Of a DNA stretch of 64,000 nt, positions 1 through 64,000 are shown one piece after another. The stretch is from the NCBI GenBank assembly GCA_963768715.1, contig CAVYJC010000011.1:4050-68049 (forward strand). Reading direction: 5' to 3'. The notes below the pieces were generated by a model that saw only the letters and a list, made by a program, of their open reading frames with translations, was not told where the DNA came from and did not search any database. Source of the stretch: an uncultured Bacteroidota bacterium. Its GTDB lineage: Bacteria > Bacteroidota > Rhodothermia > Rhodothermales > DATKEJ01. The translations under genes were made by a program, and so were the position numbers. Every line of letters starts with the position of its first letter. Within the stretch, counting starts at the first letter, position 1.

Positions 1-262
1 TACCCTTCTCGAGATCGCCGGAACTCGCTCGTTCGGTCCTCGGAAACCGGTTGTTGGATATCGGACCTCGGATCCCTTGCCGCTAGGCGAAGGCGCCGGT
101 TGATCCCAGGTGACAGAGACTTTGTGTATATGGGTTTTATTCCCCTGACAGGGCTGCTTGGTTTTGCCCAAATCAGAACCTAAAATGCGGGGGAAAACCT
201 CAGCTCGCGTAGGTGCTGACAGCAAACCGGGTTCGCAGATCACTTCAACTTCACACGGACAA

Positions 263-853
263 ATGAACGTAGCACGATCAATTTCAAGAGCAGTTCGCCA
301 ACGCTTTAACGCCTCTCTCGTGATATCATCTCTCGTGATGCTGGCATTGGTAAACACCGGCTGTGACAGTGCAATGGTTACCGAAACTGCGGCTACAGCA
401 ACAGAGAATAGCGATCACGCATCGTTGGGCAAGAGGGGCGTCAGAGCGTCTGGTTCGGGGGAAATAGCCGTCACGTCAAATGGACGGACTTTTGCGTTTA
501 CTGCGGTCGAATTACCTGACGGACGCGCGACCGGGCAGTTGAGTCTCGATTACAAGCAAATCGATGTGCACGGGCATGGTGTGATCGATTGTCTCGCTGT
601 CGATGGCAATGTCGCGACGATGAGTGGGACGGTTACCACAGGCAGCTACTTTGGCGAAGACTTACGCGGTCTGGAACTTGCCTTCTGGTTTCGCGCAGAG
701 GATAATGGGGAACCCGGCATAAACGCCGATCGCATGACGGGCCTTTGGGTTGAGGAAATTGACCTTCCCTCTATTCCGGACTGCACGGGCGAACTTCCGT
801 TCACGCCTACGCTCTATACCATCGCTACCGGTAATATCAACGTAGGTGAATAG
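263..853 (+). CDS. hypothetical lipoprotein
   Basis: ORF 158..853. The in-frame ATG at 263 gives a signal peptide ending LALVNTGC (lipobox-like Cys). No family recognised. Confidence 0.45.
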   Translation: MNVARSISRAVRQRFNASLVISSLVMLALVNTGCDSAMVTETAATATENSDHASLGKRGVRASGSGEIAVTSNGRTFAFTAVELPDGRATGQLSLDYKQIDVHGHGVIDCLAVDGNVATMSGTVTTGSYFGEDLRGLELAFWFRAEDNGEPGINADRMTGLWVEEIDLPSIPDCTGELPFTPTLYTIATGNINVGE

Positions 854-879
854 TTAGCTGGTCATCGGGGCAGCGTCGG

Positions 880-1293
880 TTAGATCTCGTCCGTATAGCT
901 CTCCACGAAATACAGAAACCCGCTCAGTACCAACGCGACAATCGGGATGAGCGGAAGGCCAAACTGCAGGGGAAGCAGCATGGGCTCGGCGACGACCAGA
1001 TGGAGGTAGGTCAAAAGCGCCATGATGAGGACGCAGACGAAACTTGCGAGTCTTACCAGGTAGCCTCCAATCAGCATCACGCCGACGATGCCCTCCAGCG
1101 TCGGAAGGACGACCATCGTCAGTCCCTGGAGTGGAATATGCCCCGCGTCTAGCTGATTCATGAACGCGACCTTCAATTCCGGAACGAAGAAGGTGACGAC
1201 GCCCAGTCCTAGAACGAACAGGCCGAGCAGCACACGCGCTGCAGAAATAAAGGACGTATCACTCCCTGCAATGACGTCTTGAAACTCTCTCAT
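880..1293 (-). CDS. DoxX-like small integral membrane protein
   Basis: ORF 880..1503. The Met at 1293 (MREFQDV..) precedes 4 hydrophobic helices. The region upstream of 1293 is Arg/Ser-rich and overlaps tandem repeats. Confidence 0.55.
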   Translation of the reverse strand: MREFQDVIAGSDTSFISAARVLLGLFVLGLGVVTFFVPELKVAFMNQLDAGHIPLQGLTMVVLPTLEGIVGVMLIGGYLVRLASFVCVLIMALLTYLHLVVAEPMLLPLQFGLPLIPIVALVLSGFLYFVESYTDEI

Positions 1294-1426
1294 CTTTCGA
1301 TCGCCGGTTGATTGCAGCTCCACCTCGATGGGGAGTAGAGCCTTCCGTGGTTGCTTGTTCAGCGAATCGGTGCCTCCGCTTCTATAAGACGCGTAAGGAT
1401 TGTTCGGGAAGGATCTTCTGTTGGAC

Positions 1427-1458
1427 GTCCGTGGTCCGTGGTCCGTGGTCCTGTGTCC
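1427..1458. repeat. tandem heptamer array (GTCCGTG)x3 plus a degenerate unit
   Basis: Read directly: gtccgtg gtccgtg gtccgtg gtcctgt gtcc. Bracketed by ggatcttctg / agatcttctg. Confidence 0.9.
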
Positions 1459-1582
1459 AAGATCTTCTGAACGGCCTGCTTTCCGCATCGCCCCGTATTG
1501 CACGATGTACGGATACGCCGGCTCCCGACGTTGTCAGAATCGGCGTGTCCCTACGAAAGACAGGTACACCGGACGACTGCGG

Positions 1583-1614
1583 ACTAGAAGACTAGAAGAC
1601 CAGAAGACTAGAAG
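1583..1614. repeat. tandem octamer array (ACYAGAAG)x4
   Basis: Read directly: actagaag actagaag accagaag actagaag. Confidence 0.9.
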
Positions 1615-1666
1615 ACCCGACGACCGAAATTGCTTCTTGCATCCGTCACGACTAAACTCGCGCATC

Positions 1667-2410
1667 TTGGATGCCTTTCTCTCACCACACTACACTGGTC
1701 CGCCGTTCGAACTGTTCGGCGCGTCACACCTCTGGACGATCCTGGCAATGGCGATCGTCGGGGTCGTGATCATTCGTGCGGGTATGGCAGGGGGTGAATC
1801 GCTGCGGCGAGGCCTCCGGTGGACGATGGTCGGGATCTTCCTTTTTTGGGAGATCGAATGGCAGGTCTGGTACGTTGCAACCGGATTGTGGACCGTCCAG
1901 GGCCAATTGCCGCTGCACCTGTGTTCCATCATGATCTGGGTGGCCACCTACGGACTCGCGATGCAGGATGAACGCGTCTATCCGCTGATCTATTTCTTCG
2001 GCATTGCCGGATCTTTCCAGGCCGTGATCACTCCCGACGCCGTATTCGATTTTCCTCACGTCGAGTTTCTGAATACGATGATTTCGCACAGCTTGCTCGT
2101 CATCGTCGGATTCTGGATTGTGCTCGTCGAGCGATACCGTCCAACTTGGCGGGACATGGCGATGGCCCTGGTGACCCTGAATGTCTATGCACTGGTGGTC
2201 TATCCAATCGACGTGGCAATCGACGCGAACTACTTGTATGTCGTCGCCAAGCCCGCCACGGCCTCCCTGTATGATTTGTTTCCGGACTGGCCGTGGTATT
2301 TGTTGATCACCGAAGTGATTGCTGCGGCGATATTTGCCGCAATGTGCTGGCCGTTTAACCGTGTCAGCGTCACCCAGGCTGTGCAGAGAGTGTCCTCAGA
2401 GTCCGACTAG
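1667..2410 (+). CDS. YwaF/TIGR02206-like polytopic membrane protein
   Basis: ORF 1400..2410. Multi-TM protein with an LPLHLCS motif. The N-terminal 90 codons of the ORF cross the repeat arrays, so the start is set at the in-frame TTG at 1667. Start uncertain. Confidence 0.55.
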   Translation: MDAFLSPHYTGPPFELFGASHLWTILAMAIVGVVIIRAGMAGGESLRRGLRWTMVGIFLFWEIEWQVWYVATGLWTVQGQLPLHLCSIMIWVATYGLAMQDERVYPLIYFFGIAGSFQAVITPDAVFDFPHVEFLNTMISHSLLVIVGFWIVLVERYRPTWRDMAMALVTLNVYALVVYPIDVAIDANYLYVVAKPATASLYDLFPDWPWYLLITEVIAAAIFAAMCWPFNRVSVTQAVQRVSSESD

Positions 2411-2550
2411 GAGGCCAAGCTGTCCATGTCCTCCAGCGTTGGACCACCCCCGGCTTACGCTCCGTCAGGCTTCACTTCGTTTCGCCGAGACTTCGCTTCA
2501 GCCGCCCCCTCCCAAGGCGGACAGTTGTGCCTTTCTATGACGCCGGGACC

Positions 2551-3648
2551 CTAATTGAACCCGAAAACCGCCGGAAACGCGATCACCACAATCGCCGCCC
2601 ATGCTGCGTAAACGGGCAGATAAGACGTCTGCCAGCGTTCAAGGGTATCGAAACGGCGCCGACCCCGTAGGAATCCGACGCTGAGCCAAGCCGACCACGC
2701 CAGGTTGACCAGGATGATCAGGTTGAGACCCAATGCGGCCGTCTTGTTGGCACTGAATCCGAACTCCGAGATTCGTCCGGCGATTGCCGCGAGCGCCAGC
2801 AGATCTACGAGCAGGGCGGAGACCAACAGGACTAGCTGAAGACCGTCGAAGACACCCGCTCGTGCCTCGAGATCACGCGACGAGATCGTGTAGAGTGACA
2901 GTCCGAGAACGACGACCAGCAGCAAGTCGAATCCGATCAGTACGTTGCGCTCAATGTTGATCCCATTGCCGGTTACGACCATTGCAACCAGAAAGGCCAG
3001 CATCGCCACCGCGAACAGGGGAGTGAACAGGCGAGTGAGGACCGGCGCCATGTTTTCCATTACGCTCCGCTTGGTTTCCACCAGCCACGACGCGATGATG
3101 AAGCCGCCCGCGGCGCCGCAAGGCAGCAGCCACTCTCCGAGAAACGATTCGATGTCAACGCCGATCGCTCCGAACAGGAATCCAGTCAGGAGGGTCAGCA
3201 AACCTCCGCCGAGCGCGATCAGCACGTAGTAGACAAACAACTCGCCCGAGAACCGAACGAAGTTCATTCGGTGATCGCTCGAGTTCCATCGGCCGCCCGT
3301 GTATGCGACCCCGATCGCCAGCCACAAAGCGATGGGCAAGTGGAGCGCCGTGAGACCTTCGGTTGCGCCGCCCGAGACAAACGGGAAGACGTTGACGATC
3401 ACGCCGGCGGCCACGAACGATGCAGCGATCCAGGCGCCGTGCGACCGATCGAGTCCTCGCTTCCATCCAAAATAGACCGCCAGCAGCGGCAGCACGAAGA
3501 AGCTGAGGTTGCGCGCATAAAACGAATTTCCGCTGCCGAAGAGCGCGTAGCCGAGCAAATCCGGTAGCTTCACCGCGATTGCGGCCACTGCGGCCAGGCC
3601 GAGAACAACGAGGGTTTCATTGCGAAGACGGGAGGTTGATTTCTTCAT
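2551..3648 (-). CDS. polytopic membrane protein (DUF4153-like)
   Basis: 365-aa ORF with about 10 hydrophobic segments and an MKKSTSRLRNE start. Confidence 0.5.
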   Translation of the reverse strand: MKKSTSRLRNETLVVLGLAAVAAIAVKLPDLLGYALFGSGNSFYARNLSFFVLPLLAVYFGWKRGLDRSHGAWIAASFVAAGVIVNVFPFVSGGATEGLTALHLPIALWLAIGVAYTGGRWNSSDHRMNFVRFSGELFVYYVLIALGGGLLTLLTGFLFGAIGVDIESFLGEWLLPCGAAGGFIIASWLVETKRSVMENMAPVLTRLFTPLFAVAMLAFLVAMVVTGNGINIERNVLIGFDLLLVVVLGLSLYTISSRDLEARAGVFDGLQLVLLVSALLVDLLALAAIAGRISEFGFSANKTAALGLNLIILVNLAWSAWLSVGFLRGRRRFDTLERWQTSYLPVYAAWAAIVVIAFPAVFGFN

Positions 3649-3919
3649 GTTCGGTCGAGATAGCCGGGCTCAGATGCAAAAGGGTCCCGGCGTGCTCGTT
3701 CATGAAGCGGCGCGTTGGGCCACTCGTCTCGGCGAGGCGTCTGACGGCGACAAGGAACGCCTCCTCGATGCTCAGACCGGCATTGGAAAGGGTCGCGATC
3801 TCGGCTCGCAGACCCGCCTCGAGACCAGAGGCCTCGTTTTCGCCGGCTTCGGTCTCGTGACCGATCGTGTCGCGCCAGGCGGCAAGTTGCTGTTCGAGTC
3901 GGTCGTTGGTGTCGCTCAT
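3617..3919 (-). CDS. small helical protein, permease-prefix-like N-terminal module
   Basis: 100-aa ORF. 'GLSIEEAFLVAVRRLAE' resembles the helical prefix domains found ahead of membrane permeases. It overlaps the downstream membrane gene by 32 nt in another frame, so a frameshifted fusion is possible. Confidence 0.3.
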   Translation of the reverse strand: MSDTNDRLEQQLAAWRDTIGHETEAGENEASGLEAGLRAEIATLSNAGLSIEEAFLVAVRRLAETSGPTRRFMNEHAGTLLHLSPAISTEHEEINLPSSQ

Positions 3920-4076
3920 GGGGGCCTAGCATGTTCTCATGCCTACGTTTCGGCAAGACGGTGGATGCATTCTAGGTTACGAGGATACGATCTTGGAATG
4001 GAGGGGATCAACCGGTCAACGTGACCGGTATCCTATCTTAATGTGCTGCAAACGCACATGAGGCAGCAACATCCTG

Positions 4077-5033
4077 ATGAGAACGTCACTGATCATCGCC
4101 CTAAACCTGATCGCGGCCTTTTCGTTCGCGCAGGCGCCAGACACCTCGGTCGCCAGCCCCGATTCGACCTACTTCTACGGGATGGTAACCGCCAAGGAGT
4201 CTGGTGCACCTCTTGAAGGCTTTTCGATGGAGTTGTACCCGTCAACTGCGGATGGCGCTGATAGACATTCCGCCAAACTACTCACAGGACTCAATGGCAA
4301 GTATTCCGCCATGATACCACGTGGCCACTACTGGATCCAGGCATTTCAGACACGATACCGAGACGTGTATGGTACCGCCACATTCGACAGGGACACGGTT
4401 TCCCTGAACTTCCAGCTTGAGTTGGATTCCCTTGGAGTGGACTGCGGACTCGAAAGATACGAAGGTCGTCTGATCGATGGCGAACAGGACGGGAGGATCA
4501 CATATCCTACGTTGGACGCCCGAACACAGCTTGAAGAGTATGCGCGGGCCAAGGGTTTTTTCACACCGGACTCACTCCTCGATCTCATAGGGCCGCAAGA
4601 GCTACAATATCCGGGGTTCCCACACGAGTCGCCCTGGCGCTGCAGCGATTCCCCGTTCAGCCTCTATAAGGATCTAAACGGTGATGGTCGCAAAGATGCA
4701 GTGATGTTGGCAGGTGTTCCCAACTGCATCCGCTTCGTGCATTGCTTTACCGTTGCCAAGGGCGTCGAGTGCGCCAAGAGCTGGGCTTCGTACAACCCCG
4801 ACAAACCACCTGACATGGGCTTCGCGGAAGCATGCTTCATGGACGCGCGGGATTCCCAACGCAACAGGTTTTGGGTTCAGTATACTCCGTCAGAATTAGC
4901 TGCGTCGGGTTACGAAGTCAAAGGCAATCGAATCTATGACGACGGAATGATCGTGTGTGGGGTTGGAGCGTCCCCGACCGCATTTCCAGAGGTTCCCGAG
5001 TTGGTTCCGCCGGCATCTCGCGGTGAAAGGTGA
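4077..5033 (+). CDS. secreted hypothetical protein with N-terminal carboxypeptidase-regulatory-like fold
   Basis: Signal peptide MRTSLIIALNLIAAFSFAQA. 'YFYGMVTAKESGAPLEGFSMELYP' is a CarboxypepD_reg-like strand pattern. Confidence 0.5.
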   Translation: MRTSLIIALNLIAAFSFAQAPDTSVASPDSTYFYGMVTAKESGAPLEGFSMELYPSTADGADRHSAKLLTGLNGKYSAMIPRGHYWIQAFQTRYRDVYGTATFDRDTVSLNFQLELDSLGVDCGLERYEGRLIDGEQDGRITYPTLDARTQLEEYARAKGFFTPDSLLDLIGPQELQYPGFPHESPWRCSDSPFSLYKDLNGDGRKDAVMLAGVPNCIRFVHCFTVAKGVECAKSWASYNPDKPPDMGFAEACFMDARDSQRNRFWVQYTPSELAASGYEVKGNRIYDDGMIVCGVGASPTAFPEVPELVPPASRGER

Positions 5034-5077
5034 TTGCTTCCGAGCTACCCGTGAATTGGAGCCCCAGACCCCTCGAC

Positions 5078-5882
5078 TTATTCTCGGACGCGCGTCGCCC
5101 CCGACCGATTCTCCTCTGCTTCAGTCGGCTCTTCCGGAACGTCGAGAAGCGTCGATTTCGGCGCCGGCAGTTGCGCTTCGCTGTCGTGGAGGACTGACTG
5201 ACGTCCGACCCCTTTCGACTTGAGAACTCGCGCTGCGATCGCTTCCATCTGCTTCCTTCGCGTCCGAGCCCAGCTTGGCAGCGTCGACGCCGAGTAGCCG
5301 GCGACGCCCAGTCCGATCAGGGCCATCATGATGGTGAACAACACCTTCGGATCCAACGCGAAATCGTTCTGAGCCATCTTCATCAGCGCGACCATGAGGA
5401 TGAACAGAAACCATCCGAATCCTGCGATGATCGCGTAGCGGGTCTCCACTTTTCTCGTGCCGAAGCGGAGCCTTGCACCCGACTTAGTCGGTTCGACCAT
5501 GGCAAACAGATTTCCGTTTCGCCACTCGCGAAGTGCGCCGTCCAGAGTGATTTCCCCTCGCGCCTGAAACGTGTGGCGGAGGTCTACGACCAGGCGGTCC
5601 CAGTCATCTTCCGTGAACGGTCCTGGAATGTCGACCGTATGCGAAGCACTCACGGGAAGTCCCAGGAACGTCTCGGGCGCAACCTCGGGGATGTGGTCAT
5701 CCAATCCCGCTGCAGCCCGTGTCACGAACTCAGAGATCCAACCTGGCTCCGATCATCTGCAGCTCGTCGAGCGTCAAGCCCTCGCTGGCGGACGGATGGT
5801 CACTCGCTGCACGTTGGGCTGAAGCAGCGTGCTCAAAGATGGACGCTATCTCCTTTTCACTGTATCGTCGGTCGGTGGACAT
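5078..5882 (-). CDS. membrane protein, paralogue of 42313..43122, with an apparent 1-nt frameshift near 5745-5753
   Basis: An untracked 50-codon ORF (ATG 5882..stop 5730) reads MSTDRRYSEKEIASIFEHAA..GLTLDELQMIG. It aligns with the N-terminus of the 42313 protein (SEREIGAILKRAAE..GLTVEELQQLA). Shifting frame there gives SEPGWISEFVTRAAAGLD, matching SDTGIDPDQIRKAAAELD. Confidence 0.55.
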
Positions 5883-5960
5883 CCAGACGGTTGTTCGTCG
5901 TTAGGCTCCGGGCGATGCTCTAGGGCGGACATCGCAAACGTGAGGCAGGCCAATTAATCG

Positions 5961-7338
5961 TTAGAGTGCGTGCACTGGTTCCTTGACAATTGGACTTCGG
6001 CGGCGCAGGCCGACAAACGCAAACGTTGCAATGAGCGAAGCCAGGAAACTCCACAGCAGGATGTGCCGGATCCAGTATGTCCGCGCACCGTCCGTCGGAA
6101 AATTCGCCAGGGCCAACGGCGGCTTGAACCAGTACCGCTCGAGGTTTCCCCAGAAAAACGTACTGTTCTTGAAGAGCATGCTGTAGTCGTACCGGATATC
6201 CTCCACATTCGGCGGCCGCCGCCATTTGTAGATCGAGCTCGTAACGAACTGCCGTTCGACGATCCCGTTGACGTCCGCGAAATCGGCGTTGACGAACGTG
6301 CCGTCCTCGCCTTCGAGTTCCGGCCACCCCAGTCTTTGTAAACGCGAGCCGTCACCCGTCCCATGCGTCGTGCTGTCGCAGTTCTGACAGTTCCACCGTA
6401 TTGAGAAAGCGTCCGTTTTTATCCTTGGCGTAGACGAGACCATAACTCGGGTCCACCCATGCCCAGCGCCCTTGCTCGGGAATCCAAGCCTCTACCCATG
6501 TATGCCCGGTGAGGACGAAATCGTTGCCTTCAAGCCGAGCTCCCTGGATCAGTCTTGCCTGAAGGCCGGCCCGGTTCGCGAAATAGGTGAACATCTGGGC
6601 ATGCTGCGTGCACCATCCCTGCGACTCACCTGAGTCCATTTCCTTGTAGATCTGGAAGGGCGTCTTCCAGCGGAAATCCGGAGGGGGCGTGCCGCGGCAC
6701 TTTTGCCCGAGCTTGCTGCGGAAATGCGCCATGAGCTTCTCGAGGCGCTCGGTGACGGTGTCGTCGGACCGGATGCCGACCTGATTCTTCAGGATGTCGT
6801 CGGTTGCTGCGAGATCGTCCCGGCTCATGTAGCCGTAATCGTCGACCCAGGCGCTGACAGGATACTCTTCGAAGCGTGCTGTGGGCACGTCCGTTCGGAT
6901 GAGATACGTATCCGGCCGGGGCAGGCCGCGGTTCGTATGGAATGCCTCGGGGAGAAACCGGATCTCGATTTCAAGCGGCGGAAAGAGTCCTTCCGGTTCC
7001 GGGATCGCTTTGTAGAGGTGCATCGCTTCATCGCCGACCGGAGTAGGGAAGAAGGGGTTTGCACCCTGGTTCTGCGAGTAAGGCGCGCCTTCTTTGAGAA
7101 TGCGCCAACCCTCGACAGGGGCGTTCCAATTGAGCACGGCCTCGATGCCGCCGTCGACCTCTTTCCAGTCGGAAATCACCGGCCGGTCGGTCGAATAGTA
7201 AATGGTCGCGTAGGTGGTCGGATAGTAGCTGTCCTCCATGTCGCGATTCAGGAAGAAGGCGATGTTTGCAGCCAGGAGAAGGAGTGTGAGGGCGCCCAGA
7301 TAGGGAAGCCATCGACGTCGATTGACAGAGTCGGACAC
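5961..7338 (-). CDS. transglutaminase-like cysteine protease-fold membrane protein, with an apparent frameshift at 6352-6357
   Basis: Cys-His-Asp pattern: GWCTQHAQ ... GHTWVEAW ... WVDPS. N-terminal TM. ORF 6352..7338 ends ..HDAWDG*. Removing one base of the CCC run at 6355-6357 continues into ORF 5961..6443 (DGSRLQRLGW..., C-terminal TM). Confidence 0.6.
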
Positions 7339-7443
7339 AGGAGTAGCGGGTAGATCAGGTTTCCAGTCAGTCTATCTATCCAATATCCTGATTATCGGAC
7401 GGGTTATCCAGTGGGGTGTTATATCAAGGATCAATCGTCGACG

Positions 7444-7504
7444 CCCGCACGGGAATAAATCCCCATGTTCCCCACGCCCGCACGGGAATAAATCCCCGTG
7501 CTAC
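7444..7504 (-). repeat. two adjacent REP copies (variant 2; the left one is degenerate)
   Basis: cccgcacgggaataaatcccc[a/g]tg. The reverse complement reads GTAGCACGGGgatttattCCCGTGCGGG, i.e. a 5' GTAG followed by a hairpin. Confidence 0.75.
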
Positions 7505-7612
7505 AATGAATCACGCCCGCTAAAGCGGGCTGGGTGCGAAATGCCTTCCGGGTTCCAGCCGCATTACGATAGGGGCAATCCACAGCCCTGCGGCAGCAGG
7601 GCGGGACGTATT

Positions 7613-7641
7613 GTAGCACGGTTGCTTCAGCGCCGTGCGGC
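7613..7641 (+). repeat. REP copy (variant 1)
   Basis: GTAGCACGGttgcttcagcgCCGTGCGGC, preceded by the hairpin gccctgcggcagcagggc. The same module recurs 3x at 8271-8566. Confidence 0.75.
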
Positions 7642-7710
7642 CATGGCAGACGGCGCGACCGTCGAGGAGAGACGACAGGACCTGCAACCCCAACACCAGC
7701 TACCCGTGAT

Positions 7711-8110
7711 TCACCATCGTTCCAGATCGTCAATGAGTCTGCCTTTGCGGTGATGCGTCTCTTGATTCAAGACGTATTGCACGGTCCTGCCAATCTCCTG
7801 ACGCCTGATGGTGAATGCTCCGTACTCTGATTGCCAGGCGAAACTTGTTGGGCGAAGCATCCGACTCATCTTGAATGATGTGGCCCCCTTTGATGCGATC
7901 CACAAATGTCGCGACATCCAATGTTGGCGGAAGCGAAACCACCACGTGGACGTGGTCTTCAATCCCTCCTACGGCGTGCACAACCGCATTCAATTCTCGC
8001 GATTGCTTCCGTATTTCTGCATGGAGCGTCTCGCAAAGCGACCCCGAAATAAGAGGAGCTCGGCCCTTCGTTGACCAAACAAGGTGGTAATGCAGCTGGC
8101 AATATGGCAT
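7711..8110 (-). mobile_element. REP-associated tyrosine transposase (RAYT, IS200/IS605 TnpA-like Y1 HUH enzyme), with a frameshift at a G5/C5 run
   Basis: MPYCQLHYHLVWSTKGR..., HUH motif DHVHVVV. After deleting one base of ccccc at 7884-7888 the frame continues KGATSFKMS..FAWQSEYGAF..VQYVLNQETHHRK (catalytic Tyr / NQxxHH). The ORF track splits it into 7730..8209 and 7711..7962. Confidence 0.8.
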
Positions 8111-8202
8111 GGGTGTCGTGCGTTTCTGAATAGACACCTGGGGGCTACAAACGTAACCTGGATGCAATCGCAATCTCACCACGTGCGTCGATGACCCCAA
8201 CA

Positions 8203-8230
8203 CCCGCACGGGAATAAATCCCCGTGCTAC
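8203..8230 (-). repeat. REP copy (variant 2)
   Basis: Identical to the 7477..7504 core, followed by the hairpin cccgctgaagcgggc. Confidence 0.75.
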
Positions 8231-8270
8231 AATGGGTCAACCCCGCTGAAGCGGGCTAACGACAGTCGAA

Positions 8271-8566
8271 ATCGCCAGGAAGTGCCGAAAATTGAGGACA
8301 ACCCAGCCCTGCGGCAGCAGGGCGGGACGTATTGTAGCACGGTTGCTTCAGCGCCGTGCGGCTGGCGTCCCAATCGCCAGGAAGTGCCGAAATTTGAGGA
8401 CAACCCAGCCCTGCGGCAGCAGGGCGGGACGTATTGTAGCACGGTTGCTTCAGCGCCGTGCGGCTGGCGTCTGAATCGCCAGGAAGTGCCGAAATTTGAG
8501 GACAACCCAGCCCTGCGGCAGCAGGGCGGGACGTATTGTAGCACGGTTGCTTCAGCGCCGTGCGGC
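8271..8566 (+). repeat. tandem array, 3 x 102 bp, each unit ending in a variant-1 REP
   Basis: Unit starts (atcgccagga) at 8271, 8373 and 8475. GTAG of the REPs at 8334, 8436 and 8538. Confidence 0.9.
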
Positions 8567-8592
8567 CATGGCTGTCGCGTTCTCGCCAACGA

Positions 8593-10798
8593 CTAATGAC
8601 CAACAACGACCATCAGCCTCGACTGCGTGAAGTCGCCCGATCTCATTTCCAGGACATAGGTCCCGCTCGTGAGGCGGCTCGCGTTGAATGCCACGGTGTG
8701 ATTACCGGCGGTGAACTGTCGTCGGCCACGGTTTCCACTTCACGCCCGAGCATATCGAAGATCTTCATCACCACATGCGCATGTTCTGGAAGCGCGAAGC
8801 CGATAGTCGTCGATTCTTCGAACGGGTTGGGGTAGTTCTCGAAGAGCTCGAAGGATTGCGGCAGCGTTTCCTCCTTTTCGGTCCCGATGTTGGCTACGGT
8901 GACTCGGCCACCGCCCACAATAGGTTCCCGTTCGGTGACTTCACCTTGCCCGTGATCTGGTCGCTGGCGTTGACCTCGAGTTGCCAAACGACCTCGGCCG
9001 TCTTCTTGTCGTCCGGGTCATGAACGAACAGCACCGCCTTCTTTTCCGAAGAGGTCGCATAGCCCGTAACGGTCACCCAGTCAGATCCGCCGCGCGGCCA
9101 TCCGATCAGAGCTCTACGTCCTGTCCCTTGGGGACTTCGTTGCGGATGAACTCGAATGCTTTTGCCCCCTTGGCATTGTCATCGGTATTTCCGCCTTCTA
9201 CGACCAACGGAAGGTTGCGGGCCTGGATGTATGTCTTCTTGCCGTCGTGCAACTCGTCTCCTTGCAGGCCGCCGAACGGTCTCGTCTGGTTTCCGGCCAT
9301 CGCCTGCATGAGATCGAGGATGAGTTGGTCTTGATCTACCTCGCCATCCTTCTGCGGCAACCGGTCCGAAAAGTTGTGCTTGTTCGCCAGCCAGATAAGC
9401 GAATTTGCGGTCGACGTCGGACCGCACTCGTTGTGTTTCTGGGCGATGTCCGGCATCCCGTTTGGATCGTTCGGGCCCGGAATGAAGTCGACGAACGTTA
9501 TCTCAGGAAAGGGCACAGTTGCCGGTTCCGGTTCCGGTTGATCGGGGACTTCCTGTCCATTGGGATCGTTATCGCCCCACTGGTTCTCCTCAAGCGGTAC
9601 CGTGCTGACCAGATCCGCCATAATCAGTTCGATGGGTGTGTTATCGGGCACGTCGATCAGGTCGGAAGTAAGCCCGGCGACGAAGGGGATCTCCGTTTCG
9701 GCGCCGATCGTCATGTCAGGCAACGGAAACCATGCACTAAACCGCGGAGTGCTCAAGAGTCCGTTCGTACCGGGGAGCGGAACGTTTCGAAGAACCCACT
9801 CGCTCTGATCCGAGTCTTTCGAGACCGGGTAATCGGCGATCATGCCGTCGCCGTTAAGATCTACAACGACGTTCAGGTACGTGTAGTCGTATTCGTCCGA
9901 AACGCTTGCCACCTTGAAGTCGAACGTTCCATCCGGCATCGGGTCACCGAATCGGTCGATGACCCGGTAAAGGGCGGATCCGACAGCATCGCGACCGGTG
10001 CATAGAGCGGAATCCGGAAGTTCCCGAACAATCCAAGAATCCCTGACCCGACTGGGTCAGCTCGACCGAGTAGCCGCTGAATCCATGCGGCTCGGTGATG
10101 ACCCAGCCGTCGCGCATGAATTCGATCAGATTATACGTGCCGAGCGGCACGTTCTCAAAAGTGGCCATTCCCGATGTGTCGGTAGAAGCGACACGTTCGC
10201 CTTCGTCCAGCTCGCCGTTGTCGTTCTCGTCGAGGAAGAAGTCCCAGCCCTCCATGTAGGGCTCTCCTTCGTCCATCGTCCCGTTGCCGTTGAAATCGTT
10301 GTACTTCGCGGCATACACGGTTCCCGACGGCGGCGTGACCTCGATATCGCAGCTCTCCTGGCTTTCGCCACTGTACTGGGAGGTGAGTGTCGCCGTGCCG
10401 AGGTCGACCGTTGAGATCAGGAAGGTGAACGTGACGACCACGCCTGGATTTACGGTACCCATTGCAAGGGATGCGTTTTGCGCTCCGGGCGTCCAGGTCC
10501 CCTGGGTCGTCGTGAAGTCTGAGAGTGACAAAAGGTTCGTTACCGTAACGGTAAACGAGACGTTGTCTATGGCGACCTCTCCGTCGTTGGTGTACGTTCC
10601 CGTGAACTGAATCGCGAAGCCGAGGGGGAGCGATTCGGGACACTGAAGCTCGAACGCCTTTGACAATGCCGAGGAATACTCGACATGCATCTCACGCGTA
10701 ACGTTTTGCGCGGTCGCGGGAATCACAAAGCAACAGAGCAAGGCAGCGGTGGCGCCTGCGACGGAGAAGGCTCGCGTCGCAAAGTTTGTGACGTTCAT
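8593..10798 (-). pseudogene. T9SS-secreted C39-like (papain-fold) peptidase with SdrD/Cna-B-like repeat, broken by at least 5 frame changes
   Basis: Start MNVTNFATRAF.. (signal peptide) at 10798. Contains 'YNDFNGNGTMDEGE..FLDENDNGELDEGE', 'KHNECGPTSTANSLIWL' and 'WVTVTGY..VLFVHDPDD'. The CTD 'ELFENYPNPFEESTTIGFALPEHAHVVMKIFDMLGREVETV' is completed only after a shift near 8713-8723: 'QFTAGNHTVAFNASRLTSGTYVLEMRSGDFTQSRLMVVVGH*', with the stop at 8593. Further breaks lie near 8894-8905, 9095-9110 and twice within 9960-10045. The track shows four separate ORFs. Confidence 0.6.
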
Positions 10799-10895
10799 GG
10801 CTCGGAAAGGGCGGGACGGTGGATTGGGAGGGACGCTTCCCAAATAAGAACTTTGAGGAATATTCCAAGAGACGTCCGTCGTCCCGAGTCGGTGC

Positions 10896-11405
10896 TTACG
10901 CCACACGGTAGCGCAATTCGGCGAACCCCTTCCCAAGCGGCCGCGCCGATACGAGCTCAAACGTTGCGTCTCGCGGCAGGAGCGCCTTGCCTGCACCCAG
11001 CGTCCGGCTCGCCACCGTCACGACCAACTCGTCTAGAAGTCCCGCGTCCAGGAACTGCCCCGCCAACTCCCCTCCGCCGACCACCCAGACGTTGCCATGC
11101 GAGGCCATGTCTGGGTACACCGTCGCTACGTCCCCTGAAACGAAGGTCACGCCCGCGCGGCTCGCGAACGCACCGTGCGTAAACACCCACACGGGACGGT
11201 CAGGATACGGCCAGTCGTGACCCTGCGCCACGTGTCGGAGCAAGAATTCGTAGGTGGATTTACCCATCGCGATTGCCCCGATACTCTCCAGGAACGGCAC
11301 ATACGTGTCCTCGTTAGGCGGCGGGAGCCGATCGAGCCAGGAGACGTCGTCGTCCAGCGTGGCAAGGAAGCCGTCGAGCGACGTGGCGGTGTAGAATGTG
11401 ACCAT
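10896..11405 (-). CDS. dihydrofolate reductase family protein (RibD C-terminal domain type)
   Basis: 'FYTATSLDGFLA...IAMGKSTYEF...VWVVGGGELAGQFLDAGLLDELVVTV' is typical of the family. Confidence 0.75.
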   Translation of the reverse strand: MVTFYTATSLDGFLATLDDDVSWLDRLPPPNEDTYVPFLESIGAIAMGKSTYEFLLRHVAQGHDWPYPDRPVWVFTHGAFASRAGVTFVSGDVATVYPDMASHGNVWVVGGGELAGQFLDAGLLDELVVTVASRTLGAGKALLPRDATFELVSARPLGKGFAELRYRVA

Positions 11406-11597
11406 GACCCGGGATTCAAAGAGGATTCATACGGCTCGTTGCGGGGAATATATGATGGATGCCGTCTGGCATCGACTTAGTCTATCCGGGACGCATCCCG
11501 ATCAAGAATGGCAACCGCCATCCTGTACATCATCTTCTGGTACGCAATACATTCACAGTGATATCGTCCGTCGTCGAAATTAATCAACGAACCGGAA

Positions 11598-12581
11598 GTG
11601 GCATCAGATAATCGATACGACAATATGCAGTATCGCCGAGCCGGCCGAAGCGGCATCGATCTGCCCGTTCTTTCACTGGGATTCTGGCACAACTTTGGCG
11701 AAAAGGCTGACCCTGAAGTGGCTCGGTCACTGGCCCTGCGTGCCTTCGATCTGGGCATCACCTATTTCGACACTGCAAACGAGTACGGCCCGCCTGGGGG
11801 CGCCGCCGAAATCACGCTCTCCCGAATTCTCAAGTCGGACCTGTGGGCGCATCGTGACGAGCTCTTCATCGCTACGAAGGCCGGCTTCCGGATGTGGCCC
11901 GGTCCCTACGGCGACCACGGATCCCGCAAGTACCTGCTGGCCAGTCTCGATCAGAGTCTTCGCCGCCTTGGACTCGAATATGTCGACGTATTCTATCACC
12001 ATCGTCAGGATCTCAACACGCCCCTCGAAGAGACGATGGGAGCGCTCGATCGTATGGTGCGCTCCGGTAAGGCCCTCTACGTGGGCCTGTCAAACTACGA
12101 CCCTGACCGAATGGAGCAGGCGATCACTATTCTCCGAAGCCTTGGTACGCCCTGCCTGCTGAATCAGCCCCAGTACAGCATGCTGCAGCGGAAACCCGAA
12201 CATGGCCTGTTCTCACTCCTGGCGAGGGAAGGGGTCGGGTGTGCGATCTTCTCGGCGCTCGCTCAGGGCGTGCTGACGGGCAGGTATCTCGACGGAATTC
12301 CTGACGACTCGCGTGCGGCTGATCCCGACGGTTTTCTGACTGTCGACGCTGTCCACCGGCGGCACGCGATCGTCCGAGCGCTGAACGACATCGCCGTGGC
12401 ACGCGGACAGACGCTGGCACAAATGGCGCTTACCTGGGTGTTGCGTCGCCCCGAAGTCACGTCGATCATCATCGGGGTGAGCAAAGTGCAGCAGCTTGAA
12501 GACGACGTCGCGGCACTCGCGGCATCCCCACTGAGCGAAGAAGAACTCGCATCGATCGATCGGGTGCTCGAAGGGGCCTAA
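11598..12581 (+). CDS. yghZ: aldo/keto reductase, YghZ (L-glyceraldehyde-3-phosphate reductase)-like
   Basis: GTG start. 'RYDNMQYRRAGRSGIDLPVLSLGFWHNFG' closely parallels the E. coli YghZ N-terminus as I recall it. AKR motifs 'ITYFDTANEYG' and 'GLSNY'. Confidence 0.8.
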   Translation: MASDNRYDNMQYRRAGRSGIDLPVLSLGFWHNFGEKADPEVARSLALRAFDLGITYFDTANEYGPPGGAAEITLSRILKSDLWAHRDELFIATKAGFRMWPGPYGDHGSRKYLLASLDQSLRRLGLEYVDVFYHHRQDLNTPLEETMGALDRMVRSGKALYVGLSNYDPDRMEQAITILRSLGTPCLLNQPQYSMLQRKPEHGLFSLLAREGVGCAIFSALAQGVLTGRYLDGIPDDSRAADPDGFLTVDAVHRRHAIVRALNDIAVARGQTLAQMALTWVLRRPEVTSIIIGVSKVQQLEDDVAALAASPLSEEELASIDRVLEGA

Positions 12582-12623
12582 GGCACAGCCGGAGCCGTCG
12601 ACCGGCGGCGCGATGTGGGCAGG

Positions 12624-14021
12624 CTATTTCGTTGCAGTGAGGAGCGAATCGAGCTTCGTCTGCATTTCCGCGAGCGTGGAAATGGCGGAGGGATCGCTGA
12701 TCAGATTACGCACTTCGTGCGGATCGGCCTGCAGGTCGTAGAGCTCGTCCATTCCTTCCAGGTCGGTGTAGCGTATGTACTTCCAGTGCTCGGTGCGGAC
12801 CGACTGCCAGGGCCTGGCGTTTGGCGCGACCTTTTCGAGGAAGTATTCGGTCAGCATCGACTCTCTCCAGTCTGCATTCGGATCGCGCAGTAAGGGAACG
12901 AACGAACGACCGTTCACGGGGGTTATGGGAGTGACTCCGGCGATGTCCAAGAGGGTCGGGACAACGTCTACGTTCAGGGTCATCGCATCGATGATGGTTC
13001 CCGGGGTGACCAGGGGCGGGTATCGAATGATGAACGGAATTCGGATCGATTCGTCGTATGCGAGCCGCTTGTCGTTGAATCGACCGTGCTCACCGAGCAG
13101 GAACCCGTTGTCGCTCGTGAATATCACCACGGTGTTGTCCAGTTGTCCGGTTTCGGTCAGTACGTCGAAAAGCATGCCCAAGCCTTCGTCGACCGACATG
13201 AGCGTGCGCATCTGATCCCGAATGATGGAACCTGGGTCTTTCCCGCGACCGCGCCGAGGCTCGCCCGGTTCCGGCGCTATACTCTCCAGCTCATACCAAG
13301 GCACCGTCGGCAAATTGAGATGCAGCGCCGGCTTTCCTTTGATATCCGCATCCGTTACTTCCGGCGGATGGTAGGTTACATCCGTGTAGAGACTGTCGAA
13401 TCGAGCAGCCGGAAGGAATGGGTTGTGAACCGCCTTGTGGGAGAGGTATAGAAGGAAAGGTTGTGACCGAGGCTGGCTGACGAATTCGACCGCCTTTCTG
13501 TTAAGGTAGTCCGTGATGTATCCGGTGAGTTGCAGCCGGGTACCGTTTTCGTTGACTACTGGATCGATGTATTGTCCCTGGCCCTTGAAACTGACCCAAT
13601 AGTCGAATCCAGGTCTCCGGGAATCATCGAGCCCCATGTGCCACTTCCCGACAAAGGCCGTTTCGTAACCTGCCTCTCGTAGTCGTCGTGGAAAAGTGTA
13701 AAGCGAGTGGCCGATGACGTCGATTCCCAGCCGGTCGTTATTCGTGACCAGGTGTTTGTGGGCATACTGACCTGTCAGGAAGCTCGCTCGACTGGGCGAG
13801 CAAAGCGGGGTCGTCACGAAGAACTCGGTGAAGCGCGCACCCTCGTTGGCGAGGCGGTCAATGTTCGGCGTCCTCAGATCCGGGTGTCCGGCGACGCCGA
13901 GCCAGTCGGCGCGTTGATCATCGGTGATGATGAAGACGATGTTCGGCCGCTGCTCTTGGGCGAGCAGCTTCCCGGAAGTGACGATTAGCAACAGGAGGAT
14001 CGGGACAACGCAGCGCTTCAT
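12624..14021 (-). CDS. sulfatase (formylglycine-dependent, S1 family)
   Basis: Signal peptide MKRCVVPILLLLIV. 'PNIVFIITDDQ' and 'CSPSRASFLTG' (C-x-P-x-R). Confidence 0.85.
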   Translation of the reverse strand: MKRCVVPILLLLIVTSGKLLAQEQRPNIVFIITDDQRADWLGVAGHPDLRTPNIDRLANEGARFTEFFVTTPLCSPSRASFLTGQYAHKHLVTNNDRLGIDVIGHSLYTFPRRLREAGYETAFVGKWHMGLDDSRRPGFDYWVSFKGQGQYIDPVVNENGTRLQLTGYITDYLNRKAVEFVSQPRSQPFLLYLSHKAVHNPFLPAARFDSLYTDVTYHPPEVTDADIKGKPALHLNLPTVPWYELESIAPEPGEPRRGRGKDPGSIIRDQMRTLMSVDEGLGMLFDVLTETGQLDNTVVIFTSDNGFLLGEHGRFNDKRLAYDESIRIPFIIRYPPLVTPGTIIDAMTLNVDVVPTLLDIAGVTPITPVNGRSFVPLLRDPNADWRESMLTEYFLEKVAPNARPWQSVRTEHWKYIRYTDLEGMDELYDLQADPHEVRNLISDPSAISTLAEMQTKLDSLLTATK

Positions 14022-14223
14022 TGCACGTATTACAGGGAGAGGTGGGGTATGGCGAGCTCGCGCTCTCAAGGCGCGATATGGGATACGCCAGAATTCACCC
14101 GCTTGCCGCATTTTCATGGCGTCAATATATGGATCGTCCATTTCTCAACTCGCAGGTGTACGTTATGCCTGGACCGACAATTCGGAACCTGACCAACCGG
14201 AAACGAAACCGAAGGTTGTAACA

Positions 14224-15585
14224 ATGATGACATCAACTCGGGCCCGCCGCTGGGGCGCCCTCCTGACGTTTCTCCTTGTTTGCGCGAGCTGCTCGAGCGT
14301 CTCAGCTCAATCGGACGCGTTCGTAAGGGTCGAAGACGGTCGCTTCGTGCTGAATGGGCACTACTACTATTTCACAGGGGTCAACTTCTGGTACGGGATG
14401 AATCTCGGATCGGAGGGCGAAGGCGGCGATCGGGCCCGGCTGGTTATGGAACTCGATTCGATGGCGGCGAGGGGCCTCAAGAACTTGCGCGTCATGGCGT
14501 CGAGCGAAGGTCCCAACACCGAGCCCTTCCGCGTCAAGCCGACTCTTCAGCCGGAGCCACGTGTGTACAACCAGGATCTCTTGAAAGGACTCGATTTTCT
14601 GCTCGCCGAAATGGGGAAGCGGGACATGAAGGCGGTGCTGGTCCTCAACAACTTCTTTGACTGGTCCGGCGGGATGGCCCAGTATGTTTCGTGGACGACC
14701 GGGACTCCCATCCCCTATCCATCGCCAGGGGAGGGAGGCTATTCGTCTGATGACCTGCAAAACTACGCATCCCAGTTCTATGCAGATTTCGACGCGCAGC
14801 GATTGTATCTCGACTTCATATTCGAGTTGATCCATCGTAAGAATCACATAACGGGCCTGCTCTATCGCGACGATCCGACCATCATGACCTGGGAGCTGGC
14901 GAATGAGCCTCGTGGCTCCGCTCATTCGGATGAATACGTGGAATGGGTGGACAAAGCGGCGGGATTCATACAGCTGCAAGATCCAAATCATCTCGTCTGT
15001 TTGGGAGGCGAGGGTAAGCTCGTCCCAGGCAACGGGACGCAGTTCGAATGGGTCAGCACGTCGCCCTATCTCGACTACATAACCATCCATATCTGGATCG
15101 AGAACTGGGGATGGTTCGATCCGAAGAAGTCCGACGAAACGTTCCCGACGGCCGTAGGTCGCGCCATGGGGTATCTGGCCGATCACGTCAGCCTTGCGCG
15201 CGCCATCAACAAGCCGATGGTGGTAGAGGAATTCGGCGTGTCGCGGGACGGCGGGAGCTTCGAGATCTCTGCCGGCACGGCGTACCGCGATAGCTACTAT
15301 CGAGTGGTCCTTGAGGCGTTGTACAGGCTCGCGCAGGAAGGCAACGTGGCCGCCGGAAGCAATGTCTGGTCGTGGTCGGGTTCGGGACGACCGGTCACGC
15401 CTGGCTCGCTGTGGCAGAAAGGCGAACCGTTTACAGGAGATCCCCCAAACGAACAACAGGGACGGTACTCGATCTACGACAAGGACTCGTCCACTCTCGA
15501 CATACTGACGGAGTACGCCGGATTGATGAGCGACCTGGACGCAACGATCGAGAATGGAGCGGAGACGGGCGACGTCAGGGAGTGA
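14224..15585 (+). CDS. glycoside hydrolase family 5, beta-mannanase-like
   Basis: Signal peptide plus 'FVLNGHYYYFTGVNFWY'; acid/base motif 'TWELANEPRG'; nucleophile motif 'VVEEFGVSRDG'. Confidence 0.75.
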   Translation: MMTSTRARRWGALLTFLLVCASCSSVSAQSDAFVRVEDGRFVLNGHYYYFTGVNFWYGMNLGSEGEGGDRARLVMELDSMAARGLKNLRVMASSEGPNTEPFRVKPTLQPEPRVYNQDLLKGLDFLLAEMGKRDMKAVLVLNNFFDWSGGMAQYVSWTTGTPIPYPSPGEGGYSSDDLQNYASQFYADFDAQRLYLDFIFELIHRKNHITGLLYRDDPTIMTWELANEPRGSAHSDEYVEWVDKAAGFIQLQDPNHLVCLGGEGKLVPGNGTQFEWVSTSPYLDYITIHIWIENWGWFDPKKSDETFPTAVGRAMGYLADHVSLARAINKPMVVEEFGVSRDGGSFEISAGTAYRDSYYRVVLEALYRLAQEGNVAAGSNVWSWSGSGRPVTPGSLWQKGEPFTGDPPNEQQGRYSIYDKDSSTLDILTEYAGLMSDLDATIENGAETGDVRE

Positions 15586-15610
15586 GCGTGAACGTAGTGA
15601 GAGGACGGAA

Positions 15611-17140
15611 ATGCTGAGGAGAATCCGATTTGTAAAGGTCCTCCTGGGTGCAAGCATGCTCGCGGGAACGATCTTTGCTGTTCCACCCGCATACGGTCAG
15701 AAGTTCGAAGAGCTGGCCCTCACACCTCCGATGGGCTGGAACAGCTGGAACCACTTCGGCTGTGACATGAACGAGCAGATTGTTCGGGATATTGCGGACT
15801 CCATCGTTACGACCGGCATGCGTGACGCCGGCTACGTCTATTTGAACATCGACGATTGTTGGACCAAGTCGAGAGACGGCGAAGGAAACCTGCAGGCCGA
15901 TGCGGAACGATTCCCTTCAGGCATGAAGGCGTTGGCGGAATACGTGCACAGCAAGGGTTTGAAATTCGGGATCTACTCGGATGTCGGGCCGAAGACGTGT
16001 GGCGAATGGCCGGGAAGCGGCGGGAATGAATACAGGGATGCGATCACCTTTGCCTCATGGGGTGTGGACTATCTCAAATACGACTGGTGCTTTTCCGATG
16101 GGCTGGACCCCGTTGAGGCATACCAGACCATGAGTACGGCTCTGGCCGAAGCGGGTCGACCCGTGGTGTTCAGTATCTGCGAATGGGGCCTCAGTAAGCC
16201 GTGGGAGTGGGCGCGATCGGTGGGTCATCTATGGCGCACAGTTGGCGACATTACGGTTTGCTTCGACTGTGTCGTGGACCACGGAGATTGGTACTCATGG
16301 GGCATCATGCCGATCGTCGATCGACAGGTAAACTTGCGGGCGTATGCCGGACCGGGGCACTGGAATGATCCGGACATACTCGAGGTCGGCAATGGGATGA
16401 CGCCCGCTGAGGATCGAGCCCACTTCTCACTGTGGAGCATGCTTGCAGCGCCTCTGCTCACAGGCAACGACGTCCGAAACATGTCCCGGGAAGCGCTTGA
16501 GACATTGACCAACAGCGAGGTCATCGCTGTAGATCAAGATTCGCTGGGAATCCAGGGTTTCCGATATGCGCAGAGCAACGAAATCCAGATCTGGTTCAAG
16601 CCGCTGATGCACGGGGCGTGGGCGATGGCGGTTGTAAATCGGTCGTCGCAAACTCGAACGTTCAGGTTCGACTGGGCAAGAGAGCGTGTCGTTGACGCAG
16701 AGTTCTTTCGCGACGCCGCCTTCGATGAAATCGAATACAACGTGCGAAATCTCTGGCTGCACGAAGATCGGGGTACAACAACAGAGCCCCTTGTCGAAGA
16801 TATTGCCTCTCACGACGTTCTGATGCTGCGACTGGAGCCGATGGGTGCATTCGATGGTCAGGTCGCAGAACATGGCTCGGACCGGATGATTGTTGGCATC
16901 TTTCCGAATCCGGCCACGGTGTACACGAGTGTTCGTTTTCTATCCCTGGATTCCGGAAGGATGGCAATAGACGTCTACAGCGTTCTCGGTCGCCACGTTC
17001 TCCATGCGATAGAACGAGAACTACCGGCCGGTCTCCACACAGTCAACATCCAGTTAGATGCCCTTGCGCCCGGTAGTTATTTCGTACGAGTGGAGCACGC
17101 CGGTAGCGTCAAGGTCAAGCCACTGCAGATTGTCCACTGA
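15611..17140 (+). CDS. alpha-galactosidase (GH27) with T9SS C-terminal domain
   Basis: 'PPMGWNSWNHFGC..YVYLNIDDCW..KFGIYSD..YLKYDWC'. C-terminus 'FPNPATVYTSVRF...GSYFVRVEHAGSVKVKPLQIVH'. Confidence 0.85.
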   Translation: MLRRIRFVKVLLGASMLAGTIFAVPPAYGQKFEELALTPPMGWNSWNHFGCDMNEQIVRDIADSIVTTGMRDAGYVYLNIDDCWTKSRDGEGNLQADAERFPSGMKALAEYVHSKGLKFGIYSDVGPKTCGEWPGSGGNEYRDAITFASWGVDYLKYDWCFSDGLDPVEAYQTMSTALAEAGRPVVFSICEWGLSKPWEWARSVGHLWRTVGDITVCFDCVVDHGDWYSWGIMPIVDRQVNLRAYAGPGHWNDPDILEVGNGMTPAEDRAHFSLWSMLAAPLLTGNDVRNMSREALETLTNSEVIAVDQDSLGIQGFRYAQSNEIQIWFKPLMHGAWAMAVVNRSSQTRTFRFDWARERVVDAEFFRDAAFDEIEYNVRNLWLHEDRGTTTEPLVEDIASHDVLMLRLEPMGAFDGQVAEHGSDRMIVGIFPNPATVYTSVRFLSLDSGRMAIDVYSVLGRHVLHAIERELPAGLHTVNIQLDALAPGSYFVRVEHAGSVKVKPLQIVH

Positions 17141-17168
17141 ACGTACGTGGACGACTTGCGATTGCCGG

Positions 17169-19139
17169 TCATTGTCCAAGAGACATCATTGCTCCGGTAG
17201 CCCGGTACGTATTCCCGGACGCTCCGAAGAAGACCACTCGAAAGTAGTAGGGGCCGCCGGCCTGCGGCGAGAAATCGAGCCCCGTAACCTGTTGGTGCAC
17301 CGGAAGTATCGTGCGAACCTGCACGCGACCGAGCGCGTCAACAATCGTCACTTCCGCTATGCCACCCTCGGGCCGTTGAATGAGCAGCGTGGTTTTGCCG
17401 AGGAATGGGTTGGGAAAGTTGTTCACGGCGAAGCCCTGAACCTCCGCAGGAGGCTTAGGCTCTTGCAGAAATACGTTGGTATCTAGCGACAGGAGCCAGT
17501 CGGACCCGTCTGGCGGCTGAACCGAGAGTATCCCGTCGACTGGAACCTGCGTGAACTCGGTTGAATCCCCCGTAGAAGGATCGATCCAGCAATAGCCTGC
17601 TTCCGGCCCAAACGACGATACCTTGAACGCAGCCTTCTCAGTGTTTGCAGGGAAGTAGGCCAGCATCCTGTCTTGAGACTGCGCGATCGGAACGTGGATG
17701 TCAGGTGTTACGCTGACGAGTAGTTCCTGATTAGGCTCCAACTTGTACCAGTCACTCTCCTCCATGAGACGCCTTAGCAATCCCATTTGGACGGACCCGG
17801 GCAAGCTGCTTGCTTCCCCGACAAGGTACCGCGAACCGAATCCGCCAGGAATCGATGGCGTGGACCACTGCCATACTCCATTCGCTCCATAAATGTATCC
17901 AGCGAGTCCTCCGGAAAAGATCGACTGGTATGCTGCTTCCCGTACATCGACTGCCCTAATACGGGGTACTCCGGTGGTATCTTCATGGTGTTCCCAGAAG
18001 TGATCCAGGAGATCTTCGTATTGGGCCTCACCGCTAATGACAGGTTTGGTCGGTCTCGCCGTGTAGCCGGCAATGGCGCCCTGCCAGCTATAGGCAAGCG
18101 GTTCGGCGTAGTGCCCGACCGAGTACATGTAGTAATCCAGCCACGTGGCATCTTCACCGTAGAAATCGAACGATCCGGTCCATCCGGTTGAATGGATGGT
18201 GGTGAGATGAATGTCCCCACCGGCAGCCTTCAGTGTGCGTGCGAACGTAGCCCAGAACTTATTCTGGTCGGGATCATCATATTTCCAGTCTCCTCCAGCG
18301 ATCCACATCACGTTACTTCCCGCGTACCGAGCGGCCGTGTACCGGGCGAGGACGAGTGCTTCCTCAACTGTGACGGGTGTACCATAGCCGAGCTCCGTAG
18401 CAACGAACTCGATGAGTCTTCCCCAGAGCGGTACCATGGAAACGACCATCCCGGCATCGTTCGCCTTCTTGACGATTTCGTCCAGGTAGTCGAAATACCT
18501 TGGATTTGGCAATGAAAAATCCGAGTCCAGAACAAACCGTTCGCCGAACTGATTCTCGATTCCCCACGGATATTCAAACTGGTGAGACTGCGTTACCAAC
18601 TGAATGACGTTAAATCCTTTGGCCTTTCGATCGGCCAAATACGGTTCGAGATCGTCGTCCGTGGACTTCCACGTAATTTCCCACGCCGTATCGCCCAAGA
18701 GGAAGAGAGGGGTGCTGTCTTGATACGTGATGTATCTGCCATCAGGCGAGACTTTCGGCCAGCCCTTTCGTTTGAAAATTTCATCGCCTTCATATTTCGA
18801 CGCCAAGATGGTCCCCTCTCTGCCATTCAATCCGGCATTGGCGGGATCACTTGCCGAGACTTGAAACGTCCAGGTGCCCGGTAGCGGCGGGGCGAAACGT
18901 ACCCGGTATATTCGACCGCCGTCCCAGAATCCGGAAATGGAGATTATCGAGCCGTCAGGACCATGGAAATCCGCGTTGACCGTTACGTCGGTGACGGGCT
19001 GTGCGTAGTCGCGCGATGAGGTGAGCAAGATCTCGACCAACTCAAAAGTCTGCGTATGAAGAGTTTGAGCTGAGAGTTTGAGTCCGGACGAGGCCACCAT
19101 CAGACAGCATCCGAGAACGAATCCGATGTAATGGATCAT
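17169..19139 (-). CDS. DUF5060 + DUF4038 (GH140-like) glycosidase with T9SS C-terminal domain
   Basis: 'ISGFWDGGRIYRVRFAPPLPGTWTF', 'TPLFLLGDTAWEI...AKGFNVIQLV'. CTD 'NNFPNPFLGKTTLLI...GPYYFRVVF'. Confidence 0.7.
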   Translation of the reverse strand: MIHYIGFVLGCCLMVASSGLKLSAQTLHTQTFELVEILLTSSRDYAQPVTDVTVNADFHGPDGSIISISGFWDGGRIYRVRFAPPLPGTWTFQVSASDPANAGLNGREGTILASKYEGDEIFKRKGWPKVSPDGRYITYQDSTPLFLLGDTAWEITWKSTDDDLEPYLADRKAKGFNVIQLVTQSHQFEYPWGIENQFGERFVLDSDFSLPNPRYFDYLDEIVKKANDAGMVVSMVPLWGRLIEFVATELGYGTPVTVEEALVLARYTAARYAGSNVMWIAGGDWKYDDPDQNKFWATFARTLKAAGGDIHLTTIHSTGWTGSFDFYGEDATWLDYYMYSVGHYAEPLAYSWQGAIAGYTARPTKPVISGEAQYEDLLDHFWEHHEDTTGVPRIRAVDVREAAYQSIFSGGLAGYIYGANGVWQWSTPSIPGGFGSRYLVGEASSLPGSVQMGLLRRLMEESDWYKLEPNQELLVSVTPDIHVPIAQSQDRMLAYFPANTEKAAFKVSSFGPEAGYCWIDPSTGDSTEFTQVPVDGILSVQPPDGSDWLLSLDTNVFLQEPKPPAEVQGFAVNNFPNPFLGKTTLLIQRPEGGIAEVTIVDALGRVQVRTILPVHQQVTGLDFSPQAGGPYYFRVVFFGASGNTYRATGAMMSLGQ

Positions 19140-19292
19140 GCCGTCGCTGCCGCCGCCTAGATTTTCGATCACTCTTGAGCACGGATCCTAGCCTGCACTG
19201 AGCATCAGTCCTTACACTGGGCTAACATTATGGGACAGTTATCGCCAACCCTACTCTAACTGTCATGTTCCAGTTCTCCAGCCAGGGGCCAC

Positions 19293-19902
19293 TTGAATCT
19301 CGTCGTGACGTCTGCGCTGGGCGGCACCGGAATGCTCTGCTATGCGGTGACTCTCGCAGGTTCGACGGTTTGCCATGCGCAGGAGTCCGTGCGGTTATGC
19401 CCCGACACGACGATCTCCGACACCGTCAAGCAGGGAGAGCGATTCGAACAGTGTTTTCGGAGACAGCCTGAAATTCGTCCTGGATCCGTCGAAGAGCCCG
19501 CCCAATCCTGACGGCTGGACGATCCGCGTCGTCGGCCCCGATTCCACGCATGACTATCTCCTGGTCGCTACACCGCCGTATCGGTTCTCCAATCCGCGCT
19601 ACCTCGACACATCGTACGGTCACTCCGCTTCGGAAGCCGTTGACTGGACTCCCCGCACTTTCCGTTTCGTCGTCGACGAAGCATCGTTCCAGAAGATGAA
19701 CGAAGCCATCGGCGTCCTCCTCTGGCCGGCGGATAAGACTTCGGATGAGATCGATGAGGCGACCGCTACGCTGGGGAAGACGAATACTGCGCGTGGCGAA
19801 TTTCGGATTTTGTCGGCTGAAACATCGGATCCGACGAGCGACATGCCGATGGGAAGGATCGAGAAGCTTTCGTTCGAGGTGGAGCTGTGCCGTGGGGAGT
19901 GA
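19293..19902 (+). CDS. secreted hypothetical protein, with an apparent frameshift at the T4 run 19454-19457
   Basis: ORF 19293..19511 supplies the signal peptide (..MLCYAVTLAGSTVCHAQE). Removing one T gives EQCF-GDSLKFVLDP, which continues into ORF 19375..19902. Confidence 0.5.
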
Positions 19903-19904
19903 TG

Positions 19905-19932
19905 GACGTCCGACGTCCGACGTCCGACGTCG
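19905..19932. repeat. tandem heptamer array (GACGTCC)x3 plus GACGTCG
   Basis: Starts 3 nt after the stop codon at 19900-19902. Confidence 0.9.
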
Positions 19933-19991
19933 TCTCGAGAAGGTCTGGAGCGCTTGCTGAAGGCGTCGCCGCTGGGAATGCTCGGACCTTC

Positions 19992-20026
19992 TAATGACTA
20001 ATGACCAATGACCAATGACTAATCCC
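19992..20026. repeat. tandem heptamer array (YAATGAC)x4 plus a partial unit
   Basis: taatgac taatgac caatgac caatgac taatccc. Overlaps the stop codon (20019-20021) of the K+ channel gene. Confidence 0.9.
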
Positions 20027-21119
20027 CAGCCTTCCTGCTCAGCCTATCCACCTGCTCCACCTCCCCAATGACGACGAGCATCGCCCCTGTCTGGATGACG
20101 TGATCCCCTGAGGGATTGTAAATAAACTCGTTTTCCGGTTTTCCGGGCTCATGGATGGCGACGACCAGGAGACCGAAGTCCTCGTGGATGCGGCTGTTGC
20201 GCAACGTCTTGCCGACGAAGTCGGACATACCGGCAACCGGCACCTCCGAAACCCTGATCTGTCGCTTGGGATCACGCAGCATGCGATCCAGGAAGGAAAC
20301 CACCGTCGGGCGAATCATCTCCGATGCCATGCGCATGGCGCCGATCTGCCAGGGGTATACGACGGAATCCGCCCCAGCGCGAACCATTTTGTCGCGACTC
20401 TTCGGATCCGCCGCGCTGCTCACGATGCGAATCTTAGGATTGAGCGCGCGCGCCGTGATCGTAAGAAACAAGTTGTCGGGGTCCGAAGACAGATTGCAGA
20501 TGAGCCCGGATGCCCGCTGGAGTCCCGCCTGGGAGAGCACGGCTTCGTCCGTTGCGTCGCCGTGCAGCAGCACGACGTCGGACTCCGACTCCTGCTCAAC
20601 GAAGTTCAGGCGATCCCTGTTCACGTCGATCACGACGAGGGGTTTGCCGGTCTTGGCAAATTCGTCGATGATGGGGATGCCCGTCTGTCCGAGCCCGCAA
20701 AGGATAAAGTGATCTTCCATCTGGGTAGCACGACGTTGGTGTCGTCTCCGGAACAACGCATCGGAAAGCGTTCCTTCGACGAAATAGGCCACGACGGTCG
20801 ACGAAGTCCAGACGACGACCCCGTAGGCCACGAGAACATACACGATTGTGAATATCAGCGCGACGCTGCGCCCGGGCTCCGGCAGCAGGAGGAGCTCCAT
20901 ATTGTCGGCATACCCGACCGTGGCGAGCGTGATGACGGTCAGGTAGACCGCGTCGAGGAACGAGTGCGCCCCCGGATTCGGACTGAACAGCATCCAGATG
21001 GCGTAGAATCCGATCGCACCGGCCGCCATGACCGCGACCAGTGACTTCAGCGCCACAATGGTTCGTCCCACCCATTTCTCGTGTCTTGCCAGGGCGGGAT
21101 CTGCGATTGACCCCTTCAT
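20019..21119 (-). CDS. 2-TM K+ channel with cytoplasmic RCK (TrkA-N/TrkA-C) domains
   Basis: Pore 'YLTVITLATVGYADN'. Rossmann motif 'HFILCGLGQTGIPII'. Confidence 0.8.
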   Translation of the reverse strand: MKGSIADPALARHEKWVGRTIVALKSLVAVMAAGAIGFYAIWMLFSPNPGAHSFLDAVYLTVITLATVGYADNMELLLLPEPGRSVALIFTIVYVLVAYGVVVWTSSTVVAYFVEGTLSDALFRRRHQRRATQMEDHFILCGLGQTGIPIIDEFAKTGKPLVVIDVNRDRLNFVEQESESDVVLLHGDATDEAVLSQAGLQRASGLICNLSSDPDNLFLTITARALNPKIRIVSSAADPKSRDKMVRAGADSVVYPWQIGAMRMASEMIRPTVVSFLDRMLRDPKRQIRVSEVPVAGMSDFVGKTLRNSRIHEDFGLLVVAIHEPGKPENEFIYNPSGDHVIQTGAMLVVIGEVEQVDRLSRKAGD

Positions 21120-21198
21120 GCTGCCACGTTAAAGCTGACGCGTAATCCGCGCAATCGAGCAAATGTACGATTCCGTAGAGACGTGCACGCGATCGAGT

Positions 21199-22569
21199 TC
21201 AGATCGCCAGCTTGCGGAATACCCGCATCCGTACGCCAGGACGCGGCTCGAGCGTTGCCCCCATGTGCGGGCGGACGTCCCGGTCAATTAGCTCAAATTG
21301 AAACGAACTGAGAAGGTGGGCGAGCACGACCTTCGCTTCGATCTGGGCATATGCGGCGCCGATGCAGTTGCGCGGACCTCCCCCGAACGGGACGTAGGCG
21401 AGACTCGGCCTCCGATCCTTTCCGGGTTGGAATCGCTCCGGAATGAAGGCCTCGGGATCCTTCCAGATCTTGGGATCACGATGCGACAGATAGATGGAGT
21501 ACATCACGCGTCGCCCTTCCTCCAGCCGGTGTCCTCCGAACTCAATGTCCGTTCGGACGCGTCGATTGCCTACATGGATCGGCGGATACAGCCGGAGCGC
21601 CTCCTTGATTACCCAGTCGACATACTCCATATTCGCCAGGGACGAAGTGTCGATTCCATTCTCGCCTACCACGTGATCGACCTCGGCCGTCGCCCTTTGG
21701 AGTGCGGTTGGATTCGAGCCGAGAAGCCACAGAGCCCAGGCGAGCAGCGCGGTACTCGTATCGTGTCCGGCGATCAGCATCGTGAGCAATTGGTCACGGA
21801 TCAGATCGTCGCTCATGCCATCGGTCTGGATGAGCGTGCCCAGGAGATCCGACGTGTCCGCCCCGGCGTCGGACGCTCCAAGTTGCTGCCGGCGCTCGTC
21901 AATGATCGCGTAGAGGTAATCATCGAGCGTGCGTAGCGGAGCCATGAATCCAAAGCGCGGCATCTCGGGCCAGACAATCCAGGGACCGGGCGAGATGAAT
22001 GCAATCGAGCGCAAAATGGGATGCCAGAGGCGATCGAGATCCGGGCGGAAATCGATCTTGAAGAGCGTCCGCATCAGGATTACGAGCGCGATCTTCCGCA
22101 TCTCGACCAGCATGTCGACAGTCGCTCCATCCTTCCACTGGTCCGTTACGAAGCGCGTCTCTTCGAGCATCAGGGGGATCTGATCGACAGCCTCTCGTTT
22201 GTGAAGCGACGGGTTCATGCACTCCCTGAGCGCGGCGTGCCGCTCACCGTCTTCGACGAGCAGTCCGTGCCGGAGCAGTTTCGTGACCGCATCCGACTCC
22301 GTACGAAAACAGAACTGCTCACGGTCCGAAACGAGGAGGCGGCGGTTGAGCTCCGGGCCTACGACGACCACGGGATCGAATCCCGGGAGCGAGATCTCAA
22401 AGAAATCTCCGACCTGTTCGTGCATGACCGAAAGCGCGGCGAGAAACGATCGCTCTCTGGCCAGTGCTCGCAATACATCGAGCCCGGTCTTTCGATCGGC
22501 AACCGGGACGTGGGGTAGTCCTTCAAGCGTCGATGCGGGCACCTTCAGTTCGTCGACGAAGCCTCCCAA
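21199..22569 (-). CDS. cytochrome P450
   Basis: Heme loop 'FGGGPRNCIGAAYA', 'EALRLYPP', 'AGHDTS'. The start overlaps the upstream gene by 25 nt and may be slightly later. Confidence 0.85.
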   Translation of the reverse strand: MGGFVDELKVPASTLEGLPHVPVADRKTGLDVLRALARERSFLAALSVMHEQVGDFFEISLPGFDPVVVVGPELNRRLLVSDREQFCFRTESDAVTKLLRHGLLVEDGERHAALRECMNPSLHKREAVDQIPLMLEETRFVTDQWKDGATVDMLVEMRKIALVILMRTLFKIDFRPDLDRLWHPILRSIAFISPGPWIVWPEMPRFGFMAPLRTLDDYLYAIIDERRQQLGASDAGADTSDLLGTLIQTDGMSDDLIRDQLLTMLIAGHDTSTALLAWALWLLGSNPTALQRATAEVDHVVGENGIDTSSLANMEYVDWVIKEALRLYPPIHVGNRRVRTDIEFGGHRLEEGRRVMYSIYLSHRDPKIWKDPEAFIPERFQPGKDRRPSLAYVPFGGGPRNCIGAAYAQIEAKVVLAHLLSSFQFELIDRDVRPHMGATLEPRPGVRMRVFRKLAI

Positions 22570-24491
22570 ACGTTGTTCGATCGGTCGACGTCAGGCATGA
22601 ATTGGTCGGGATCGATCTCGACCTTGGTCACGCTTCCAGCGGGGAAGGTCAAGGTGGCCTCTCGATTTCCGGCGAGCCAGACCTTCACGTCGACGCGCTG
22701 GCTTTCCTTTTTGCCATCCGCATAGGTTACCGTGACAGGAGCGGGCATCGTCGAAAGGCCCAGGTCGCGGATCGTAACGTTGACGCCGTCATCGCTCGAA
22801 TCGACGGAGGCCACGGCCTGATCAAGCGTCCACGTTTCATAGAACGCGGATCGCCAGAACCAGTCCATGTCCTCTCCGGTCACGTCTTCGAACGTATTGA
22901 ACAGATCGTACGACGTCGGATGTTTGAAGGCCCAGCGGCGGGCGTATTCCTTGAACGCTTTGTAGAAGAGGTCTTCTCCGAGCAGGCCGTTCAACGCGTG
23001 CAGCATGACCGCCGGTTTGCTGTACGACGCGATGCTGTAGGCCTCGGTACCGAAGGGATACTCGTCTGAGTGGCGCATCGGGGCGACTTCGTAACCGCTG
23101 CCGGCTATCCGATAATAGGCTTGCCGTTCGGGGTCCCAGACGTTCGGATCGTGGTTGAAATCCACGTTTCCGTTGCTCTGATTGAAGGAGGTCAGGCCTT
23201 CATCCATCCAGGCATTTTCTTTTTCGTCCGACCCGACGATCATCGGAAACCACATGTGCCCGATCTCGTGGTAGGTGACGCTGAAGAGTCCGCTTTCAGA
23301 TCGGCCTCCTCCGATGAGCGTCATCATCGGATATTCCATCCCGCCCCGGATGATGCCTTCGACGGTGGTCATGTGCGGCCAGGGGTAGGGGATGACGTCC
23401 TTCGAGAGATTCTCGATGGAGAATTTTCCGAACTCCGCCGAACGATGCCAGGGTCTCGCCTGCGGACGGTAGAATGCATTGATTGCGACGTGGTCTGATT
23501 TCCCGTCGTTGTCGCGATCGGGAACTACGGCGTGAGTGGCGTCCCAGACGTAGGCGTCGGACAGACCGAATGCGAAGTCACGGACATTGCTCGCCGTGAA
23601 GTGCCAGGTTGCGTTACCGGTATTCGTCGGTACGAAGGCGGAGTCGCGATTATCGTCCGTCACGATATTCACGACATCCGAATCGGTCGCCGCTTGCGCG
23701 AGGCGCCCCAGCACTTCCGGAGTCAGGATCTCCTCCGCATTCTGGAGGACGCCGGTTGCCGGTACGAGGTAGCCCTCAGGCACCGTGACGCGGACATCAT
23801 AGTCGGCGTAATCCATGTAGAACTCACCGGTACCCATGTAGCGATCGAGGTCCCATCCGTCACCAAATCCTGGGCCACCCGTAACATCATCATATACAGC
23901 GACTTGAGGATACCAGTATCCAAGATAGAAGACCTGGCCGTCGGTGCCCATCCTCATATTGGAGGAGGATGCCGGGATGGGGAAGTCCCAGCAGAATCGC
24001 ATGTCGACCGATCCGCCGGGTTCAACGGGATCGACCAGATTGATGACCATTTTTGTCCCGCTGATCACGTAGCCGTCGAGCCGCGGGTCGCCCTGCTCGA
24101 TGATCGGCTTGTCGTTGACGGAGGCGCACGAGAGGTTGATGCCTCCTGTCGTGACGGTGTTCCGATCGCGGATCTCGCCTTCACGGTAGAGATTCTGGTA
24201 GAGGTTCAGCACGAGACGATGGAGGACGTCGGGGGAATTGTTGTGATACGTGACTGACTCGGTGCCGCCGAGCTCAAAGGAGGCCGGCGATACGGTCACG
24301 TCGATGTCGTAGGCCGCGGTGTTGGTCCAATAATGCGGACCGGGTTTCCCGTCGCGGCTGCGGGTGCCGTTCTCGACGGCGCGCTTGAACTGGGGTGTTT
24401 CGAAGACGGGATAGGGGAGCGGGCGGGTGCCCTGGCCGAAAGCGGTTCCAGCCGTAATCAGCAGAACGGCCGCGGAAAGAGAAAGTCGCAT
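22545..24491 (-). CDS. M1-family zinc metallopeptidase
   Basis: 'VTYHEIGHMWF...WMDEGLTSF' (HExxH + E). Signal peptide MRLSLSAAVLLITAGTAFG at 24491. The ORF extension to 24752 is a translation of repeat elements. Confidence 0.85.
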   Translation of the reverse strand: MRLSLSAAVLLITAGTAFGQGTRPLPYPVFETPQFKRAVENGTRSRDGKPGPHYWTNTAAYDIDVTVSPASFELGGTESVTYHNNSPDVLHRLVLNLYQNLYREGEIRDRNTVTTGGINLSCASVNDKPIIEQGDPRLDGYVISGTKMVINLVDPVEPGGSVDMRFCWDFPIPASSSNMRMGTDGQVFYLGYWYPQVAVYDDVTGGPGFGDGWDLDRYMGTGEFYMDYADYDVRVTVPEGYLVPATGVLQNAEEILTPEVLGRLAQAATDSDVVNIVTDDNRDSAFVPTNTGNATWHFTASNVRDFAFGLSDAYVWDATHAVVPDRDNDGKSDHVAINAFYRPQARPWHRSAEFGKFSIENLSKDVIPYPWPHMTTVEGIIRGGMEYPMMTLIGGGRSESGLFSVTYHEIGHMWFPMIVGSDEKENAWMDEGLTSFNQSNGNVDFNHDPNVWDPERQAYYRIAGSGYEVAPMRHSDEYPFGTEAYSIASYSKPAVMLHALNGLLGEDLFYKAFKEYARRWAFKHPTSYDLFNTFEDVTGEDMDWFWRSAFYETWTLDQAVASVDSSDDGVNVTIRDLGLSTMPAPVTVTYADGKKESQRVDVKVWLAGNREATLTFPAGSVTKVEIDPDQFMPDVDRSNNVWEASSTN

Positions 24492-24603
24492 GTGTCCAAT
24501 TCCTCCGGAATGCGTGCGCGAGGGGATAAATCCATTCTTACCAAATATCTGGGTAGGAGATACACACGCGGGGATAAGAAACTGTGAAAGAAGAACGTCC
24601 GGG

Positions 24604-24624
24604 GTCCGAAGTCCGAAGTCCGAG
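24604..24624. repeat. tandem heptamer array (GTCCGAR)x3
   Basis: gtccgaa gtccgaa gtccgag. Confidence 0.85.
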
Positions 24625-24638
24625 TGCGAGACTCCGCC

Positions 24639-24748
24639 CGTCATCCCCGCGGAGGCGGGGATCCAGGGAAGTGTAATGAGGAATGCGGAATGATGAACGC
24701 GGAATGGCTTCCGCCGGCTGAGCAAGTCGCTTCGCGTCGGGAATGACA
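24639..24748. repeat. 110-bp inverted-repeat element (CGTCATCCCC ... GGGAATGACA)
   Basis: Termini are reverse complements. Internal hairpin tccccgcggaggcgggga. A half-element follows at 24755-24790. Confidence 0.65.
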
Positions 24749-24844
24749 CCAACTGTCATCCTGAGCCCGACTTCAGTCGGGTGAAGGACCTAAGGGTGCA
24801 ACTCGAAGAAGTGTGTGCCGGGCGATGCAATGGCGCTAATGTTG

Positions 24845-24909
24845 CGTCATCCCCAAAGAGGTCCCTCCTTCCTCTCCCGACTACGTCGGGATCGGTCGTC
24901 GGGATGACA
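24845..24909. repeat. 65-bp inverted-repeat element (CGTCATCCCC ... GGGATGACA)
   Basis: Same termini and the shared 'tccctccttc' core as the element at 42161-42217. Internal hairpin cccgactacgtcggg. Confidence 0.7.
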
Positions 24910-25253
24910 AGCGCCGGCCCTAACAAACGCGCGGGCACGACGGTTCAGGCCGCGATCGTTGCCCGCGCGACAGCGCCACACGGTCCCCCTCCATGAGGGG
25001 GCGGCTAAGGCCGAATTTATTCGGGTGCAGCCGGGGGAGGTCGCGTCCGGATAAACCGCCACACGCAGCTGGGGGAGGTCGCCACCGCCACCAATCTCTG
25101 GGTCAGCGTCAGGCGAACGGCCATTTGATCCGGCTCCGCCCGTCGTCGTATCACCTATATTCGTTAAGGCGGCAATCGCAAGAGAACGAAGTCCGCCGCA
25201 TTGGAAGCAAGCCTATTGACATCGGCTATCGGATAACGCCACCAGCAATCACT

Positions 25254-26546
25254 ATGAACGTCGACGCCATATTGGAACAGGATATTTCCCGGCTTTCCCC
25301 TGTCTGGGGACGCATAACCGATCTCGTCGTGGAGCGAGGGGAGGGATGCTTCGTGTATACGGTCGACGGCGAGCGATACCTGGATTTCACGAGCGGCATA
25401 GGGGTCACCAATACAGGCCACTGCCACCCCAGGGTAGTTCGTGCGATTCAGGAACAGGCGGCACGAATCATACATGCCCAAGTCAACTGTTACTTCCACC
25501 CAGCGCTCATTCGACTGGCACAGGCGCTCGATAGCGTTACGCCGGCTCATCTGGACACTTTCTTCTTCTCCAACTCCGGCGCTGAAGCCGTGGAGGGTTC
25601 TGTAAAACTCGCGCGCCACGCCACCGGACGCACCAACATAATCGTCTTTCAGGGGAGTTTTCACGGCCGTACCAGTCAAACGATGGCAATGACGTCCTCG
25701 AAAACAATCTATCGCGTCGGCTATCAGCCACTGCCGGGGGGCGTCTTCGTGGCGCCTTTCCCCGACCCGTTCCGTCATCGTATGAGTGAGGAAGACGTCA
25801 GCGCATGGGCGCTGAAGGAGTTGGATCTTCTCCTGCATTCGCAAACGGCGCCGGGAGAAACGGCCGCGATAGTGATCGAGCCGGTCCTGGGCGAAGGAGG
25901 GTACATCCCTGCGCCGGTCCCGTTCCTCAAGGGACTGCGCCAGGTATGCGACGAGCACGGCATCCTCCTGGTCATGGACGAGGTCCAGAGCGGATTCGGG
26001 CGTACGGGATGGTTCTTTGCGCACGAATACGCAGATGTGAAGGCCGACGTGGTCGTCATGGCTAAGGGGATGGGGAGTGGGTTTCCGATCTCGGGGATCG
26101 CCTCTACCAAGGAAATCATGGGGAAGTGGCAGCGCGGCGCTCACGGTGGCACCTACGGAGGCAATCCAATCGGCTGTGCTGCAGCGGAAGCCACAATCGG
26201 CGTTCTCCTCGACGAAGGCCTTATTGACAATGCGGCTGCGCGTGGCCGCCAACTTATCGAGGGACTGCGCGAGATACAGGCACGTTTCCCGGCACTCGGC
26301 GACGTGCGCGGCCTCGGCCTGATGATCGGCTGTGAGTTTGTCAATCCTGACACAGGCGAACCTGATGGGCAACTCGTGAATACAATACTACGTCACGCTC
26401 GCGAAGAAGGCCGCCTGCTACTACTTCCATGTGGAACCTATGGCAACGTGGTCCGCTGGATTCCGCCGCTGGTGGTCACCGACCGTCAGATCGCCGAGGC
26501 ACTCGATACCTTTGAAGAGGCTATGAGCGCTTCCGTACGGCCGTGA
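25254..26546 (+). CDS. class-III PLP aminotransferase (GabT / diamine-omega-aminotransferase family)
   Basis: 'GIGVTNTGHCHPRVV', 'LVMDEVQSGFGRTG', 'VVMAKGMGSGFP'. ATG at 25254. The upstream ORF extension is Arg-rich and lies on repeats. Confidence 0.85.
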   Translation: MNVDAILEQDISRLSPVWGRITDLVVERGEGCFVYTVDGERYLDFTSGIGVTNTGHCHPRVVRAIQEQAARIIHAQVNCYFHPALIRLAQALDSVTPAHLDTFFFSNSGAEAVEGSVKLARHATGRTNIIVFQGSFHGRTSQTMAMTSSKTIYRVGYQPLPGGVFVAPFPDPFRHRMSEEDVSAWALKELDLLLHSQTAPGETAAIVIEPVLGEGGYIPAPVPFLKGLRQVCDEHGILLVMDEVQSGFGRTGWFFAHEYADVKADVVVMAKGMGSGFPISGIASTKEIMGKWQRGAHGGTYGGNPIGCAAAEATIGVLLDEGLIDNAAARGRQLIEGLREIQARFPALGDVRGLGLMIGCEFVNPDTGEPDGQLVNTILRHAREEGRLLLLPCGTYGNVVRWIPPLVVTDRQIAEALDTFEEAMSASVRP

Positions 26547-26586
26547 TCGCGATTAAAGTAAGTTCTGAACTCAACACGTATTTTGT

Positions 26587-27483
26587 ATGACACCTTTTGC
26601 GATTGCAGGCGTCCAGATGAGGGTTTCGGCGGCGGAGCACAATTTGCCGGCAATGATCAGGCGCCTGGACACGCTGATGGGGCTCTATCCGTGGGTTCAG
26701 ATGGTGGTCTTCAGTGAGCTGGCTATCTGGGGTCCGATTCGTGCGAAGGCGCAGCGCATTCCAGGTCCCGCGGAAGAGGCGTTTCGGAAGATGGCCGCCA
26801 AACATCGCATCTGGCTGATCCCGGGCTCCCTGTACGAATACGTCGGGAATCGTGTCTACAATACAAGCCTGGTCGTCAATCCGGACGGCGAAGTGGTCGG
26901 TCGATACCGAAAGATGTTCCCCTTTCGGCCCTACGAGGTCGGTATTACTCCGGGAGACCAGTTCCTGGTTTTCGACGTGCCCGACGTCGGCCGGTTCGGT
27001 TTGTCGATCTGTTACGACATGTGGTTTCCCGAGACCACCCGCACACTTGCTGTGATGGGCGCCGAGGTCATTCTGCACCCATCGTTGACAGGCACCGTCG
27101 ACCGTGATCTCGAGTTGACAATTGCGCGTGCGAGCGCCGCGACGAATCAGTGTTATATATTTGATATTAATGGACTTGGAGATGGTGGCATTGGACGTTC
27201 GATCGTTTGCGGTCCCGAAGGTGCCGTCGTCCACCAGGCGGGCGATAACGAGGAATTCATCCCAATCGAGATTGACCTGGACCGTGTGAGGCGCAGTCGC
27301 AGCCACGGCATCATGCGGCTTGGACAGGTGCTGAAGAGTTTTCGCGACCGGTCCGTCGAATTCTCAATCTATCAGCCAGGCGTCCGCCATCCGTTTCTCG
27401 ATGAGCTTGGACCGCTGGAGGTACCCAAGAGGAACGATCGCAAGGAGGTCCCCCAGGACCTGCTGAACGCCGACGGCCTGTAA
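26587..27483 (+). CDS. carbon-nitrogen hydrolase (nitrilase superfamily, amidase-like branch)
   Basis: Glu-Lys-Cys triad contexts 'VVFSELA', 'YRKMFPFRPYE', 'GLSICYDMWFPE'. Confidence 0.8.
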   Translation: MTPFAIAGVQMRVSAAEHNLPAMIRRLDTLMGLYPWVQMVVFSELAIWGPIRAKAQRIPGPAEEAFRKMAAKHRIWLIPGSLYEYVGNRVYNTSLVVNPDGEVVGRYRKMFPFRPYEVGITPGDQFLVFDVPDVGRFGLSICYDMWFPETTRTLAVMGAEVILHPSLTGTVDRDLELTIARASAATNQCYIFDINGLGDGGIGRSIVCGPEGAVVHQAGDNEEFIPIEIDLDRVRRSRSHGIMRLGQVLKSFRDRSVEFSIYQPGVRHPFLDELGPLEVPKRNDRKEVPQDLLNADGL

Positions 27484-27545
27484 AGTTGACGCCGCCACAC
27501 GCGGGCGCAAGACCGCTTCGAGAAGAACAAGGATAACGCTAAACC

Positions 27546-30422
27546 ATGCTTGACAATAAGACCGGCACCGGCACCGCCAAGGTGCGCAGCCTCAGCCGCT
27601 ATTACAACGCTTCACAACTCCGAATCGATACCTGGAACCGCTTGAAGGATGCAGCCAAGCGATTGGGTGATCGACAGAAGACCGGGGCAGACGTCTCAAG
27701 CCTGCGGCGATCCGTTGCTGAGCTCTTCTCGATTGTGTCGCCGATTGAATGCTACTGGGCGTTTCCCGGCAAGGACATACTCGATCAATTGCAAGAACTG
27801 TTTGAGCAGAAGGACTATGGGCCGTTCGCGACTGCGGTTGGGACCGTCGTTCGACAGTTGGTCAGCGAGTCCTATCGCACCCGGACGGGGGGCTGGCACG
27901 CGACCGGTTCCGACAAGGTGGGCGGGCGCGTCTTGTCCGGTCGGGGTGAGGGTTCGGGCAATGCGGCGGACCACCATTATTTCGAGGTGCTTTTCGTCGA
28001 CAACCTGCCGGTCGACGAGGAGCGGGCCCTGCGCAAACGGATGCGGGAGATCGGCGACCCGGACGACCGTTTCGTTTATGACATCGTCGTCGTCAAGAGC
28101 CTTGAGGATGCGCTCATGGCGGTCATGCTCAACTACAATATCCAGAGCTGCGTAATCCGCCAGAATTTTCCGTTGAGGTCGAAGAACCGCCTCGAGATCC
28201 TCCAGCCGTACCTGTCGGAGATCGAAAAGGCCGGTCTCGATGCGACGAGCGAAGTCGACCTCGGTCCGGCTCTTGCCCGGATTATCAAACGACTGCGACC
28301 CGAGCTCGACCTCTATCTCGTAAGCGACGCCGGCGTCGAGGAGGCTGCCAGTGAAGGGCACCAGGCCTTCCGTCGGATATTCTACCGGCAGGAGGACTAT
28401 TTCGAGCTGCATCTCAGTATTCGGCGCGGCATCATGGAGCGTTACGAAACGCCCTTCTTCTCCGCTTTGAAAGCGTACAGCCAGCGGCCCACCGGGGTTT
28501 TCCACGCGATGCCCATTTCACGGGGGAACTCGATCTCCAAATCCCACTGGATCCAGGACATGGGCCGGTTCTACGGCCGCAACATCTTCCTGGCCGAAAC
28601 ATCCGCGACGACGGGCGGTCTCGATTCGCTTCTTCAACCCACGGGCACGCTCAAAAAGGCCCGCGTGATGGCCGCCCGCGCGTTCGGGGCGCAGCAGACT
28701 TTTTTCGTCACCAACGGCACCTCCACGTCGAACAAGATCGTCCTGCAGGCGCTCGTCAAGCCGGGCGACACGGTGCTGGTTGACCGCGACTGCCACAAGT
28801 CGCATCACTACGGACTTGTCCTATCGGGAGCGCTGCCGGTCTACCTGGACTCTTATCCTGTCGCCGCGTATTCCATGTACGGGGCGGTTCCCCTCCGTGA
28901 GATCAAGAAGAAGCTCCTCGAGCTCAAGCGGGCCGGACGGTTGGACCAGGTCAAAATGCTATTGCTGACCAACTGCACGTTCGACGGCATTGTTTATAAC
29001 GTCGAACGGGTCATGGAGGAAGTGCTCGCCATAAAGCCCGATATGATCTTTCTGTGGGATGAGGCCTGGTTCGGCTTCGCCCAGTTTACGCCGACCTATC
29101 GCCGGCGAACCGCCATGTCGACCGCCGCGCGCCTGCAAGAGCGGTATCAGAGCCAGGATTATCGCGCGCGCTACGCCAAGTACAAGGCGAGCTTTGACGA
29201 GCTCGATCCGGACGACGATGCCACATGGCTTGACCAGCCATTGCTGCCTGATCCGGATCGCGTGAAGATCCGCGCATACGCTACGCAGTCCACGCACAAG
29301 AAGCTCTCGTCATTGCGCCAGGGCGCGATGATTCATGTATACGACGAGGAGTTCAAGCGGAAGGTGGAGGACACGTTCCACGAGGCGTACATGACCCACA
29401 CCTCGACCTCGCCCAACTATCAGATTCTGGCGTCGCTGGACGTCGCTCGGCGTCAGGCCGAGCTCGAGGGTTTCGAGCTGGTACAGAAGAGCGTCGAAAT
29501 GGCTATGACGCTGCGCGCCAAGATATCGGAGCATCCCGTGCTGAAGCGATATTTCGAGGTGTTGACCATCCGAGACCTGATTCCCTCTGCCTACCGATCT
29601 TCCGGGCTGGAGCAGTACTTCGACCCGGAGGAAGGCTGGAGCCGGATGGAGGAAGCGTGGCGGACGGATGAGTTCGTGCTGGATCCGACACACATCACAC
29701 TGGCTGTGGGCAAAGCGGGGATCGATGGCGACACGTTCAAGGGCCGGTACCTTATGGATCAGTTCGGAATTCAGGTCAACAAGACCAGCCGGAACACGGT
29801 GCTGTTCATGACGAACATCGGCACGACACGGAGTTCGGTCGCCTACCTGATCAGCGTACTGGTCAAGATCGCCGAGCAGCTTCGCGCGGAAGAGCTCTCG
29901 TTGAATCCGACGGAAGCAGACCTCCACAAGCAGCGAATTGTATCGCTCACTGAGAAGCTGCCGCCATTGCCCGATTTCAGTCGATTCCATGCGGCCTTTT
30001 CTCCCAATCCGGGGACGCCCGAAGGGGACCTGCGCTCCGCCTTCTTTATGGCCTACGACGAAACAGCCTGCGAATATCTCAAAATGGACGGCTCGATAAG
30101 CGAAGCGATCGTATCCGGACGTGAAGTGGTATCGGCCTCGTTCATCATCCCGTACCCTCCCGGATTCCCGATCCTGGTGCCCGGACAGGTCATCAGCGAG
30201 GAAATTCTGGCCTTCATGCACGCACTCGACGTCAAGGAAATCCACGGCTACCGACCCGATCTGGGACTTCGAGTTTTCACGGAGGCGGCAATGAGAGCGG
30301 TTTCCGCAAAGCGCGCACATGCCGGGGAGCGCGGCGACGGCAATATTGAGCCGGCCGAGCCTGTGCTCGCCCCTCCGCGCAGGCGTGGCAGCAAGGCGGG
30401 CGCCACCTCCGACGTAAACTAA
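27546..30422 (+). CDS. Orn/Lys/Arg decarboxylase family (fold-type I, wing-domain type), unusually long at 958 aa
   Basis: 'FHAMPISRGNSI', 'FFVTNGTSTSNKIV', PLP-Lys context 'YATQSTHKKLSSLRQG'. CheY-like wing 'YFEVLFVDNLP...IVVVKSLEDALMAV'. Confidence 0.85.
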   Translation: MLDNKTGTGTAKVRSLSRYYNASQLRIDTWNRLKDAAKRLGDRQKTGADVSSLRRSVAELFSIVSPIECYWAFPGKDILDQLQELFEQKDYGPFATAVGTVVRQLVSESYRTRTGGWHATGSDKVGGRVLSGRGEGSGNAADHHYFEVLFVDNLPVDEERALRKRMREIGDPDDRFVYDIVVVKSLEDALMAVMLNYNIQSCVIRQNFPLRSKNRLEILQPYLSEIEKAGLDATSEVDLGPALARIIKRLRPELDLYLVSDAGVEEAASEGHQAFRRIFYRQEDYFELHLSIRRGIMERYETPFFSALKAYSQRPTGVFHAMPISRGNSISKSHWIQDMGRFYGRNIFLAETSATTGGLDSLLQPTGTLKKARVMAARAFGAQQTFFVTNGTSTSNKIVLQALVKPGDTVLVDRDCHKSHHYGLVLSGALPVYLDSYPVAAYSMYGAVPLREIKKKLLELKRAGRLDQVKMLLLTNCTFDGIVYNVERVMEEVLAIKPDMIFLWDEAWFGFAQFTPTYRRRTAMSTAARLQERYQSQDYRARYAKYKASFDELDPDDDATWLDQPLLPDPDRVKIRAYATQSTHKKLSSLRQGAMIHVYDEEFKRKVEDTFHEAYMTHTSTSPNYQILASLDVARRQAELEGFELVQKSVEMAMTLRAKISEHPVLKRYFEVLTIRDLIPSAYRSSGLEQYFDPEEGWSRMEEAWRTDEFVLDPTHITLAVGKAGIDGDTFKGRYLMDQFGIQVNKTSRNTVLFMTNIGTTRSSVAYLISVLVKIAEQLRAEELSLNPTEADLHKQRIVSLTEKLPPLPDFSRFHAAFSPNPGTPEGDLRSAFFMAYDETACEYLKMDGSISEAIVSGREVVSASFIIPYPPGFPILVPGQVISEEILAFMHALDVKEIHGYRPDLGLRVFTEAAMRAVSAKRAHAGERGDGNIEPAEPVLAPPRRRGSKAGATSDVN

Positions 30423-30438
30423 ACTGATAACTCATTTT

Positions 30439-31894
30439 ATGATGGCTTCCAAGCCCCTTCGCGGCGTATCCGACATCCGCCGGTTTTTCTATCGTAACGA
30501 GACGCCTGTCTACTTTGTCAGTGCGACCAATTTCAACCTGCTGGGGGCGGACGAGTGGGTTAGGGGATTCAGGTTCATATCCTACATCGACTGCTTCGAC
30601 GGGCAGCATCCCAGCGTCTTCGTTCCAAAGGAGATGCCGCATGACACGTTCGAAAGCATCGAAGACATCAATCGGTACCTGCTCGAACACAAGGAGGTGG
30701 CCGACTACATCGGCAGGCGGGGTGAGGGAGGGAAGGTGCTGTTTTTGATGTTTGACGAGCAGACGGAAGACCTGGCCCGCGATCTTGGGCTCGAGGTTTG
30801 CTTTCCACCGGCCAAGCTGCGCCAGTACCTCGACGACAAGGTGACGACGACCCGCGTAGCAGACAAGGCCGGCGTACCGAGCGTCCCGAACGTCCTGGCC
30901 AAGGTCGACAGCTACGAAACCCTGCGTCGTGTTTCGGCGCCCCTGGGCAAGGACCTCGTCATACAGACTCCTTTCGGAGACTCGGGCCACACGACCTTTT
31001 TCATATCCGACGAGGACGACTGGAACGAGCACGCGTCGGAGATCGTGGCGGAGCCCGAGGTCAAGGTGATGAAACGTATCCGATGCCGCGGCTCGGCCAT
31101 TGAGGCCTGTGTGACCCGCCACGGCACCATCGTCGCGCCGCTCATGACGGAGCTTGTCGGCTTCAAGGAACTCACGCCGTACAAGGGAGGCTGGTGTGGA
31201 AACGAGATCTTTGCGGATACCTTCACGAGCAGTATCCGGCGTCAGGCGCGCAAGTATACGCAAGCGATGGGGGACCAACTCAGGGAGGAAGGCTACAGAG
31301 GCTATTTTGAGCTCGACTTTCTAATCGATGAGGACAGCGGGAAGCTCTATCTGGGTGAGCTAAATCCCCGTATCACGGGAGCGAGCTCCATTACCAACCA
31401 TGCCGTCTTTGCATTGGCGGATGCACCCCTGTTCATGTTTCACTTGCTGGAATGGTTCGACGTCGATTACAAGCTCAGCGTCGTGGGGATCAACCGACGC
31501 TGGGCGCGGCCGGAAAACATCGACACCTGGAGCCAGCTCGTGATCAAGCACACGGAAGACACCGTCGACGTCATCAAGAAGGCGCCGCCGACCGGTATAT
31601 GGAGCATGGAAAGGCGACGGGAGCGTCCATTTCGCACGCTTCGACACGCACCGACGGGCGGTCGAAAGCGAGTCTGAGGCTTTCTTTTTGCGCATTGCGG
31701 GGGCGGGCGACTATCAGTATGAAGGCGCAGATCTGGGCATTCTCGTCACGCGCGGGCGCTTGATGACGGATGACTTCCAGCTGAACGAACGGGCGCAGGC
31801 GTGGATTCGAGGCATCAAGGGCCATTTTGCAACGGGCGAACGCAGCAAAGTGGAGTACGTACCCGCCGAAGTCGGCAGTTTCAAGATGCTGTAG
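30439..31894 (+). CDS. ATP-grasp ligase, with an apparent 1-nt insertion near 31606-31614
   Basis: 'VIQTPFGDSGHTTFFI', 'GYFELDFLIDEDSGKLYLGELNPRITGAS'. The track ORF ends in Arg-rich junk (..MERRRERPFRTLRH). Shifting frame gives ..WSM-KGDGSVHFARFDTHRRAVESESEAFFLRIAGAGDYQ.., which runs into ORF 31688..31894. Confidence 0.7.
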
Positions 31895-31900
31895 CAGCGA

Positions 31901-32878
31901 ATGGATCTGCGTTTCGTATCGATATCGGAGGCGAGGCCGGGTCCAAAGTGGCAGGCGGTTTTTGAGCGTCACTGGCCGGCGTACAAGAAATGGTTTCTCT
32001 CGGAGGGTCACCGTGCCCGTCCCGGATACCAGAGCTCGCTGAAGGCACTCCGAAACCACATGCCCGAGCTTGTACCGATTTACGAGTCGCTCGTCGAGCT
32101 TGCCGGAGGCGGCGACCTCGAGGCGAGATTTCTGAGCTTGTATTGTCCGCCGCCTTACCTCTCGGGCTGCTCGCAGGCTGTGTGGTCGCGGGATCGGCCG
32201 GTCCTCGTGAGGAACTACGATTACAGTCCGCGACTCTTCGAAGGGCGACTGCTCCGCACCGAGTGGCGTCGGCCCGTGATTTCGGTGATCGACTGCCTCT
32301 GGGGCGTACTCGACGGTATGAACGATGCGGGGTTGGCGGTGTCCCTTTCGTTCGGAGGTAACAAGACCGTCGGGGAAGGCTTCGGCGTCCCGCTCATCCT
32401 GCGCTACGTGCTGGAAACCTGTGACGACGCCGAGTCAGCGTCCAAAGTCCTGCAGCGCATTCCCACGCACATGCATTACAACATCACCGTGGCAGATCGG
32501 GAGGGGACGTTCTTCACCGCGCACCTTGCTCCCGACCGACCGGCAATCATCAGGGCTGAACCCGTCAGCACGAATCACCAGGACCGGGTCGAGTGGGATG
32601 ACTATGCTCGGATGACGACGACCGTCGAACGGAAGGAACATCTCCAGGCGCGGCTGGCCGATCCGGAGGAAACCGAGCAGACCTTCCTCAACCGGTTCCT
32701 CGAACCGCCGCTGTACAGTACCCGGTTCGACAAAGCATTCGGAACGCTGTACACGGCTGCCTACTATCCAGAGACCCTCGAGGCCGAGTACCGCTGGCCC
32801 GGCGGCCGGAGCCTGCGGCAGTCTTTCGAGAATTTCAAAGAGGGGACGACGGTCATCCGGTTGAAGCGGGCCGCTTGA
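31901..32878 (+). CDS. peptidase C45 / acyl-CoA:6-APA acyltransferase-type Ntn hydrolase
   Basis: 'YLSGCSQAVW' (nucleophile Cys context), 'VRNYDY', 'LDGMNDAGLAVSLSFGG', 'YNITVADREG'. Confidence 0.7.
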   Translation: MDLRFVSISEARPGPKWQAVFERHWPAYKKWFLSEGHRARPGYQSSLKALRNHMPELVPIYESLVELAGGGDLEARFLSLYCPPPYLSGCSQAVWSRDRPVLVRNYDYSPRLFEGRLLRTEWRRPVISVIDCLWGVLDGMNDAGLAVSLSFGGNKTVGEGFGVPLILRYVLETCDDAESASKVLQRIPTHMHYNITVADREGTFFTAHLAPDRPAIIRAEPVSTNHQDRVEWDDYARMTTTVERKEHLQARLADPEETEQTFLNRFLEPPLYSTRFDKAFGTLYTAAYYPETLEAEYRWPGGRSLRQSFENFKEGTTVIRLKRAA

Positions 32879-32880
32879 CG

Positions 32881-32978
<98 letters not shown>

Positions 32979-33126
32979 ATCATCCAGCATTCATGATTCG
33001 GCACGGGGAGTCGGTTGCGGAACCTTAGAGGATACGCGTACCTTAAATGCTCGCTCGTCAAGAGCCTTCGTAGGATGATGCCGGGGGCCTGCCTCGGCGT
33101 AGCCGAACGGAGTGAGGCGAAGACGG

Positions 33127-33213
33127 GCCCAAGTGGCGGAATTGGTAGACGCGCTACGTTCAGGGCGTAGTGGCCTTATGGCCGTGGAGGTTCGAGTCCT
33201 CTCTTGGGCACCA
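33127..33213 (+). tRNA. tRNA-Leu (anticodon CAG), type II with long variable arm, CCA encoded
   Basis: Acceptor GCCCAAG/CTTGGGC; anticodon stem CTACG/CGTAG with loop TTCAGGG; variable arm TGGCCTTATGGCCGT; T-arm GGAGG-TTCGAGT-CCTCT; ACCA end. Confidence 0.9.
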
Positions 33214-33249
33214 GAAAACTGCAGACACCAAATTCAAACACCAAAGTTG

Positions 33250-33275
33250 GGGCACGCCGACGGCGTGCCCTTTTT
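33250..33275 (+). terminator. rho-independent terminator after tRNA-Leu
   Basis: GGGCACGC-cgacg-GCGTGCCC followed by TTTTT. Confidence 0.75.
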
Positions 33276-33577
33276 GGTTGTTCGCTGAACCTGATCGGTC
33301 TGCCTGCCGGGATCTAGCAGCACCCCCGTTGCTCAACGTCGGTAGCCAAAACGACAACCCGGCTCCATGCTTACCTAACCCAGCCCCACGGCTCTACTCG
33401 GAGCGAACAAAACCTGCCTCCGTCGGTCAAAACAGCCTTTGGACCAGTGCGCGTTGGCTGAGACCATGGAGAAACAAGCACGGATACGAAAACAGGTCGG
33501 CTCGAACAAGTCGCTGACTCCATTACAGCGGGCCTTCCTCCTGAGAACACTGATCCTTCCGTTCACAAAAGCAGATC

Positions 33578-34048
33578 TTGAGCGAGAAACCAACTTCGTT
33601 CGAAGAGTTGTTGGCCGATCTAAGTCGGCACGGCGTTGAGTACATCCTCGTAGGAGGGTTGGCAGTGGCACTGTGTGGTTTCATTCGCGCAACGCTGGAC
33701 GTAGACATTCTTGTACAGGCGGCAGAGGGAAATATCCGCCGGCTGCTGGACCGACTCGCTCTCTTCGGAGAAGGTCACGCCCGGGAACTCAAGGTGAACG
33801 ATTTCACGCTGGAAGAGGGTAGTATCCGCATAGTCGAAGATTTTGCAGTCGATGTCTTCACTCTGATGAGTGGCAACACCTACGAGGATATGTTGCCGCT
33901 TACGGCGCGGCACAGGATTGAGGACACAGAGGTTGTGTTTCTCAATGCTGAGGGTTTGATCATGCTCAAGGCCGACTCGTTGCGCCCACAAGATCAAATT
34001 GATGTGCAGACCCTCAAGGACATCATGCGAGGTCAGGACAGTCAATAG
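33578..34048 (+). CDS. small nucleotidyltransferase-fold protein (minimal NTase, about 156 aa)
   Basis: TTG start. 'GVEYILVGGLAVALCGFIRATLDVDILV' (GG...G..R.T.D.D pattern), 'LIMLKADSLRPQDQIDVQTL'. Confidence 0.6.
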   Translation: MSEKPTSFEELLADLSRHGVEYILVGGLAVALCGFIRATLDVDILVQAAEGNIRRLLDRLALFGEGHARELKVNDFTLEEGSIRIVEDFAVDVFTLMSGNTYEDMLPLTARHRIEDTEVVFLNAEGLIMLKADSLRPQDQIDVQTLKDIMRGQDSQ

Positions 34049-34206
34049 GCCTCAAATCTGATCGACGGCTCTGATCGAGCGGATCATGTTTTTGTCCAAC
34101 CAATACCACGATCGCTCGTGAGCGACTGGGCGCCAAGATGGCCGCCGGATAACTTCAAACACCGGATCTTGGCCCCGAGCGGGTGGGGCTTCAGGCTGCA
34201 AACTTA

Positions 34207-34235
34207 GGGTGCGCCGGTCGGCGCGCCCTTTTCTG
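34207..34235 (+). terminator. rho-independent terminator of cassette copy 1
   Basis: GGGTGCGCCGgtcGGCGCGCCC followed by TTTTCTGTTT. Confidence 0.65.
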
Positions 34236-34503
34236 TTTGTGCCGGCTAGCGGCCGGGGGGCAAAGTCTTCGTCACAGAACGCCCGACTCAACTCTGATCC
34301 TGACTCTCCTTCTTGCTTCCGATTCCGACCAACCTCCGCGTTGGCGAGTCTCGGCCATTTCAACCGGATCGTGCCGGTGTCGGAAGATCCGGACTCGTGT
34401 TCGTCCGGCCAGTGAACCGCGAATCTCGTCAGGGCCTCGGGCGCTGGGTAATCCGCGGGAGAGCAACCAGAAAAGCGGGGTCCAGTCGAGCGTCTAATCG
34501 AAA

Positions 34504-35259
34504 TCAATGCGCGAAGAGCTCACCGTTGTGCTCCCTCAAGTAACTTAGACGAACGTCCACCGCTCGGAGCATCGTCTGCAATTCCTCGACCTTCAGCATG
34601 TAGGTTTCACCACCGAACTCGAACAGCGCATACGGCTTGTCAAAGACAAGTCCAAACCGCAGAGTGCCCTCACCAAGATCAATGCTTTTCGTCTCATGGA
34701 CCCTGCCGTCCGTGCCGAAGGGGTCGCCTTCGACCAGGTAGGAATACAAGTTCCTAACTTCATCCGGAGTGAGCCTGAAGCTGACGACGCTTAGGCTCGG
34801 GTTTTCAAGTGACTCGTACATGCGAAGGACCTTCATTTCATCCTTCGCATGAGTCTGTTCCAAGGTTACCGTTGCATAGTACGCAGTGTCACTTGACGAA
34901 GCCGGGGCGTGGTCATGCCATGCTTCGATACTGGGATACTTGTGAGTCACGTCAACATGAGCCGAGACTTGAAATTCAAGAAGCGGAATTTCGCCGAGTT
35001 TCTTGTCGAAGTACTCTTCATACCTGCCGTCTTGGTCGGCGCCGGAAGCAGCACGGCCGAACGCTTGGACGAACTTCCTGAGGAAGATGTCCTCTTTGGA
35101 CAGAACGCGTGATTTGAACTTGTGAAACGGGAAGGAGATGGTCTCCGTTCTTGTCACCGGCGTAGTCCGAGAGTAGTCGGCATGTCCCTGTCCGAGTGCG
35201 ACATTTGCGCTAATCAGATTGAGGACGATCGTCGTGGCCGTTGCGAGTCTGACAATCAT
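34504..35259 (-). CDS. secreted hypothetical protein
   Basis: The Met at 35259 gives signal peptide MIVRLATATTIVLNLISANVALG. No family recognised. Confidence 0.45.
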   Translation of the reverse strand: MIVRLATATTIVLNLISANVALGQGHADYSRTTPVTRTETISFPFHKFKSRVLSKEDIFLRKFVQAFGRAASGADQDGRYEEYFDKKLGEIPLLEFQVSAHVDVTHKYPSIEAWHDHAPASSSDTAYYATVTLEQTHAKDEMKVLRMYESLENPSLSVVSFRLTPDEVRNLYSYLVEGDPFGTDGRVHETKSIDLGEGTLRFGLVFDKPYALFEFGGETYMLKVEELQTMLRAVDVRLSYLREHNGELFAH

Positions 35260-35376
35260 TTCGGTCACTCTTGGTTGATCGGGAACAGCCGTCAATATAG
35301 TGGAGCACCAAGGTAGTCGGATTCGGGCTGCCGAGGTCAACCAACATTTCGATCCCACTGTCGTGAGGTCGAGTCC

Positions 35377-37938
35377 TCATCGAACAATCGTCATCGCTCC
35401 AGAACGCGTTCCCAAATCACTGACCAATTCGTAGAAGAATACTCCAGCTTGGCAACGAACCTCGGCACGATCCGATACGAATGAGATACCGGCGTCAAGC
35501 ATTCCCAGTGATTCCTGGCGCAATCTCCGGCCGAGCGGATCAATGATCAACAGACTAACGGTTGTTCGGCGTGGCAAGCTAAATGGAATGCTTGTGCTTT
35601 GATTGAATGGGTTCGGGTAGTTGCTATCGACAGTGAACCTTTCCGGGACTTCGAGTTCATTATCGGTCGCGGTTCTTGTCGGATAGCCTTCGTCAAAAGC
35701 TTGTCTCACCTTCGTGGCTGAAGTGCGCAAGCTCGCAATGGAGTCGAAACGATCATTTCCTTGGGCCCAGATGATTGCCAGCGTCACATTACGAGTTTGT
35801 CCAGGATGCAGCGAGAAGGGTCCCAATGAAGCAACGAAACGCCTTTCGCCCGGCTGGTTCCTCGTCCCGGCACCGTCAATGTTCGCCTCACTCCAAAAGT
35901 TTGGCGGTATACCTGTGTACATGAGGGTCGTCGGCGTCCCGTCTTTCCCGTCACCGCCAAAAGTCAGCGCTGAACCGTCTCGCCATTTCCCGCTGAGATA
36001 CTGGTAGGCTTCTTGACCAGACGTCGGGTTGCCGAACGACGAGTCGTCATCACGATATGCTATGAAGCGGGTCAAGCCGATCGTCTCATCGGCCTCGTCC
36101 ACCTCCCCGTCATGATCGTTGTCAACCCCATCATCGGCGACGTTTACGCCTTCAAGTGCAACTACTCCCACGGCACTGGGTGTGTCCCCATAACCGTATT
36201 CGCCTCCATCGAAGTTGTCTCCATTCCAAACGAATGCAATTCCGTTTGTTGAATCAAATCCAACGTAGTCGTCGGTTGGGTCACCGAGAGCCGCGTCCAC
36301 CCAGAGTCCGAGAAACACTGCGCCCACGCTCGTTCCCCCTTTGTGCTCCAGAACGAGGTTGAGGAGAATCGAGTTGTTAATCGCAGATTGTTTGCTCAGC
36401 GAAGCATACGCAGTGCCCCTCACCTCCAGTCCAATCGGTGAAGTCCCTGACCAGTCATGTTGATTTCCGGCATCATTCATCACCCACCAGATTGTCTGGT
36501 CGCCCTTGAGCTGCGGTCGATCACCGTTGGCAAGATTATAGTTGTTCGGGTTACCATCTCGATCAACCACTGGAGCGCCCAATTGGTAAGGCCAGTCTGC
36601 AAGATCTTGCGACGCGGCACCCGATGACTCGTATTGGCGTAGATCTTCCACGCTGACTTTGAAGATTCGGTCGTATGATGAACAGTCATCCGACGGCTCG
36701 CCGTCCGAATCGAGCGGACCGGGGAAGAACTCCCATGGCCCGAAATCTGAGGCGGCAACTCGAAGCTCCTTTTCAATCAAACCACCTACCCAGATTCCCC
36801 CGATCGATAACGCTTGGTGTCCTGATCCGACAGGAACCTCGAAATATGGTGGTTGCAGGGAACTGTTTCCGAACAGACTGCCGTTGTTGAAAATGGTGGT
36901 TTGGACGTTGTTTGCATCGAGTTGATGACTCGCGGTCGCGGGCTCGCAACTCCCAACTGGCACTGGCGTCGGCATGCGATTTGGCACTCCTATAGTCTGC
37001 AAGCCGATGTCCCACGCTCCAGCGCCGATCCCGTCGTCGAATCTCGAGAGGCTCCGGCCGGGAGGCGCTACAACTGCTGCCTCCCCTTCGATCCACAGCC
37101 CTGCAGCAGTGGCTTGTTGCTCTCTCGAATGGGCGCCCTCACCGTAGGCCAGGTAGTCAACAAGAATCCCGGGTGACTGATCCTCGTTTCCCTCGTACAG
37201 AGCAACCTCGTCGCTCTCAGAGTCGAGCTGGTCGAAGATCGAGACGAAGAATCCACCGGGGCTGACGAGCATCGAATTGGTCAGCCGGCCGAGATCGCGA
37301 ATTCGAGAACAGTCCGAACCATTGCATATCCACCACAGGGAAAGATCGATTTCGCCTGTCCCTGAGTTGAGCATCTCGACATATCCGTGCTCGATGTCGA
37401 TTTCATTAAGTTGCATGATCGGTACCGGCCGCTCATTCGCGGAGCCGAGAGTAGGCAAACCTTTGCTCCAGGAAGCAGCGCCCGGTGCAGTTGCGAAACG
37501 CGACATCGTCCAACCAAAGCCAGGTCTTGCGACCGACTCGCCAGTTGTCCAGAGTCCCGCCTGGGCGGCAAGGGGTTCTCGTGTGTTTGTGCCTGCGCCG
37601 TAGCGGAGGTAGTCGGCCAATGAGCCAGAGTCAGAGAAGTTGGGTCCGACGTAAAGTGCGACCTCACCGTTTGCTTGCAAATCGGGGAAATCGATCACCA
37701 CGAACAGGTCGGCAATGATACTCGTCGAACCCACGCTAATCGCGAGTGTCCCAATCTGTCGGCAATTGGAGGAGTTGCAGAGCCACCAGTTGGCGACGTC
37801 TTGCGTGGTTGCTCCAGCATTTCGTAGCTCGACCCGCTTCTCATCCAGACTGACCTCGTTGAGAACAACCTGGGCTCGAGCCAGACGTACCGATCCCGCA
37901 ACAGAAAGAATAACGATTAGGACCGCGACGCCTCTCAT
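35377..37938 (-). CDS. large secreted protein with two lamin-tail-domain-like repeats and a T9SS C-terminal domain
   Basis: 'VVLNEVSLDEKRVELRNAGATTQDVANWWL' and 'IMQLNEIDIEHGYVEMLNSGTGEIDLSLWWI'. CTD 'NYPNPFNQSTSIPFSLP...GVFFYELV'. Confidence 0.7.
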   Translation of the reverse strand: MRGVAVLIVILSVAGSVRLARAQVVLNEVSLDEKRVELRNAGATTQDVANWWLCNSSNCRQIGTLAISVGSTSIIADLFVVIDFPDLQANGEVALYVGPNFSDSGSLADYLRYGAGTNTREPLAAQAGLWTTGESVARPGFGWTMSRFATAPGAASWSKGLPTLGSANERPVPIMQLNEIDIEHGYVEMLNSGTGEIDLSLWWICNGSDCSRIRDLGRLTNSMLVSPGGFFVSIFDQLDSESDEVALYEGNEDQSPGILVDYLAYGEGAHSREQQATAAGLWIEGEAAVVAPPGRSLSRFDDGIGAGAWDIGLQTIGVPNRMPTPVPVGSCEPATASHQLDANNVQTTIFNNGSLFGNSSLQPPYFEVPVGSGHQALSIGGIWVGGLIEKELRVAASDFGPWEFFPGPLDSDGEPSDDCSSYDRIFKVSVEDLRQYESSGAASQDLADWPYQLGAPVVDRDGNPNNYNLANGDRPQLKGDQTIWWVMNDAGNQHDWSGTSPIGLEVRGTAYASLSKQSAINNSILLNLVLEHKGGTSVGAVFLGLWVDAALGDPTDDYVGFDSTNGIAFVWNGDNFDGGEYGYGDTPSAVGVVALEGVNVADDGVDNDHDGEVDEADETIGLTRFIAYRDDDSSFGNPTSGQEAYQYLSGKWRDGSALTFGGDGKDGTPTTLMYTGIPPNFWSEANIDGAGTRNQPGERRFVASLGPFSLHPGQTRNVTLAIIWAQGNDRFDSIASLRTSATKVRQAFDEGYPTRTATDNELEVPERFTVDSNYPNPFNQSTSIPFSLPRRTTVSLLIIDPLGRRLRQESLGMLDAGISFVSDRAEVRCQAGVFFYELVSDLGTRSGAMTIVR

Positions 37939-38066
37939 ATGACGTGTGGTAATGCCTACAGAGGTCCCACGAACTTACGCGACGGTGATCAGAATCCCCA
38001 TGTATTTGTTCGCGACCTTCGTTCCGGTCTCCCTAGCGCCATTGCCTCACATACCCCTGTCCTCCC

Positions 38067-38105
38067 CGTCATTTGTGTCATTTCTCTCTGGGGAGGAAAA
38101 TGACA
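38067..38105. repeat. GTCATTT...AAATGAC hairpin element
   Basis: cgtcatttgtGTCATTTctctctggggaggAAAATGACa. Confidence 0.55.
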
Positions 38106-38394
38106 CTTGGCGAGGGGTGCCAACCGATCTCTTCCCGCAGCACGAAGCAAAACATCCGCTGAGCGCAGCGCCCGAGTCACTGAAGCCGGAGTGACGCAGC
38201 CCTTCCGACCACACCCCGACAACAACGACAGAGAATCCCCTGTCATGAATACCGCGAAGTTCCGTCACGCGGTTCGATCCCGTTTTGTTCTGTTGGTACG
38301 TTTCGCAAATCACGTTGCAGCGCCGGGCCCACATGGTCGGTCCGGTGCAAGACATGAACACGAGGTTGGTCATTACGCAAATGGGAAATCAACT

Positions 38395-39612
38395 ATGAAC
38401 CTGAGCCTCATCGGAAAATCCATAAGTGAATCGGTCACCCTGAAGCTCAACGAGACGGCGGCCATTCTTCGGGCCAAGGGGGAACCGGTGATTCATCTCG
38501 GCGGCGGCGAACCCAAATCCAGGGCCCCGCTCGACGCCATCGTGGCCGCCGCAGGGTTGATCAATAGCGGGGAGGTACGCTATACCCCTGCGGATGGCAC
38601 GCCCGCATTGAAACAGGCAATCATTCGCTACACGGAGGAATTCTACGGTCGGAAGGTGGAGCCCGAAAACGTGATTGCTTCAGGCGGGGCCAAGCAGTCA
38701 ATCATGGTCGCCCTGCAGGCCATCCTGAATCCACAGGAAGAAGTGATCTTCCCGGCCCCATACTGGGTGAGCTACCCGGAAATGGCGAAGATGGTCGGCG
38801 CGGTCCCCGTGCCGGTCCCTCCCGAGGACGGTTCTTTTTATCCCCGGCTGGAAGACATCGAGCGGTACGTCACGTCCTACACGAAGGCCGTGATCATCAA
38901 TAGTCCCAACAACCCGACGGGGGCGATGTATCCCGAGCAATTCATCGCCGAGATCGTGGAGTTCTGCGAAGAACGCGGCCTGTTTCTGATCATGGACGAT
39001 ATCTACCACCGCCTCGTGTTCGACGGCAAGCGGCCCATCAGCTGCTACAAGTTCTCCAAGGATCTGAGCGATAACTCGAAGCTCATCGTGATCAACGGCG
39101 TATCCAAGCAGTACGCCATGACAGGGTTCCGAATCGGCTGGGCCGTAGCCAGCAAGCGGATCATCAGCGTCATGACCAACATCCAGTCCCACCAGACGTC
39201 CGGGCCTTCAGCCGTCATGCAGGTCGCCGCTGCGGCCGCGCTCAACGGCATCCAGTCAAGCGTGGAAAGCCTGCGAATGACACTGGAGAACAACCGCAAC
39301 GTCATGGTGGAGCGGCTGAGAGCGTTCGACGGCGTCAAGACGGTCGTGCCGGACGGCACCTTCTACTGCTTCCCCGACTTCCGGGCTTATGAGAAGGATT
39401 CGACCAAGCTGAGCAAGTTCCTGCTGGACAAGGTCCGCGTGGTCACGGTTCCGGGGGTTGAGTTCGGGATGGAAGGCTTCCTGCGCCTGTCCACGTGCGG
39501 TACGATCAAGGACATCACCGAAGGCATCGACCGGATCAAGTGGGCGCTCGATCCCAATGCACCGAACGAACTGTTTATTGGCGAGAGAAAGTTAGTGAGG
39601 GACTGGGTATGA
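38395..39612 (+). CDS. class I/II aminotransferase (aspartate aminotransferase-like)
   Basis: 'IHLGGGEP', 'IINSPNNPTG', 'NGVSKQYAMTGFRIGW' (PLP Lys). ATG at 38395. Confidence 0.85.
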   Translation: MNLSLIGKSISESVTLKLNETAAILRAKGEPVIHLGGGEPKSRAPLDAIVAAAGLINSGEVRYTPADGTPALKQAIIRYTEEFYGRKVEPENVIASGGAKQSIMVALQAILNPQEEVIFPAPYWVSYPEMAKMVGAVPVPVPPEDGSFYPRLEDIERYVTSYTKAVIINSPNNPTGAMYPEQFIAEIVEFCEERGLFLIMDDIYHRLVFDGKRPISCYKFSKDLSDNSKLIVINGVSKQYAMTGFRIGWAVASKRIISVMTNIQSHQTSGPSAVMQVAAAAALNGIQSSVESLRMTLENNRNVMVERLRAFDGVKTVVPDGTFYCFPDFRAYEKDSTKLSKFLLDKVRVVTVPGVEFGMEGFLRLSTCGTIKDITEGIDRIKWALDPNAPNELFIGERKLVRDWV

Positions 39613-41261
39613 CCAAATATCTCGAATTCGACACGCCTGCAGGCAAACACGCCGGCGAGCTGGCAAGCGATTTCAAATTGAAGAATCACGGGCTCGCTTA
39701 TCTGGACAGGGTCTTCTGGAACCTGCCCTCCTCGGCCCTTTACGAGGAAGCGGTATTCCGCGGCGAGGGCCACATGATGGAGGGCGGGCCTTTTCTTGTG
39801 CACACCGGAAAGTGGACCGCGCGGGCGGCCAACGACAAGTACATCGTCCAGGAACCGACCACCGCAGAGAAGATCTGGTGGGGCATATACAACCGCCCCA
39901 TGGCGCCGGAGAAGTTCAGCGGGCTCTTCGGGCGGCTGCAGGCCTTTCTCCAGGGTGAAGAACTCTTCGTCCAGGACTGCTACGTGGGTGCGGATCCCGA
40001 ATACCGCATGCCTATCCGCGTGATTACAGAGCACGCCTGGCAGAGTCTCTTCGCGCGGAACATGTTCATCACGCCGAAGACCCGCGACGACTACAGGCGC
40101 CACATTCCGGAATTCACCCTCATCGCCGCTCCCTCCTTCAAGCTGGACCCGAGCGTGGACGGAACGCGCACGGAAACTGCCATCGTTATCAACTTCGCTC
40201 AGCGGCTCGCGCTGGTTTGCAACAGCAGTTACGGAGGAGAAATCAAGAAGTCGTTCTTCTCCATCATGAATTTCCTGCTGCCCCTGCAGAACGTGATGGC
40301 GATGCATTGCTCGGCCAACGTCGGCGATGGGGGAGACGTGGCCCTGTTCTTCGGACTGAGCGGTACGGGGAAGACCACGCTTTCGGCCGATCCAAAGAGA
40401 AAGCTCATCGGCGACGACGAGCACGGCTGGAGTGACAACGGCGTCTTCAATTTCGAAGGAGGATGCTATGCCAAGGTGATCCGGCTCTCGGCTGAGAATG
40501 AACCGGAGATCTACGCCTGCACCCGCAGATTCGGCACCATTCTCGAAAACGTGGTCTGGGATCCCGCCACACGGCACATCGACCTCGACGACGACAAGGT
40601 GACCGAGAACACGCGGTCTTCGTATCCGCTGGAATTCATTCCGAACGCCATGCCTGAGAAGATGGCTCCGTCGCACCCGAAGAACGTCATCTTCCTGACC
40701 TGCGATGCCTCGGGCGTCCTTCCTCCAATCGCACGTTTGAACATGAACCAGGCGATGTACCACTTCATCAGCGGCTACACCTCCAAACTCGGTGGCACTG
40801 AAATCGGCCTCGGCGCCGAACCCGAAATTACTTTCAGCGCCTGTTTCGGCGGTCCCTTCATGGTCCATCACCCCTCTTACTACGCCAATCTGCTGAAGCA
40901 GAAGATGGAGAGGTACGGAGCCACGTGCTGGCTCGTGAACACGGGCTGGGTGGGCGGCAAGTTTGGCGTGGGCAAGCGCATCAGCATCCGCCATACGCGC
41001 AACATGCTGGATGCCGCCCTGGAGGGCAAGCTGGACGGCGTGAAGTATCGCAAGGACAAGCTATTCGGCTTCGAAGTGCCGCTTACCTGTCCCGACGTGC
41101 CCTCCGACGTCCTGGAACCGTCCAATGCCTGGGGAAATAAGGAGGAGTACTGGATGAAGTACGACGCGCTCGGCGCCCGCTATATCGAGAACTTCAAACT
41201 CTTCGCCGGCGAATGTTCCGACGAAGTCGTCAAGGCAGGCCCAAAACGGCTCGGCAAGTAG
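39609..41261 (+). CDS. pckA: phosphoenolpyruvate carboxykinase (ATP)
   Basis: 'TGKWTARAANDKYIV', 'FFGLSGTGKTTLSADP', 'IGDDEHGW', 'NTGWVGG'. ATGA overlap with the upstream stop. Confidence 0.95.
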   Translation: MTKYLEFDTPAGKHAGELASDFKLKNHGLAYLDRVFWNLPSSALYEEAVFRGEGHMMEGGPFLVHTGKWTARAANDKYIVQEPTTAEKIWWGIYNRPMAPEKFSGLFGRLQAFLQGEELFVQDCYVGADPEYRMPIRVITEHAWQSLFARNMFITPKTRDDYRRHIPEFTLIAAPSFKLDPSVDGTRTETAIVINFAQRLALVCNSSYGGEIKKSFFSIMNFLLPLQNVMAMHCSANVGDGGDVALFFGLSGTGKTTLSADPKRKLIGDDEHGWSDNGVFNFEGGCYAKVIRLSAENEPEIYACTRRFGTILENVVWDPATRHIDLDDDKVTENTRSSYPLEFIPNAMPEKMAPSHPKNVIFLTCDASGVLPPIARLNMNQAMYHFISGYTSKLGGTEIGLGAEPEITFSACFGGPFMVHHPSYYANLLKQKMERYGATCWLVNTGWVGGKFGVGKRISIRHTRNMLDAALEGKLDGVKYRKDKLFGFEVPLTCPDVPSDVLEPSNAWGNKEEYWMKYDALGARYIENFKLFAGECSDEVVKAGPKRLGK

Positions 41262-41373
41262 CGATTTCGGATCGATCGTAGCGAGGCAAAGCTCATGCGG
41301 AAGCATAGGACCGAACAAAACCTGTGTCTGTCGGTCAAAATAATCTTTGGACCAATGCGCGTTGGCGGCGACC

Positions 41374-41490
41374 ATGGAGAAACAAGCACGGATACGAAAA
41401 CAGGTCGGCTCGAACAAGTCGCTGCCTCCGCTACGGCAGCGCCTTCCTCCTGAGAACATTGATCCTTCCGTTCACAAAAGCAGATCTTGA
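41374..41490 (+). CDS. possible 38-codon upstream ORF coupled to the NTase gene
   Basis: MEKQARIRKQVGSNKSLPPLRQRLPPENIDPSVHKSRS*. Its TGA overlaps the TTG start (tcTTGAgc). The frame is not preserved in copy 1 because of a 1-nt indel. Confidence 0.2.
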   Translation: MEKQARIRKQVGSNKSLPPLRQRLPPENIDPSVHKSRS

Positions 41491-41957
41491 GCGAGAAACC
41501 AACTTCGTTCGAAGAGTTGTTGGCCGACCTGAGTCGTCACGGCGTTGAGTACATCCTCGTAGGAGGGTTGGCGGTGGCACTGTGTGGTTTCGTTCGCGCA
41601 ACACTGGACGTAGACATTCTTGTACAGGCGGGAGAGGGAAATATCCGCCGGCTCCTGGGCCGACTCACTCACTTCGGAGAAGGCCACGCCCGGGAACTCA
41701 AGGCGAGCGATTTTACCCTGGAAGAGGGTAGTATCCGCATAGTCGAAGATTTTGCAGTCGATGTCTTCACCCTGATGAGTGGCAACACCTACGAGGATAT
41801 GTTGCCGCTTACGGCGCGGCACAGGATTGAGGACACAGAGGTTGTGTTTCTCAATGCTGAGGGTTTGATCATGCTCAAGGCCGACTCGTTGCGCCCACAA
41901 GATCAAATTGATGTGCAGACCCTCAAGGACATTATGCGAAGTCAGGACAGTCAATAG
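41487..41957 (+). CDS. small nucleotidyltransferase-fold protein, second copy
   Basis: 148 of 156 residues identical to 33578..34048 (counted by eye). Confidence 0.6.
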   Translation: MSEKPTSFEELLADLSRHGVEYILVGGLAVALCGFVRATLDVDILVQAGEGNIRRLLGRLTHFGEGHARELKASDFTLEEGSIRIVEDFAVDVFTLMSGNTYEDMLPLTARHRIEDTEVVFLNAEGLIMLKADSLRPQDQIDVQTLKDIMRSQDSQ

Positions 41958-42081
41958 GCCTCAAATCTGATCGACGACTCTGATGGGGCGCGGAATGTTT
42001 TCTTGTCCAAACGACACCACGATCGCTCGTGAGCGACTGGGCGCCAAAATGGGCACCAGATAACTTCAAACACCAAACCTG

Positions 42082-42110
42082 GGGCGCGCCGGTCGGTGCG
42101 CCTTATTTGT
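42082..42110 (+). terminator. rho-independent terminator of cassette copy 2
   Basis: GGCGCGCCggtcGGTGCGCC followed by TTATTTGTTT. Confidence 0.6.
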
Positions 42111-42160
42111 TTCAAACAGAGGATTCTTACTCCTTGCCTGCACAACCCATCGCCGGCGCC

Positions 42161-42217
42161 CGTCATCCCCAACCTGGTGAGGGATCCCTCCTTCGCTGAG
42201 GCTCGTTCGGGATGACA
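42161..42217. repeat. 57-bp inverted-repeat element (CGTCATCCCC ... GGGATGACA)
   Basis: Same termini and core as 24845-24909. Confidence 0.7.
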
Positions 42218-42312
42218 TATAGCGGATCTCGTCGCACGTCTGGTCGCCGTCAGCCGCCACGCACCACGTCGTATCTTGCCCGGGCTATCAAAAGGACGAT
42301 CTCAGAGGCTTC

Positions 42313-43122
42313 ATGAAAGAGTTTAGTGAAAGAGAAATCGGCGCCATTCTAAAACGGGCTGCAGAGAACACGAGTCGGGACGATCCGGATTCTATCGGTC
42401 TGACTGTTGAAGAATTGCAGCAACTAGCGTCCGATACGGGGATCGATCCGGACCAGATAAGAAAAGCCGCCGCGGAGCTCGACCTGGAATCCGAAAGCGT
42501 CGACCGGTCCCTCTGGGGCGGACCCTTTTCGTTCGACAGGCAGATGGTCCTGCATAGGGAAATTACCGCCGGGGAATGGGAGGACATGCTCATTTCGATC
42601 CGCAAGTGCTTCAAGTCCGAGGGCGTGGTCAAGATCCGGGATTCCGTTTTCGAGTGGAGCTCTCCATGGGGCGCCACGAATTCGGCGCATGTAACCGCCG
42701 TAAAGGAAGACGGAAAGACCAAGATCAGCGTCTTTTGGAACGGGCCGCTGACTGCCCTTCCGTTCTATGTCCCCCTGCCGCTGACCGCGATCCTGTCCCT
42801 GTTTCTCGCGCCTGAATTCCTGGGATTGAGTGCCGTTCCGGGCTTCATATTTGTGCTGCTTATGATGGCGCTGACCTTCATGGCCGGCCGGTGGGCGCTC
42901 ACGAGACACATGGACAAGCTGTTCGCCGGCTTCCGGCAAATGACGGCGGAATTCGAGCATCTGTCGACTAAGACGGAGGCAGAATCCGGCGCCGTGTCGA
43001 ATCAGGCAGGCGCACTGCAGAATGAGGCTGACGGTCGCGGACCGCTTTTGAACCTGGATGAGCCGATGGGCGAGGACGAATCGCGCACGATGTCCGGAGG
43101 TCGCGATCGTTCCCGAGGATAA
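42313..43122 (+). CDS. membrane protein, intact paralogue of 5078..5882
   Basis: N-terminal helical module, middle 'EW'-containing domain, two TM helices, acidic tail. Confidence 0.55.
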   Translation: MKEFSEREIGAILKRAAENTSRDDPDSIGLTVEELQQLASDTGIDPDQIRKAAAELDLESESVDRSLWGGPFSFDRQMVLHREITAGEWEDMLISIRKCFKSEGVVKIRDSVFEWSSPWGATNSAHVTAVKEDGKTKISVFWNGPLTALPFYVPLPLTAILSLFLAPEFLGLSAVPGFIFVLLMMALTFMAGRWALTRHMDKLFAGFRQMTAEFEHLSTKTEAESGAVSNQAGALQNEADGRGPLLNLDEPMGEDESRTMSGGRDRSRG

Positions 43123-43293
43123 CAGATCGACTGCGCCGCTATGATTTGACCACGCCCGCTAGAGGAAGAAAAAATAGTGGGGTGAGAGGGTTGTTTTACT
43201 CGGAGCAGGCGTCGAGATTTGGTGGCGAATCTCGTATTCTTTCCCTCAATTCAAGTCATCTGGCGAGACACGTGTCTCACGGGAGGATCCACC

Positions 43294-44823
43294 ATGTTTC
43301 CGAGAAGACTCGTGTTCGTTGTCGCCGTTCTGACCTTCACGGTCGTCAACAGTGGGGCCCGGGCTCAGGCGCCGCGCGTAATGTCGTTTCAAGGCCTGCT
43401 CACCGACGATCTGGGTGTGCCCATCGACGGAACGCGAGACATCACGTTGAAGATCTTTGACGCGGTGTCGGCAGGTACGCAGAAATGGAGCCGAACCTAC
43501 GCCGGCGTTTCCGTGAACGACGGTGTCTTCAACTTGGCACTGGAGGCCGGGTCACCCCTGTTCTACTTCGTTGAATTCGAGGATTCACTGTGGATCCAGG
43601 TCGAGGTGGACGCCGAGGTGGTCGGCCCGCGTAACCAGCTCACGGCGTCGCCGTACGCTATGGGGCTTAGCCTCCCGATTTACGCCTCGACGCCGGAGTC
43701 ATCATATGGGCTCGAGATTGAGAACACGGCTTCCTCAGGAGGATCCGGAGTAAAGGGGACGGCCAACGCGCACGACGGCGTAGGCGTGTACGGCCTGTCG
43801 AAATCAGAGGTCGGATCATCCTACGGCGTCTACGGGAGGAGTCGGTCGGCGATCGGGCGAGGCGTTTATGGCGAGGCGACATCGGCGACCGGCTCTGTCC
43901 AAGGCGTCTCTGGGACCAGCTACTCGACCGAGGGAACCGGCGTTTTTGGCGAGGTGCTTTCTGCAACAGGAGCCACCGTCGGAGTCAGCGGATACGTAAC
44001 GTCGTCGGCCGGCTGGGGCGTGTACGGTTTGGCATCTTCGGTGACGGGGGTCACCAACGGCGTCAGGGGGATTGTCAATTCGCCAACCGGCTGGGCCGGC
44101 TATTTCGGGGGCGGAAACGGTACGTTTACGAGAGGCGCGACCAACGACTCGCCGGATCTCATCCTTGGCGGGTCGTCAACCACAGACGACGACGGACGAA
44201 TTTTCTCCGATCCGGACTATCCCGACTCAGACATCTGGCTCCAAACCAACGATGCTTTGGTGGTTGTACTTGACAACGATGGAGGTGGACTGGATGCCGA
44301 TTTTGAGGTTAGGAATAATGCGCAGGCAGTTCTCTTCGATGTCGATGAGAGCGGGGCGGTCTCGATCCCCGGCACACTCAGCAAAGGAAGCGGCACTTTC
44401 AAGATCGACCACCCGCTCGATCCAGAACACAAGTACCTCTACCACAGCTTCGTGGAGAGTCCGGAGATGAAGAACATCTACGACGGGACCGTCATCCTGG
44501 ATCAATCCGGATCGGCGATGATCGAGTTGCCGGCGTATTTCGAGGCCCTCAACCGGGACTTTCGGTATTAGCTAACCGCGATTGGTCAACCCGCGCCCGA
44601 CTTGTACGTCAGCCGCCGTGTCGAGGGCAACCGGTTTTCCGTTGCCGGAGGCAAACCCGGAATGGAAGTCTCGTGGCTGTTGACCGGTGTTCGCAAGGAT
44701 CCCTTTGCGGAGACGCATCCCGTCCAGGTAGAGGTGGACAAGCCCCCAGACGAAATCGGGACTTATCTGCATCCTGATGCATACCGCTCGATCGCAAAGA
44801 AAAAGGAGCTCGCGGAGCGGTAG
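43294..44823 (+). CDS. secreted repeat protein with (G)VYG repeats and a conserved C-terminal domain, interrupted by an in-frame TAG at 44569
   Basis: Signal peptide MFPRRLVFVVAVLTFTVV. Repeats 'GVGVYGLS..SYGVYGRS..GRGVYGEA'. 'FKIDHPLDPEHKYLYHSFVESPEMKNIYDG..YFEALNRDFRY*LTAIGQPAPDLYV...' continues in the same frame to 44823. Confidence 0.55.
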
Positions 44824-44919
44824 TCGTTCCCCGATTTCTTGCTGACCGGTATCGAGGGATGCGAGTCGCAAATTGGGTCGCAGCGGTTGGCGTGCCTTTT
44901 TCTGCAGCGCCGTCGCTGT

Positions 44920-45429
44920 CTAGACTCCGCCGTACTGCGCTCGCAAGGCTACATCCGGCCGACTTCCCGGCTCCAGTGGTTCGCCGAAGTACGGAGGCAC
45001 CTTCCCCAGCAGCCTCAGGTACAATGAGATCTGGGCGGCGTGATGAACCTCGTGCTCGAGCAATGCCCAGAGCCGGGATGCCCTCGTTGATGGAGGCTCG
45101 CCAAACGTCTCGAATAAACCGCGGACATCCAGCCCGTCCAGCTTGCCCCGTGCTCGCGCGTGAGCATCCTCGAAGGACATCCTCAGCTTGTCGATGTCGC
45201 GGACGCGTTTCGGCAAACGGGCCCGGTCGAGATCCCAATCATCCTCGAAGAGCCCACGGATCATGAGATCCTCAGCCTGTGCGATGTGTACGAACTGCTG
45301 ACCCAGATTCATCATCTCTGGTAGAGGACGCCAATCGAGATCCGGCTCCTCGACCTGATCAAGCATCTGCAGTGTGACGGCGCGATATCGTTCGAAGTGC
45401 TCCCAGTAGTCGCTTAACTCGTCTATCAT
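44920..45429 (-). CDS. DinB-family (four-helix bundle) protein
   Basis: 'LGQQFVHIAQAEDL', 'LLEHEVHHAAQISLYLRLLG'. Confidence 0.7.
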   Translation of the reverse strand: MIDELSDYWEHFERYRAVTLQMLDQVEEPDLDWRPLPEMMNLGQQFVHIAQAEDLMIRGLFEDDWDLDRARLPKRVRDIDKLRMSFEDAHARARGKLDGLDVRGLFETFGEPPSTRASRLWALLEHEVHHAAQISLYLRLLGKVPPYFGEPLEPGSRPDVALRAQYGGV

Positions 45430-45605
45430 GATGTTAGTAGCTTCTATGGGATGCCGTGCTGGATAACGTATGAATGTTCGGCATCGTTTTCCATTCTTAC
45501 ATGAATGCCCGCCTGAACCTGAGGTCGAGTGAGTTCCCACGCACAGACGTTGAGAGTCTGGGATAAGGATCCCGCGTGAAGGGCACGGACCTCAACCGGT
45601 TTCAG

Positions 45606-46002
45606 CATGCGGAGTTTGCGGCGGCGCCGTATTTTCCATGCGGACACTCGCTTATCCAACCCGAGCGTTTCTTTGTCGGCGCATATGCTTGCATGATCGG
45701 GTCGCGATCGTGGACGCCTTCTCTCGGCGCTGCGCGACCGGCATTTGTACCTGTTGATTCACCGCCCCTCATCGGCGGCGGCGAACTCCCACACCTCGGA
45801 GCCAGGCTGCGCCGTGCTGGAAGCACTCGAGACAGGCGAACTGGACGAGGATCGGTACCGGAGCCACCAGAAACTGAAAAAGGAAGTGGCCTATCTGGAG
45901 CGCCGGAAAGACGAGTCGGCCGCGTTCGCACAGCGGGAGCATGACAGGAAGCTCACCCGCCTGTACAGGAGAACGATGAAGCAGAAGCGAGACGGGAGAT
46001 AG
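45606..46002 (+). pseudogene. rsgA: internally deleted ghost copy of rsgA (5' leader fused to the last ~70 codons)
   Basis: 45606-45781 aligns with 50252-50427 (the rsgA leader). 45785-46002 aligns with 51329-51542 ('EPGCAVLEAL.TGELD.DRY.SH.KL.KEVAYLERRKD.SAAFAQR.H.R.LTRLYRRT.KQKRD'). Confidence 0.8.
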
Positions 46003-46156
46003 GGGGCAGGGCGCACCGATTTTGCCTGGCGCCACACTGTTCCTCTTTCGCAGGGTTGGCGTCTCTAATGACTTGCCCCCGCGTGAAAGACTGGAGCCGG
46101 AACTCTGTACCTAAGACAAGAGTTGACATTTTCAAGTATAAACTTGGGAAACAGTT

Positions 46157-46390
46157 ATGGAAGCAACGGCGAAAGACCTTCGTTTTCATTCGAAGGAGCT
46201 TCTCGATACGGTAAAACGAGGAGAAGAGGTCCTGATCACGTATCGCGGCAAGCCCTGCGCGAAGCTGATCCCGATAGGGGAGGAGGATACCGGAGCAGAC
46301 GTTAAGGAGCTCTTTGGCATTTGGGCCGATCACGCCGAATCGGAATCCGTGCAGGACTTCGTTGACAAGGCGCGGGAACGGAGGCAATGA
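46157..46390 (+). CDS. type II antitoxin, Phd/YefM family
   Basis: 'AKDLRFHSKELLDTVKRGEEVLITYRGKPCAKLIP'. ATGA overlap with the downstream PIN gene. Confidence 0.8.
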   Translation: MEATAKDLRFHSKELLDTVKRGEEVLITYRGKPCAKLIPIGEEDTGADVKELFGIWADHAESESVQDFVDKARERRQ

Positions 46391-46770
46391 TGCTCGTCGA
46401 CACGGACGTTCTCGTCTGGTATCTGCGAGGCGACGAGCGAGCCCGAGCGGTCATTGAGCGCCTCCCTTCGTTCGCTGTGTCGGTCGTTACGTACATGGAA
46501 CTCGTCCAGGGAATGCGCGACAAGTCCGAGCTCCGCGCGCTGCGGCGGGCGCTGCGGGAATGGAATGCGCGCGTCCTCTACGTCGACGAAGAGATTTCGA
46601 TCAAAGCCATGTTTCTCGTCGAGCGGCACTTCCTGAGCGATTCCCTCAGGCTGGCAGATGCGTTGATTGCGTCTACGGCGCTCGCGACCGGACTCCCAAT
46701 CCTGACAGCCAATCGGAAGCACTACAAAGCGGTTAGCCAACTGGAGATCAAGCGTTTTCGGCCGGGGTAG
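46387..46770 (+). CDS. vapC: type II toxin, PIN-domain VapC ribonuclease
   Basis: 'MLVDTDVLVWYL', 'SVVTYMEL', 'ADALIASTAL...ILTANRKHY'. Confidence 0.8.
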   Translation: MMLVDTDVLVWYLRGDERARAVIERLPSFAVSVVTYMELVQGMRDKSELRALRRALREWNARVLYVDEEISIKAMFLVERHFLSDSLRLADALIASTALATGLPILTANRKHYKAVSQLEIKRFRPG

Positions 46771-46957
46771 GTTCGGGGTTCGGCCTGCCGGGCTCCAGAT
46801 TTTGTCCCGATGTGCCCAGGCATGCTTATCGCGCGACCCCGTGGGCGCGTGCAATCTCCGAAAGCTTCAGAGGGTCGACGATGTCGCCCTTGTGGAGCGC
46901 GACGGATTAGCGTCTCGCACGCGATTTTGGGGGCACATTCTCATCCCGATAGCGCAG

Positions 46958-47293
46958 TCACGGATACAAGCACGCATCCAATATCGCCAGCACCTCGTCA
47001 ATCAGGCTCTTCGGGACCTCGCCAACTCTCTTTGCGCGTCGCGCCCTGAAATCAACGGAACGGATCTGGTCCACCATCACGAGGCCCTCCATGCCGTCCA
47101 CCGCGTCGAGCGACACGTGAAACGGATAACCACGATCAGCACGGGTGATGGGGCAGACGATCGACATACCCGTCCGGTCGTTGAAGAGGTCGTTGCTGAT
47201 CACCAGTGCCGGTCGCCATCCCCTTTGCTCCGAACCGGATGTTGAACCGAAGAAAAGAGAAACGACATCGCCCTTCCTTGGCGTGTATGCCAT
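46958..47293 (-). CDS. mazF: type II toxin, MazF/PemK endoribonuclease
   Basis: 'PRKGDVV...SGSEQRGWRPALVIS', 'VCPITRADRGYPFHV', 'VMVDQIRSVD'. Confidence 0.8.
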   Translation of the reverse strand: MAYTPRKGDVVSLFFGSTSGSEQRGWRPALVISNDLFNDRTGMSIVCPITRADRGYPFHVSLDAVDGMEGLVMVDQIRSVDFRARRAKRVGEVPKSLIDEVLAILDACLYP

Positions 47294-47294
47294 C

Positions 47295-47543
47295 CTACCA
47301 GACCTCCTTGCCCGCCGAATCGCCCCATGCTTCCTCGCCCGGCTCGTAATCCTCAGGGATCTCCCTGACCAAGTCCTCGAGCTTGTACTTGCCCCTGCTT
47401 CGGGACACAGGCTTGACTATCAGTATGCCTTCTTCAACCGATATCACGACCTCCTCGCCGATCGTGATACCGGCTTCCCGGAGCAGATCCTTCGGTATCC
47501 GGATTCCCTGGCTATTGCCCCAGCGCTGGATCTTCGTTGTCAT
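47295..47543 (-). CDS. mazE: type II antitoxin, AbrB/MazE (SpoVT) family
   Basis: 'KIQRWGNSQGIRIPKDLLREAGI'. Its stop lies 1 nt upstream of the mazF start. Confidence 0.8.
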   Translation of the reverse strand: MTTKIQRWGNSQGIRIPKDLLREAGITIGEEVVISVEEGILIVKPVSRSRGKYKLEDLVREIPEDYEPGEEAWGDSAGKEVW

Positions 47544-47802
47544 GTGGGCCTTCGATTGTGGTGATATACATGTATATACGTATACTCGACGAGAGTTCCG
47601 ACCGGTATGCGTGTCGTATCTCTCCAGTTCAATGTCGCACTTTGAAGTTGGCGGTCCGACGCACTCGTCATATTTCTGACCTTCGCCATGCTCAATTATC
47701 AGAAGTTCGTGAATGCCCGTGCTAGTCAGGTTCCTCTCGGTCGCTCCGATCTATATTCGACTCGGCGCGATCACCGAACCCTCCGACTTACGACCGATCG
47801 TC

Positions 47803-49164
47803 ATGGATATTCTGACGCTGCACCGACTCCATTTCGCGTTCACCATCGTCTACCATTACATCTTCCCGCAGATCACGATGGGTCTGGCCCTGCTGATCTT
47901 CGTTCTTAAGACCATGGGCGTTCGGGGGGACGAGGCGGCCAATCGTGCCGTACGCTTCTGGGCAAAGATCTTCGGAGTTACGTTCGTGATGGGCGTCATT
48001 ACGGGCATCCCCATGGAGTTCCAGTTCGGTACGAACTGGTCGCGCTTTTCCGAAGCATCAGGTGGCATCATCGGGCAGACGCTGGCGATGGAGGGGGTCT
48101 TTGCCTTTTTCCTCGAGTCGTCGTTTCTGTACGTGCTCTTGTTCGGAGAGAAGCGTCTCGGTCCGCGGGGTCATTGGGTCGCTTCGCTGCTCGTGTTTAT
48201 AGGCACCTGGCTGAGCGCCTTCTTCATCGTTTGTACGAACGCGTGGATGCAGCATCCCGTCGGCTATGCGGTCGGCCCTGACGGGGTCATCCGACTCGAG
48301 AGCCTCACCGCATTGTTCACGAATCCGTGGGTGTGGCCGCAGTATCTGCATGTCATGGTCGGCACGACGATAACGGCCAGCTTCCTGATGGCTTCGATCG
48401 GTGCGTTCTACCTTCTTCGTGGTCGCCACGTCGAGACGGCGCGGCGATTCCTGTCCCTCGCTGTCGTCGTTGGTTTTGTCGCCAGCGTGCTCGCCATCTT
48501 CCCGACGGGTGACATGCACGCCAAGCTGGTCCACGACCATCAGCCTACTGCCTTCGCAGCGATGGAAGGGCAGTTCTACGCGGAGGAGGGCGCCGGTCTT
48601 GTCCTCATCGGCCAGCCCAATATGGACGAGCTGCGGCTCGACAATCCGATCGTGCTGCCGAACGTGCTTTCCTTCCTGACCCATCAGCGCTGGAAGGCCC
48701 GCGTCATTGGCCTGACCGACTATGACCGGGATCTGTGGCCCGACAATGTGGAGCTGCTTTACTACGCTTACCACGTTATGGCCGGTCTCGGTACCATGTT
48801 CATTCTGCTCATGGCACTCAGCGTGCTGTTTCTTTGGCGCCGGAGTCTGTACGGACGTCGCTGGCTGCTCTGGGGATTGATGCTCGCGTTGCCGTTTCCG
48901 TTCATCGCCAACACCGCAGGGTGGATGACTGCCGAGCTCGGCCGGCAACCGTGGATCATCTACGGCCTGATGAGAACCGCGGACGGCTATTCGACGAACG
49001 TCTCTTCGGGTAACGCCCTGTTCACGCTCATCGGATTCGCGGGCATGTACGCCCTCGTTTCGCTGCTGTATGCCTTCCTGACGGCCCGAATCATTGCAAA
49101 AGGACCGGGTCCCAACGATTCCGTAGAGGATATGCTCGCGACCGAAACATCCAGGGAGGCATAG
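47803..49164 (+). CDS. cydA: cytochrome bd ubiquinol oxidase subunit I
   Basis: 'RLHFAFTIVYHYIFPQITMGLA', 'GIPMEFQFGTNW', 'AMEGVFAFFLES', 'GWMTAELGRQPW'. Confidence 0.9.
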   Translation: MDILTLHRLHFAFTIVYHYIFPQITMGLALLIFVLKTMGVRGDEAANRAVRFWAKIFGVTFVMGVITGIPMEFQFGTNWSRFSEASGGIIGQTLAMEGVFAFFLESSFLYVLLFGEKRLGPRGHWVASLLVFIGTWLSAFFIVCTNAWMQHPVGYAVGPDGVIRLESLTALFTNPWVWPQYLHVMVGTTITASFLMASIGAFYLLRGRHVETARRFLSLAVVVGFVASVLAIFPTGDMHAKLVHDHQPTAFAAMEGQFYAEEGAGLVLIGQPNMDELRLDNPIVLPNVLSFLTHQRWKARVIGLTDYDRDLWPDNVELLYYAYHVMAGLGTMFILLMALSVLFLWRRSLYGRRWLLWGLMLALPFPFIANTAGWMTAELGRQPWIIYGLMRTADGYSTNVSSGNALFTLIGFAGMYALVSLLYAFLTARIIAKGPGPNDSVEDMLATETSREA

Positions 49165-49168
49165 TCTG

Positions 49169-50209
49169 ATGGAGACCCTCTGGTTCTGGCTCCTGACCTG
49201 GGTTATTGCCACGTACGTTGTGCTCGACGGGTTCGATTTCGGCGTCGGCATCATTCATTTGTTCGTGGCGCGGAACGAGGCCGAACGCGCCCAGGTGCTG
49301 CGATCGATCGGGCCCGTATGGGATGGAAACGAAGTCTGGCTCATCGTCGCGGGAGGGACCATCTTCTTTGCGTTCCCCAAACTCCTGGCCGTCTCGTTCA
49401 GCGGCTTCTACCTCGCGCTCATGCTCGTCCTGTGGCTCCTCATGTTTCGGGCGCTCGGCATCGAGCTCCGGCACCAGGTGGCCGATTCGCTCTGGCGACA
49501 ATTCTGGGATGTGGCATTTGCCTGGTCAAGTGCATTGTTGGCGCTCTTCCTGGGAGCCGCGCTCGGAAACCTCGTGCGGGGCGTGTCGATGAACGAGGAC
49601 GGGACCTTTTTTGCACCCCTGTGGACCGACTTCACTGTCGGCCAGAACGTCGGCATTCTCGATGTCTTTACGATTCTTGTGGCGGTTACGGCTGTCGCGT
49701 CCCTGGCGCATCACGGGGCCCTCTGGTTAAGCGCCCGAACCGATGCGTCGGTGGAACGTCGCGCACGCCGAGCCGCATCGATTCTCTGGCCTGTCGTGGC
49801 GCTTCTGGCGATCGCAACCACCGTCGCAACCTTCTTCACTCAGGAGAACGTCGGGTTGAATGTCTTCGAGATGCCGGTCGGCCTGATTCTCGCGGCCGTT
49901 GCACTGGTAGCTCACGGCGGCGCATTGGTCTTCAGAATGCGTGGAAAGGCGATGTGGGCCTTCCTTTCATCGGCCGCGTATCTGTACGGGATGGTAGGTT
50001 TGGCGGCCTTTGGCATGTATCCATTCGTGCTTCCCGCCAGGAATCCCGCTTTTGGGCTCACGATCCAGGATGCGGCGGCGCCCGCTGCCGGACTGGAGAC
50101 AGCACTCTTCTGGTGGATTCCCGGGATGCTCCTGGCGTGCGCCTACGCCGTGTACGTGTATTCGAGCATGCCGCGGACGTTCTCAGTACACGACGGTGAC
50201 GGCCACTGA
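49169..50209 (+). CDS. cydB: cytochrome bd ubiquinol oxidase subunit II
   Basis: 'YVVLDGFDFGVGI', 'GPVWDGNEVWLI'. Starts 4 nt after cydA. Confidence 0.9.
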   Translation: METLWFWLLTWVIATYVVLDGFDFGVGIIHLFVARNEAERAQVLRSIGPVWDGNEVWLIVAGGTIFFAFPKLLAVSFSGFYLALMLVLWLLMFRALGIELRHQVADSLWRQFWDVAFAWSSALLALFLGAALGNLVRGVSMNEDGTFFAPLWTDFTVGQNVGILDVFTILVAVTAVASLAHHGALWLSARTDASVERRARRAASILWPVVALLAIATTVATFFTQENVGLNVFEMPVGLILAAVALVAHGGALVFRMRGKAMWAFLSSAAYLYGMVGLAAFGMYPFVLPARNPAFGLTIQDAAAPAAGLETALFWWIPGMLLACAYAVYVYSSMPRTFSVHDGDGH

Positions 50210-50465
50210 ACACGCTCTGATCTTAAAGAGCGCTGCCGCTACCGGCCTCATCATGCGGAGTTTCCCGCCGCGCCGTATCTTTCCGCCGGACATTGCTCAC
50301 CTAAATCCAGAGCGTTTTTTTGTCAGCGCATATGGTTGCCTGATCGGGTCGCGATCGTAAACGCCGTTGCCCGGCGTCGCGCGACCAGCATTTCTATCTG
50401 TTGATTCATCGCCCCTCTCGGCGGCGGTGGCACTTTGTGCTGCTCAAACGTTATTCAAGCAAGCA

Positions 50466-51542
50466 ATGTCAATTTCCAATTTGGGCTGGACTCCGTTCTT
50501 CAGCCAGACTCTCGAACAATTCGACGCTCCCGGATTGAATCCGGCCCGCGTCTTTCGACAAGACAAACACCGATTCCTCGTTCACACAGGATCCGACATC
50601 GTCCCCGCCATACTGACCGGTTCGCTGACGAGCCGGCTCGCTGCAGCGGGCGACAGTGTCACTGTAGGGGACTGGGTCCTTGTGACGGCAGACCTCAACA
50701 GCGAGACACAATCCATTCACGAGCTGCTTCCGCGCCGAAGTGCTTTCAAACGAAAAAGTGCGGGTGCTGCGACGCGTGAACAGGTGGTGGCGGCCAATCT
50801 CGACATCGTGTTCCTTATCAGTGGACTGGATGGCGACTTCAACCTTCGCAGGATCGAGCGCTATGTAACACAGGCGTGGAGTAGTGGTGCTACACCCGTC
50901 ATCCTCCTGAACAAGGCCGACGTTTGCGACGATGTAGAAGGCCGATTGATGGCAGCTAGCGCCGTTGCGCCTGGTGTTGATGTCCATACCGTCAGTGCGA
51001 GGAACGGAACAGGTGTCAAGGAAATCGAGGAGTATCTGCGGCCCGGCGTCACAATTGCGCTGCTTGGATCTTCCGGTGTTGGCAAGTCAACTTTACTCAA
51101 TTCGTTGATGGGTGAGCACCGGATGGAGGTCGGCGACGTCCGCGAGGATGACAGCCGGGGTCGCCATACCACAACGCACCGTGAGATGATCATTCTTCCG
51201 AGCGGAGCACTCGTCATCGATACACCCGGAATGCGCGAACTGCAGCTCTGGAGCTCGAGCGAAGATCTCCAGCGGACCTTCGCGGAGGTGTCTGATCTGG
51301 CAGCACAGTGCCGATTCAACGATTGCAGCCACACTACGGAGCCCGGTTGCGCGGTGCTCGAGGCGCTGGCGTCGGGAGAACTGGATCAGGATCGTTATGA
51401 CAGCCACCTGAAGCTCGAGAAGGAGGTGGCCTACCTGGAGCGTCGGAAGGACGACTCGGCCGCGTTTGCACAACGGCAGCACGAAAGGGAGCTCACGCGG
51501 TTGTATAGACGAACAATAAAGCAGAAGCGAGACCGCAGATAA
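50466..51542 (+). CDS. rsgA: ribosome small-subunit-dependent GTPase A
   Basis: Circularly permuted GTPase motifs 'LLNKADV', 'LLGSSGVGKSTLLN', 'DTPGMRE'. Zn motif 'CRFNDCSHTTEPGC'. Confidence 0.9.
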   Translation: MSISNLGWTPFFSQTLEQFDAPGLNPARVFRQDKHRFLVHTGSDIVPAILTGSLTSRLAAAGDSVTVGDWVLVTADLNSETQSIHELLPRRSAFKRKSAGAATREQVVAANLDIVFLISGLDGDFNLRRIERYVTQAWSSGATPVILLNKADVCDDVEGRLMAASAVAPGVDVHTVSARNGTGVKEIEEYLRPGVTIALLGSSGVGKSTLLNSLMGEHRMEVGDVREDDSRGRHTTTHREMIILPSGALVIDTPGMRELQLWSSSEDLQRTFAEVSDLAAQCRFNDCSHTTEPGCAVLEALASGELDQDRYDSHLKLEKEVAYLERRKDDSAAFAQRQHERELTRLYRRTIKQKRDRR

Positions 51543-51578
51543 GGGTTCGTATGAATGTCCAGCCTTCCCGGCAAGCTT

Positions 51579-51713
51579 CTACTTCAGCAAAAGGACAGAT
51601 TTAGACGACTGAAATCGCTCCGTCGTGAGACGATAGATATATACTCCGCCGGGCAGATTGTTTGCATGTAGCGTTACGGTGTGTGCACCAGCCGAAAGCG
51701 TTGTCTCAAGCAT
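51579..51713 (-). pseudogene. orphan T9SS C-terminal-domain remnant
   Basis: The minus strand reads ..LSAGAHTVTLHANNLPGGVYIYRLTTERFQSSKSVLLLK*. There is no gene body upstream. It lies inside the 139-bp tandem duplication. Confidence 0.55.
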
Positions 51714-51903
51714 CCGTCAACTCTGCGGTTTCAACTGCAGCAGAACACAGATTCCGGAAGCTGTCTGGACGATAGATATATACTCCGCCGGGCAGATTGT
51801 TTGCATGTAGCGTTGCGGCGTGTGCACCAGCCGAAAGCGTTGTCTCAAGGAGCGCGTCGACCCGGCGGTTTCAACCGCTGCGCACACAGATTCCGGAAGC
51901 TGT
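51631..51903. repeat. tandem duplication, 2 x 139 bp
   Basis: cgatagatatatactccgccgggcagattgtttgcatgtagcgtt... recurs at 51631 and 51770. Confidence 0.9.
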
Positions 51904-52803
51904 TCAAATATGGGCTGATCCCATAATCAGATCACTCCCGATATGTATGCCTGCCATCGCCCCGGTGTGAATGGCGTGGTGAACTTGCTGCTTCGACGCG
52001 ATGATATCGCCCGCGGCGTAGATGCCCGGAATCGTCGTTTCCGACATGTCGTTGACCTTGACGTATCCTGCCTCGTTGAGCTCTAAACCCAGCTTCTCGA
52101 TCAGCGGAGGCTGGTGCTGTGGCGGGCCGATATAAATGTGGTCCAGGGGGATCGTCCCCGCACCTTCCACCTCAACCCCGGCGAGCTTCTCGCCTTCGCC
52201 GACGAAGGCCCTCACGGGGCCCTCGACCAACTGGATCCCTCGCTCGGCCAGTATTTCCGCACACCGTCGGGTGCTTTGTCTTTCTGATTCCAGAAGCCCA
52301 CGGTGTCGGAGGAAAGCTCGCGTAAGATAAGGAGTTTCCGTGCCGACTTCGGGTTTGTCGAAAAGCATCCCAAGTCGTTGGCCTCGACCCTCCCATCCCC
52401 AACACCAGGGGCAGTGGTGCACGGACTTACCCCACTTCTCCTGCAGTCCCGGGATGTCGGGCAGGTCATCCACCATCCCGAGGCCAAGCACAACGCGCCT
52501 GCACTCCTGACTGGAACCGTCTTCGAGGATCACGCGGAAGGCGTCATGCTCACCCTGTATGTCGGTGACCCAGCCCTTCCGTATGGAGAAAAGGTCTCCG
52601 TAAGCAGAGAGTTCTTCGAGGGCGATCCGCCGGAACTCGCTCGGACTTCGACCGGCGTTCGTGATGTTGCTCTGAATACCGTCGGAAACGAGGTTCCGAG
52701 GTTGGCCGCCATCGATGATGCGGACCCGGCGGCGGACGCGAACCAGGTTCAGGGCGGCACTCAGGCCGCTGGGCCCACCGCCTACGATCAGGACTTCAAG
52801 CAC
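51904..52803 (-). CDS. thioredoxin-reductase-like FAD/NAD(P) oxidoreductase
   Basis: 'VLIVGGGPSGLSAA', 'HHCPWCWGWE', 'IYAAGD'. An internal ~80-nt stretch reads better in another frame (see findings). Confidence 0.75.
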   Translation of the reverse strand: MLEVLIVGGGPSGLSAALNLVRVRRRVRIIDGGQPRNLVSDGIQSNITNAGRSPSEFRRIALEELSAYGDLFSIRKGWVTDIQGEHDAFRVILEDGSSQECRRVVLGLGMVDDLPDIPGLQEKWGKSVHHCPWCWGWEGRGQRLGMLFDKPEVGTETPYLTRAFLRHRGLLESERQSTRRCAEILAERGIQLVEGPVRAFVGEGEKLAGVEVEGAGTIPLDHIYIGPPQHQPPLIEKLGLELNEAGYVKVNDMSETTIPGIYAAGDIIASKQQVHHAIHTGAMAGIHIGSDLIMGSAHI

Positions 52804-52923
52804 GGGCTTCGCAGTTCATGTGATTTGAATTGGTGTGATTGAAGCCCGTCGATACCCAGCGGTTCCAGGACGGCTCCAGAAGATAAGTTCGAGTCCAGCT
52901 CTCGCGGATCCCTGGGACAGTCA

Positions 52924-53796
52924 CTACGGAATCCACTCCACTGAAAACCGTCCCGACGATCCGACATAGCCGAATCCATTGTGGACGTTCGACAATGTGC
53001 CGGGCTGTGACAGCACGTCTCGATCCCAGACGCCCCCGGGCGGTACCCAGTCAGCGGCCAGCACCTGAACCCTCATCAATGCCCCCACGAAATGCCATGG
53101 ATTGGTCCTGATATACTCTCTCTTGAGGAACGCGTAGTCGGCCGTGTAGTGGACTGTGATTTCCCATCCCTTCGACATGTCCTCTGACGAACTCTTGGTG
53201 TCATATGGGATGTCGAGGTCGATGAAGGGCATATCGTCCTGTTGCACGAACCTGTAGGACACGTCCACTCTGTGAGGCTCCGTCGTAAGCCCGGTCCAGA
53301 TGATCTTCTGCGTTCCTGTCGGAAACGCTTGATCTGGAGGTGACGAGATATCCGCCTCGCCCATGATTGCATGCGGTTGGTCCGGAACTGTGGTTTCGAC
53401 CCAGGTCACGGCGCCATCGGATCGCGTAACCTCTATCCGATAGGTCCGGCCGGCTTGGATCCGGAATCGACTGGTGAAGACGTGGCCGGTCGATCCGTCG
53501 GTGAACGTAAACACGCTGTCTCGCCAGGTCCATGTCTGGCCGTCCGAAAGGTCGGTGGCCGTTACTGCGGCGTCGATGGTAGAATCGATGGAGCCGATGT
53601 CTTGGTTGATCGGGACGACCCTCAGGTGTTGAACCAGAAAGTCCATGTCGAACGAGCCATAGATCGTGAAATAGCGCTCGGAGTCGAGAAAAGGATTGAC
53701 GTCGACGCTGCCGCATCCTCCCGTCATCAGGAAGCCGGTCCCGGCAAGCACCGCTACGATGAAAGGAGGCAATATGTGGGTCAGTCCGCCCCTCAT
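52924..53796 (-). CDS. DUF4249-like lipoprotein (partner of the TonB-dependent receptor)
   Basis: Lipobox 'FLMTGGCGS'. C-terminus 'NVHNGFGYVGSSGRFSVEW'. 4-nt overlap with the upstream receptor gene. Confidence 0.6.
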   Translation of the reverse strand: MRGGLTHILPPFIVAVLAGTGFLMTGGCGSVDVNPFLDSERYFTIYGSFDMDFLVQHLRVVPINQDIGSIDSTIDAAVTATDLSDGQTWTWRDSVFTFTDGSTGHVFTSRFRIQAGRTYRIEVTRSDGAVTWVETTVPDQPHAIMGEADISSPPDQAFPTGTQKIIWTGLTTEPHRVDVSYRFVQQDDMPFIDLDIPYDTKSSSEDMSKGWEITVHYTADYAFLKREYIRTNPWHFVGALMRVQVLAADWVPPGGVWDRDVLSQPGTLSNVHNGFGYVGSSGRFSVEWIP

Positions 53797-56075
53797 TTGA
53801 GATCGATTCGTAGTCCCAGTGAATAGAATCGCGGCAGCTGGTCCACCCGTTCGATCGTGAAGAGATCGAGATAGAGGAGGTTGTCACGGTCGTACGCATT
53901 AATCACGTCGAACTTCAGCGTGGCATCGAGGTGAGGAGCGGCCCGGAACGTTCTCGAGATAGACAGGTCGAGTCTGTGATAGGCGGGCAGCCGGTGCGCA
54001 TACGGGAGCCCGTAGATCACTCTTTCCTGGCTTGGATCGAAGCGTAAGTCGACGCCCTCGTAGGTATCCTCCAGCATGATGTACTCGTCGAACCCGAGTG
54101 CCTGGGTGAAGGGAGTGCCGGAACCGAACTGCCACAGGGCTGATACGTCGAACCCCAGTACATTCGCCTGGCCGCTGGTTGTGATCTGATGGCGACGGTC
54201 GTGGGACGGGCTGAATGTGACACTCTGGGTGCCATACCAATATTGAACGGCCGGCTCGCGTGTCTCGTATATGACACGCGTATAGCCATATCCGACAAAC
54301 GCGTACACGTTCTTCCAATCGAACTCTACTCGGAGGTCCATACCTGTTACGTTGCCGTCTGCCGGATGGAGGTTTGTCGTGAGTCGCGGAAAAGCGGTCC
54401 ACTCCGGTATCAGGAGATCCGAAAGGCGCTTGTAGAACCCCTCGGCCGACAGCGTCAGTCCTCTGCCAGCCATATATCGGTAGCCTGCGATCACGTGGAT
54501 TGCCGTTGGCGCCTTGCCGATGTCTTCAGCAGGAACCCAGGCCGTGAAGATGTCAGCGGGATCTCTGCGGTCTGTGACACCGGTGATCTCCTGCGAATAC
54601 AGGCCCGTGGCGGCGCTCAACTGATGATTTCCCCGCTTCCAGACCACTCTGGCGCGGGGCTCGATGCTCGAATGAGAAACGCTGGGGTACGAGTGAATTC
54701 GGAGTCCTGTCGTTAGTCTGATGTCCGGAATCGATTTAAACTCCGTCTCCAGGTATGCCCAGCCCTCGGTGAGGTATTGCTGCTCGTCGTCGAGTTGTTG
54801 AAATTGACCTCCAAGTTGGTTGTTCAGGGTGACCGTGCTCGCGCTGAATCCGAATTTGAAGTCCAGAGTGCGGGCGAAGTAGGTGGCATTCACGATCCCG
54901 CCGGCCCGCTGGATCTCGGAGGTGCGGATCGGATTGGGAGCGGGTCCAAAGCTGTTGTTGAAATGGGAGTAGGAGATCAGAAACTCGGCCAGGACAGGCA
55001 TCGTGGCGGGCAGAACGAGGAGTCGCGCGCCGGCCGCACGATTCGACCAGCTGATTTCATTGCTTTGTCCGCCAAGCGCATCGTTCGAACCGAGAGGCGC
55101 AAAGATACCTCTATCATTCGAGGAGATTCCGGTGATGGCAGCCTGGATGCTGGGCGACAGGTTGGCGTGCACCTTCCCGAACGCATCATCGAATCGGTAA
55201 GGCAGCGGCTCACCGATCACGTCGCCGCCGATCTCGTCTACGAGTGACCGGCGTACCGAGGCAAGAAAGGACACTGATCCTGGAACGACAGGTCCTTCCA
55301 ATCTGGCAGCGGCTATGAACGGCGATACGGAGGCACTCGAAGCGAAGCCCGTCTTATTCCCCGTCCTTGCGGAGACATCGATGATGGCCGAGATGCGCCC
55401 GCCGAACTCAGATCCGAATCCACCCGCATACACATCGGCCTGGCTCACGAGGTCCGAAGGGAAGGCAGAATAGAAGCCGAGAATATGGAACGGCTGGTAG
55501 ACCAGCATGCCGTCGATGAAGACGCCGTTCTCCGCTGGGGAACCTCCACGAATGAAAAGCAGGCCGCCGCGGTCACCGCCCGATACGATTCCCGGCAGCT
55601 GGACCAGGTAGCTGGCGAGGTCGGGTGAGAGACCCGGCAAGGGAATCCGCTCGATGTCGGCCGGCTTGACGGCTTGAACGCCCGCTGATTTGAGCGTCCC
55701 TCCTGTTTCCCCGCGTTCACCGCTGACAACGACCTCGTCGAATGACTCATTCCAAACCTTGAGCATCACGTCCCGGCGAACAATCTCTCCCTCGGCGAAC
55801 GTCACCTTCGACTGAAAAGTCTGATAGCCCACAAACGAGACGCGAAGCGTGAGTGACCCGGCGGGCACGTTGGTGATGGAGAAGAAGCCGTCCGCATTGG
55901 TGATGGCGCCGAACAGCGTGCTGTCAGCCGTGATCAGGACGACGTTGGTTCCTACGAGTGGCTGATGATCGGCCTCATCGGAGACAAAACCTCGGAGTGT
56001 TGCTGTCGACTGGCCCAGAACAGGGGAGACCGCCAGCAAGACAAGCACCACGGTATGCCTGACTCGCTTTGTCAC
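53793..56075 (-). CDS. TonB-dependent receptor with N-terminal carboxypeptidase-regulatory-like domain
   Basis: 'LRGFVSDEADHQPLVGTNVVL...ADGFFSITNVPAGSLTLRVSFVGYQT'; plug 'LLFIRGGSPAENGVFIDGM'; beta-barrel ending 'YSLGLRIDLK'. Confidence 0.85.
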   Translation of the reverse strand: MTKRVRHTVVLVLLAVSPVLGQSTATLRGFVSDEADHQPLVGTNVVLITADSTLFGAITNADGFFSITNVPAGSLTLRVSFVGYQTFQSKVTFAEGEIVRRDVMLKVWNESFDEVVVSGERGETGGTLKSAGVQAVKPADIERIPLPGLSPDLASYLVQLPGIVSGGDRGGLLFIRGGSPAENGVFIDGMLVYQPFHILGFYSAFPSDLVSQADVYAGGFGSEFGGRISAIIDVSARTGNKTGFASSASVSPFIAAARLEGPVVPGSVSFLASVRRSLVDEIGGDVIGEPLPYRFDDAFGKVHANLSPSIQAAITGISSNDRGIFAPLGSNDALGGQSNEISWSNRAAGARLLVLPATMPVLAEFLISYSHFNNSFGPAPNPIRTSEIQRAGGIVNATYFARTLDFKFGFSASTVTLNNQLGGQFQQLDDEQQYLTEGWAYLETEFKSIPDIRLTTGLRIHSYPSVSHSSIEPRARVVWKRGNHQLSAATGLYSQEITGVTDRRDPADIFTAWVPAEDIGKAPTAIHVIAGYRYMAGRGLTLSAEGFYKRLSDLLIPEWTAFPRLTTNLHPADGNVTGMDLRVEFDWKNVYAFVGYGYTRVIYETREPAVQYWYGTQSVTFSPSHDRRHQITTSGQANVLGFDVSALWQFGSGTPFTQALGFDEYIMLEDTYEGVDLRFDPSQERVIYGLPYAHRLPAYHRLDLSISRTFRAAPHLDATLKFDVINAYDRDNLLYLDLFTIERVDQLPRFYSLGLRIDLK

Positions 56076-57988
56076 GACCCCGCTCGTACGAGCTCAATGG
56101 TTTTCGAGTGCTGCTCCCCGACGATGCGCAAGAAATAGATGCCGGAAACGACCGGCCTTCCGTCGGCCGACCGGCCATCCCATACAATGCGATGTGCGCC
56201 GGCCGTGAGGTACTGCTCGGTCAGCGTCGAGACATGGGCGCCAAGGGCCGAATACACCTCAGTTCGGATTTTTTGCGGCGTCCGGACTTGAATCTCGATC
56301 GTGGCGTGGCTCGCATTGGGACCAAACGGATTTGGGTACGCTCCAGTCACCTCCAAATCGACCGGCAGCTCGATCGGTTCCGAGCCGGCCAGCGCCGTTT
56401 TGGATGCGCTTATATCGAAGACAGCCTCCTCAGCCCAAGAAGATCCTTGGAACGAAGGGTCTATGGCCTGGACGCTCCAATAGTATGTGCCAGGAGGGAG
56501 ATTGCGGATCAACCAGGACGTGTTGTTCTGGACATTGCCCATGTCCGCCACCATGCGCCGTCCGGTGTCGATATTCGACATGGGGCTCACAACGTCGAGC
56601 GATGCCTTTTTCGAGCCAATACGAATATTGTAGGTGAGTCCGGCGGAGGGCGTTTCGACGTCGATGGCTGCATCCCACGCCAGAAGAACGGCGCCATCCG
56701 ACGCGTCGGTCCGGAGGTTGGTCGGTGCGGCCGGTTGATTGTTGACGCGGCGGTGGTCGTTTCGGTACTGAACGAGCTTTCCACTGCCCGCAACGACGAC
56801 GTCGAGATCGCCGTCGGCATCGTAGTCCCCGAAACCGAGCCCCCCATACCGGATTCCGGCGAGGTTGAGAGCCGGCACAAAGGTATCATCACCTTGGTTG
56901 CGGTAGAATCGCGTAAAGGTGGGGCCCGTTCCTCCCTTTCCACCCGCGATCACGATGTCGAGAAACCCGTCATTGTCGTAGTCGCCAAAACGGGCCGTCC
57001 CGAACGCGGCATCATCCAAGGCGGCCTCGACGTCTGTGAATCGGCCCTGGCCGTCGTTTCGAAAGACCCTGCTCCGTTCATAGACGATGAGCGGACTCAG
57101 CACGCCTCCTGAAAGGACGATATCGAGGTCGCCGTCGTTGTCGTAATCACCCCAGTCGACATTGGAGAAAGCGAGACCCGGGAAGTTCGTATCGACTTCC
57201 TCGAATACTCCGCCGTTATTGCGAAGCAGTTTCGTCGCAAAACCGGTCGGTGTGTAGACCCCGGTGAGGATGATGTCCAGATCACCGTCCGAATCGAAAT
57301 CACCGAATTTGGCCTCACCAACCGACGTGTACGGCAGCTGTATCCCCGAGTCGGAAAGCGATCCGTTATCGTTGTTGTACAGCCGAGAGACGATCTCTTC
57401 GTCTCTCTGGCCCGTCAGTAATAGATCGGGATCTCCATCGTTGTCATAGTCGCCCCAGTCGATGGATCCGCCCACGACACCAATCAGGTCGACGTCGGAG
57501 ATGGGAACGTACTCGGTCCCGTGCGGCGCATAGATCCGCGTACTCAAGTCGAAGGGTTGGTCGACGCTCGCCGATCCTGAGACCGCAAATTCGAGTAGTC
57601 CGTCGTTGTTGAAGTCGATCCAGGCTATGTTACCCAGCCAGAGCGGAGTGACGCCTCGTGACCGCGTCCGGTAATGGTGCCGCCATCGCATCACGCCCCT
57701 GTCGTCGAACTCCTCCTCTGCGAGGTTGATATAGACCCTTGTAACGGGTCCATTGTTCGTGAGGCCCGTCAACAGCAGATCGAGATCCCCGTCCAGATCC
57801 TGATCACCCCAGGCTGCTTGAGCATAATCCAGACCGGCGAGGTTCATTTCGGAGGGCTGGAGATCGATGAGTTCGTACGTAAACGGCGGTTCGGGAGTGT
57901 CCTGTCCGTGCAGTTCGGCAACCCGAAACAAGAGTGAGCAAACGAGCGCCAGGACGAGGATGCTGGATTTGTATGCATTTTGATGCAT
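56072..57988 (-). CDS. FG-GAP/VCBS-repeat protein with FN3-like domain and T9SS C-terminal domain
   Basis: Six 'GD(Y/F)DNDGDLD..L.G' repeats. CTD 'AYPNPFGPNASHATIEI...GIYFLRIV'. Confidence 0.8.
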   Translation of the reverse strand: MHQNAYKSSILVLALVCSLLFRVAELHGQDTPEPPFTYELIDLQPSEMNLAGLDYAQAAWGDQDLDGDLDLLLTGLTNNGPVTRVYINLAEEEFDDRGVMRWRHHYRTRSRGVTPLWLGNIAWIDFNNDGLLEFAVSGSASVDQPFDLSTRIYAPHGTEYVPISDVDLIGVVGGSIDWGDYDNDGDPDLLLTGQRDEEIVSRLYNNDNGSLSDSGIQLPYTSVGEAKFGDFDSDGDLDIILTGVYTPTGFATKLLRNNGGVFEEVDTNFPGLAFSNVDWGDYDNDGDLDIVLSGGVLSPLIVYERSRVFRNDGQGRFTDVEAALDDAAFGTARFGDYDNDGFLDIVIAGGKGGTGPTFTRFYRNQGDDTFVPALNLAGIRYGGLGFGDYDADGDLDVVVAGSGKLVQYRNDHRRVNNQPAAPTNLRTDASDGAVLLAWDAAIDVETPSAGLTYNIRIGSKKASLDVVSPMSNIDTGRRMVADMGNVQNNTSWLIRNLPPGTYYWSVQAIDPSFQGSSWAEEAVFDISASKTALAGSEPIELPVDLEVTGAYPNPFGPNASHATIEIQVRTPQKIRTEVYSALGAHVSTLTEQYLTAGAHRIVWDGRSADGRPVVSGIYFLRIVGEQHSKTIELVRAGS

Positions 57989-58278
57989 AACGACCCTCCG
58001 GGGAAATGGATCAAGCGCGGCAAGCCTGAGCCCGCCGGTAACATTGACTAAAACAATGGTACAGACTGCAACTACAAAAGGCTAAACGTAATCCCTGTGT
58101 CGATTTGGCGATCGTCCGGACGCCAACCGGCTGATTCGACGAAACACCGGACCATCGTGGCTCGACCAACGGAACGAGCGGCGCTTGTCGGTCATCCATT
58201 TCAGCACCAAATCTCTTGACGGAAATAGGTAGGTTTGGACTCACAAGTCTGGGTCAGTGTATCAACGCGGGAAACGCC

Positions 58279-59835
58279 ATGCGACCGATCGTTGTGATCC
58301 TGCTGACGGCCTTGGTTTTGACTGTCGAGCAATCAGCTCGCGCCCAGAATGTCGAGCCAATCCGTCGTCCTGGAGAAAACATTTGGGTGCCTCCGGAGGC
58401 ACCTGAGGCCTCTTGTACGGAGTATTGGGATCTACCACAGCCGCTGCTCGGCGTGGACTGGCGCGCCTTCCCACCTCCTGGACTGCTCGAGGAAACACCG
58501 GAGAGATACGACGCAGGGACCTCGAGATGGTTGCCCGGTATCGAATCTAAGCTGGGAGAGTTGGAAGGTCCACGGTTTTTCACATACGACGAGTCTGGGA
58601 GAATCTCGACGTGGACTGTGACGTCCGGACCATTCAAGGATCCGACGAGGAATCAAGTCAGGTCGTTGTATGCGTACGATGAATCGGGAAACCTGACAGA
58701 CATTACGCAACAGAGTTGGGATTCTCCGTCCTGGACCAACGAAGTCCGGTCGATCTACATCTACACTGCGGCAGGACTCATAGATGGTGCGGAGCATCAC
58801 GTATGGAAAGACTCCTGGAATGTGTTCGCGCGAACAAACTGTCTTTATGGTAACAATGGGAGGTTGGAGTACCGTATAGAACAAACGTGCCCGCTTACTC
58901 CGGTGGAGAACCCGAATCCACCATGCCAGGACACCGATAGCACCCGGTTCGAGTACGACGCATCCGGCAGAATTACTCTGGAGTACAGACGTACACGGAC
59001 ATTCACCCAACCATGGGAGACGCCGCTGCCCGTCGGATACACATACGATGAAGAAGGGAGATTGATAGAGAAGAACGATACGGGAACGCGAGAACGCTTC
59101 GTGTGGGTGTACGATGATTACGGACGCTTGTCGGAGGAGACCCTGTTCACGTTGGGGACAAAAAGGCGTACTCGCTATGAGTACCAACATGCGGGTCTCT
59201 TGACCCGTGTCGCAACGGATACGTGGATTACTAGCCTCGAGGCCTGGGTCGAAGAAGGTGAGGTACGTTACCAGTACAACCCGCTGCTGAACCTTGGTGC
59301 AGAATTCGATTACGAGGGCGGGTCAGTTATCTGGCGGCGGCGACATTACGAGTACGACGGCCGCGACAACTTGATGTCTAGTGCCCAGGATGAATGGGTC
59401 GGCTCGGGTTGGCGCCCAGTGTTCACGGAAGAATTTGTTTACCATGACGCCGGTTTTCTGGAAGAGTATCGGTCCGACGATTATGTATCTGGCCGAGTCG
59501 CTGGACGGAATCGCGTGCTGTACAGCTATGCTGTCGGGACAGGTCTCTCTGGTAGGAATGACGACCTGAGCCGGCGCGTCGGATTGGAGCAGAACCATCC
59601 CAATCCGTCCAGCCTGCAGACGACGATCGCTTATACCCTTTCGCAGCCGGCGCACGTCGCCCTGGACGTCTTCGACCTCATGGGGCGGCGAGTAGAAACA
59701 CTCGTGTCGGGTGATCAGTCTGCGGGCCGACACCGAATCACTCTCGAGACCGGCGATTTGCCGTCCGGCATTTACTTCTATCGGCTGGAGACAGGCGGCG
59801 CCGTCAAAACCAGGCGCATGGTTGTGGTCAGATAG
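58279..59835 (+). CDS. YD-repeat protein with T9SS C-terminal domain
   Basis: 'YDESGRI', 'YAYDESGNL', 'FEYDASGRI', 'YTYDEEGRL', 'VYDDYGRL'. CTD 'NHPNPSSLQTTIAY...GIYFYRLETGGAVKTRRMVVVR'. Confidence 0.8.
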   Translation: MRPIVVILLTALVLTVEQSARAQNVEPIRRPGENIWVPPEAPEASCTEYWDLPQPLLGVDWRAFPPPGLLEETPERYDAGTSRWLPGIESKLGELEGPRFFTYDESGRISTWTVTSGPFKDPTRNQVRSLYAYDESGNLTDITQQSWDSPSWTNEVRSIYIYTAAGLIDGAEHHVWKDSWNVFARTNCLYGNNGRLEYRIEQTCPLTPVENPNPPCQDTDSTRFEYDASGRITLEYRRTRTFTQPWETPLPVGYTYDEEGRLIEKNDTGTRERFVWVYDDYGRLSEETLFTLGTKRRTRYEYQHAGLLTRVATDTWITSLEAWVEEGEVRYQYNPLLNLGAEFDYEGGSVIWRRRHYEYDGRDNLMSSAQDEWVGSGWRPVFTEEFVYHDAGFLEEYRSDDYVSGRVAGRNRVLYSYAVGTGLSGRNDDLSRRVGLEQNHPNPSSLQTTIAYTLSQPAHVALDVFDLMGRRVETLVSGDQSAGRHRITLETGDLPSGIYFYRLETGGAVKTRRMVVVR

Positions 59836-60261
59836 ATCGTGACACTTCAGCTTCTTCGCCGGTTCGCTCGCTAATGAGTCGGAACGATTCGGTGAAGGAT
59901 TGCTTTGAGCCCACAGACCCGTAGAGCTCGCTCCCGACAGCGCCGGTGCCATCCCAGATGTGCTTGTAAGAGTCCCCGCTTGCCGCTCCATCGAAGGCGG
60001 CGCTCAGAGCCTCCCGCGGCATATCCGCAGAAAGCAGCGAAGAGTTTGGGATCACAAATATTGCCGCAGGCGTCTACACGTTGACGATTCAAACCTATCC
60101 GATTCCTGTCAGATTCATCAGTTTGGAACATCTTGTAGCGAACAAGCGAGATCCTTCACGCCCGCTTCGTAAAATGTATTCATCTCTACAGGGCACTTCT
60201 CTTTTGAAACATGATGGCTCCGTACCGCGATAACGAACCGCGCAAATACGCGCAGATCACG

Positions 60262-61713
60262 ATGACACTCCGCTCAATCTTCGCTATTTCTGTTATTTCC
60301 AGCTTCTTTCTCGCCGGTTGCTCGGGCGATGTGGATCAAGGCTCGCAGCCCAGCGAGGCTGCGCAGCCGGCAACGCTCAGAATCGACTATTCCCATACCG
60401 GTACCGCCGAGGAGGAGTCGTTCGAACTGGATGCCCTGGTTCTGGAGGGTCCGTGGCCCGGAGCCGTCGGCGAAAGCGTCGATCCGTTCGGCTACGGTGA
60501 GTACTACGCCGAGCTGCGCTCCGCATCCACCGGCGATGTGTTGGCGTCATCGGGTTTCGCGAGCATTTTTGGGGAATGGCAGACCACCGGTGAGGCCAAG
60601 GAGAAGGAGAGGACCTTCTCTGAGTCCCTCAGATTTCCGATGCCGGATGAACCTGCCGAGCTCGTCGTCAGGCACAGGCAGCCCGACATGAGTTTCAAGG
60701 ATGTCTGGTCGGTGTCGATCGATCCGGCCGAGGCCCTGCCATGGACGCCGAATCCGGATTACAAGACTTGGGCGGTCATGGAAAACGGTCCGCCCAGCGA
60801 GAAGGTCGACCTTGTCTTGCTCGGAGACGGTTATACCGCAGACCAAATGGAGAAGTGGCATCAGGACGCGCGGAGACTCGCCGAGACGCTTTTCGAGCAG
60901 TCGCCGTTCAAGGAGCGGAAGTCCGATTTCAACGTCTGGGCCATTGATACGCCGGCCGATGAATCCGGGGTTTCGATTCCCTCGGCCGGAAAGGAGCGTA
61001 ACTCTCCGATAGGTGCGACCTATGACGCCTTCGGATCCGAGCGGTACGTCTTGGCCTTCGACAACAAACGCTGGCGCAACGTGGCCGCCGGAGCGCCTTA
61101 CGAGTTCGTCGAGATCGTCGTCAACGAGCGGAAATACGGTGGTGGCGGGATCTACAATCTGTTCGCCACCGTGGCCGCAGACAATGCCTTCACGCCGTAC
61201 GTCTTCGTCCACGAATTCGGCCATCATTTCGCTGGCCTGGCCGATGAGTACTACACGTCGGATGTCGCGTATGAAAGCGACGGAAAGCGCGTGGAGCCGT
61301 GGGGACCGAATGTGACGGCGGATCCGCAGTCACCTAAGTGGGCGGATCTGATCACTCCGGGCACTCCGTTGCCGACACCCTGGCCCAAAGAGGAGTTCGA
61401 GGCCCTCCAGCACGACATTCAGGGGCGCCGACGCGAACTGCGGGCTGCAGGAGCGCCGGAGGAGGAGATCGAAGCGCTCTTTCGCAAGGAGAAGGTGTCT
61501 ACGTCGAAACTGCTTGGGGGATCAGCGTATGCGGACTCCGTCGGAGCCTTCGAGGGTGCGTACTACCAGGCATCCGGTTACTATCGATCCCAGGTCGACT
61601 GCATCATGTTCACACGCGACGACGTCAGCTTCTGCGCGGCCTGTGACCGCGCCATCGACAGAATGATCGACCGGCACGCCGCCAGTGGCAAGAATTCCGA
61701 GCGGCTCGATTGA
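60262..61713 (+). CDS. M64 (IgA-peptidase-like) zinc metallopeptidase lipoprotein
   Basis: Lipobox 'FFLAGCSG'. 'VDLVLLGDGYT'. 'VFVHEFGHHFAGLADEY'. Confidence 0.8.
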   Translation: MTLRSIFAISVISSFFLAGCSGDVDQGSQPSEAAQPATLRIDYSHTGTAEEESFELDALVLEGPWPGAVGESVDPFGYGEYYAELRSASTGDVLASSGFASIFGEWQTTGEAKEKERTFSESLRFPMPDEPAELVVRHRQPDMSFKDVWSVSIDPAEALPWTPNPDYKTWAVMENGPPSEKVDLVLLGDGYTADQMEKWHQDARRLAETLFEQSPFKERKSDFNVWAIDTPADESGVSIPSAGKERNSPIGATYDAFGSERYVLAFDNKRWRNVAAGAPYEFVEIVVNERKYGGGGIYNLFATVAADNAFTPYVFVHEFGHHFAGLADEYYTSDVAYESDGKRVEPWGPNVTADPQSPKWADLITPGTPLPTPWPKEEFEALQHDIQGRRRELRAAGAPEEEIEALFRKEKVSTSKLLGGSAYADSVGAFEGAYYQASGYYRSQVDCIMFTRDDVSFCAACDRAIDRMIDRHAASGKNSERLD

Positions 61714-61853
61714 GCATCGAGTGCACGATCACGCGTTTAATTCCCTCTGAGTCGTGTGTCGTTTTCTCTCGCAAAGACACAAGAACTCCGCATCGGTGTA
61801 CGCCTTCGGAGAGGACCCGCGACCGGCCTCCAGGATCGATCACCGGAAGTGGT

Positions 61854-63121
61854 TCAGTCGCCCAGTGCCCCCTCGATCTGACTCAGCGAGACTCCCAACA
61901 CATGTTCCGCAATGGCGTTGAGATCGCTCTCGTCACCCTGGAAGTGAAACGTGCGGTGTATGTGCCGCATCTCCTCTCCTGGCGCCAGGGCGGCGGCTGG
62001 TGAGGATGTCTCGAGCTCATAAAACGGTCCGAGCCCCTTTTGTCCGGGGCCGAGCGGTCCGTCATTGTAGCTGTTCAGAACGTCACCGCCGTACGGGCGG
62101 TTCTGGATTTCCCACATCGAATTCACGTACCGCGTCTCGTCCGGAGGCTTCGTGTACTGGACCAGCGTCAGGACGCGGTTTGCGGCGTCATAACTGCCGG
62201 CTACTTCCGTCGCGCGCATGGGCGTCAGGCCGATCTTGCTCCGATACTCTCCGTCGCCTTTGAAGAACAGGACGCCCGGTTGAACGACCAGCCGTCGGCG
62301 GGCACTTTGCCGAAATAGGCATCGTTCACCACGGGTCCGAGCTCGGCGTCGGCGCCTTCTTTGAACGGGATGACGATCGTGGTTGCCGGCGATGGATTGA
62401 ACATTCCGAGGATCCAGATCGAGAGGAGGCCCGTGTCCTCATTCCAGGCATTCTCACCGGAGTTCTTGATCACGTTGTCGGACTCGAAAGCAACCGAGCG
62501 TACCGACTCACCGAGCGCCATGTCGAGCAAGTCCTCGATTTGTGCCCGGTCGAACAGACGAATCGTCCGTTCAACGCCAACCTCGAACAAGGCGCCTGAG
62601 TAATTCTCCAGCGCGAGCGACTTGTGAAAGACCACCTCCTGTCCGGAAGCGGATGCGACCTCGAACGGCTCGGTATCGAAGCCTGCGGGTGTGAACCAGT
62701 GCTCCAGATCGAAAGGATCTCCCTTCTTGAAGAAGACCGAAAACTGGCCGCCTTCCGGACCAATCCAGAACCGATCCTCGCCACCGTACGGATTCATGTG
62801 CTCCAGGGTATCGCCCGAAGCGATCAAGTCGTGGTTGATCCATCCCAGGCTCAGCCCATCCGGACCGGATAGCGTACTTGTCAACACCCGGCCCTGCATA
62901 CTTGGCGAGATCGCCACTTGAGCCGCGGCCGGCGACTGACCGTCCAGAGTCGACCCCGACAGGAGCAACACGTCCGTATGATCCTTGAGGAAAGCCAGGT
63001 CGTCTGAGAACGACCCCGCCACGGGTGGACCGGAATCGGGTTGGGATGAAGGCTCGGGCTGCTGTTGACAGCCCATCATGGCAAACAGCGAGATGATCGT
63101 GATAATGCGAATCGACTTCAT
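61854..63121 (-). CDS. hypothetical lipoprotein, with an apparent 1-nt deletion near 62291-62300
   Basis: Lipobox 'LFAMMGCQQ'. ORF 62225..63160 ends in Ser/Cys junk. Shifting frame gives ..GKVPAD-RLVVQPGVLFFKGDGEYRSKIGLTPMRATEVAG.., which joins ORF 61854..62219. Confidence 0.55.
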
Positions 63122-63220
63122 GGCAAATCCGGAAGGAGAGGGGACAAGGTCAGTTTCCATTGAAGGTAAACGATTCGTGTCAGGATATCATCGACCTCTC
63201 GGGCCTGAAGAGAGCGAGCC

Positions 63221-63241
63221 GACGTCAGACGTCAGACGTCA
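63221..63241. repeat. tandem heptamer array (GACGTCA)x3
   Basis: Read directly. An imperfect (TCGCACC)-type array follows at 63284-63311. Confidence 0.85.
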
Positions 63242-63324
63242 GAATTTGAATGTGAATTTCAATTGTTGATTGGGTTTGCGTCTTCGCACCTCGCACCCCG
63301 CCTCCGCACCTGAGTTGAGCGGAA

Positions 63325-63408
63325 TCAGAACTTCTGAAGACGGAGCACGACCACACCCGCGATCACAACGGCCATCCCTGCGAGCGAGAAGCCTGTCTCG
63401 TTTTCTTA
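63325..63408 (-). pseudogene. C-terminal remnant of an EamA/DMT-type transporter
   Basis: The minus strand reads ..ETGFSLAGMAVVIAGVVVLRLQKF*, preceded by an in-frame TAA. No start codon or gene body. Confidence 0.3.
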
Positions 63409-63483
63409 GGAATCCGTAACGTCCTCCATGCGTCTTGTCGATTCTATCTCTCGTATTCGTTTCTCTGACGGTCTCAGTGGCTC

Positions 63484-64000
63484 ATGGCCCAGGAAACTCC
63501 GCCGGCGATCTCGCCGGCCTCTGCAAACTTCTCTTTCCGGAATCCCGATCTCCCGCTCCAGGAGCGCGTCGACGACCTCATCTCTCGGATGACCATCGAT
63601 GAAAAGGTGTCGCAGATGCTCGACGTCGCGCCGGCGATCGAGCGACTGGGCATTCCCGAATACAACTGGTGGAACGAGGCCCTTCACGGTGTCGCACGCT
63701 CCGGTCTCGCGACCTCCTTTCCTCAGGCAATCGGCCTGGCCGCGACGTGGAACCGGGACCTGATCCACCGAATGGCAACGGTCATCTCCGACGAAGCGCG
63801 CGCGAAGTACCACGAGTACGACCGCGAGGGGAAGCATCACCGCTACCAGGGACTGACATTCTGGTCACCGAACATCAACATTTTCCGGGACCCGAGATGG
63901 GGCAGGGGACAGGAGACGTACGGTGAGGACCCGTTTCTCAGCGGGACCCTGGCGGTCCAGTTCATTCGCGGAATGCAGGGCGACGACCCGAACTACCTCA
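63484..64000 (+). CDS. glycoside hydrolase family 3 (partial, runs off the window)
   Basis: 'MTIDEKVSQM', 'IPEYNWWNEALHGVAR', 'SFPQAIGLAATWN', 'TFWSPNINIFRDPRWGRGQETYGEDP'. The signal peptide appears to sit upstream (ATG 63429) in shifted frames. Confidence 0.8.
   Translation, partial: MAQETPPAISPASANFSFRNPDLPLQERVDDLISRMTIDEKVSQMLDVAPAIERLGIPEYNWWNEALHGVARSGLATSFPQAIGLAATWNRDLIHRMATVISDEARAKYHEYDREGKHHRYQGLTFWSPNINIFRDPRWGRGQETYGEDPFLSGTLAVQFIRGMQGDDPNYL

Follow-up and report, generated by a model that had tools for sequence, protein, structure and literature searches.

REP sequences and the RAYTs associated with them, which arose from IS200, are the standard example of a bacterial transposase that has become domesticated. 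The locus described below has much in common with the REPtrons of E. coli, Pseudomonas and Stenotrophomonas (Nunvar 2010; Bertels & Rainey 2011; Ton-Hoang 2012; Corneloup 2021, PMC8266576): the single resident Y1 HUH gene, the inverted 5'-GTAG hairpins, the inverted doublets that can fold into one long hairpin, the tandem clusters into which bits of the adjoining DNA are incorporated, the gene-free copies elsewhere and the presence of several REP variants at one locus. Among the Y1 enzymes more generally, TnpAY1 subclass 1.2 is recognised by the signature DH[IV]H / WQ / Y---Q--HH and is entered as 'REP: no' in Table 1 of Quentin 2018 (PMC6006769); its members are generally without terminal secondary structures and are low in copy number (1.7 per genome, with 36% identity between copies), without the behaviour of an IS (PMC6006769). 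One IS200 group with RAYT-like behaviour has also been described (Bertels et al. 2017, PMC5581495), and Group 3 of the same authors has no duplicates, is absent from plasmids and has abundant 16-mers on its flanks (PMC5581495). Lastly, the GTAG-23 repeats of Thermomicrobium roseum and the GTAG-15 repeats of Anabaena (Di Nocera 2013, PMC3733652) resemble those reported here, on a comparison by description only, in being non-Proteobacterial GTAG repeats that occur as blocks at few loci, with extra small palindromes and both TT and HH dimers.

Here we describe a locus within a 64-kb stretch of DNA (the whole of the sequence analysed, hereafter the window) that is likely to be of the REPtron type, in which a resident, single-locus Y1 HUH gene lies together with its hairpin substrates, the enzyme belonging to the IS200-like subclass 1.2 branch and not to the canonical RAYTs.

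Results

A Y1 HUH gene surrounded by inverted GTAG hairpins

A gene for a 132-aa Y1 HUH protein is surrounded by six full modules with a GTAG hairpin and by a seventh, decayed copy (Table 1). Variant 1 of the repeat (GTAGCACGGTTGCTTCAGCGCCGTGCGGC) was found exactly at the plus-strand positions 7613, 8334, 8436 and 8538 given for it in a preliminary description of this DNA (four matches against 0 expected in shuffles), and variant 2 (GTAGCACGGGGATTTATTCCCGTGCGGG) was equally exact at 7477-7504 and 8203-8230 on the minus strand. The decayed variant-2 copy that had been recorded with them is also present (7444-7471; direct-repeat family D3), with 3 mismatches relative to variant 2, and the syntenic contig L003 likewise has a degraded variant-2 copy. 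Accessory hairpins had been noted beside the repeats, and both (gcccgctaaagcgggc and gccctgcggcagcagggc) were found. Either variant consists of GTAG followed by a stem of 7-10 bp, the palindrome with a foot that is typical of a REP, here as part of a bipartite organisation in which a small hairpin is followed by a linker of 6-13 nt, GTAG and the main hairpin. The full modules are near-identical within each variant (n=6).

The REPs nearest to the gene on either side are mutually inverted with their GTAG feet distal. The variant-1 module of the doublet is the REP closest to the 3' end of the gene, with its GTAG hairpin 76 nt downstream and in the opposite orientation to the gene; on the other side the variant-2 module shares the orientation of the gene and is 96 nt upstream of its ATG. 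This is the RAYT-type arrangement of inverted GT[AG]G-footed hairpins within 1 kb of the gene. On each side the repeats form a doublet or an array. In the doublet the modules are separated by a spacer of about 35 nt, with 70 nt between the 3' ends of the accessory hairpins, and inverted arms of 17-23 nt (CCGTGCTACAATG... / ...ATTGTAGCACGG) connect variants 1 and 2, in agreement with the earlier proposal of a REPIN-like facing pair joined through a shared inverted sequence. As a whole the doublet forms the inverted repeat I1, with 23-nt arms. Folding of positions 7470-7650 as DNA gave -44.7 kcal/mol, compared to a mean of -35.6 for shuffled sequences (z -2.9), with the REP arms paired, and the arms as ssDNA are thus predicted to pair into one long hairpin in the manner of a REPIN doublet. 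The three-copy array on the other flank is also present in L003. The locus has the architecture of a REPtron, with inverted flanking GTAG hairpins, REPIN-like doublets and a 102-bp tandem array.

Table 1. Features of the locus. Positions are those of the window; R1 is the covariance model of the module.
Feature	Position	Strand	Evidence and remarks
Decayed extra variant-2 hairpin	7441-7471	-	GTAG foot now GGAA; small hairpin absent
Bipartite REP module, variant 2	7474-7540	-	R1 65.7 bits, E 8e-14; exact match; small hairpin gcccgctttagcgggc, linker gtgattcat, TGTAG, hairpin GCACGGGGAT-TT-ATTCCCGTGC
Bipartite REP module, variant 1	7575-7644	+	R1 53.7 bits; exact match; hairpin gccctgcggcagcagggc, linker gggacgtat, TGTAG, hairpin GCACGG-ttgcttcagcg-CCGTGC
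REPIN-like inverted doublet ('TT' dimer, GTAG feet inward)	7474-7645	.	Modules 7474-7540 and 7575-7644
Y1 HUH transposase homologue of TnpAY1 subclass 1.2 type	7711-8110	-	ORFs, Pfam/NCBIfam, alignment A2
Conserved region upstream of Y1 gene	8111-8199	-	Has AGGTTACGTTTG (fits TAnnTTTG) and GTGTCTATTCAGAAA
Bipartite REP module, variant 2	8200-8266	-	R1 65.7 bits; exact match
Tandem array, 2.9 copies of a 102-bp unit	8270-8566	+	Tandem Repeats Finder, 98% matches, score 573
Variant-1 bipartite modules, one per 102-bp unit	8296-8365, 8398-8467, 8500-8569	+	R1 52.7-53 bits each

The bipartite module is supported by covariation

Related repeats were collected from metagenomes with a search pattern in which TGTAGCACGG...CCGTGCGG was fixed, and conservation of those bases in the 120 loci obtained is therefore by construction. 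RNAalifold applied to the raw MAFFT alignment recovered only the pattern-fixed stem; per-sequence hairpin counts against shuffles, and pair counts on the specified structure, were used in its place. Of the 120 distinct copies, 82 had a small hairpin with 5 bp or more, positioned 6-13 nt (in one case 19 nt) 5' of TGTAG, compared to 10% of shuffles, and the small hairpins of these 82 copies have 31 different stems. At least three extra Watson-Crick pairs beyond the pattern-fixed part were seen in 80/120 distinct copies and in 6% of shuffles. The covariation score of the module was 0.239, as against 0.105 in shuffles (0/500 reached 0.239), and was at most 0.091 when the pairing partners were slid. 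The GTAG is constant and the stem different in loci L096, L128, L131 and L136. The module is a real structure, backed by covariation. Nothing in Rfam matched the locus at E<=1 (the one match in the window to attain the gathering score of its family is a tRNA-Leu), and terminator-like matches were not above the level in shuffles.

The protein is a Y1 HUH homologue outside the canonical RAYTs

The gene runs on the minus strand from an ATG at 8110 to a TGA at 7713-7711, and removal of one base at an A3G5 run gives a protein of 132 aa, the length also of its three closest database relatives. Its recognition as a Y1 HUH transposase homologue in the preliminary description was confirmed by Pfam, where it scored 78.8 bits with Y1_Tnp (PF01797; cut-off 23) over profile positions 4-121 of 121. 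The motifs are DHVH (52-55), WQ (92-93) and YVLNQETHH (112-120), giving as key residues H53/H55 of the HUH, W92-Q93, Y112, Q116 and H119-H120; D52, H53, H55, W92, Q93, Y112, Q116 and H120 are invariant in alignment A2. The invariant H53-V-H55 and Y112 place the protein in the Y1 HUH superfamily, and all of the catalytic residues are intact in the window protein.

The preliminary description had taken the gene for a RAYT embedded in its own REP cluster. The REPtron layout and the GTAG hairpins bear this out, but the enzyme is not a canonical RAYT, and the expectation that the protein would cluster with that group was not realised. It scored 34.6 bits with the NCBIfam model for REP-associated tyrosine transposases (NF047646; cut-off 80), the tyrosine motif is YVLNQETHH in place of the Y---NP of canonical RAYTs, and the clade profile gave no match with the TnpAREP structure of E. 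coli, even at E<=10; a class 2 identity is ruled out on these grounds. The protein passed the NCBIfam IS200/IS605 equivalog NF033573 (66 bits, cut-off 55), and the clade profile matched the structures of the IS608, ISDra2 and Sulfolobus TnpAs at E values of 1e-15 to 1e-18. Its closest sequences and solved structures are those of the IS200/IS605 elements (IS608, ISDra2, IS200), with which it shares the catalytic set of HUH, Y and Q. The ordinary IS200 transposases, which had been named as the alternative grouping, do not accommodate it either, as it has the subclass 1.2 signature. By its motifs, compared with those in Table 1 of PMC6006769 and not with the HMMs of its authors, the protein can be assigned to TnpAY1 subclass 1.2 as a short, core-only member, and on this evidence it appears to be neither a canonical RAYT nor an ordinary IS200 transposase.

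One copy of the gene is present in the 64-kb window and one in each related contig, and no contig compared had a second. Upstream of the gene the blocks AGGTTACGTTTG and GTGTCTATTCAGAAA are invariant in the window, L004, L005 and L011 (alignment A3), despite protein identities of 64-72%. The TAnnTTTG of this region may be a -7 box of the Bacteroidetes type; a sigma-70 promoter scan found no consensus.

The interruption of the reading frame probably stems from assembly

Two reading frames of the Y1 gene meet at the A3G5 run at 7884-7891 (C5 on the plus strand, 7884-7888). The break, already reported at this run, is real in the assembled sequence, but it most likely reflects an error of assembly. 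An alignment of about 13 kb between the window and the syntenic contig L003, in which the Y1 allele (P0001) is uninterrupted, contains 27 single-base indels. A 736-aa T9SS gene that is an intact ORF in L003 is split over at least five frame changes in the window, a 459-aa transglutaminase-like gene has two frame changes relative to L003, and two further genes have one each. Neighbouring frameshifts lie, for example, at 6326-6355, 8718, 8900 and 9975. Because the neighbouring genes are also frameshifted in comparison with the syntenic relative, the break in the Y1 gene is probably an assembly indel and not biology. A programmed frameshift was considered and is ruled out by the uninterrupted 132-aa ORFs of the relatives and by the same type of break in the neighbouring genes. 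The assembly carries frequent single-base indels, and the frame break should not be taken as a biological property of the locus.

The module accompanies the gene in distant relatives

Gene and module are tightly adjacent even in distant relatives: modules of the same type flank homologues of 38-72% identity on contigs of the FCB group, Chloroflexi, cyanobacteria and Verrucomicrobia. Of nine loci retrieved with the protein, seven, from four phyla, have a small-hairpin/linker/GTAG/hairpin module within about 250 bp of the gene, these being L003, L004, L005 (64-72%), L128 (50%), L132 (44%), L136 (42%) and L131 (39%, a cyanobacterium), and the other two (L129 and L130) have other flanking hairpin repeats. 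The modules of L128-L131 were found by eye and by regular expression, since R1 is anchored on the GCACGG stem and misses them at E<=0.001.

The position of the Y1 gene is identical in L003 and the window. Identities of 93-97% and of 98-99% were obtained for the flanks, compared to about 70% for the coding cassette, and the homology between these two strains breaks exactly at a REP foot, a possible sign that the enzyme is also able to swap the cassette between two repeats. The identical proteins P0045 and P0094 were always found in one genomic context across samples. Since the gene occupies the same site in L003 and these proteins a single context, the Y1 gene seems to act as a resident and not as an IS.

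Copies of the module at sites lacking the gene

The preliminary description expected the REPs to be dispersed. This holds in that gene-free copies are present in the close relatives L027 and L095, but within the 64 kb none lies outside the locus: the core GTAGCACGG is confined to it (6 matches, 0.3 expected), and an unfiltered search with R1 gave 53-66 bits for the six modules and at most 16.4 bits for the rest of the window. The copy number of the module in the source genome may therefore be low. Contig L027, which is 85-91% identical to positions 10354-11509 of the window, lacks the gene but has the doublet of 7474-7645 as a solo unit; in L095, 94% identical to positions 38377-39402, there is a doublet and a toxin-antitoxin pair where the window has neither. 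Copies thus stand where there is no gene, and at positions that are not shared by close relatives. Target-site duplications were not seen around the window-type doublets in L027 and L095.

A Y1 homologue was present at 11 of the 120 loci retrieved from metagenomes with the repeat, always 35-238 bp from the REP, and of the 46 loci in which the REP is flanked by 1 kb or more in each direction, 41 lack a homologue within 1 kb; the contigs with repeats are not assignable to genomes carrying the gene. Modules usually form one cluster per contig of about 10 kb, and in one sample a single REP subtype occurred on five contigs, among which there are three or more distinct flanks. A scan of genome contigs with the pattern ATTGTAGCACGGN{10,11}CCGTGCGG, in a collection not containing the source genome, yielded only two single hairpins (in a Phycisphaerae MAG and an uncultured MAG), which is about the number expected by chance.

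Discussion

The locus differs from the described REPtrons in three respects: the enzyme falls outside class 2, each repeat has two parts, the GTAG being preceded at 6-13 nt by a small hairpin that is conserved and covaries, and the repeats appear to be clustered and sparse, whereas those of REPtrons reach hundreds of copies. With subclass 1.2 and Bertels' Group 3, which are possibly the same group, it agrees in signature, short protein, Bacteroidetes-type and cyanobacterial hosts and, in the sequences compared, low copy number; unlike what is recorded for subclass 1.2 (PMC6006769), GTAG-footed hairpins flank the gene here and in 7/9 of the protein-retrieved relatives.

An ordinary autonomous insertion sequence of the IS200 type would account for the flanking hairpins as its left and right ends and for the gene-free copies as MITE-like deletion derivatives, and the score with the IS200/IS605 equivalog, the Y---Q motif, the IS608 and ISDra2 TnpAs as the closest solved structures and the direct orientation of the nearest hairpins on each side in L004 and L005 are all as such an element would have them. 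We nevertheless think this unlikely. In the window, as in L136, the GTAG hairpins on the two sides of the gene are in opposite orientations, so that no single strand carries both 'ends', and the flanks are a doublet or an array and not distinct left and right ends lying on the same strand. In further contrast to IS200/IS605, there is no tnpB gene, multiple identical copies were not seen (a second copy of the gene is absent from the window, L003 and all other contigs compared), the position of the gene is conserved between two strains and identical homologues occur in one context only; in addition, the Y---Q--HH signature is that of the low-copy subclass 1.2, which is without IS features (PMC6006769). 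An improbable reading, too, is that the locus is a dead relic, made up of a genuine pseudogene and of fossil repeats now kept only by recombination or because the host uses them, for instance to terminate transcription or stabilise mRNA. The frame break in the assembly, the decayed variant-2 copy and the lack of copies elsewhere in the 64 kb would fit with this, but comparison with the intact ORFs of L003 reveals numerous single-base indels in the window, of which the Y1 break is most likely another, the L003 allele is uninterrupted, the catalytic residues are all intact and the six full modules are near-identical within each variant.

It might also be supposed that the hairpins are structural or regulatory elements of the host, unrelated to a gene that is next to them by coincidence. 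In favour of this, most of the testable sites (41/46) are not beside a Y1 gene. Coincidence would nonetheless have to explain why the same type of module lies within about 250 bp of the gene at seven of nine protein-retrieved loci, in four phyla and down to 39% identity, why the gene is found at 35-238 bp at 11 of the 120 repeat-retrieved loci, and why the GTAG and the two-hairpin layout stay constant while the stem varies between lineages; we therefore regard it as very improbable.

If the locus is indeed a REPtron-type unit, a possible course of events is as follows. At an ssDNA stage, for example on the lagging-strand template, the module would fold into the small and the main hairpin with the linker ending in TGTAG between them, and a dimer of the enzyme would bind the foot of the main hairpin. 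The GTAG would serve as a guide selecting a nearby cleavage dinucleotide, by analogy with TnpAREP and with IS608, for which a tetranucleotide guide 5' of the hairpin foot is established. Y112 would then cut, forming a 5'-phosphotyrosine link, with a metal held by H53, H55 and Q116, and rejoining could move or copy inverted doublets (REPIN-like, about 170 nt) to new intergenic sites while the gene stays in place. The small hairpin may or may not contribute to these steps. Recombination between neighbouring units, or strand transfer between them, could give rise to the arrays and to exchanges of cassettes.

The subclass 1.2 branch does have GTAG-footed repeats in a REPtron layout, while keeping the Y---Q motif of the IS200 type. 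The R1 covariance model and the search pattern can be used to annotate these repeats in metagenome-assembled genomes. As a testable intermediate, the locus allows one to ask whether GTAG acts as a guide as in IS608, what the role of the small hairpin is and whether domestication occurred once. Tentatively, we suggest that Y1 proteins of subclass 1.2, catalogued as IS200-like and REP-less, could be the enzymes of a widespread, undescribed class of REPtrons, defined by the bipartite repeat and found in the FCB group, Chloroflexi, Cyanobacteria and Verrucomicrobia. If this is true, the bipartite-repeat class would represent a living intermediate between the mobile IS200 elements and the domesticated RAYTs.

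REP repeats around the Y1 gene

The Y1 gene, which encodes a Y1 HUH transposase homologue, is surrounded by two types of GTAG-footed hairpin (variants 1 and 2), for both of which the coordinates given in the preliminary description were exact and no chance match to the pattern would be expected (see table). The gene lies between two direct repeats of a ~170-bp unit that have diverged in the middle; each runs from variant 2 (minus) through a small hairpin, a spacer and a second hairpin to variant 1 (plus). When the left unit was folded as single-stranded DNA, both REP arms paired to form one long hairpin (-44.7 kcal/mol, z -2.9), as in the REPIN idea, and its inward-facing GTAG feet make it a 'TT' arrangement as described by Di Nocera et al. 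(2013; PMC3733652). The small hairpin gccctgcggcagcagggc lies 5' of variant 1 and gcccgctttagcgggc 5' of variant 2, so that both variants match one bipartite layout (small hairpin, linker, GTAG, main hairpin). Thus, the hairpins first described as accessory do accompany the REPs, but as integral parts of the repeat.

Features of the Y1 locus and of the rest of the window
Feature	Position	Strand	Remarks
Y1 gene	ATG 8110; TGA 7711-7713	-	two frames meet at an A3G5 run (plus-strand C5, 7884-7888)
Variant 1, GTAGCACGG-ttgcttcagcg-CCGTGCGGC	7613, 8334, 8436, 8538	+	4 copies
Variant 2, GTAGCACGGG-gatttatt-CCCGTGCGGG	7477-7504, 8203-8230	-	2 copies
Decayed variant-2 copy	7444-7471	-	
102-bp tandem array	8270-8566		2.9 copies; holds the three right-hand variant-1 copies
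AGGTTAYGTTT(T)G	8140-8160; L004 528-545; L005 4250-4268	- (window)	conserved, ~45 nt 5' of the Y1 start codon
Two palindromic elements	24754-24910, 24975-25044		intergenic, upstream of an aminotransferase gene
tRNA-Leu (CAG) gene	33127-33213		sole window sequence at an Rfam family's gathering score

The host (58% G+C) is an uncultured bacterium of the FCB group. Several proteins near the Y1 gene carry T9SS sorting domains, and the best named relatives of the PEP carboxykinase (~80-82% identity) are mostly from the FCB group, being found in Bacteroidetes, Ignavibacteria, Kapabacteria and Gemmatimonas, and also in Acidobacteria. Of the two palindromic elements near the aminotransferase gene, one combines inverted ends (TGTCATCC...GGATGACA) with an internal hairpin (agcccgacttcagtcgggt), and the other is the hairpin cggtccccctccatgagggggcggctaag, which adjoins REPs as well in four other contigs (L012, L008, L004 and L036).

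The frame break in the Y1 gene

Deletion of one base gave a Y1 protein of 132 aa, exactly the length of each of the three nearest relatives in the database (72, 65 and 64% identity). The syntenic contig L003 (88-97% nucleotide identity over ~13 kb) was used for comparison. Relative to intact L003 genes, the window has at least five frame changes in a 736-aa T9SS protein, two in a 459-aa transglutaminase-like protein and one in each of two further genes, and single-base indels number 27 in the nucleotide alignments; in 16 of these the base is absent from the window. The window is therefore the product of an indel-prone assembly, and the simplest reading of the frame break, which falls in a homopolymer stretch, is that it is quite probably one more assembly error. 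The break at the C5 run is thus present as assembled but, with indels relative to L003 throughout, is to be discounted as biology. The indels that break reading frames span window positions 5964-10798, and the melibiase gene is split in L003 itself. Both sequences look like unpolished long-read assemblies, and any 'pseudogene' in the window should therefore be treated with caution.

Family of the Y1 protein

The protein scored 78.8 bits with the Pfam Y1 HUH model (cut-off 23) and exceeded the cut-off of the NCBIfam IS200/IS605 equivalog (66 bits; cut-off 55), but fell below that of the REP-associated tyrosine transposase (RAYT) model (34.6 bits; cut-off 80). Both the single sequence and a profile of its clade matched the TnpA structures solved for ISDra2, IS608 and Sulfolobus (E 1e-15 to 1e-18 for the profile), and neither query matched any TnpAREP structure, even at E<=10. 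The motifs DHVH, WQ and YVLNQETHH are invariant in relatives down to 38% identity and are the signature of TnpAY1 subclass 1.2 (DH[IV]H / WQ / YIKNQKEHH), for which a median length of 148 aa, 1.7 copies per genome and 36% identity between copies were reported (Quentin et al., 2018; PMC6006769). [quoted passage not shown] By its model scores, structure matches and motifs, the protein falls outside both the canonical RAYTs and the ordinary IS200 transposases. The preliminary description was right, then, about the kind of locus, a REP-associated Y1 system, and wrong in calling the family RAYT; its alternative, grouping with ordinary IS200 transposases, agrees with the equivalog passed and the RAYT model failed, yet the motifs are those of subclass 1.2.

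Association of the gene with a bipartite repeat

Loci found through the protein alone provided an unbiased test of association. In the close relatives L003, L004 and L005, which include two further genomic contexts, GTAGCACGG-type modules lie on both sides of the gene. At 50% identity (L128), seven GTAGCCGGTGG... modules, each preceded by a small hairpin, lie upstream of the gene; in a Coleofasciculus genome (39%) the gene is flanked left and right by agtccgcgccggcggact-tggtttgt-GTAGCCGCGAAT..., in Promineofilum (44%) TGTAG stands between two hairpins within an array, and in Akkermansiaceae (42%) the modules are inverted across the two sides of the gene, as in the window. Two loci (L129 and L130) have other hairpin repeats beside the gene, without a clear GTAG. 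Among the 120 repeat-retrieved loci listed, a homologue was present in 11, every time 35-238 bp from a REP. Gene-repeat adjacency is thus tight across phyla. For 46 of the listed loci the sequence extended 1 kb or more beyond the REP in either direction, and in 41 of these no homologue was found within 1 kb. From lineage to lineage the stem sequence changes, but GTAG and the layout of two hairpins are kept.

Metagenomes were scanned with the pattern TGTAGCACGGN{10,11}CCGTGCGG, which fixes the foot and lower stem only, leaving the small hairpin and upper stem free; at least 120 loci matched. Of the 120 distinct copies among the matches listed, 80 had a stem longer by at least three Watson-Crick pairs (6% of shuffles), with inserts of 61 kinds. 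In 82 of the 120, a perfectly paired small hairpin of 5 bp or more ended 6-13 nt (in one case 19 nt) before TGTAG (10% of shuffles); its stems were of 31 kinds, and most of its loops were TTCA, TTTA or TTGA. In the alignment of these matches, all six pairs of the small hairpin had changed on both sides, and its covariation score was 0.239, compared with 0.105 in shuffles (0/500 reached 0.239) and at most 0.091 with the partners slid.

The most abundant REP subtype sits in a composite element of ~200 nt (L016, L037, L053, L092, L093 and L110), in which outer inverted repeats (CATGCGCGTCAAGCTAAG / CTTAACTTGACGCGCATG) surround an inverted REP pair and two small hairpins. Direct repeats of 10-13 nt flank it at six different sites, which suggests either that the target was duplicated or that the element entered a host palindrome at its loop; such repeats are not expected for a Y1 mechanism.

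Dispersal of the repeats and residence of the gene

Dispersal of the REP variants was seen in related contigs and not within the window. An unfiltered covariance-model search revealed no module in the 64-kb window beyond the six at the locus (at most 16.4 bits elsewhere, against 53-66 bits), and in other long contigs the modules were usually grouped in one cluster. This clustering is nearer to that of the Thermomicrobium GTAG-23 repeats than to the hundreds of REPs of E. coli. Gene-free copies of the same doublet, a REPIN-like inverted pair of modules, were found in close relatives. In L027, which matches window 10354-11509 at 85-91% identity, the doublet stands alone without the gene; in L095 1320-2341, which matches window 38377-39402 at 94%, a doublet, genes for an AbrB/MazE-type antitoxin and a PIN-domain toxin, and a further REP lie at an intergenic site that in the window is empty. 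This toxin-antitoxin cargo appears to be bracketed by REP units like the Y1 gene of the window. Window-type variants occurred on at least nine other gene-free contigs, seven from one sample, and another REP subtype on five contigs, all from one sample, whose flanks were of at least three kinds. The Y1 gene itself behaves as a resident: its position is shared between the window and L003, and across samples a single context was found for the identical proteins P0045 and P0094.

REP doublets also adjoin 54 nt of pckA (window 41199-41252) in L086 151-238 and 47 nt of a T9SS gene (window 8677-8723) in L027 932-1181. Both pieces match the 3' ends of window genes, and stretches of neighbouring DNA appear to move, or to recombine, together with the repeats.

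Cassette exchange relative to L003

The flanks of the window and L003 loci are 98-99% identical to just past the start codon and again from ...TACAATacgtccc onward, whereas the coding sequence and the hairpin just downstream show 59-77% identity per 100-column alignment block (72% for the protein). An allelic cassette has been replaced, the diverged segment being window 7609-8100 and L003 9965-10415 (~70% identical). The right boundary is the exact foot (GTAG) of the downstream REP (window ccgtgc|TACAAT; L003 cccgtgcggAT|TACAAT, with a variant-2-type loop), and enzyme-mediated exchange at the REP foot is a speculative alternative to ordinary homologous recombination between paralogous loci. 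The latter could explain the swap, since an upstream block, AGGTTAYGTTT(T)G...GTGTCTWT..AGAAA, is common to otherwise diverged loci. The first part of this block fits TAnnTTTG, which we take to be the Bacteroidetes -7 promoter box; no sigma-70 consensus was found in the region upstream of the gene.

A working model

In tested TnpAREP enzymes, GTAG helps to choose the CT or CA cleavage site (PMC8266576). By analogy with these enzymes and IS608, the most likely working model is that each module would fold on single-stranded DNA, the enzyme would bind the hairpin foot and GTAG, Y112 would cleave nearby, and strand transfer would move the doublets. The analysis itself shows the protein family, intact catalytic residues and a structured and covarying repeat, which lies close to the gene across phyla, also occurs in gene-free copies and differs in its sites between close relatives. 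Our literature search found no paper on subclass 1.2 REPs with a bipartite repeat. The locus contradicts the published 'no REP' entry for subclass 1.2 (Quentin et al., 2018) and adds a bipartite repeat architecture to the REP-associated Y1 systems.

Follow-up and report, generated by a model that had tools for sequence, protein, structure and literature searches.

A five-gene operon conserved across bacterial phyla as a probable module for forming, conjugating and recovering GABA

Among the closest described counterparts of the operon analysed here are two enzymes of Mycobacterium tuberculosis. Rv2531c, a long-form enzyme of the 'KOR family', was shown in 2026 to be a Mg-dependent decarboxylase that converts L-glutamate to GABA and feeds the GABA shunt; it was inactive on Lys, Orn and Arg and showed hysteresis, its K0.5 of 509 mM for free glutamate is very poor, and its deletion abolished labelling of free GABA from glutamate, with only GABA altered (PMC13506015). 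Because of this K0.5, the true or preferred substrate of Rv2531c may differ from free glutamate. Its structure is available (PMC12329521; PDB 9N0N, 9N0O and 9N0P). Rv1722 (GabtS; UniProt P71980), annotated as a '(biotin) carboxylase', is an ATP-grasp enzyme that joins GABA and trehalose with ATP to form 6'-O-GABA-trehalose, and the purified enzyme takes free GABA (bioRxiv 10.64898/2026.04.15.718621). The product of the neighbouring gene, Rv1723, is an SXXK hydrolase of beta-lactamase-like type (bioRxiv 10.1101/2025.02.25.640225). [quoted passage not shown]

The window, a 64-kb stretch of DNA from an uncultured Rhodothermales bacterium, carries five same-strand ORFs, confirmed at 25254-32878 (all +) from the ORF list. 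These encode a class-III aminotransferase (25254-26546, +; Pfam Aminotran_3), a CN-hydrolase (26587-27483, +; Pfam CN_hydrolase), a four-domain, long-form OKR_DC_1 PLP decarboxylase of 958 aa (27546-30422, +; phmmer, Pfam), an ATP-grasp ligase (30439-31894, +; NCBIfam NF005096/PRK06524; 484 aa once corrected for a 1-nt insertion) and a C45/AAT Ntn (Cys) hydrolase/acyltransferase proenzyme (31901-32878, +; NCBIfam NF040521, Pfam AAT). The mechanical ORF of the aminotransferase opens at 24993, and the start at 25254 was favoured by the Pfam match and by an orthologue (L001). A preliminary description of this DNA had named five + strand genes and their families; the ORF list bears out the genes, Pfam and NCBIfam searches agree on the families, and each motif it quoted (DEVQSGFGRTG, KGMGSGFP, YRKMFPFRPYE, STHK and SGCSQ) was found in the translations. 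The intergenic distances that it gave as 40, 62 and 16 nt are correct to the nucleotide, and the 6-nt gap is true only with the ATP-grasp insertion corrected.

Upstream, an intergenic leader of ~760 nt (24492-25253) extends from the operon to the probable true start of a divergent M1-peptidase gene, which was placed by a signal-peptide-like MRLSLSAAVLL inside ORF 22545-24752 (-). The leader gave no Rfam match and no sigma-70-like promoter by consensus scan; it had been called repeat-dense, and was found to hold only a few short direct or tandem repeats. A tandem heptamer array (CGAACAT/CGAACAC, 13.6 copies, 32879-32973; Tandem Repeats Finder score 127-141) begins immediately 3' of the C45 stop codon and is followed by a tRNA-Leu with anticodon CAG (33127-33213, +; ARAGORN), both as previously described. 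3' of the tRNA lies a strong hairpin that resembles a terminator and is followed by a T tract (33249-33281, +; consensus scan); its 10-bp stem contains 8 G-C pairs and precedes TTTTTGG, and it is likely to mark the 3' end of the transcription unit. No SSADH, permease or ~136-aa small protein gene was found with the operon in the 64-kb window.

The gene order aminotransferase, CN-hydrolase, decarboxylase, ATP-grasp, C45 was seen at 80 genome loci that span at least eight phyla, with members in Bacteroidota, Gemmatimonadota, Planctomycetota, Chloroflexota, Deinococcota, Alpha- and Gammaproteobacteria and Eiseniibacteriota. The decarboxylase gene was upstream of the ATP-grasp gene in 68/70 loci, the C45 gene was downstream of it in 57/68 and absent from 11/68, and the complete five-gene set was present in 38/51. 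Chance juxtaposition, which the preliminary description had left as a possibility, is clearly ruled out, since dozens of genomes across many phyla show this order; the five-gene operon is real and conserved. Translational coupling or overlap is frequent between the decarboxylase and ATP-grasp genes, and in related loci the CN-hydrolase gene is usually translationally coupled to that of the aminotransferase. Of the five proteins, the ATP-grasp is the most conserved, with identities of 65-88% across phyla. Genes recurring with the set encode an SSADH-like ALDH (36 loci), a small protein of ~136 aa (34 loci) and, within the cluster, an APC amino-acid permease (14 loci). On plasmid p1 of Roseobacter ponti, a gene named gabT by PGAP lies a few kb upstream of the genes for the CN-hydrolase, the decarboxylase, a 'biotin carboxylase' and the C45 protein, and after the cluster come genes for an ABC transporter of the peptide type and two binding proteins. 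No published description of the five-gene cluster was found in the literature.

The decarboxylase matched the OKR_DC_1 major domain (PF01276) with 268 bits (cut-off 27) and aligned with Rv2531c (PDB 9n0n/9n0o/9n0p) by phmmer at E 3.5e-267, residues 13-925 on 13-910, with 46.8% identity over 896 aligned residues. The extra N-terminal domain and the four-domain architecture of the Rv2531c type are shared end to end. Lys585 of the STHK motif aligns with the PLP lysine K570 of Rv2531c, and the equivalents of H405, K406, K570, R576, T606 and N731 were invariant in 68/68 cluster decarboxylases. Five of the six proposed glutamate-binding residues (H405, K406, R576, T606, R718 and N731) are invariant in all 68; R718, a second-shell residue, is conservatively changed to Lys in 65/68. 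Assignment to the characterised Lys/Orn/Arg decarboxylases (LdcC/CadA, AdiA, SpeC/SpeF) was rejected: the best NCBIfam score, on the LdcC model, was 227 where the cut-off is 968, and the others were lower. The cluster enzyme is a probable L-glutamate decarboxylase of the Rv2531c type, as judged from its sequence. It shares only 47% identity with Rv2531c and has R718 changed, which is a caveat on glutamate as the substrate.

As encoded, the ATP-grasp ORF ends at a stop at 31677, and the final ~68 codons of the gene are found in a different frame (31688-31894). When the DNA was aligned with that of two orthologues, the window showed a surplus base near 31605-31611, and the two fragments matched NF005096 at positions 13-404 (655 bits) and 428-483 (72 bits). 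This frameshift had been missed in the preliminary description, which took the gene as uninterrupted; a full-length ligase and a 6-nt gap to the C45 gene are obtained only after the 1-nt insertion is corrected. Either the sequence is in error at this point or the gene has been inactivated by mutation. In a Rhodothermales MAG (L088), which is the closest relative, the gene is uninterrupted (483 aa), and an intact, 88%-identical orthologue (P0001) scored 783 bits on NF005096 against a cut-off of 684. The protein carries the ExNxR acyl-phosphate signature and a conserved ATP-binding Lys, and K209, E291, E307, N309 and R311 were invariant in 80/80 orthologues. An AF2 model (pLDDT 79.7) gave a biotin-carboxylase-like fold with 13-14% identity to solved biotin carboxylase structures. 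A true biotin carboxylase (AccC/PC) was rejected at no more than 35 bits against NCBIfam cut-offs of ~600-1100, and no BCCP or carboxyltransferase gene was present beside the ATP-grasp gene in annotated or scanned loci.

Divergent ATP-grasp clades adjoin genes for amide hydrolases (M20, GATase and C45). In an actinobacterial NF005096 clade (Allobranchiibius, Microlunatus), a PF00144 serine hydrolase gene is directly downstream in 42/54 loci, a pairing that mirrors Rv1722-Rv1723 because Rv1723 is an SXXK hydrolase. The link between the NF005096 family and Rv1722 is circumstantial, by annotation and gene context, and Rv1722 might belong to another ATP-grasp family.

The aminotransferase scored 423 bits on Pfam Aminotran_3, and its top NCBIfam models were PRK08117 (526 bits) and GABA transaminases, all below cut-off; on TIGR00700 (GABAtrnsam) it reached 402 bits against an equivalog cut-off of 506.65. 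A Psychroflexus gene in the same slot fell just under that cut-off (501.4). The window enzyme represents a separate class-III lineage, ~40% identical to most of the others and 70% to one from Anaerolineales. The dehydrogenases encoded at other loci matched succinate-semialdehyde dehydrogenase models best (NCBIfam). We propose that the aminotransferase is a class-III omega-amine enzyme of the GABA/acetylornithine transaminase group, converting GABA to succinate semialdehyde.

The CN-hydrolase scored 120 bits on PF00795 (cut-off 23), and E44, K109, E117 and C142 were invariant in 60/60 orthologues, with E44, K109 and C142 forming the Glu-Lys-Cys triad. NCBIfam scores were far below cut-off for aguB (85 vs 410), formamidase (76 vs 406), aliphatic amidase (74 vs 427) and deaminated-glutathione amidase (73.5 vs 355), and no equivalog cut-off was reached among the N-carbamoylputrescine amidase, formamidase, aliphatic amidase and omega-amidase branches. 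The best PDB matches reached only ~E 1e-20 to 1e-23, and an entry labelled beta-ureidopropionase was among them. An earlier placement in the aliphatic-amidase/formamidase branch does not hold, the protein being equally poor on aguB, archaeal nitrilase, formamidase and amidase models; it is predicted to be an amidase of an uncharacterised branch. The C45 protein scored 168 on NF040521 (cut-off 85) and 109 bits on Pfam AAT (cut-off 23), and Cys90 of its Gly-Cys nucleophile site (SGCSQ) was invariant in 63/63 orthologues, as were R104-N105-Y106-D107. Amides are the usual targets of C45 enzymes. The sole known product of the putative ligase family is an ester, a mismatch with a hydrolase type that usually cleaves amides.

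The operon is most likely to make GABA from glutamate rather than to handle diamines, and we favour, as the probable reading, a GABA module that combines a shunt with ATP-driven conjugation of GABA and its release by the C45 enzyme. By analogy with its characterised homologue, the decarboxylase would convert L-glutamate to GABA and CO2. The transaminase, going by family and context, would transfer the amino group of GABA to a 2-oxo acid and yield succinate semialdehyde, which the adjacent SSADH-like dehydrogenase of about half of the related loci would convert to succinate; the three activities together would constitute the GABA shunt. The ATP-grasp enzyme may activate the GABA carboxylate as an acyl phosphate and then join it to an acceptor hydroxyl or amine, a step that would resemble that of Rv1722, the maker of 6'-O-GABA-trehalose. 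The co-transcribed C45 cysteine Ntn hydrolase is proposed to cleave the ligase product and regain GABA, so that the conjugate would serve as parked carbon and nitrogen, or as a solute, for later recovery. The CN-hydrolase, predicted to be an active amidase, may perform an omega-amidase-type hydrolysis of an amide that is a substrate or product of the transaminase; alternatively, it may act on an amide precursor to free glutamate or GABA. The preliminary description had also suggested that a solute of the N-acyl-amine or pseudo-dipeptide kind is made and turned over, which fits this module, with the amendment that GABA would be the acyl donor instead of a diamine the acceptor. Against the reading stand the missing SSADH gene, which leaves the shunt of the window incomplete, the frameshift in its ligase gene and the 11/68 loci that have no C45 gene. 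If the reading is right, two tuberculosis discoveries of 2026 would be joined in one widespread, previously undescribed pathway.

Other arrangements of the same enzymes were weighed. Ligation could come before decarboxylation, with the ATP-grasp enzyme linking the gamma-carboxyl of glutamate to an acceptor, the decarboxylase acting on the gamma-glutamyl compound to give a GABA conjugate, and the C45 and/or CN-hydrolase cleaving it. The K0.5 of 509 mM and hysteresis of Rv2531c hint at a better substrate than free glutamate, and both the frequent coupling of the decarboxylase and ATP-grasp genes and the amide hydrolases beside divergent ATP-grasp clades are consistent with this order. It is nevertheless unlikely: purified Rv1722 uses free GABA, trehalose and ATP, loss of Rv2531c ends labelling of free GABA from glutamate, and R576, modelled at the gamma-carboxylate and invariant in 68/68, suits a free carboxylate. 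Catabolism of an imported GABA- or glutamate-containing amide or peptide-like nutrient would instead make the C45 and CN-hydrolase the entry enzymes, with the decarboxylase, transaminase and ALDH burning the product and the ATP-grasp protein in an accessory or salvage role. The presence of two different amide hydrolases, the ABC transporter after the Roseobacter ponti cluster and the APC permease inside 14 others point this way, but a transporter is absent from most loci and ligation at the cost of ATP is unusual for a purely catabolic route. The ATP-grasp protein is moreover the most conserved (65-88%) and the most tightly tied to the decarboxylase, which argues for a central role, and we regard import and catabolism as quite improbable.

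The preliminary description had favoured protection of a diamine or agmatine through acylation by the ATP-grasp enzyme, oxidation of the other amine by the transaminase and removal of the acyl group by the hydrolases, as in the Puu pathway. This logic is coherent, and the Pfam name OKR_DC_1 and the top NCBIfam models (Lys, Arg and Orn decarboxylases) agree with it, but those scores are far under cut-off (227 vs 968) and the sole characterised full-length homologue is inactive on Lys, Orn and Arg. Because that homologue, Rv2531c (47%), acts on glutamate and its key residues proposed to contact the glutamate carboxylates are conserved, a diamine route is distinctly unlikely; the partner enzymes are of GABA-transaminase and SSADH type, and neither a GS-like gamma-glutamyl ligase nor an amine oxidase is present. 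A beta-alanine version of the operon, with aspartate as the substrate of the decarboxylase and with the ATP-grasp, C45 and CN-hydrolase proteins acting in the manner of carnosine synthase, Tan and beta-ureidopropionase, would draw on known family ties: carnosine synthase is an ATP-grasp enzyme, the insect beta-alanyl-amine hydrolase Tan is a C45 protein and beta-ureidopropionase is a CN-hydrolase, and the PDB entry so labelled among the CN-hydrolase matches is in keeping with it. We consider it very improbable given that loss of Rv2531c altered GABA only, that the transaminase and ALDH fit GABA and succinate-semialdehyde enzymes best, and that the CN-hydrolase reaches no equivalog cut-off.

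Set beside known pathways, the favoured GABA module shares with the canonical GABA shunt (GadB, GabT, GabD) the sequence glutamate to GABA to succinate semialdehyde to succinate, with matching transaminase and dehydrogenase types. GadB, however, is a group-II decarboxylase, whereas the cluster enzyme belongs to group III, the OKR_DC_1 fold family, and the canonical shunt has no place for the ATP-grasp, C45 and CN-hydrolase proteins. The E. coli Puu pathway likewise uses ATP-dependent conjugation, oxidation or transamination, and a last hydrolase giving GABA, but the cluster is without GS-like PuuA, the PuuB oxidase and the C26 hydrolase PuuD, and its substrate, unlike that of Puu, is very unlikely to be a diamine. 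Carnosine/homocarnosine synthase and Tan offer an ATP-grasp enzyme ligating an omega-amino acid (beta-alanine or GABA) and a C45 enzyme cleaving beta-alanyl amides; they are eukaryotic, are not encoded together and have no detectable specific sequence relationship to the cluster.

The two mycobacterial enzymes resemble the cluster in different parts. Rv2531c is of the same four-domain length class as the decarboxylase (947 vs 958 aa), aligns with it end to end at 47% identity, retains in common the PLP lysine and H405, K406, R576, T606 and N731, and is similarly tied to GABA-shunt genes. The M. tuberculosis gene stands alone by a toxin-antitoxin pair, while the cluster decarboxylase is in an operon, and the Rv2531c orthologues of M. 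avium and M. lacus have no ATP-grasp gene beside them; R718 is Lys in 65/68 cluster enzymes, which are known from sequence alone. Rv1722, compared by description and gene context, is like the cluster ligase a stand-alone ATP-grasp protein of ~500 aa with a '(biotin) carboxylase' label and weak similarity to real ones, a functional tie to a long-form decarboxylase that produces GABA and an adjacent hydrolase gene, and both families are unusually conserved. That neighbour is the PF00144 serine hydrolase Rv1723 in M. tuberculosis and a C45 cysteine Ntn hydrolase in the window, so the acceptor and the type of bond (ester or amide) may differ between the two systems.

Five ORFs on the plus strand between 25254 and 32878 were matched to Pfam and NCBIfam profiles and belonged to the families named for them in the preliminary description: a class-III aminotransferase (25254–26546; Aminotran_3, 423 bits), a CN-hydrolase (26587–27483; CN_hydrolase, 120 bits), a 958-aa decarboxylase (27546–30422; OKR_DC_1, 268 bits), an ATP-grasp protein (from 30439; NCBIfam NF005096) and a C45 Ntn-hydrolase proenzyme (31901–32878; NCBIfam NF040521, 168 bits against a cut-off of 85). 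All motifs cited there were found in the operon proteins, and the intergenic gaps of 40, 62 and 16 nt were exact. The description was essentially right as an observation; it missed a frameshift in the ATP-grasp gene and overstated the leader. The ATP-grasp reading frame stops at 31677, splitting the gene into 30439–31677 and 31688–31894, and the C-terminal 68 codons (31688–31894) lie in another frame and match the same NF005096 model at positions 428–483. DNA alignment with two orthologues revealed a single-base insertion in the window near 31605–31611, so the 6-nt spacing reported between the ATP-grasp and C45 genes holds for the corrected gene only and not for the gene as encoded. The nearest relative, a Rhodothermales MAG (L088), carries a CN-hydrolase, a 958-aa decarboxylase, an intact 483-aa ATP-grasp protein (88% identical to that of the window) and a C45 protein. 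Either a homopolymer sequencing error or a recent inactivation accounts for the frameshift. A protein recorded from a public contig (P0003) matches the truncated 412-aa product exactly, which suggests that the deposited assembly itself contains the error or mutation.

The leader of ~760 nt, described earlier as repeat-dense, holds merely a few short repeats; it gave no Rfam match, and a riboswitch reading was rejected on this basis. The reported heptamer array 3' of the operon was real (CGAACAT/CGAACAC, 13.6 copies, 32879–32973), with its first base directly after the C45 stop codon, and is followed by tRNA-Leu and, 3' of the tRNA, by a strong terminator-like hairpin. On the minus strand, a mechanical ORF (32435–33061) crosses the array, giving the repeated peptide FDVRCSMFDVRCSVFGVRCS. 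Flanking genes were unrelated to the operon: a divergent M1 peptidase, a P450 and a K+ channel upstream, and tRNA-Leu, a DUF6036 protein and opposite-strand secreted proteins with a T9SS sorting signal downstream. Type IX secretion C-terminal sorting domains were seen in proteins at 35377–37938 (minus strand) of the window and at 11180–11745 of L088; taken with the 88% identity of the ATP-grasp protein to that of the Rhodothermales MAG, they indicate that the window derives from a Rhodothermales or Bacteroidota-like source. The mechanical ORF of the M1 peptidase (22545–24752, minus strand) is extended at its N-terminus across a palindromic element, GTCATCCCCGCGGAGGCGGGGATCC (24640–24664), present in a single copy within the window; the extension is probably spurious, and the signal-peptide-like MRLSLSAAVLL suggests a true start near 24491. 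In the composition profile, the 2-kb bin 48001–50000 stood out by its strong AT skew of −0.239, a value far beyond those found elsewhere in the window.

Conservation of the operon was assessed in 80 loci fetched from species-representative genomes by homologue alignment and analyzed by tBLASTn and ORF clustering, with counts restricted to loci with enough flank. Because the loci chosen are those most closely related to the query, the frequencies apply to this clade rather than to the family at large. The order aminotransferase, CN-hydrolase, decarboxylase, ATP-grasp, C45 was repeated across loci of Bacteroidota (many families), Gemmatimonadota, Planctomycetota, Chloroflexota, Trueperaceae, Alpha- and Gammaproteobacteria and Eiseniibacteriota, and the ATP-grasp family was 65–88% identical across phyla. 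The decarboxylase lay upstream of the ATP-grasp gene in 68/70 loci and C45 downstream of it in 57/68; CN-hydrolase and transaminase were present in 57/63 and 54/63 loci, respectively, and all five genes in 38/51. The five genes are thus co-conserved elsewhere, contrary to the chance juxtaposition that the preliminary description had allowed for. Overlaps of a few bases at many gene junctions point to translational coupling. Two sub-modules, aminotransferase–CN-hydrolase and decarboxylase–ATP-grasp–C45, were at times found apart (e.g., L071, L075, L016 and L047). Recurrent additional genes, all absent from the window, encoded an aldehyde dehydrogenase with best matches to succinate-semialdehyde dehydrogenases (36 loci), a small protein of ~136 aa that matched no family (34 loci) and an APC amino-acid permease (14 loci). 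In loci lacking C45, no substitute hydrolase was found immediately downstream; that slot was occupied by Kelch/T9SS proteins, and an alternative hydrolase there was rejected accordingly, with one such locus carrying an M20 peptidase further downstream. A full-text literature search for a cluster combining ATP-grasp, C45, CN-hydrolase, decarboxylase and GABA returned no description, nor was the cluster described in literature retrieved for PRK06524 and GABA-trehalose. ATP-grasp homologues were also seen on plasmids and megaplasmids of Rhizobium leguminosarum and Sinorhizobium. On the R. leguminosarum plasmid NZ_CP071402.1, the gene just upstream of the ATP-grasp gene encodes a long PLP-dependent enzyme, and IS elements, fixAB, a second ATP-grasp gene and a Glu/Leu/Phe/Val dehydrogenase lie nearby, with no C45. 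The rhizobial homologues could be relevant to symbiotic GABA metabolism.

Of the two readings offered for the operon in the preliminary description, the first was a protect-by-acylation route for diamine or amino-acid catabolism and the alternative was synthesis and turnover of an N-acyl-amine or pseudo-dipeptide solute. Canonical Lys, Arg and Orn decarboxylases matched only the catalytic core of the window enzyme (E 1e-60 or weaker), and the structures 9N0N, 9N0O and 9N0P ('probable amino acid decarboxylase') matched residues 13–925 at E 3.5e-267. These structures are of M. tuberculosis (Mtb) Rv2531c (PMC12329521), the long, four-domain form of the family, which was inactive on Lys, Orn and Arg and, when pure, was a Mg-dependent, cooperative glutamate decarboxylase with a K0.5 of 509 mM; its deletion removed 84% of GABA and all GABA labelling from glutamate (2026 PNAS, PMC13506015). 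The window enzyme was 46.8% identical to Rv2531c over 896 aligned residues. The PLP lysine and the residues highlighted in PMC13506015 (H405, K406, R576, T606 and N731, Rv2531c numbering) were invariant in 68/68 aligned sequences, and R718 was replaced by Lys in 65/68. The sequence-similarity cluster of Rv2531c includes Flavobacteriia, Salegentibacter among them (PMC13506015), and Salegentibacter loci were also among our 80; gene neighbourhoods were not analyzed in either study (PMC13506015, PMC12329521). Taken with the Rv2531c data, these alignments make glutamate the most likely substrate of the cluster decarboxylase. Diamine protection is not supported, the only characterized full-length homologue acting on glutamate and not on Lys, Orn or Arg; conjugate turnover survives from the alternative, with GABA placed at its centre.

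The name attached to the ATP-grasp family is 'biotin carboxylase'. Similarity to biotin carboxylases was weak in sequence (E ~1e-4), and a confident AF2 model gave a TM of ~0.6 at 13–14% identity. No biotin carrier or carboxyltransferase gene adjoined the ATP-grasp gene in annotated or scanned loci, so the name is almost certainly wrong; with neither partner and only 13–14% identity, a true biotin carboxylase was rejected. The ATP-binding Lys and an E-x-N-x-R motif, as commonly found in ATP-grasp enzymes that form acyl phosphates, were invariant in orthologues. In Mtb, the ATP-grasp protein Rv1722, annotated '(biotin) carboxylase', ligates GABA and trehalose with ATP, and its product, 6'-O-GABA-trehalose, reaches millimolar levels under hypoxia or NO; its authors considered GABA-trehalose mycobacteria-specific, left the breakdown enzyme as a question and did not consider gene neighbourhoods (10.64898/2026.04.15.718621). 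The NF005096 family is physically linked here to a homologue of Rv2531c, the GABA-supplying enzyme of Mtb. Both Rv1722 and Rv2531 are in List A (Table 2) of genes horizontally acquired by the ancestor of slow-growing mycobacteria, each flagged with an HGT vehicle nearby (Veyrier et al. 2009, PMC3087520), as would fit descent of the two genes from one such operon. NF005096 also takes in an actinobacterial clade (Allobranchiibius, Microlunatus; ~46% identical, 696–708 bits), for which neighbours were counted in 80 metagenomic loci: in 42/54 loci a PF00144 beta-lactamase-family hydrolase was encoded ≤1.5 kb downstream, 33 of these on the same strand, C45 was present in 21/82, and a long decarboxylase lay directly upstream in 3/44. 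Rv1723, numbered next to Rv1722, is a hydrolase of this kind, an SXXK serine enzyme and poor beta-lactamase (10.1101/2025.02.25.640225). On these four circumstantial lines and a fifth, the matching annotation, size class and weak pyruvate carboxylase similarity, we consider it quite probable that Rv1722 belongs to the NF005096 family. No mycobacterial names were returned among 50%-cluster representatives of the ATP-grasp homologues, no mycobacterial copy was found in PLSDB plasmids, and the metagenome scan with the actinobacterial clade named Microlunatus and Allobranchiibius only. Neighbourhoods of the Rv2531c-type decarboxylase in M. avium and M. lacus showed no ATP-grasp gene beside it, and its 481-aa neighbour in M. 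lacus was a PE-PGRS-like protein. One 90%-identity cluster (proteins from L112 and L166) mixed 531-aa ATP-grasps with many 360-aa members JGI-named 'agmatinase', an unexplained clustering or annotation oddity.

For the window transaminase, the best NCBIfam models were PRK08117 and GABA transaminases, none above cut-off; the Psychroflexus gene in this slot scored 501.4 against a cut-off of 506.65 for a GABA-transaminase equivalog. Two class-III lineages occupy the slot (window and Anaerolineales sequences 70% identical mutually and ~40% to the rest), which suggests that function, not lineage, was retained. By these profile matches, transaminase and dehydrogenase would fit a GABA shunt. On plasmid p1 of Roseobacter ponti, NCBI annotation gives gabT, two other genes, a CN-hydrolase, a 'PLP-dependent enzyme', a 'biotin carboxylase' and a 'C45 family peptidase'; a peptide-type ABC transporter comes next. 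The CN-hydrolase is intact, with catalytic residues E44, K109, E117 and C142 invariant, and no characterized branch was reached with NCBIfam models or PDB matches. With scores far below cut-off, N-carbamoylputrescine amidase and formamidase were rejected, the latter from the aliphatic-amidase/formamidase branch that the preliminary description had likened to it. The CN-hydrolase is tightly coupled to the transaminase and may therefore be an omega-amidase-like partner of it, or an amidase that supplies glutamate or GABA.

Hydrolases adjoined the ATP-grasp gene in three clades: C45 in the window clade, an M20 peptidase, a GATase-like protein and C45 in the high-GC clade of the divergent homologue P0122, and PF00144, at times with C45, in the actinobacterial clade. 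We infer, as the simplest reading, a synthetase paired with its cognate hydrolase. The P0122 contig encodes a divergent, N-terminally extended 648-aa ATP-grasp flanked by the M20, GATase-like and C45 genes, with no decarboxylase, which suggests that the ligase/hydrolase pairing is older than the decarboxylase link. The C45 nucleophile Cys90 and R-N-Y-D motif were invariant in orthologues. Amides are the usual substrates of C45 enzymes, and for this reason the window-clade product might be amide-linked, unlike the ester formed by Rv1722.

Taken together, the operon would comprise a GABA shunt built on the long-form decarboxylase, an ATP-dependent conjugation/deconjugation branch and a CN-hydrolase amidase. 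We tentatively propose, as a possibility that we rate somewhat below its denial, that it is a widespread cycle for making, storing and releasing GABA: NF005096 proteins would be GABA ligases in at least 8 phyla, with conjugates not confined to mycobacteria; the adjoining hydrolase (C45 here, PF00144 such as Rv1723 in actinobacteria) would be the missing conjugate-breakdown enzyme; Rv2531c and Rv1722 of slow growers would derive from such an operon; and the product here may be a new amide-linked GABA compound. If the proposed link to the Mtb enzymes holds, the decarboxylase and ligase activities would trace to a single ancestral operon, with representatives in marine and soil Bacteroidota, Rhodothermales, Planctomycetota, Gemmatimonadota, Chloroflexota, Proteobacteria and others, C45 and, in Mtb, Rv1723 would become candidate hydrolases for conjugate turnover, a source would be suggested for the horizontal gain of both genes by slow-growing mycobacteria, and the annotation of thousands of proteins as 'Orn/Lys/Arg decarboxylase' or 'biotin carboxylase' would need correction. 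Non-pathogenic bacteria such as Salegentibacter, Psychroflexus and Roseobacter ponti would offer tractable systems for working out the chemistry. Rv1722 and the window ATP-grasp are likened by shared annotation, size class, weak pyruvate carboxylase similarity and context, not by sequence; the operon would join two 2026 Mtb discoveries and extend them to many phyla, provide candidates for the breakdown enzyme and expose large-scale misannotation.

Follow-up and report, generated by a model that had tools for sequence, protein, structure and literature searches.

What is the short cassette that occurs twice in this stretch of DNA, once just past a tRNA-Leu gene and once after pckA, and how did it come to lie in two places? 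The stretch, called the window here, is 64 kb (64,000 nucleotides) from an uncultured Bacteroidota bacterium. The repeated unit is probably a relocatable, two-gene toxin-antitoxin (TA) module resembling MenAT1. Its second copy would derive from a tRNA-Leu-linked copy and would since have lost its small gene.

Two copies of the cassette

Comparison of the window with itself (BLASTN) aligns 33400-34163 with 41308-42074 at 93.2% identity over 768 columns, with 47 mismatches and 4 gaps, and gives no further cassette match elsewhere in the 64 kb. This comparison and the alignment of the copies bear out a sequence-only reading of the locus, in which a 0.8-kb nucleotidyltransferase (NTase) cassette is duplicated. 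The copies are homologous and collinear, as that reading held, but their left ends are at 33400 and 41308, not at 33404 and 41312. The left boundary of the cassette core, GAACAAAAC, is common to all close relatives. The two copies and their surroundings comprise the following features:

33400..34136, + strand: cassette core, copy 1; its right boundary is the point at which the related cassette L083 diverges
33276..33399, no strand: spacer of 124 nt between the left direct repeat (T1) and the cassette left end, unique to copy 1
33578..34048, + strand: DUF6036 NTase, copy 1, 156 aa, TTG start (Pfam PF19502 E 4.3e-9)
34049..34136, + strand: 3' untranslated region of copy 1, conserved in only the three closest cassettes and ending in CTGGGCGCCA
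39609..41261, + strand: pckA, ATP-dependent PEP carboxykinase, upstream of copy 2 (Pfam PEPCK_ATP E 2.8e-210)
41308..42047, + strand: cassette core, copy 2, starting 46 nt past the pckA stop codon
41487..41957, + strand: DUF6036 NTase, copy 2, 156 aa, TTG start, with all family-invariant residues intact (Pfam E 2.1e-8)

The spacer has no match in copy 2, in L083 or at other loci. The two NTase proteins are identical at 148 of 156 positions, in agreement with the eight differences first counted. Seven of the eight fall within residues 36-74 (I36V, A49G, D58G, A61T, L62H, V73A and N74S), and the eighth is G152S. The 3' half of the gene is near-identical at the nucleotide level, as had also been noticed, with 3 differences in the last 240 nt vs 16 in the first 231 nt, and the longest identical run between the copies is 161 nt.

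The 3' region, described earlier as about 110 nt of conserved sequence, is kept in the three closest cassettes, but it gives no sign of structure (z 0.35) and no wider conservation. The fold energy of the 3' regions equals that of shuffles (z 0.30-0.35), and they have no Rfam match. A structured RNA in the leader or the 3' region is thus rejected, the tRNA alone being matched by Rfam at E <= 1 over 32.8-42.4 kb. The CTGGGCGCCA at the end of the copy 1 region resembles a tRNA 3' end. A minus-strand ORF of 151 aa (34052-34507), which crosses the terminator, is rejected as a gene; it has no Pfam match, and its GC by codon position (0.60/0.57/0.63) is not gene-like.

A small gene overlaps the start of the NTase gene

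The 175 nt upstream of the NTase ORF had been taken for a leader. This assignment is wrong: a conserved gene for a 57-aa protein lies in the stretch and extends past the NTase start, and the cassette is thus a two-gene unit:

33466..33639, + strand: small partner gene, copy 1, 57 aa, translated as MEKQARIRKQVGSNKSLTPLQRAFLLRTLILPFTKADLERETNFVRRVVGRSKSARR (family HMM E 2e-17)
41374..41548, + strand: small partner gene, copy 2, interrupted by a 1-nt insertion near 41440

The small gene shares 62 nt with the NTase gene and is read one frame behind (-1) the NTase frame. Its copy 1 product contains a twin motif (IRKQVG / VRRVVG), the family form of which is [IV]-R-K-x-V-G-R. In about 80 of 84 loci, drawn from many phyla, a homologue of this small ORF adjoins the NTase gene, upstream of it or overlapping it. 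By regular expression it is found at 60 of 82 loci; with close relatives fetched later included, a second scan raises this to 64. The family HMM gives 83 NTase-adjacent matches and one match elsewhere in the fetched loci (L035), while three NTase loci have no match.

Codon use separates the two reading frames. In motif 1, the codons vary while the amino acids are kept: isoleucine is encoded by ATC, ATA or ATT, arginine by CGC, CGA, CGG, CGT or AGA, and valine and glycine by all four of their codons. In contrast, synonymous sites in NTase codons 7-12 do not vary across 58 loci (T7 ACG 19/19, F8 TTC 42/42, E9 GAA 51/51, L12 TTG 58/58), whereas four other phenylalanine columns of the NTase are split about 50:50. 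This freezing indicates that the stretch is dual-coding. Homologues at most loci, synonymous variation in motif 1 and the frozen NTase codons together indicate that the small partner gene is real, and comparison of the loci establishes it and the NTase gene as a conserved module across phyla. Motif 2 is kept even at two loci (L073 and L076) where the small ORF and the NTase gene do not overlap. A programmed frameshift that fuses the small ORF to the NTase is not needed, since at these two loci the genes are separate.

A search from the small protein leads to the same arrangement. Both loci looked up carry a gene of 152-154 aa that overlaps by 50-56 nt, one of which has a weak precomputed DUF6036 match. 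The small family has 410 database matches, which form 224 clusters at 50% identity and are unnamed or "hypothetical" except for one evidently spurious name. There is no Pfam domain among these 410 matches, nor a Pfam match for the copy 1 protein, and the family has neither a Pfam model nor a name. The AF2 model of the small protein consists of a helix at residues 19-41 with low-confidence arms. Antitoxins usually diverge faster than toxins. Outside the close clade, the small protein retains 16-40% identity vs 41-60% for the NTase, and this faster divergence counts for an antitoxin role.

In copy 2, the 1-nt insertion is specific to that copy when compared with copy 1 and L083. The N-terminal part of the small gene reads MEKQARIRKQVGSNKSLPPLRQRLPPENIDPSVHKSRS and ends at a stop codon (41488-41490) that overlaps the NTase TTG. 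The C-terminal part reads AFLLRTLILPFTKADLERETNFVRRVVGRPESSRR, up to its own stop, in another frame, and the family HMM matches the two frames separately.

Direct repeats and the tRNA-Leu gene

Copy 1 lies between two terminator-containing modules, and a third follows copy 2:

33127..33213, + strand: tRNA-Leu, anticodon CAG (ARAGORN; Rfam tRNA 51.4 bits)
33204..33279, + strand: T1, left direct repeat, with the last 9 nt of the tRNA TGGGCACCA, tandem 13-mers CAGACACCAAAT/TCAAACACCAAAG, a terminator hairpin (33249-33271) and a T run
34139..34240, + strand: T2, right direct repeat, with a degenerate tRNA-end-like TGGCCGCCGGATAAC, TTCAAACACC, an extra 36-nt hairpin, a terminator hairpin (34206-34229) and a T run
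42049..42112, + strand: T3, with a tRNA-Leu 3'-end-like TGGGCACCAGATAAC, TTCAAACACCAAA and a terminator hairpin (42080-42105)

The module directly after tRNA-Leu had been noticed from the letters alone, as had the bracketing of copy 1 by direct repeats. Both observations hold, and the repeat also takes in the final 9 nt of the tRNA gene. It had also been stated that both copies end in the same terminator module; the modules are similar, but that of copy 1 has the extra 36-nt hairpin. The RNA fold of the T1 region has an energy of -27.9 kcal/mol (z -3.2). Local alignment of 33204-33279 with 42049-42111 gives 53 matches in 60 positions and a score of 52 vs a shuffle maximum of 31, with none of 2000 shuffles as high, and TGGGCACCAGATAAC in T3 is identical to 33204-33218 at 14 of 15 positions. 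T1 and T2 match at 33 of 40 positions over the terminator part (0/2000 shuffles as high), and the tRNA-end part of T2 is degenerate and not significant alone.

The TTCAAACACCAAA module, with at most two mismatches, occurs six times in the window vs 0.9 expected, a count reached in 0 of 100 shuffles. Four of these sites are on the + strand at three places (33220/33233, 34154 and 42065), and two 2-mismatch matches are on the minus strand (30744 and 44256). The module was considered as a generic terminator and rejected as such, given its restriction on the + strand to three sites in 64 kb and the different terminator of the pckA relatives. A likeness between the cassette left end, ACAAAACCTG, and ACCAAACCTG in T3 is judged to be due to chance. 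No terminal inverted repeats or target-site duplications beyond chance-level 10-mers are found at the cassette ends. In line with the sequence-only reading, no integrase or transposase is detected by Pfam in the ten neighbouring ORFs (27.5-44.6 kb).

These repeats resemble the attL and attR of tRNA-linked genomic islets, in that the site lies just past a tRNA gene and the repeat includes a tRNA 3' end, but the insert is smaller than 1 kb. The tRNA-Leu segment could be a decayed tRNA-targeting integrative element that has lost its integrase and carries the NTase pair as cargo, with the pckA copy arising by ectopic recombination. Such a history would account for the tRNA 3' end within a direct repeat some 62-75 nt long, for the second, older tRNA-end-like sequence at the cassette right end and for the lower GC3 of the NTase gene (0.62 vs 0.75-0.80 in neighbouring genes). 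However, there is no integrase nearby, and the repeat spans only 9 nt of the tRNA and otherwise consists mostly of the terminator beyond it, an unusual layout for an integrase core site. Moreover, the module of relatives is not tied to tRNA genes: in 60 loci scanned, no tRNA gene adjoins it and the nearest is about 0.9 kb away, so a tRNA association of the family is rejected. An integrative remnant is therefore unlikely. Such an origin is compatible with, not opposed to, a two-gene module.

The NTase belongs to DUF6036 and resembles MenT1

Classification of the NTase by HMM places it in DUF6036, with scores of 36.8 bits (copy 1) and 34.5 bits vs a PF19502 cut-off of 23.6, and the motif GG..R.T.D.D is present. 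In the protein set of the source genome, both copies appear as 127-aa forms that start at residue 30 and lack the GG motif. G26, G27, R37, T39, D41 and D43, which make up the N-terminal catalytic motifs I/II with the phospho-acceptor Thr, are invariant in 27 members of the NTase family. So are K131, S134, R136, D139, Q140 and D142, candidates for motifs III/IV (catalytic Lys and Asp), in a C-terminal part that aligns only weakly with MenT1 (3.5 bits). The literature searched contains no functional data on any DUF6036 protein and no mention of DUF6036 or PF19502.

The AF2 model of the NTase (pLDDT 90.8) has as its best PDB fold matches MenT1 8an5_B and 8an4 (E 2e-5, TM 0.65), followed by TM1012 and LnuA. 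The Foldseek match to 8an5_B has E 2.1e-5, probability 1.00 and TM 0.65 over 156 columns. MenT1 is also the best PDB match by profile, in which GG..R-x-T39-x-D41-x-D43 is aligned onto RfTrDvD of MenT1. MenT1 is a tRNA-modifying toxin that is blocked by the 68-aa MenA1 encoded upstream, and MenA1 engages two MenT1 protomers and triggers auto-phosphorylation at T39 (PMC10435456, PMC11375011). The MenAT1 pair (Rv0078B-Rv0078A, Mycobacterium tuberculosis) is like the cassette in two respects: its NTase is small with the same GG..R-x-T-x-D-x-D core, and its short upstream protein has no DNA-binding domain (68 aa in MenAT1 vs 57 aa in the cassette). Since the model matches MenT1 best and this core is common to both, the NTase and its 57-aa partner are most likely a toxin-antitoxin pair of MenAT1 type, by analogy.

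The two systems also differ. The cassette NTase, at 156 vs about 190 aa, is the shorter one and belongs to Pfam DUF6036, not DUF1814. Its partner gene runs about 60 nt into the NTase gene in another frame, and the twin motif of the partner points to symmetric, not asymmetric, binding. At E <= 10, a profile built from 32 small proteins does not pick up the MenA1 chain (8an5) in the PDB, and the small protein shows no detectable similarity to MenA1 or to any other PDB chain.

Other NTase systems are less similar. AbiEii, a type IV toxin-antitoxin and abortive infection protein, pairs with a large COG5340 transcriptional-regulator antitoxin. The cassette shares with AbiEi/AbiEii and other DUF1814 NTase toxins the NTase superfamily motif and has weak PADLOC AbiEii matches (E 0.008-0.015, residues 7-63), but AbiEii is about twice as long, and the cassette has neither this length nor a COG5340 partner. 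Pfam AbiEii/DUF1814 (PF08843) matches neither window NTase at E <= 1. HEPN-MNT modules likewise consist of two genes and include a minimal nucleotidyltransferase of similar size, which in those modules is the antitoxin. However, the partner in the cassette is a 57-aa protein that Pfam does not match, where HEPN-MNT has a HEPN RNase, and the cassette NTase carries a GG motif instead of GS. No HEPN match is found in neighbouring ORFs, and the sole conserved neighbour is the 57-aa protein.

The NTase might instead be an enzyme acting on an antibiotic or metabolite, like LnuA or ANT(2''), with the small ORF as a leader peptide or a device for translational coupling. The fold does match LnuA (4fo1, TM 0.58) and ANT(2'')-Ia, Pfam Aminoglyc_resit is matched weakly (E 0.014), and NTase initiation inside the small ORF would permit coupling. 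Nevertheless, MenT1 is the better match by fold and profile, and the neighbourhoods examined hold no resistance-gene context. In addition, a leader peptide would preserve neither a twin 7-residue motif and a helix across phyla nor motif 2 where there is no overlap. This combination of roles is quite improbable.

Relocation of the cassette and possible exchange between copies

Close relatives of the cassette are found at other loci, and not with both copies at fixed positions, as an immobile duplication would have them. The cassette of L083, 92% identical in nucleotides, lies upstream of a homologue of window 50266-50986, where the window itself has no cassette. Those of L085 and L087 follow a homologue of window 22560-24452, and those of L003 and L084 have different surroundings again. 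A metagenome scan gave four loci. The pckA product of the window is 100% identical to a 550-aa database protein (P0247). In pckA relatives (L092-L095, 88% and 82% nt), homology ends exactly at the pckA stop, which is followed by a terminator of their own and no cassette. The closest pckA relatives found thus have no cassette at the pckA 3' end, but their right flank beyond pckA also differs from the window, so this is not a clean empty site. These placements support the view that the cassette is relocatable or mobile. The 3' side of copy 2 carries the same tRNA-end and terminator fragment, and copy 2 was therefore most likely copied from a tRNA-Leu-linked copy.

Carriage by phages or plasmids is rejected: the phage collection has no match, and the five matches on plasmids are about 30% identical and lie in other contexts. 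The anti-phage context suggested earlier finds no backing in these results or in the weak PADLOC matches.

The uneven identity between the copies is real, and its reading as gene conversion, proposed from the sequence, is suggestive only (p about 0.002-0.07). Within the NTase ORF, the distribution of all differences (16 vs 3) has a binomial p of 0.0017, and that of synonymous differences between the halves (9 vs 2) a p of 0.03. With the L083 branch as rate control, Fisher tests give p 0.038-0.065: the L083 lineage has 16/409 vs 8/240 changes, and the branches of copies 1 and 2 have 31/409 vs 3/240. The test has few sites and a post hoc split of the ORF, and these numbers may point to homogenisation of the NTase 3' half. 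An old, immobile segmental duplication, in which an NTase gene of ordinary housekeeping or accessory function is under stronger purifying selection in its C-terminal half, is very unlikely: it suits the lack of a recombinase, inverted repeats and target duplications and the greater divergence of non-coding flanks than of the coding part, but synonymous differences are depleted in the 3' half too (2/11), the L083 rate is similar in both halves while that of the copy branches drops, the L083 cassette, from another organism, is as close to each copy as the copies are to each other (its flanking gene is 84% identical), and cassettes occur at >= 5 loci in relatives, while the closest pckA relatives found have none behind that gene.

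A proposed mechanism

As a toxin-antitoxin module, the cassette would work as follows. Gene 1 would produce a 57-aa basic protein with a central helix and two flanking arms, each with one [IV]-R-K-x-V-G-R motif, and gene 2 would produce the NTase from a weak TTG inside gene 1. By analogy with MenAT1, the NTase would inhibit growth through modification of the 3' ends of RNA, probably at the acceptor ends of tRNA. The small protein, made in excess from the upstream ATG, would be the antitoxin, and its two identical arms would each hold one NTase protomer. Both this binding stoichiometry and the toxicity of the NTase are purely inferred.

The module has no recombinase of its own and yet occupies different places in related genomes. 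Copy 1 sits just past tRNA-Leu, bracketed by the repeat with the tRNA 3' end and terminator, and a tRNA-Leu-linked copy would have given rise to the one after pckA. The NTase 3' half was later probably homogenised, and the copy 2 small gene would then have been lost by frameshift. A frameshifted antitoxin beside an intact toxin is normally lethal, so copy 2 implies trans-protection, a non-toxic NTase or an assembly error. If the toxin-antitoxin reading is right, the intact NTase of copy 2 would rely on the small protein of copy 1 in trans.

A bolder proposal, which is a long shot, is that the twin-motif protein and the out-of-frame overlap represent a new, phylum-spanning class of NTase regulator. 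The protein would form a symmetric clamp on two protomers, and its second motif would be hard-wired in the N-terminal codons of the toxin, such that neither gene could be lost or mutated alone. Spread would occur without a recombinase, via the carried tRNA-3'-end and terminator sequences, and CTGGGCGCCA at the transcript end might be a decoy or a target of the NTase.

Significance

DUF6036 is a widespread NTase family without known function, and its members have an obligatory, unannotated small partner gene. The likeness to MenAT1, together with an unrelated and differently built partner, gives DUF6036 a testable function and points to a new type of antitoxin. The conserved dual-coding stretch provides a clean natural case of overlapping genes that constrain each other across phyla. 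Finally, with one of its partner genes broken, the duplicated pair offers a natural test of whether paralogous modules protect each other in trans.

The Duplicated Cassette

The window carries two copies of a cassette that encodes a 156-residue DUF6036 nucleotidyltransferase (NTase), copy 1 after tRNA-Leu and copy 2 after pckA. Positions 33400-34163 and 41308-42074 are 93.2% identical in an alignment of 768 columns that has 47 mismatches and 4 gaps, and no other long repeat in the window self-comparison touches the cassette region. This self-comparison, the ORFs, the hairpins and the motif matches bear out the cassette as described in the sequence-only reading to within four bases.

Features of the cassette region
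33127-33213, tRNA-Leu(CAG)
33249-33271, G+C-rich hairpin then T run (terminator module T1, after tRNA-Leu)
33466, ATG of the small ORF of copy 1, 57 codons, MEKQARIRKQVGSNKSLTPLQRAFLLRTLILPFTKADLERETNFVRRVVGRSKSARR
33578-34048, NTase ORF of copy 1, TTG start, 156 codons
34206-34229, G+C-rich hairpin then T run (T2, right end of copy 1)
41487-41957, NTase ORF of copy 2, TTG start, 156 codons
42080-42105, G+C-rich hairpin then T run (T3, right end of copy 2)

The two NTase proteins are identical at 148 of 156 positions; seven of the eight differences lie within residues 36-74, and the eighth is residue 152. GC3 is 0.62 in the NTase gene (33578-34048) compared to 0.80 in pckA (39609-41261) and 0.75 in the aminotransferase gene, which is a mild compositional hint of a foreign cassette. 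In the protein collection (P0003, P0122), both NTases are present only as 127-residue forms starting at V30, without the N-terminal helix and GG motif (33578-33666 and 41487-41575). A 151-residue minus-strand ORF at 34052-34507, which spans the T2 terminator and the cassette 3′ region, is probably no gene, since it has no Pfam match and, at 0.60/0.57/0.63, differs from real local genes in its GC by codon position.

An Overlapping Partner Gene

The cassette is a conserved two-gene module, in which the NTase initiates at a weak TTG codon inside its partner gene. The 175 nt that precede the NTase, earlier taken for a leader, are kept between the copies and also in a Rhodothermales MAG (loci L001/L003) whose NTase is only 81% identical. 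In copy 1 the small ORF overlaps the NTase gene by 62 nt in another frame, and its changes relative to L001 are mostly synonymous. The small ORF of L001 has no gene call.

NTase relatives were collected at 80 loci from one-genome-per-species contigs and at several loci from metagenomes. In a simple scan for the two motifs, 60 of 82 loci had an equivalent small ORF, or 64 loci once later-fetched close relatives are included. An HMM built from the small ORFs gave 83 NTase-adjacent matches and only one elsewhere in the fetched loci (L035), leaving just three NTase loci without a match. The small ORFs encode 50–67 residues and, in the alignment, show [IV]-R-K-x-V-G-R near each end and a helical middle.

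The small ORF encodes a protein and is not a nucleic-acid signal, as is evident from the codon variation in motif 1, the presence of motif 2 without overlap, and the frozen synonymous sites of the NTase. Motif 1, which the NTase gene does not cover, keeps its amino acids with codons that are free to vary: Ile is ATC, ATA or ATT, Arg uses five codons, and Val and Gly use all four. At L073 and L076 the small ORF stops at the NTase start, with motif 2 still present. The synonymous sites of the overlapping NTase codons are frozen in 58 loci spanning many phyla. Every F8 codon is TTC (42/42), compared to roughly 50:50 at four other conserved Phe columns; E9 is always GAA (51/51), L12 always TTG (58/58) and T7 always ACG (19/19). 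With TTT at F8, the small frame would be cut by a TGA stop. Such freezing is the textbook mark of dual coding.

When the look-up was reversed to start from the small protein, both loci (2/2) had an overlapping gene of 152–154 aa with an overlap of 50–56 nt, and in one of them this gene had a weak precomputed DUF6036 match. The small family has 410 matches at E <= 0.01 in a set of 5.8 billion proteins and falls into 224 clusters at 50% identity in a library of 1.84 billion representatives. The best 120 of the 410 matches include no Pfam domain, and the named ones are "hypothetical" save one evidently spurious name. No PDB chain matched the family. AlphaFold predicts a single helix (residues 19–41) and two low-confidence arms.

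Origin and Location of the Copies

The motif TTCAAACACCAAA (<=2 mismatches) has 6 matches in 64 kb, where 0.9 are expected. Four are on the plus strand at the three hairpin places, and the minus-strand matches at 30744 and 44256 have 2 mismatches each. T1 (33204-33279) aligns with the end of copy 2 (42049-42111) at 53/60 positions, a score equaled in 0/2000 shuffles. This alignment starts at TGGGCACCAGAAAAC versus TGGGCACCAGATAAC (14/15 identical), which comprises the final nine tRNA bases and the adjoining flank. The right end of copy 1 has a degenerate version of the tRNA-end sequence and an extra 36-nt hairpin. The direct repeat proposed to bracket copy 1 is therefore real and includes the tRNA 3′ end. 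This repeat and the tRNA-end fragment in copy 2 together argue that copy 2 derived from a tRNA-Leu-linked copy, and that T3 came in with the cassette and is not the original pckA terminator. In L083, a cassette from another organism, there is no right-hand module, and a module-like sequence lies 85 nt upstream.

The end of the cassette core, CTGGGCGCCA, matches the tRNA-Leu 3′ end, TGGGCACCA, at 8 of 9 bases (window 34126-34134 and 42037-42045; L083 865-876), so that copy 2 has two tandem tRNA-end-like sequences with AAA between them. The core-end sequence may be a scar left by an older integration, or the likeness may be due to chance.

Both copies share the left homology edge GAACAAAAC with cassettes at L083, L084, L085, L087 and L001, in contexts that vary by locus. 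The L083 cassette (92% nt) lies upstream of a homologue (84% nt) of window 50266-50986, a place occupied in the window by cydB-like and rsgA-like genes without the cassette. At L085 and L087 it lies 310 nt after a homologue of window 22560-24452, at L003 between a peptidase and a hypothetical gene, and at L084 beside a PIN-domain pair (4460-5133). The L001/L003 cassette is also about 2.8 kb from a large TIR/nSTAND/WD40 protein (L003 1-3169). The L001/L003 and L084 neighborhoods resemble defense or toxin-antitoxin islands. Among the pckA relatives, the closest that were found (protein identity 92% and 88%; nt identity to the window 88% and 82%) retain the aminotransferase-pckA order; similarity to the window ends exactly at the pckA stop codon, followed by another terminator and no cassette. 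With contexts that vary and no cassette after pckA in these relatives, the cassette does not occupy fixed positions in relatives, the observation that the sequence-only reading had named as its refutation.

The mobility suggested earlier is partly supported. A search at the cassette showed neither terminal inverted repeats nor target duplications, and the ten neighboring ORFs contain no recombinase domain, in agreement with the reported lack of an integrase or transposase. None of the 60 relative loci scanned for tRNA genes has one immediately next to the module, the shortest distance being about 0.9 kb. There were no phage matches, and matches on plasmids were distant.

Several other repeats were observed. 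A CGAACAT array (x13.6; 32879-32973) lies directly between the stop of an AAT-family gene and tRNA-Leu, and three more intergenic 7-nt arrays occur at 1427-1451, 19905-19931 and 19991-20023. In L001, a GGATTTT array (~6470-6530) directly follows the NTase stop. A 102-nt tandem repeat (x2.9) occupies 8270-8566, with related copies from 7441 (7441-8572), and a 139-nt repeat (x2; 51629-51903) lies just downstream of the rsgA-like ORF (50367-51542). Positions 45595-46005 are 78–82% identical to sequence within 50241-51545, covering the upstream region and part of the rsgA-like gene, which suggests a second partial rsgA-like paralogue. The flanking gene of L083 matches the 50.2-kb rsgA-like copy at 84%.

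Possible Gene Conversion

Differences between the copies are uneven, with a longest identical run of 161 nt (permutation p 1.3e-4), and the contrast of coding with non-coding sequence accounts for part of this. The first 231 nt of the NTase ORF contain 16 differences and the last 240 nt contain 3 (p 0.0017), and the synonymous differences, 9 versus 2 between the halves (p 0.03), follow suit. With L083 as a third lineage, private changes in 33400-33808 are equal on the three branches (16, 15 and 16), while in 33809-34048 they number 2 in copy 1, 1 in copy 2 and 8 in L083 (Fisher p 0.038–0.065). The proposed conversion is thus partly supported: the pattern fits a 3′ half that was homogenized once the copies had separated, though the counts are low. 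The L083 cassette is as close to each copy as the copies are to each other, which would mean either that the duplication is old or that cassettes have been exchanged between genomes.

Likeness to MenAT1

Both NTases are above the Pfam DUF6036 threshold, with no NCBIfam match and only weak AbiEii matches in PADLOC. Both retain every family-invariant residue (G26, G27, R37, T39, D41, D43, K131, S134, R136, D139, Q140 and D142). The best PDB fold matches of an AlphaFold model made from 27 sequences (pLDDT 90.8) are to M. tuberculosis MenT1, both by itself and within the MenAT1 complex (8an5_B: E 2.1e-5, TM 0.65), followed by TM1012 and LnuA. The sequence profile also matches MenT1 (E 4.7e-4) and sets R37-x-T39-x-D41-x-D43 onto its R-f-T-r-D-v-D, while the C-terminal motif aligns weakly. 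The literature searched contained no mention of DUF6036 or PF19502.

MenT1 adds CMP to tRNA 3′ ends and is neutralized by MenA1, a 68-residue protein encoded upstream that has no DNA-binding domain; each MenA1 binds two MenT1 protomers, and auto-phosphorylation of T39 is induced (PMC10435456, PMC11375011). Membership of the window NTase in MenT/DUF1814 is not claimed, since that family model does not match it and the small partner is unrelated to MenA1.

We infer that the module is a MenAT1-like toxin-antitoxin pair. Of its two proteins, the small one diverges faster (16–40% identity) than the NTase (41–60%), which fits an antitoxin. The small protein would be produced in excess, and each of its two identical arms would block one NTase protomer, while the gene overlap would couple the second-arm sequence to the N-terminal helix of the toxin.

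A 1-nt insertion near 41440, present in copy 2 and in neither copy 1 nor L083, breaks the small ORF into a 38-residue N-terminal piece and an out-of-frame C-terminal piece, and leaves the NTase intact. If the toxin-antitoxin reading is true, the copy 2 NTase must be covered by the small protein of copy 1; otherwise this NTase is non-toxic, or the insertion is an assembly error. L083 presents the reverse: its small ORF is intact, and a 1-nt insertion (GACCCATCAAGG; 750-760) near the NTase 3′ end alters the last ~12 residues.

The overlapping twin-motif partner gene is the main new result. It turns what had appeared to be an orphan NTase cassette into what we read as a MenAT1-like two-gene module, of a type hitherto undescribed.
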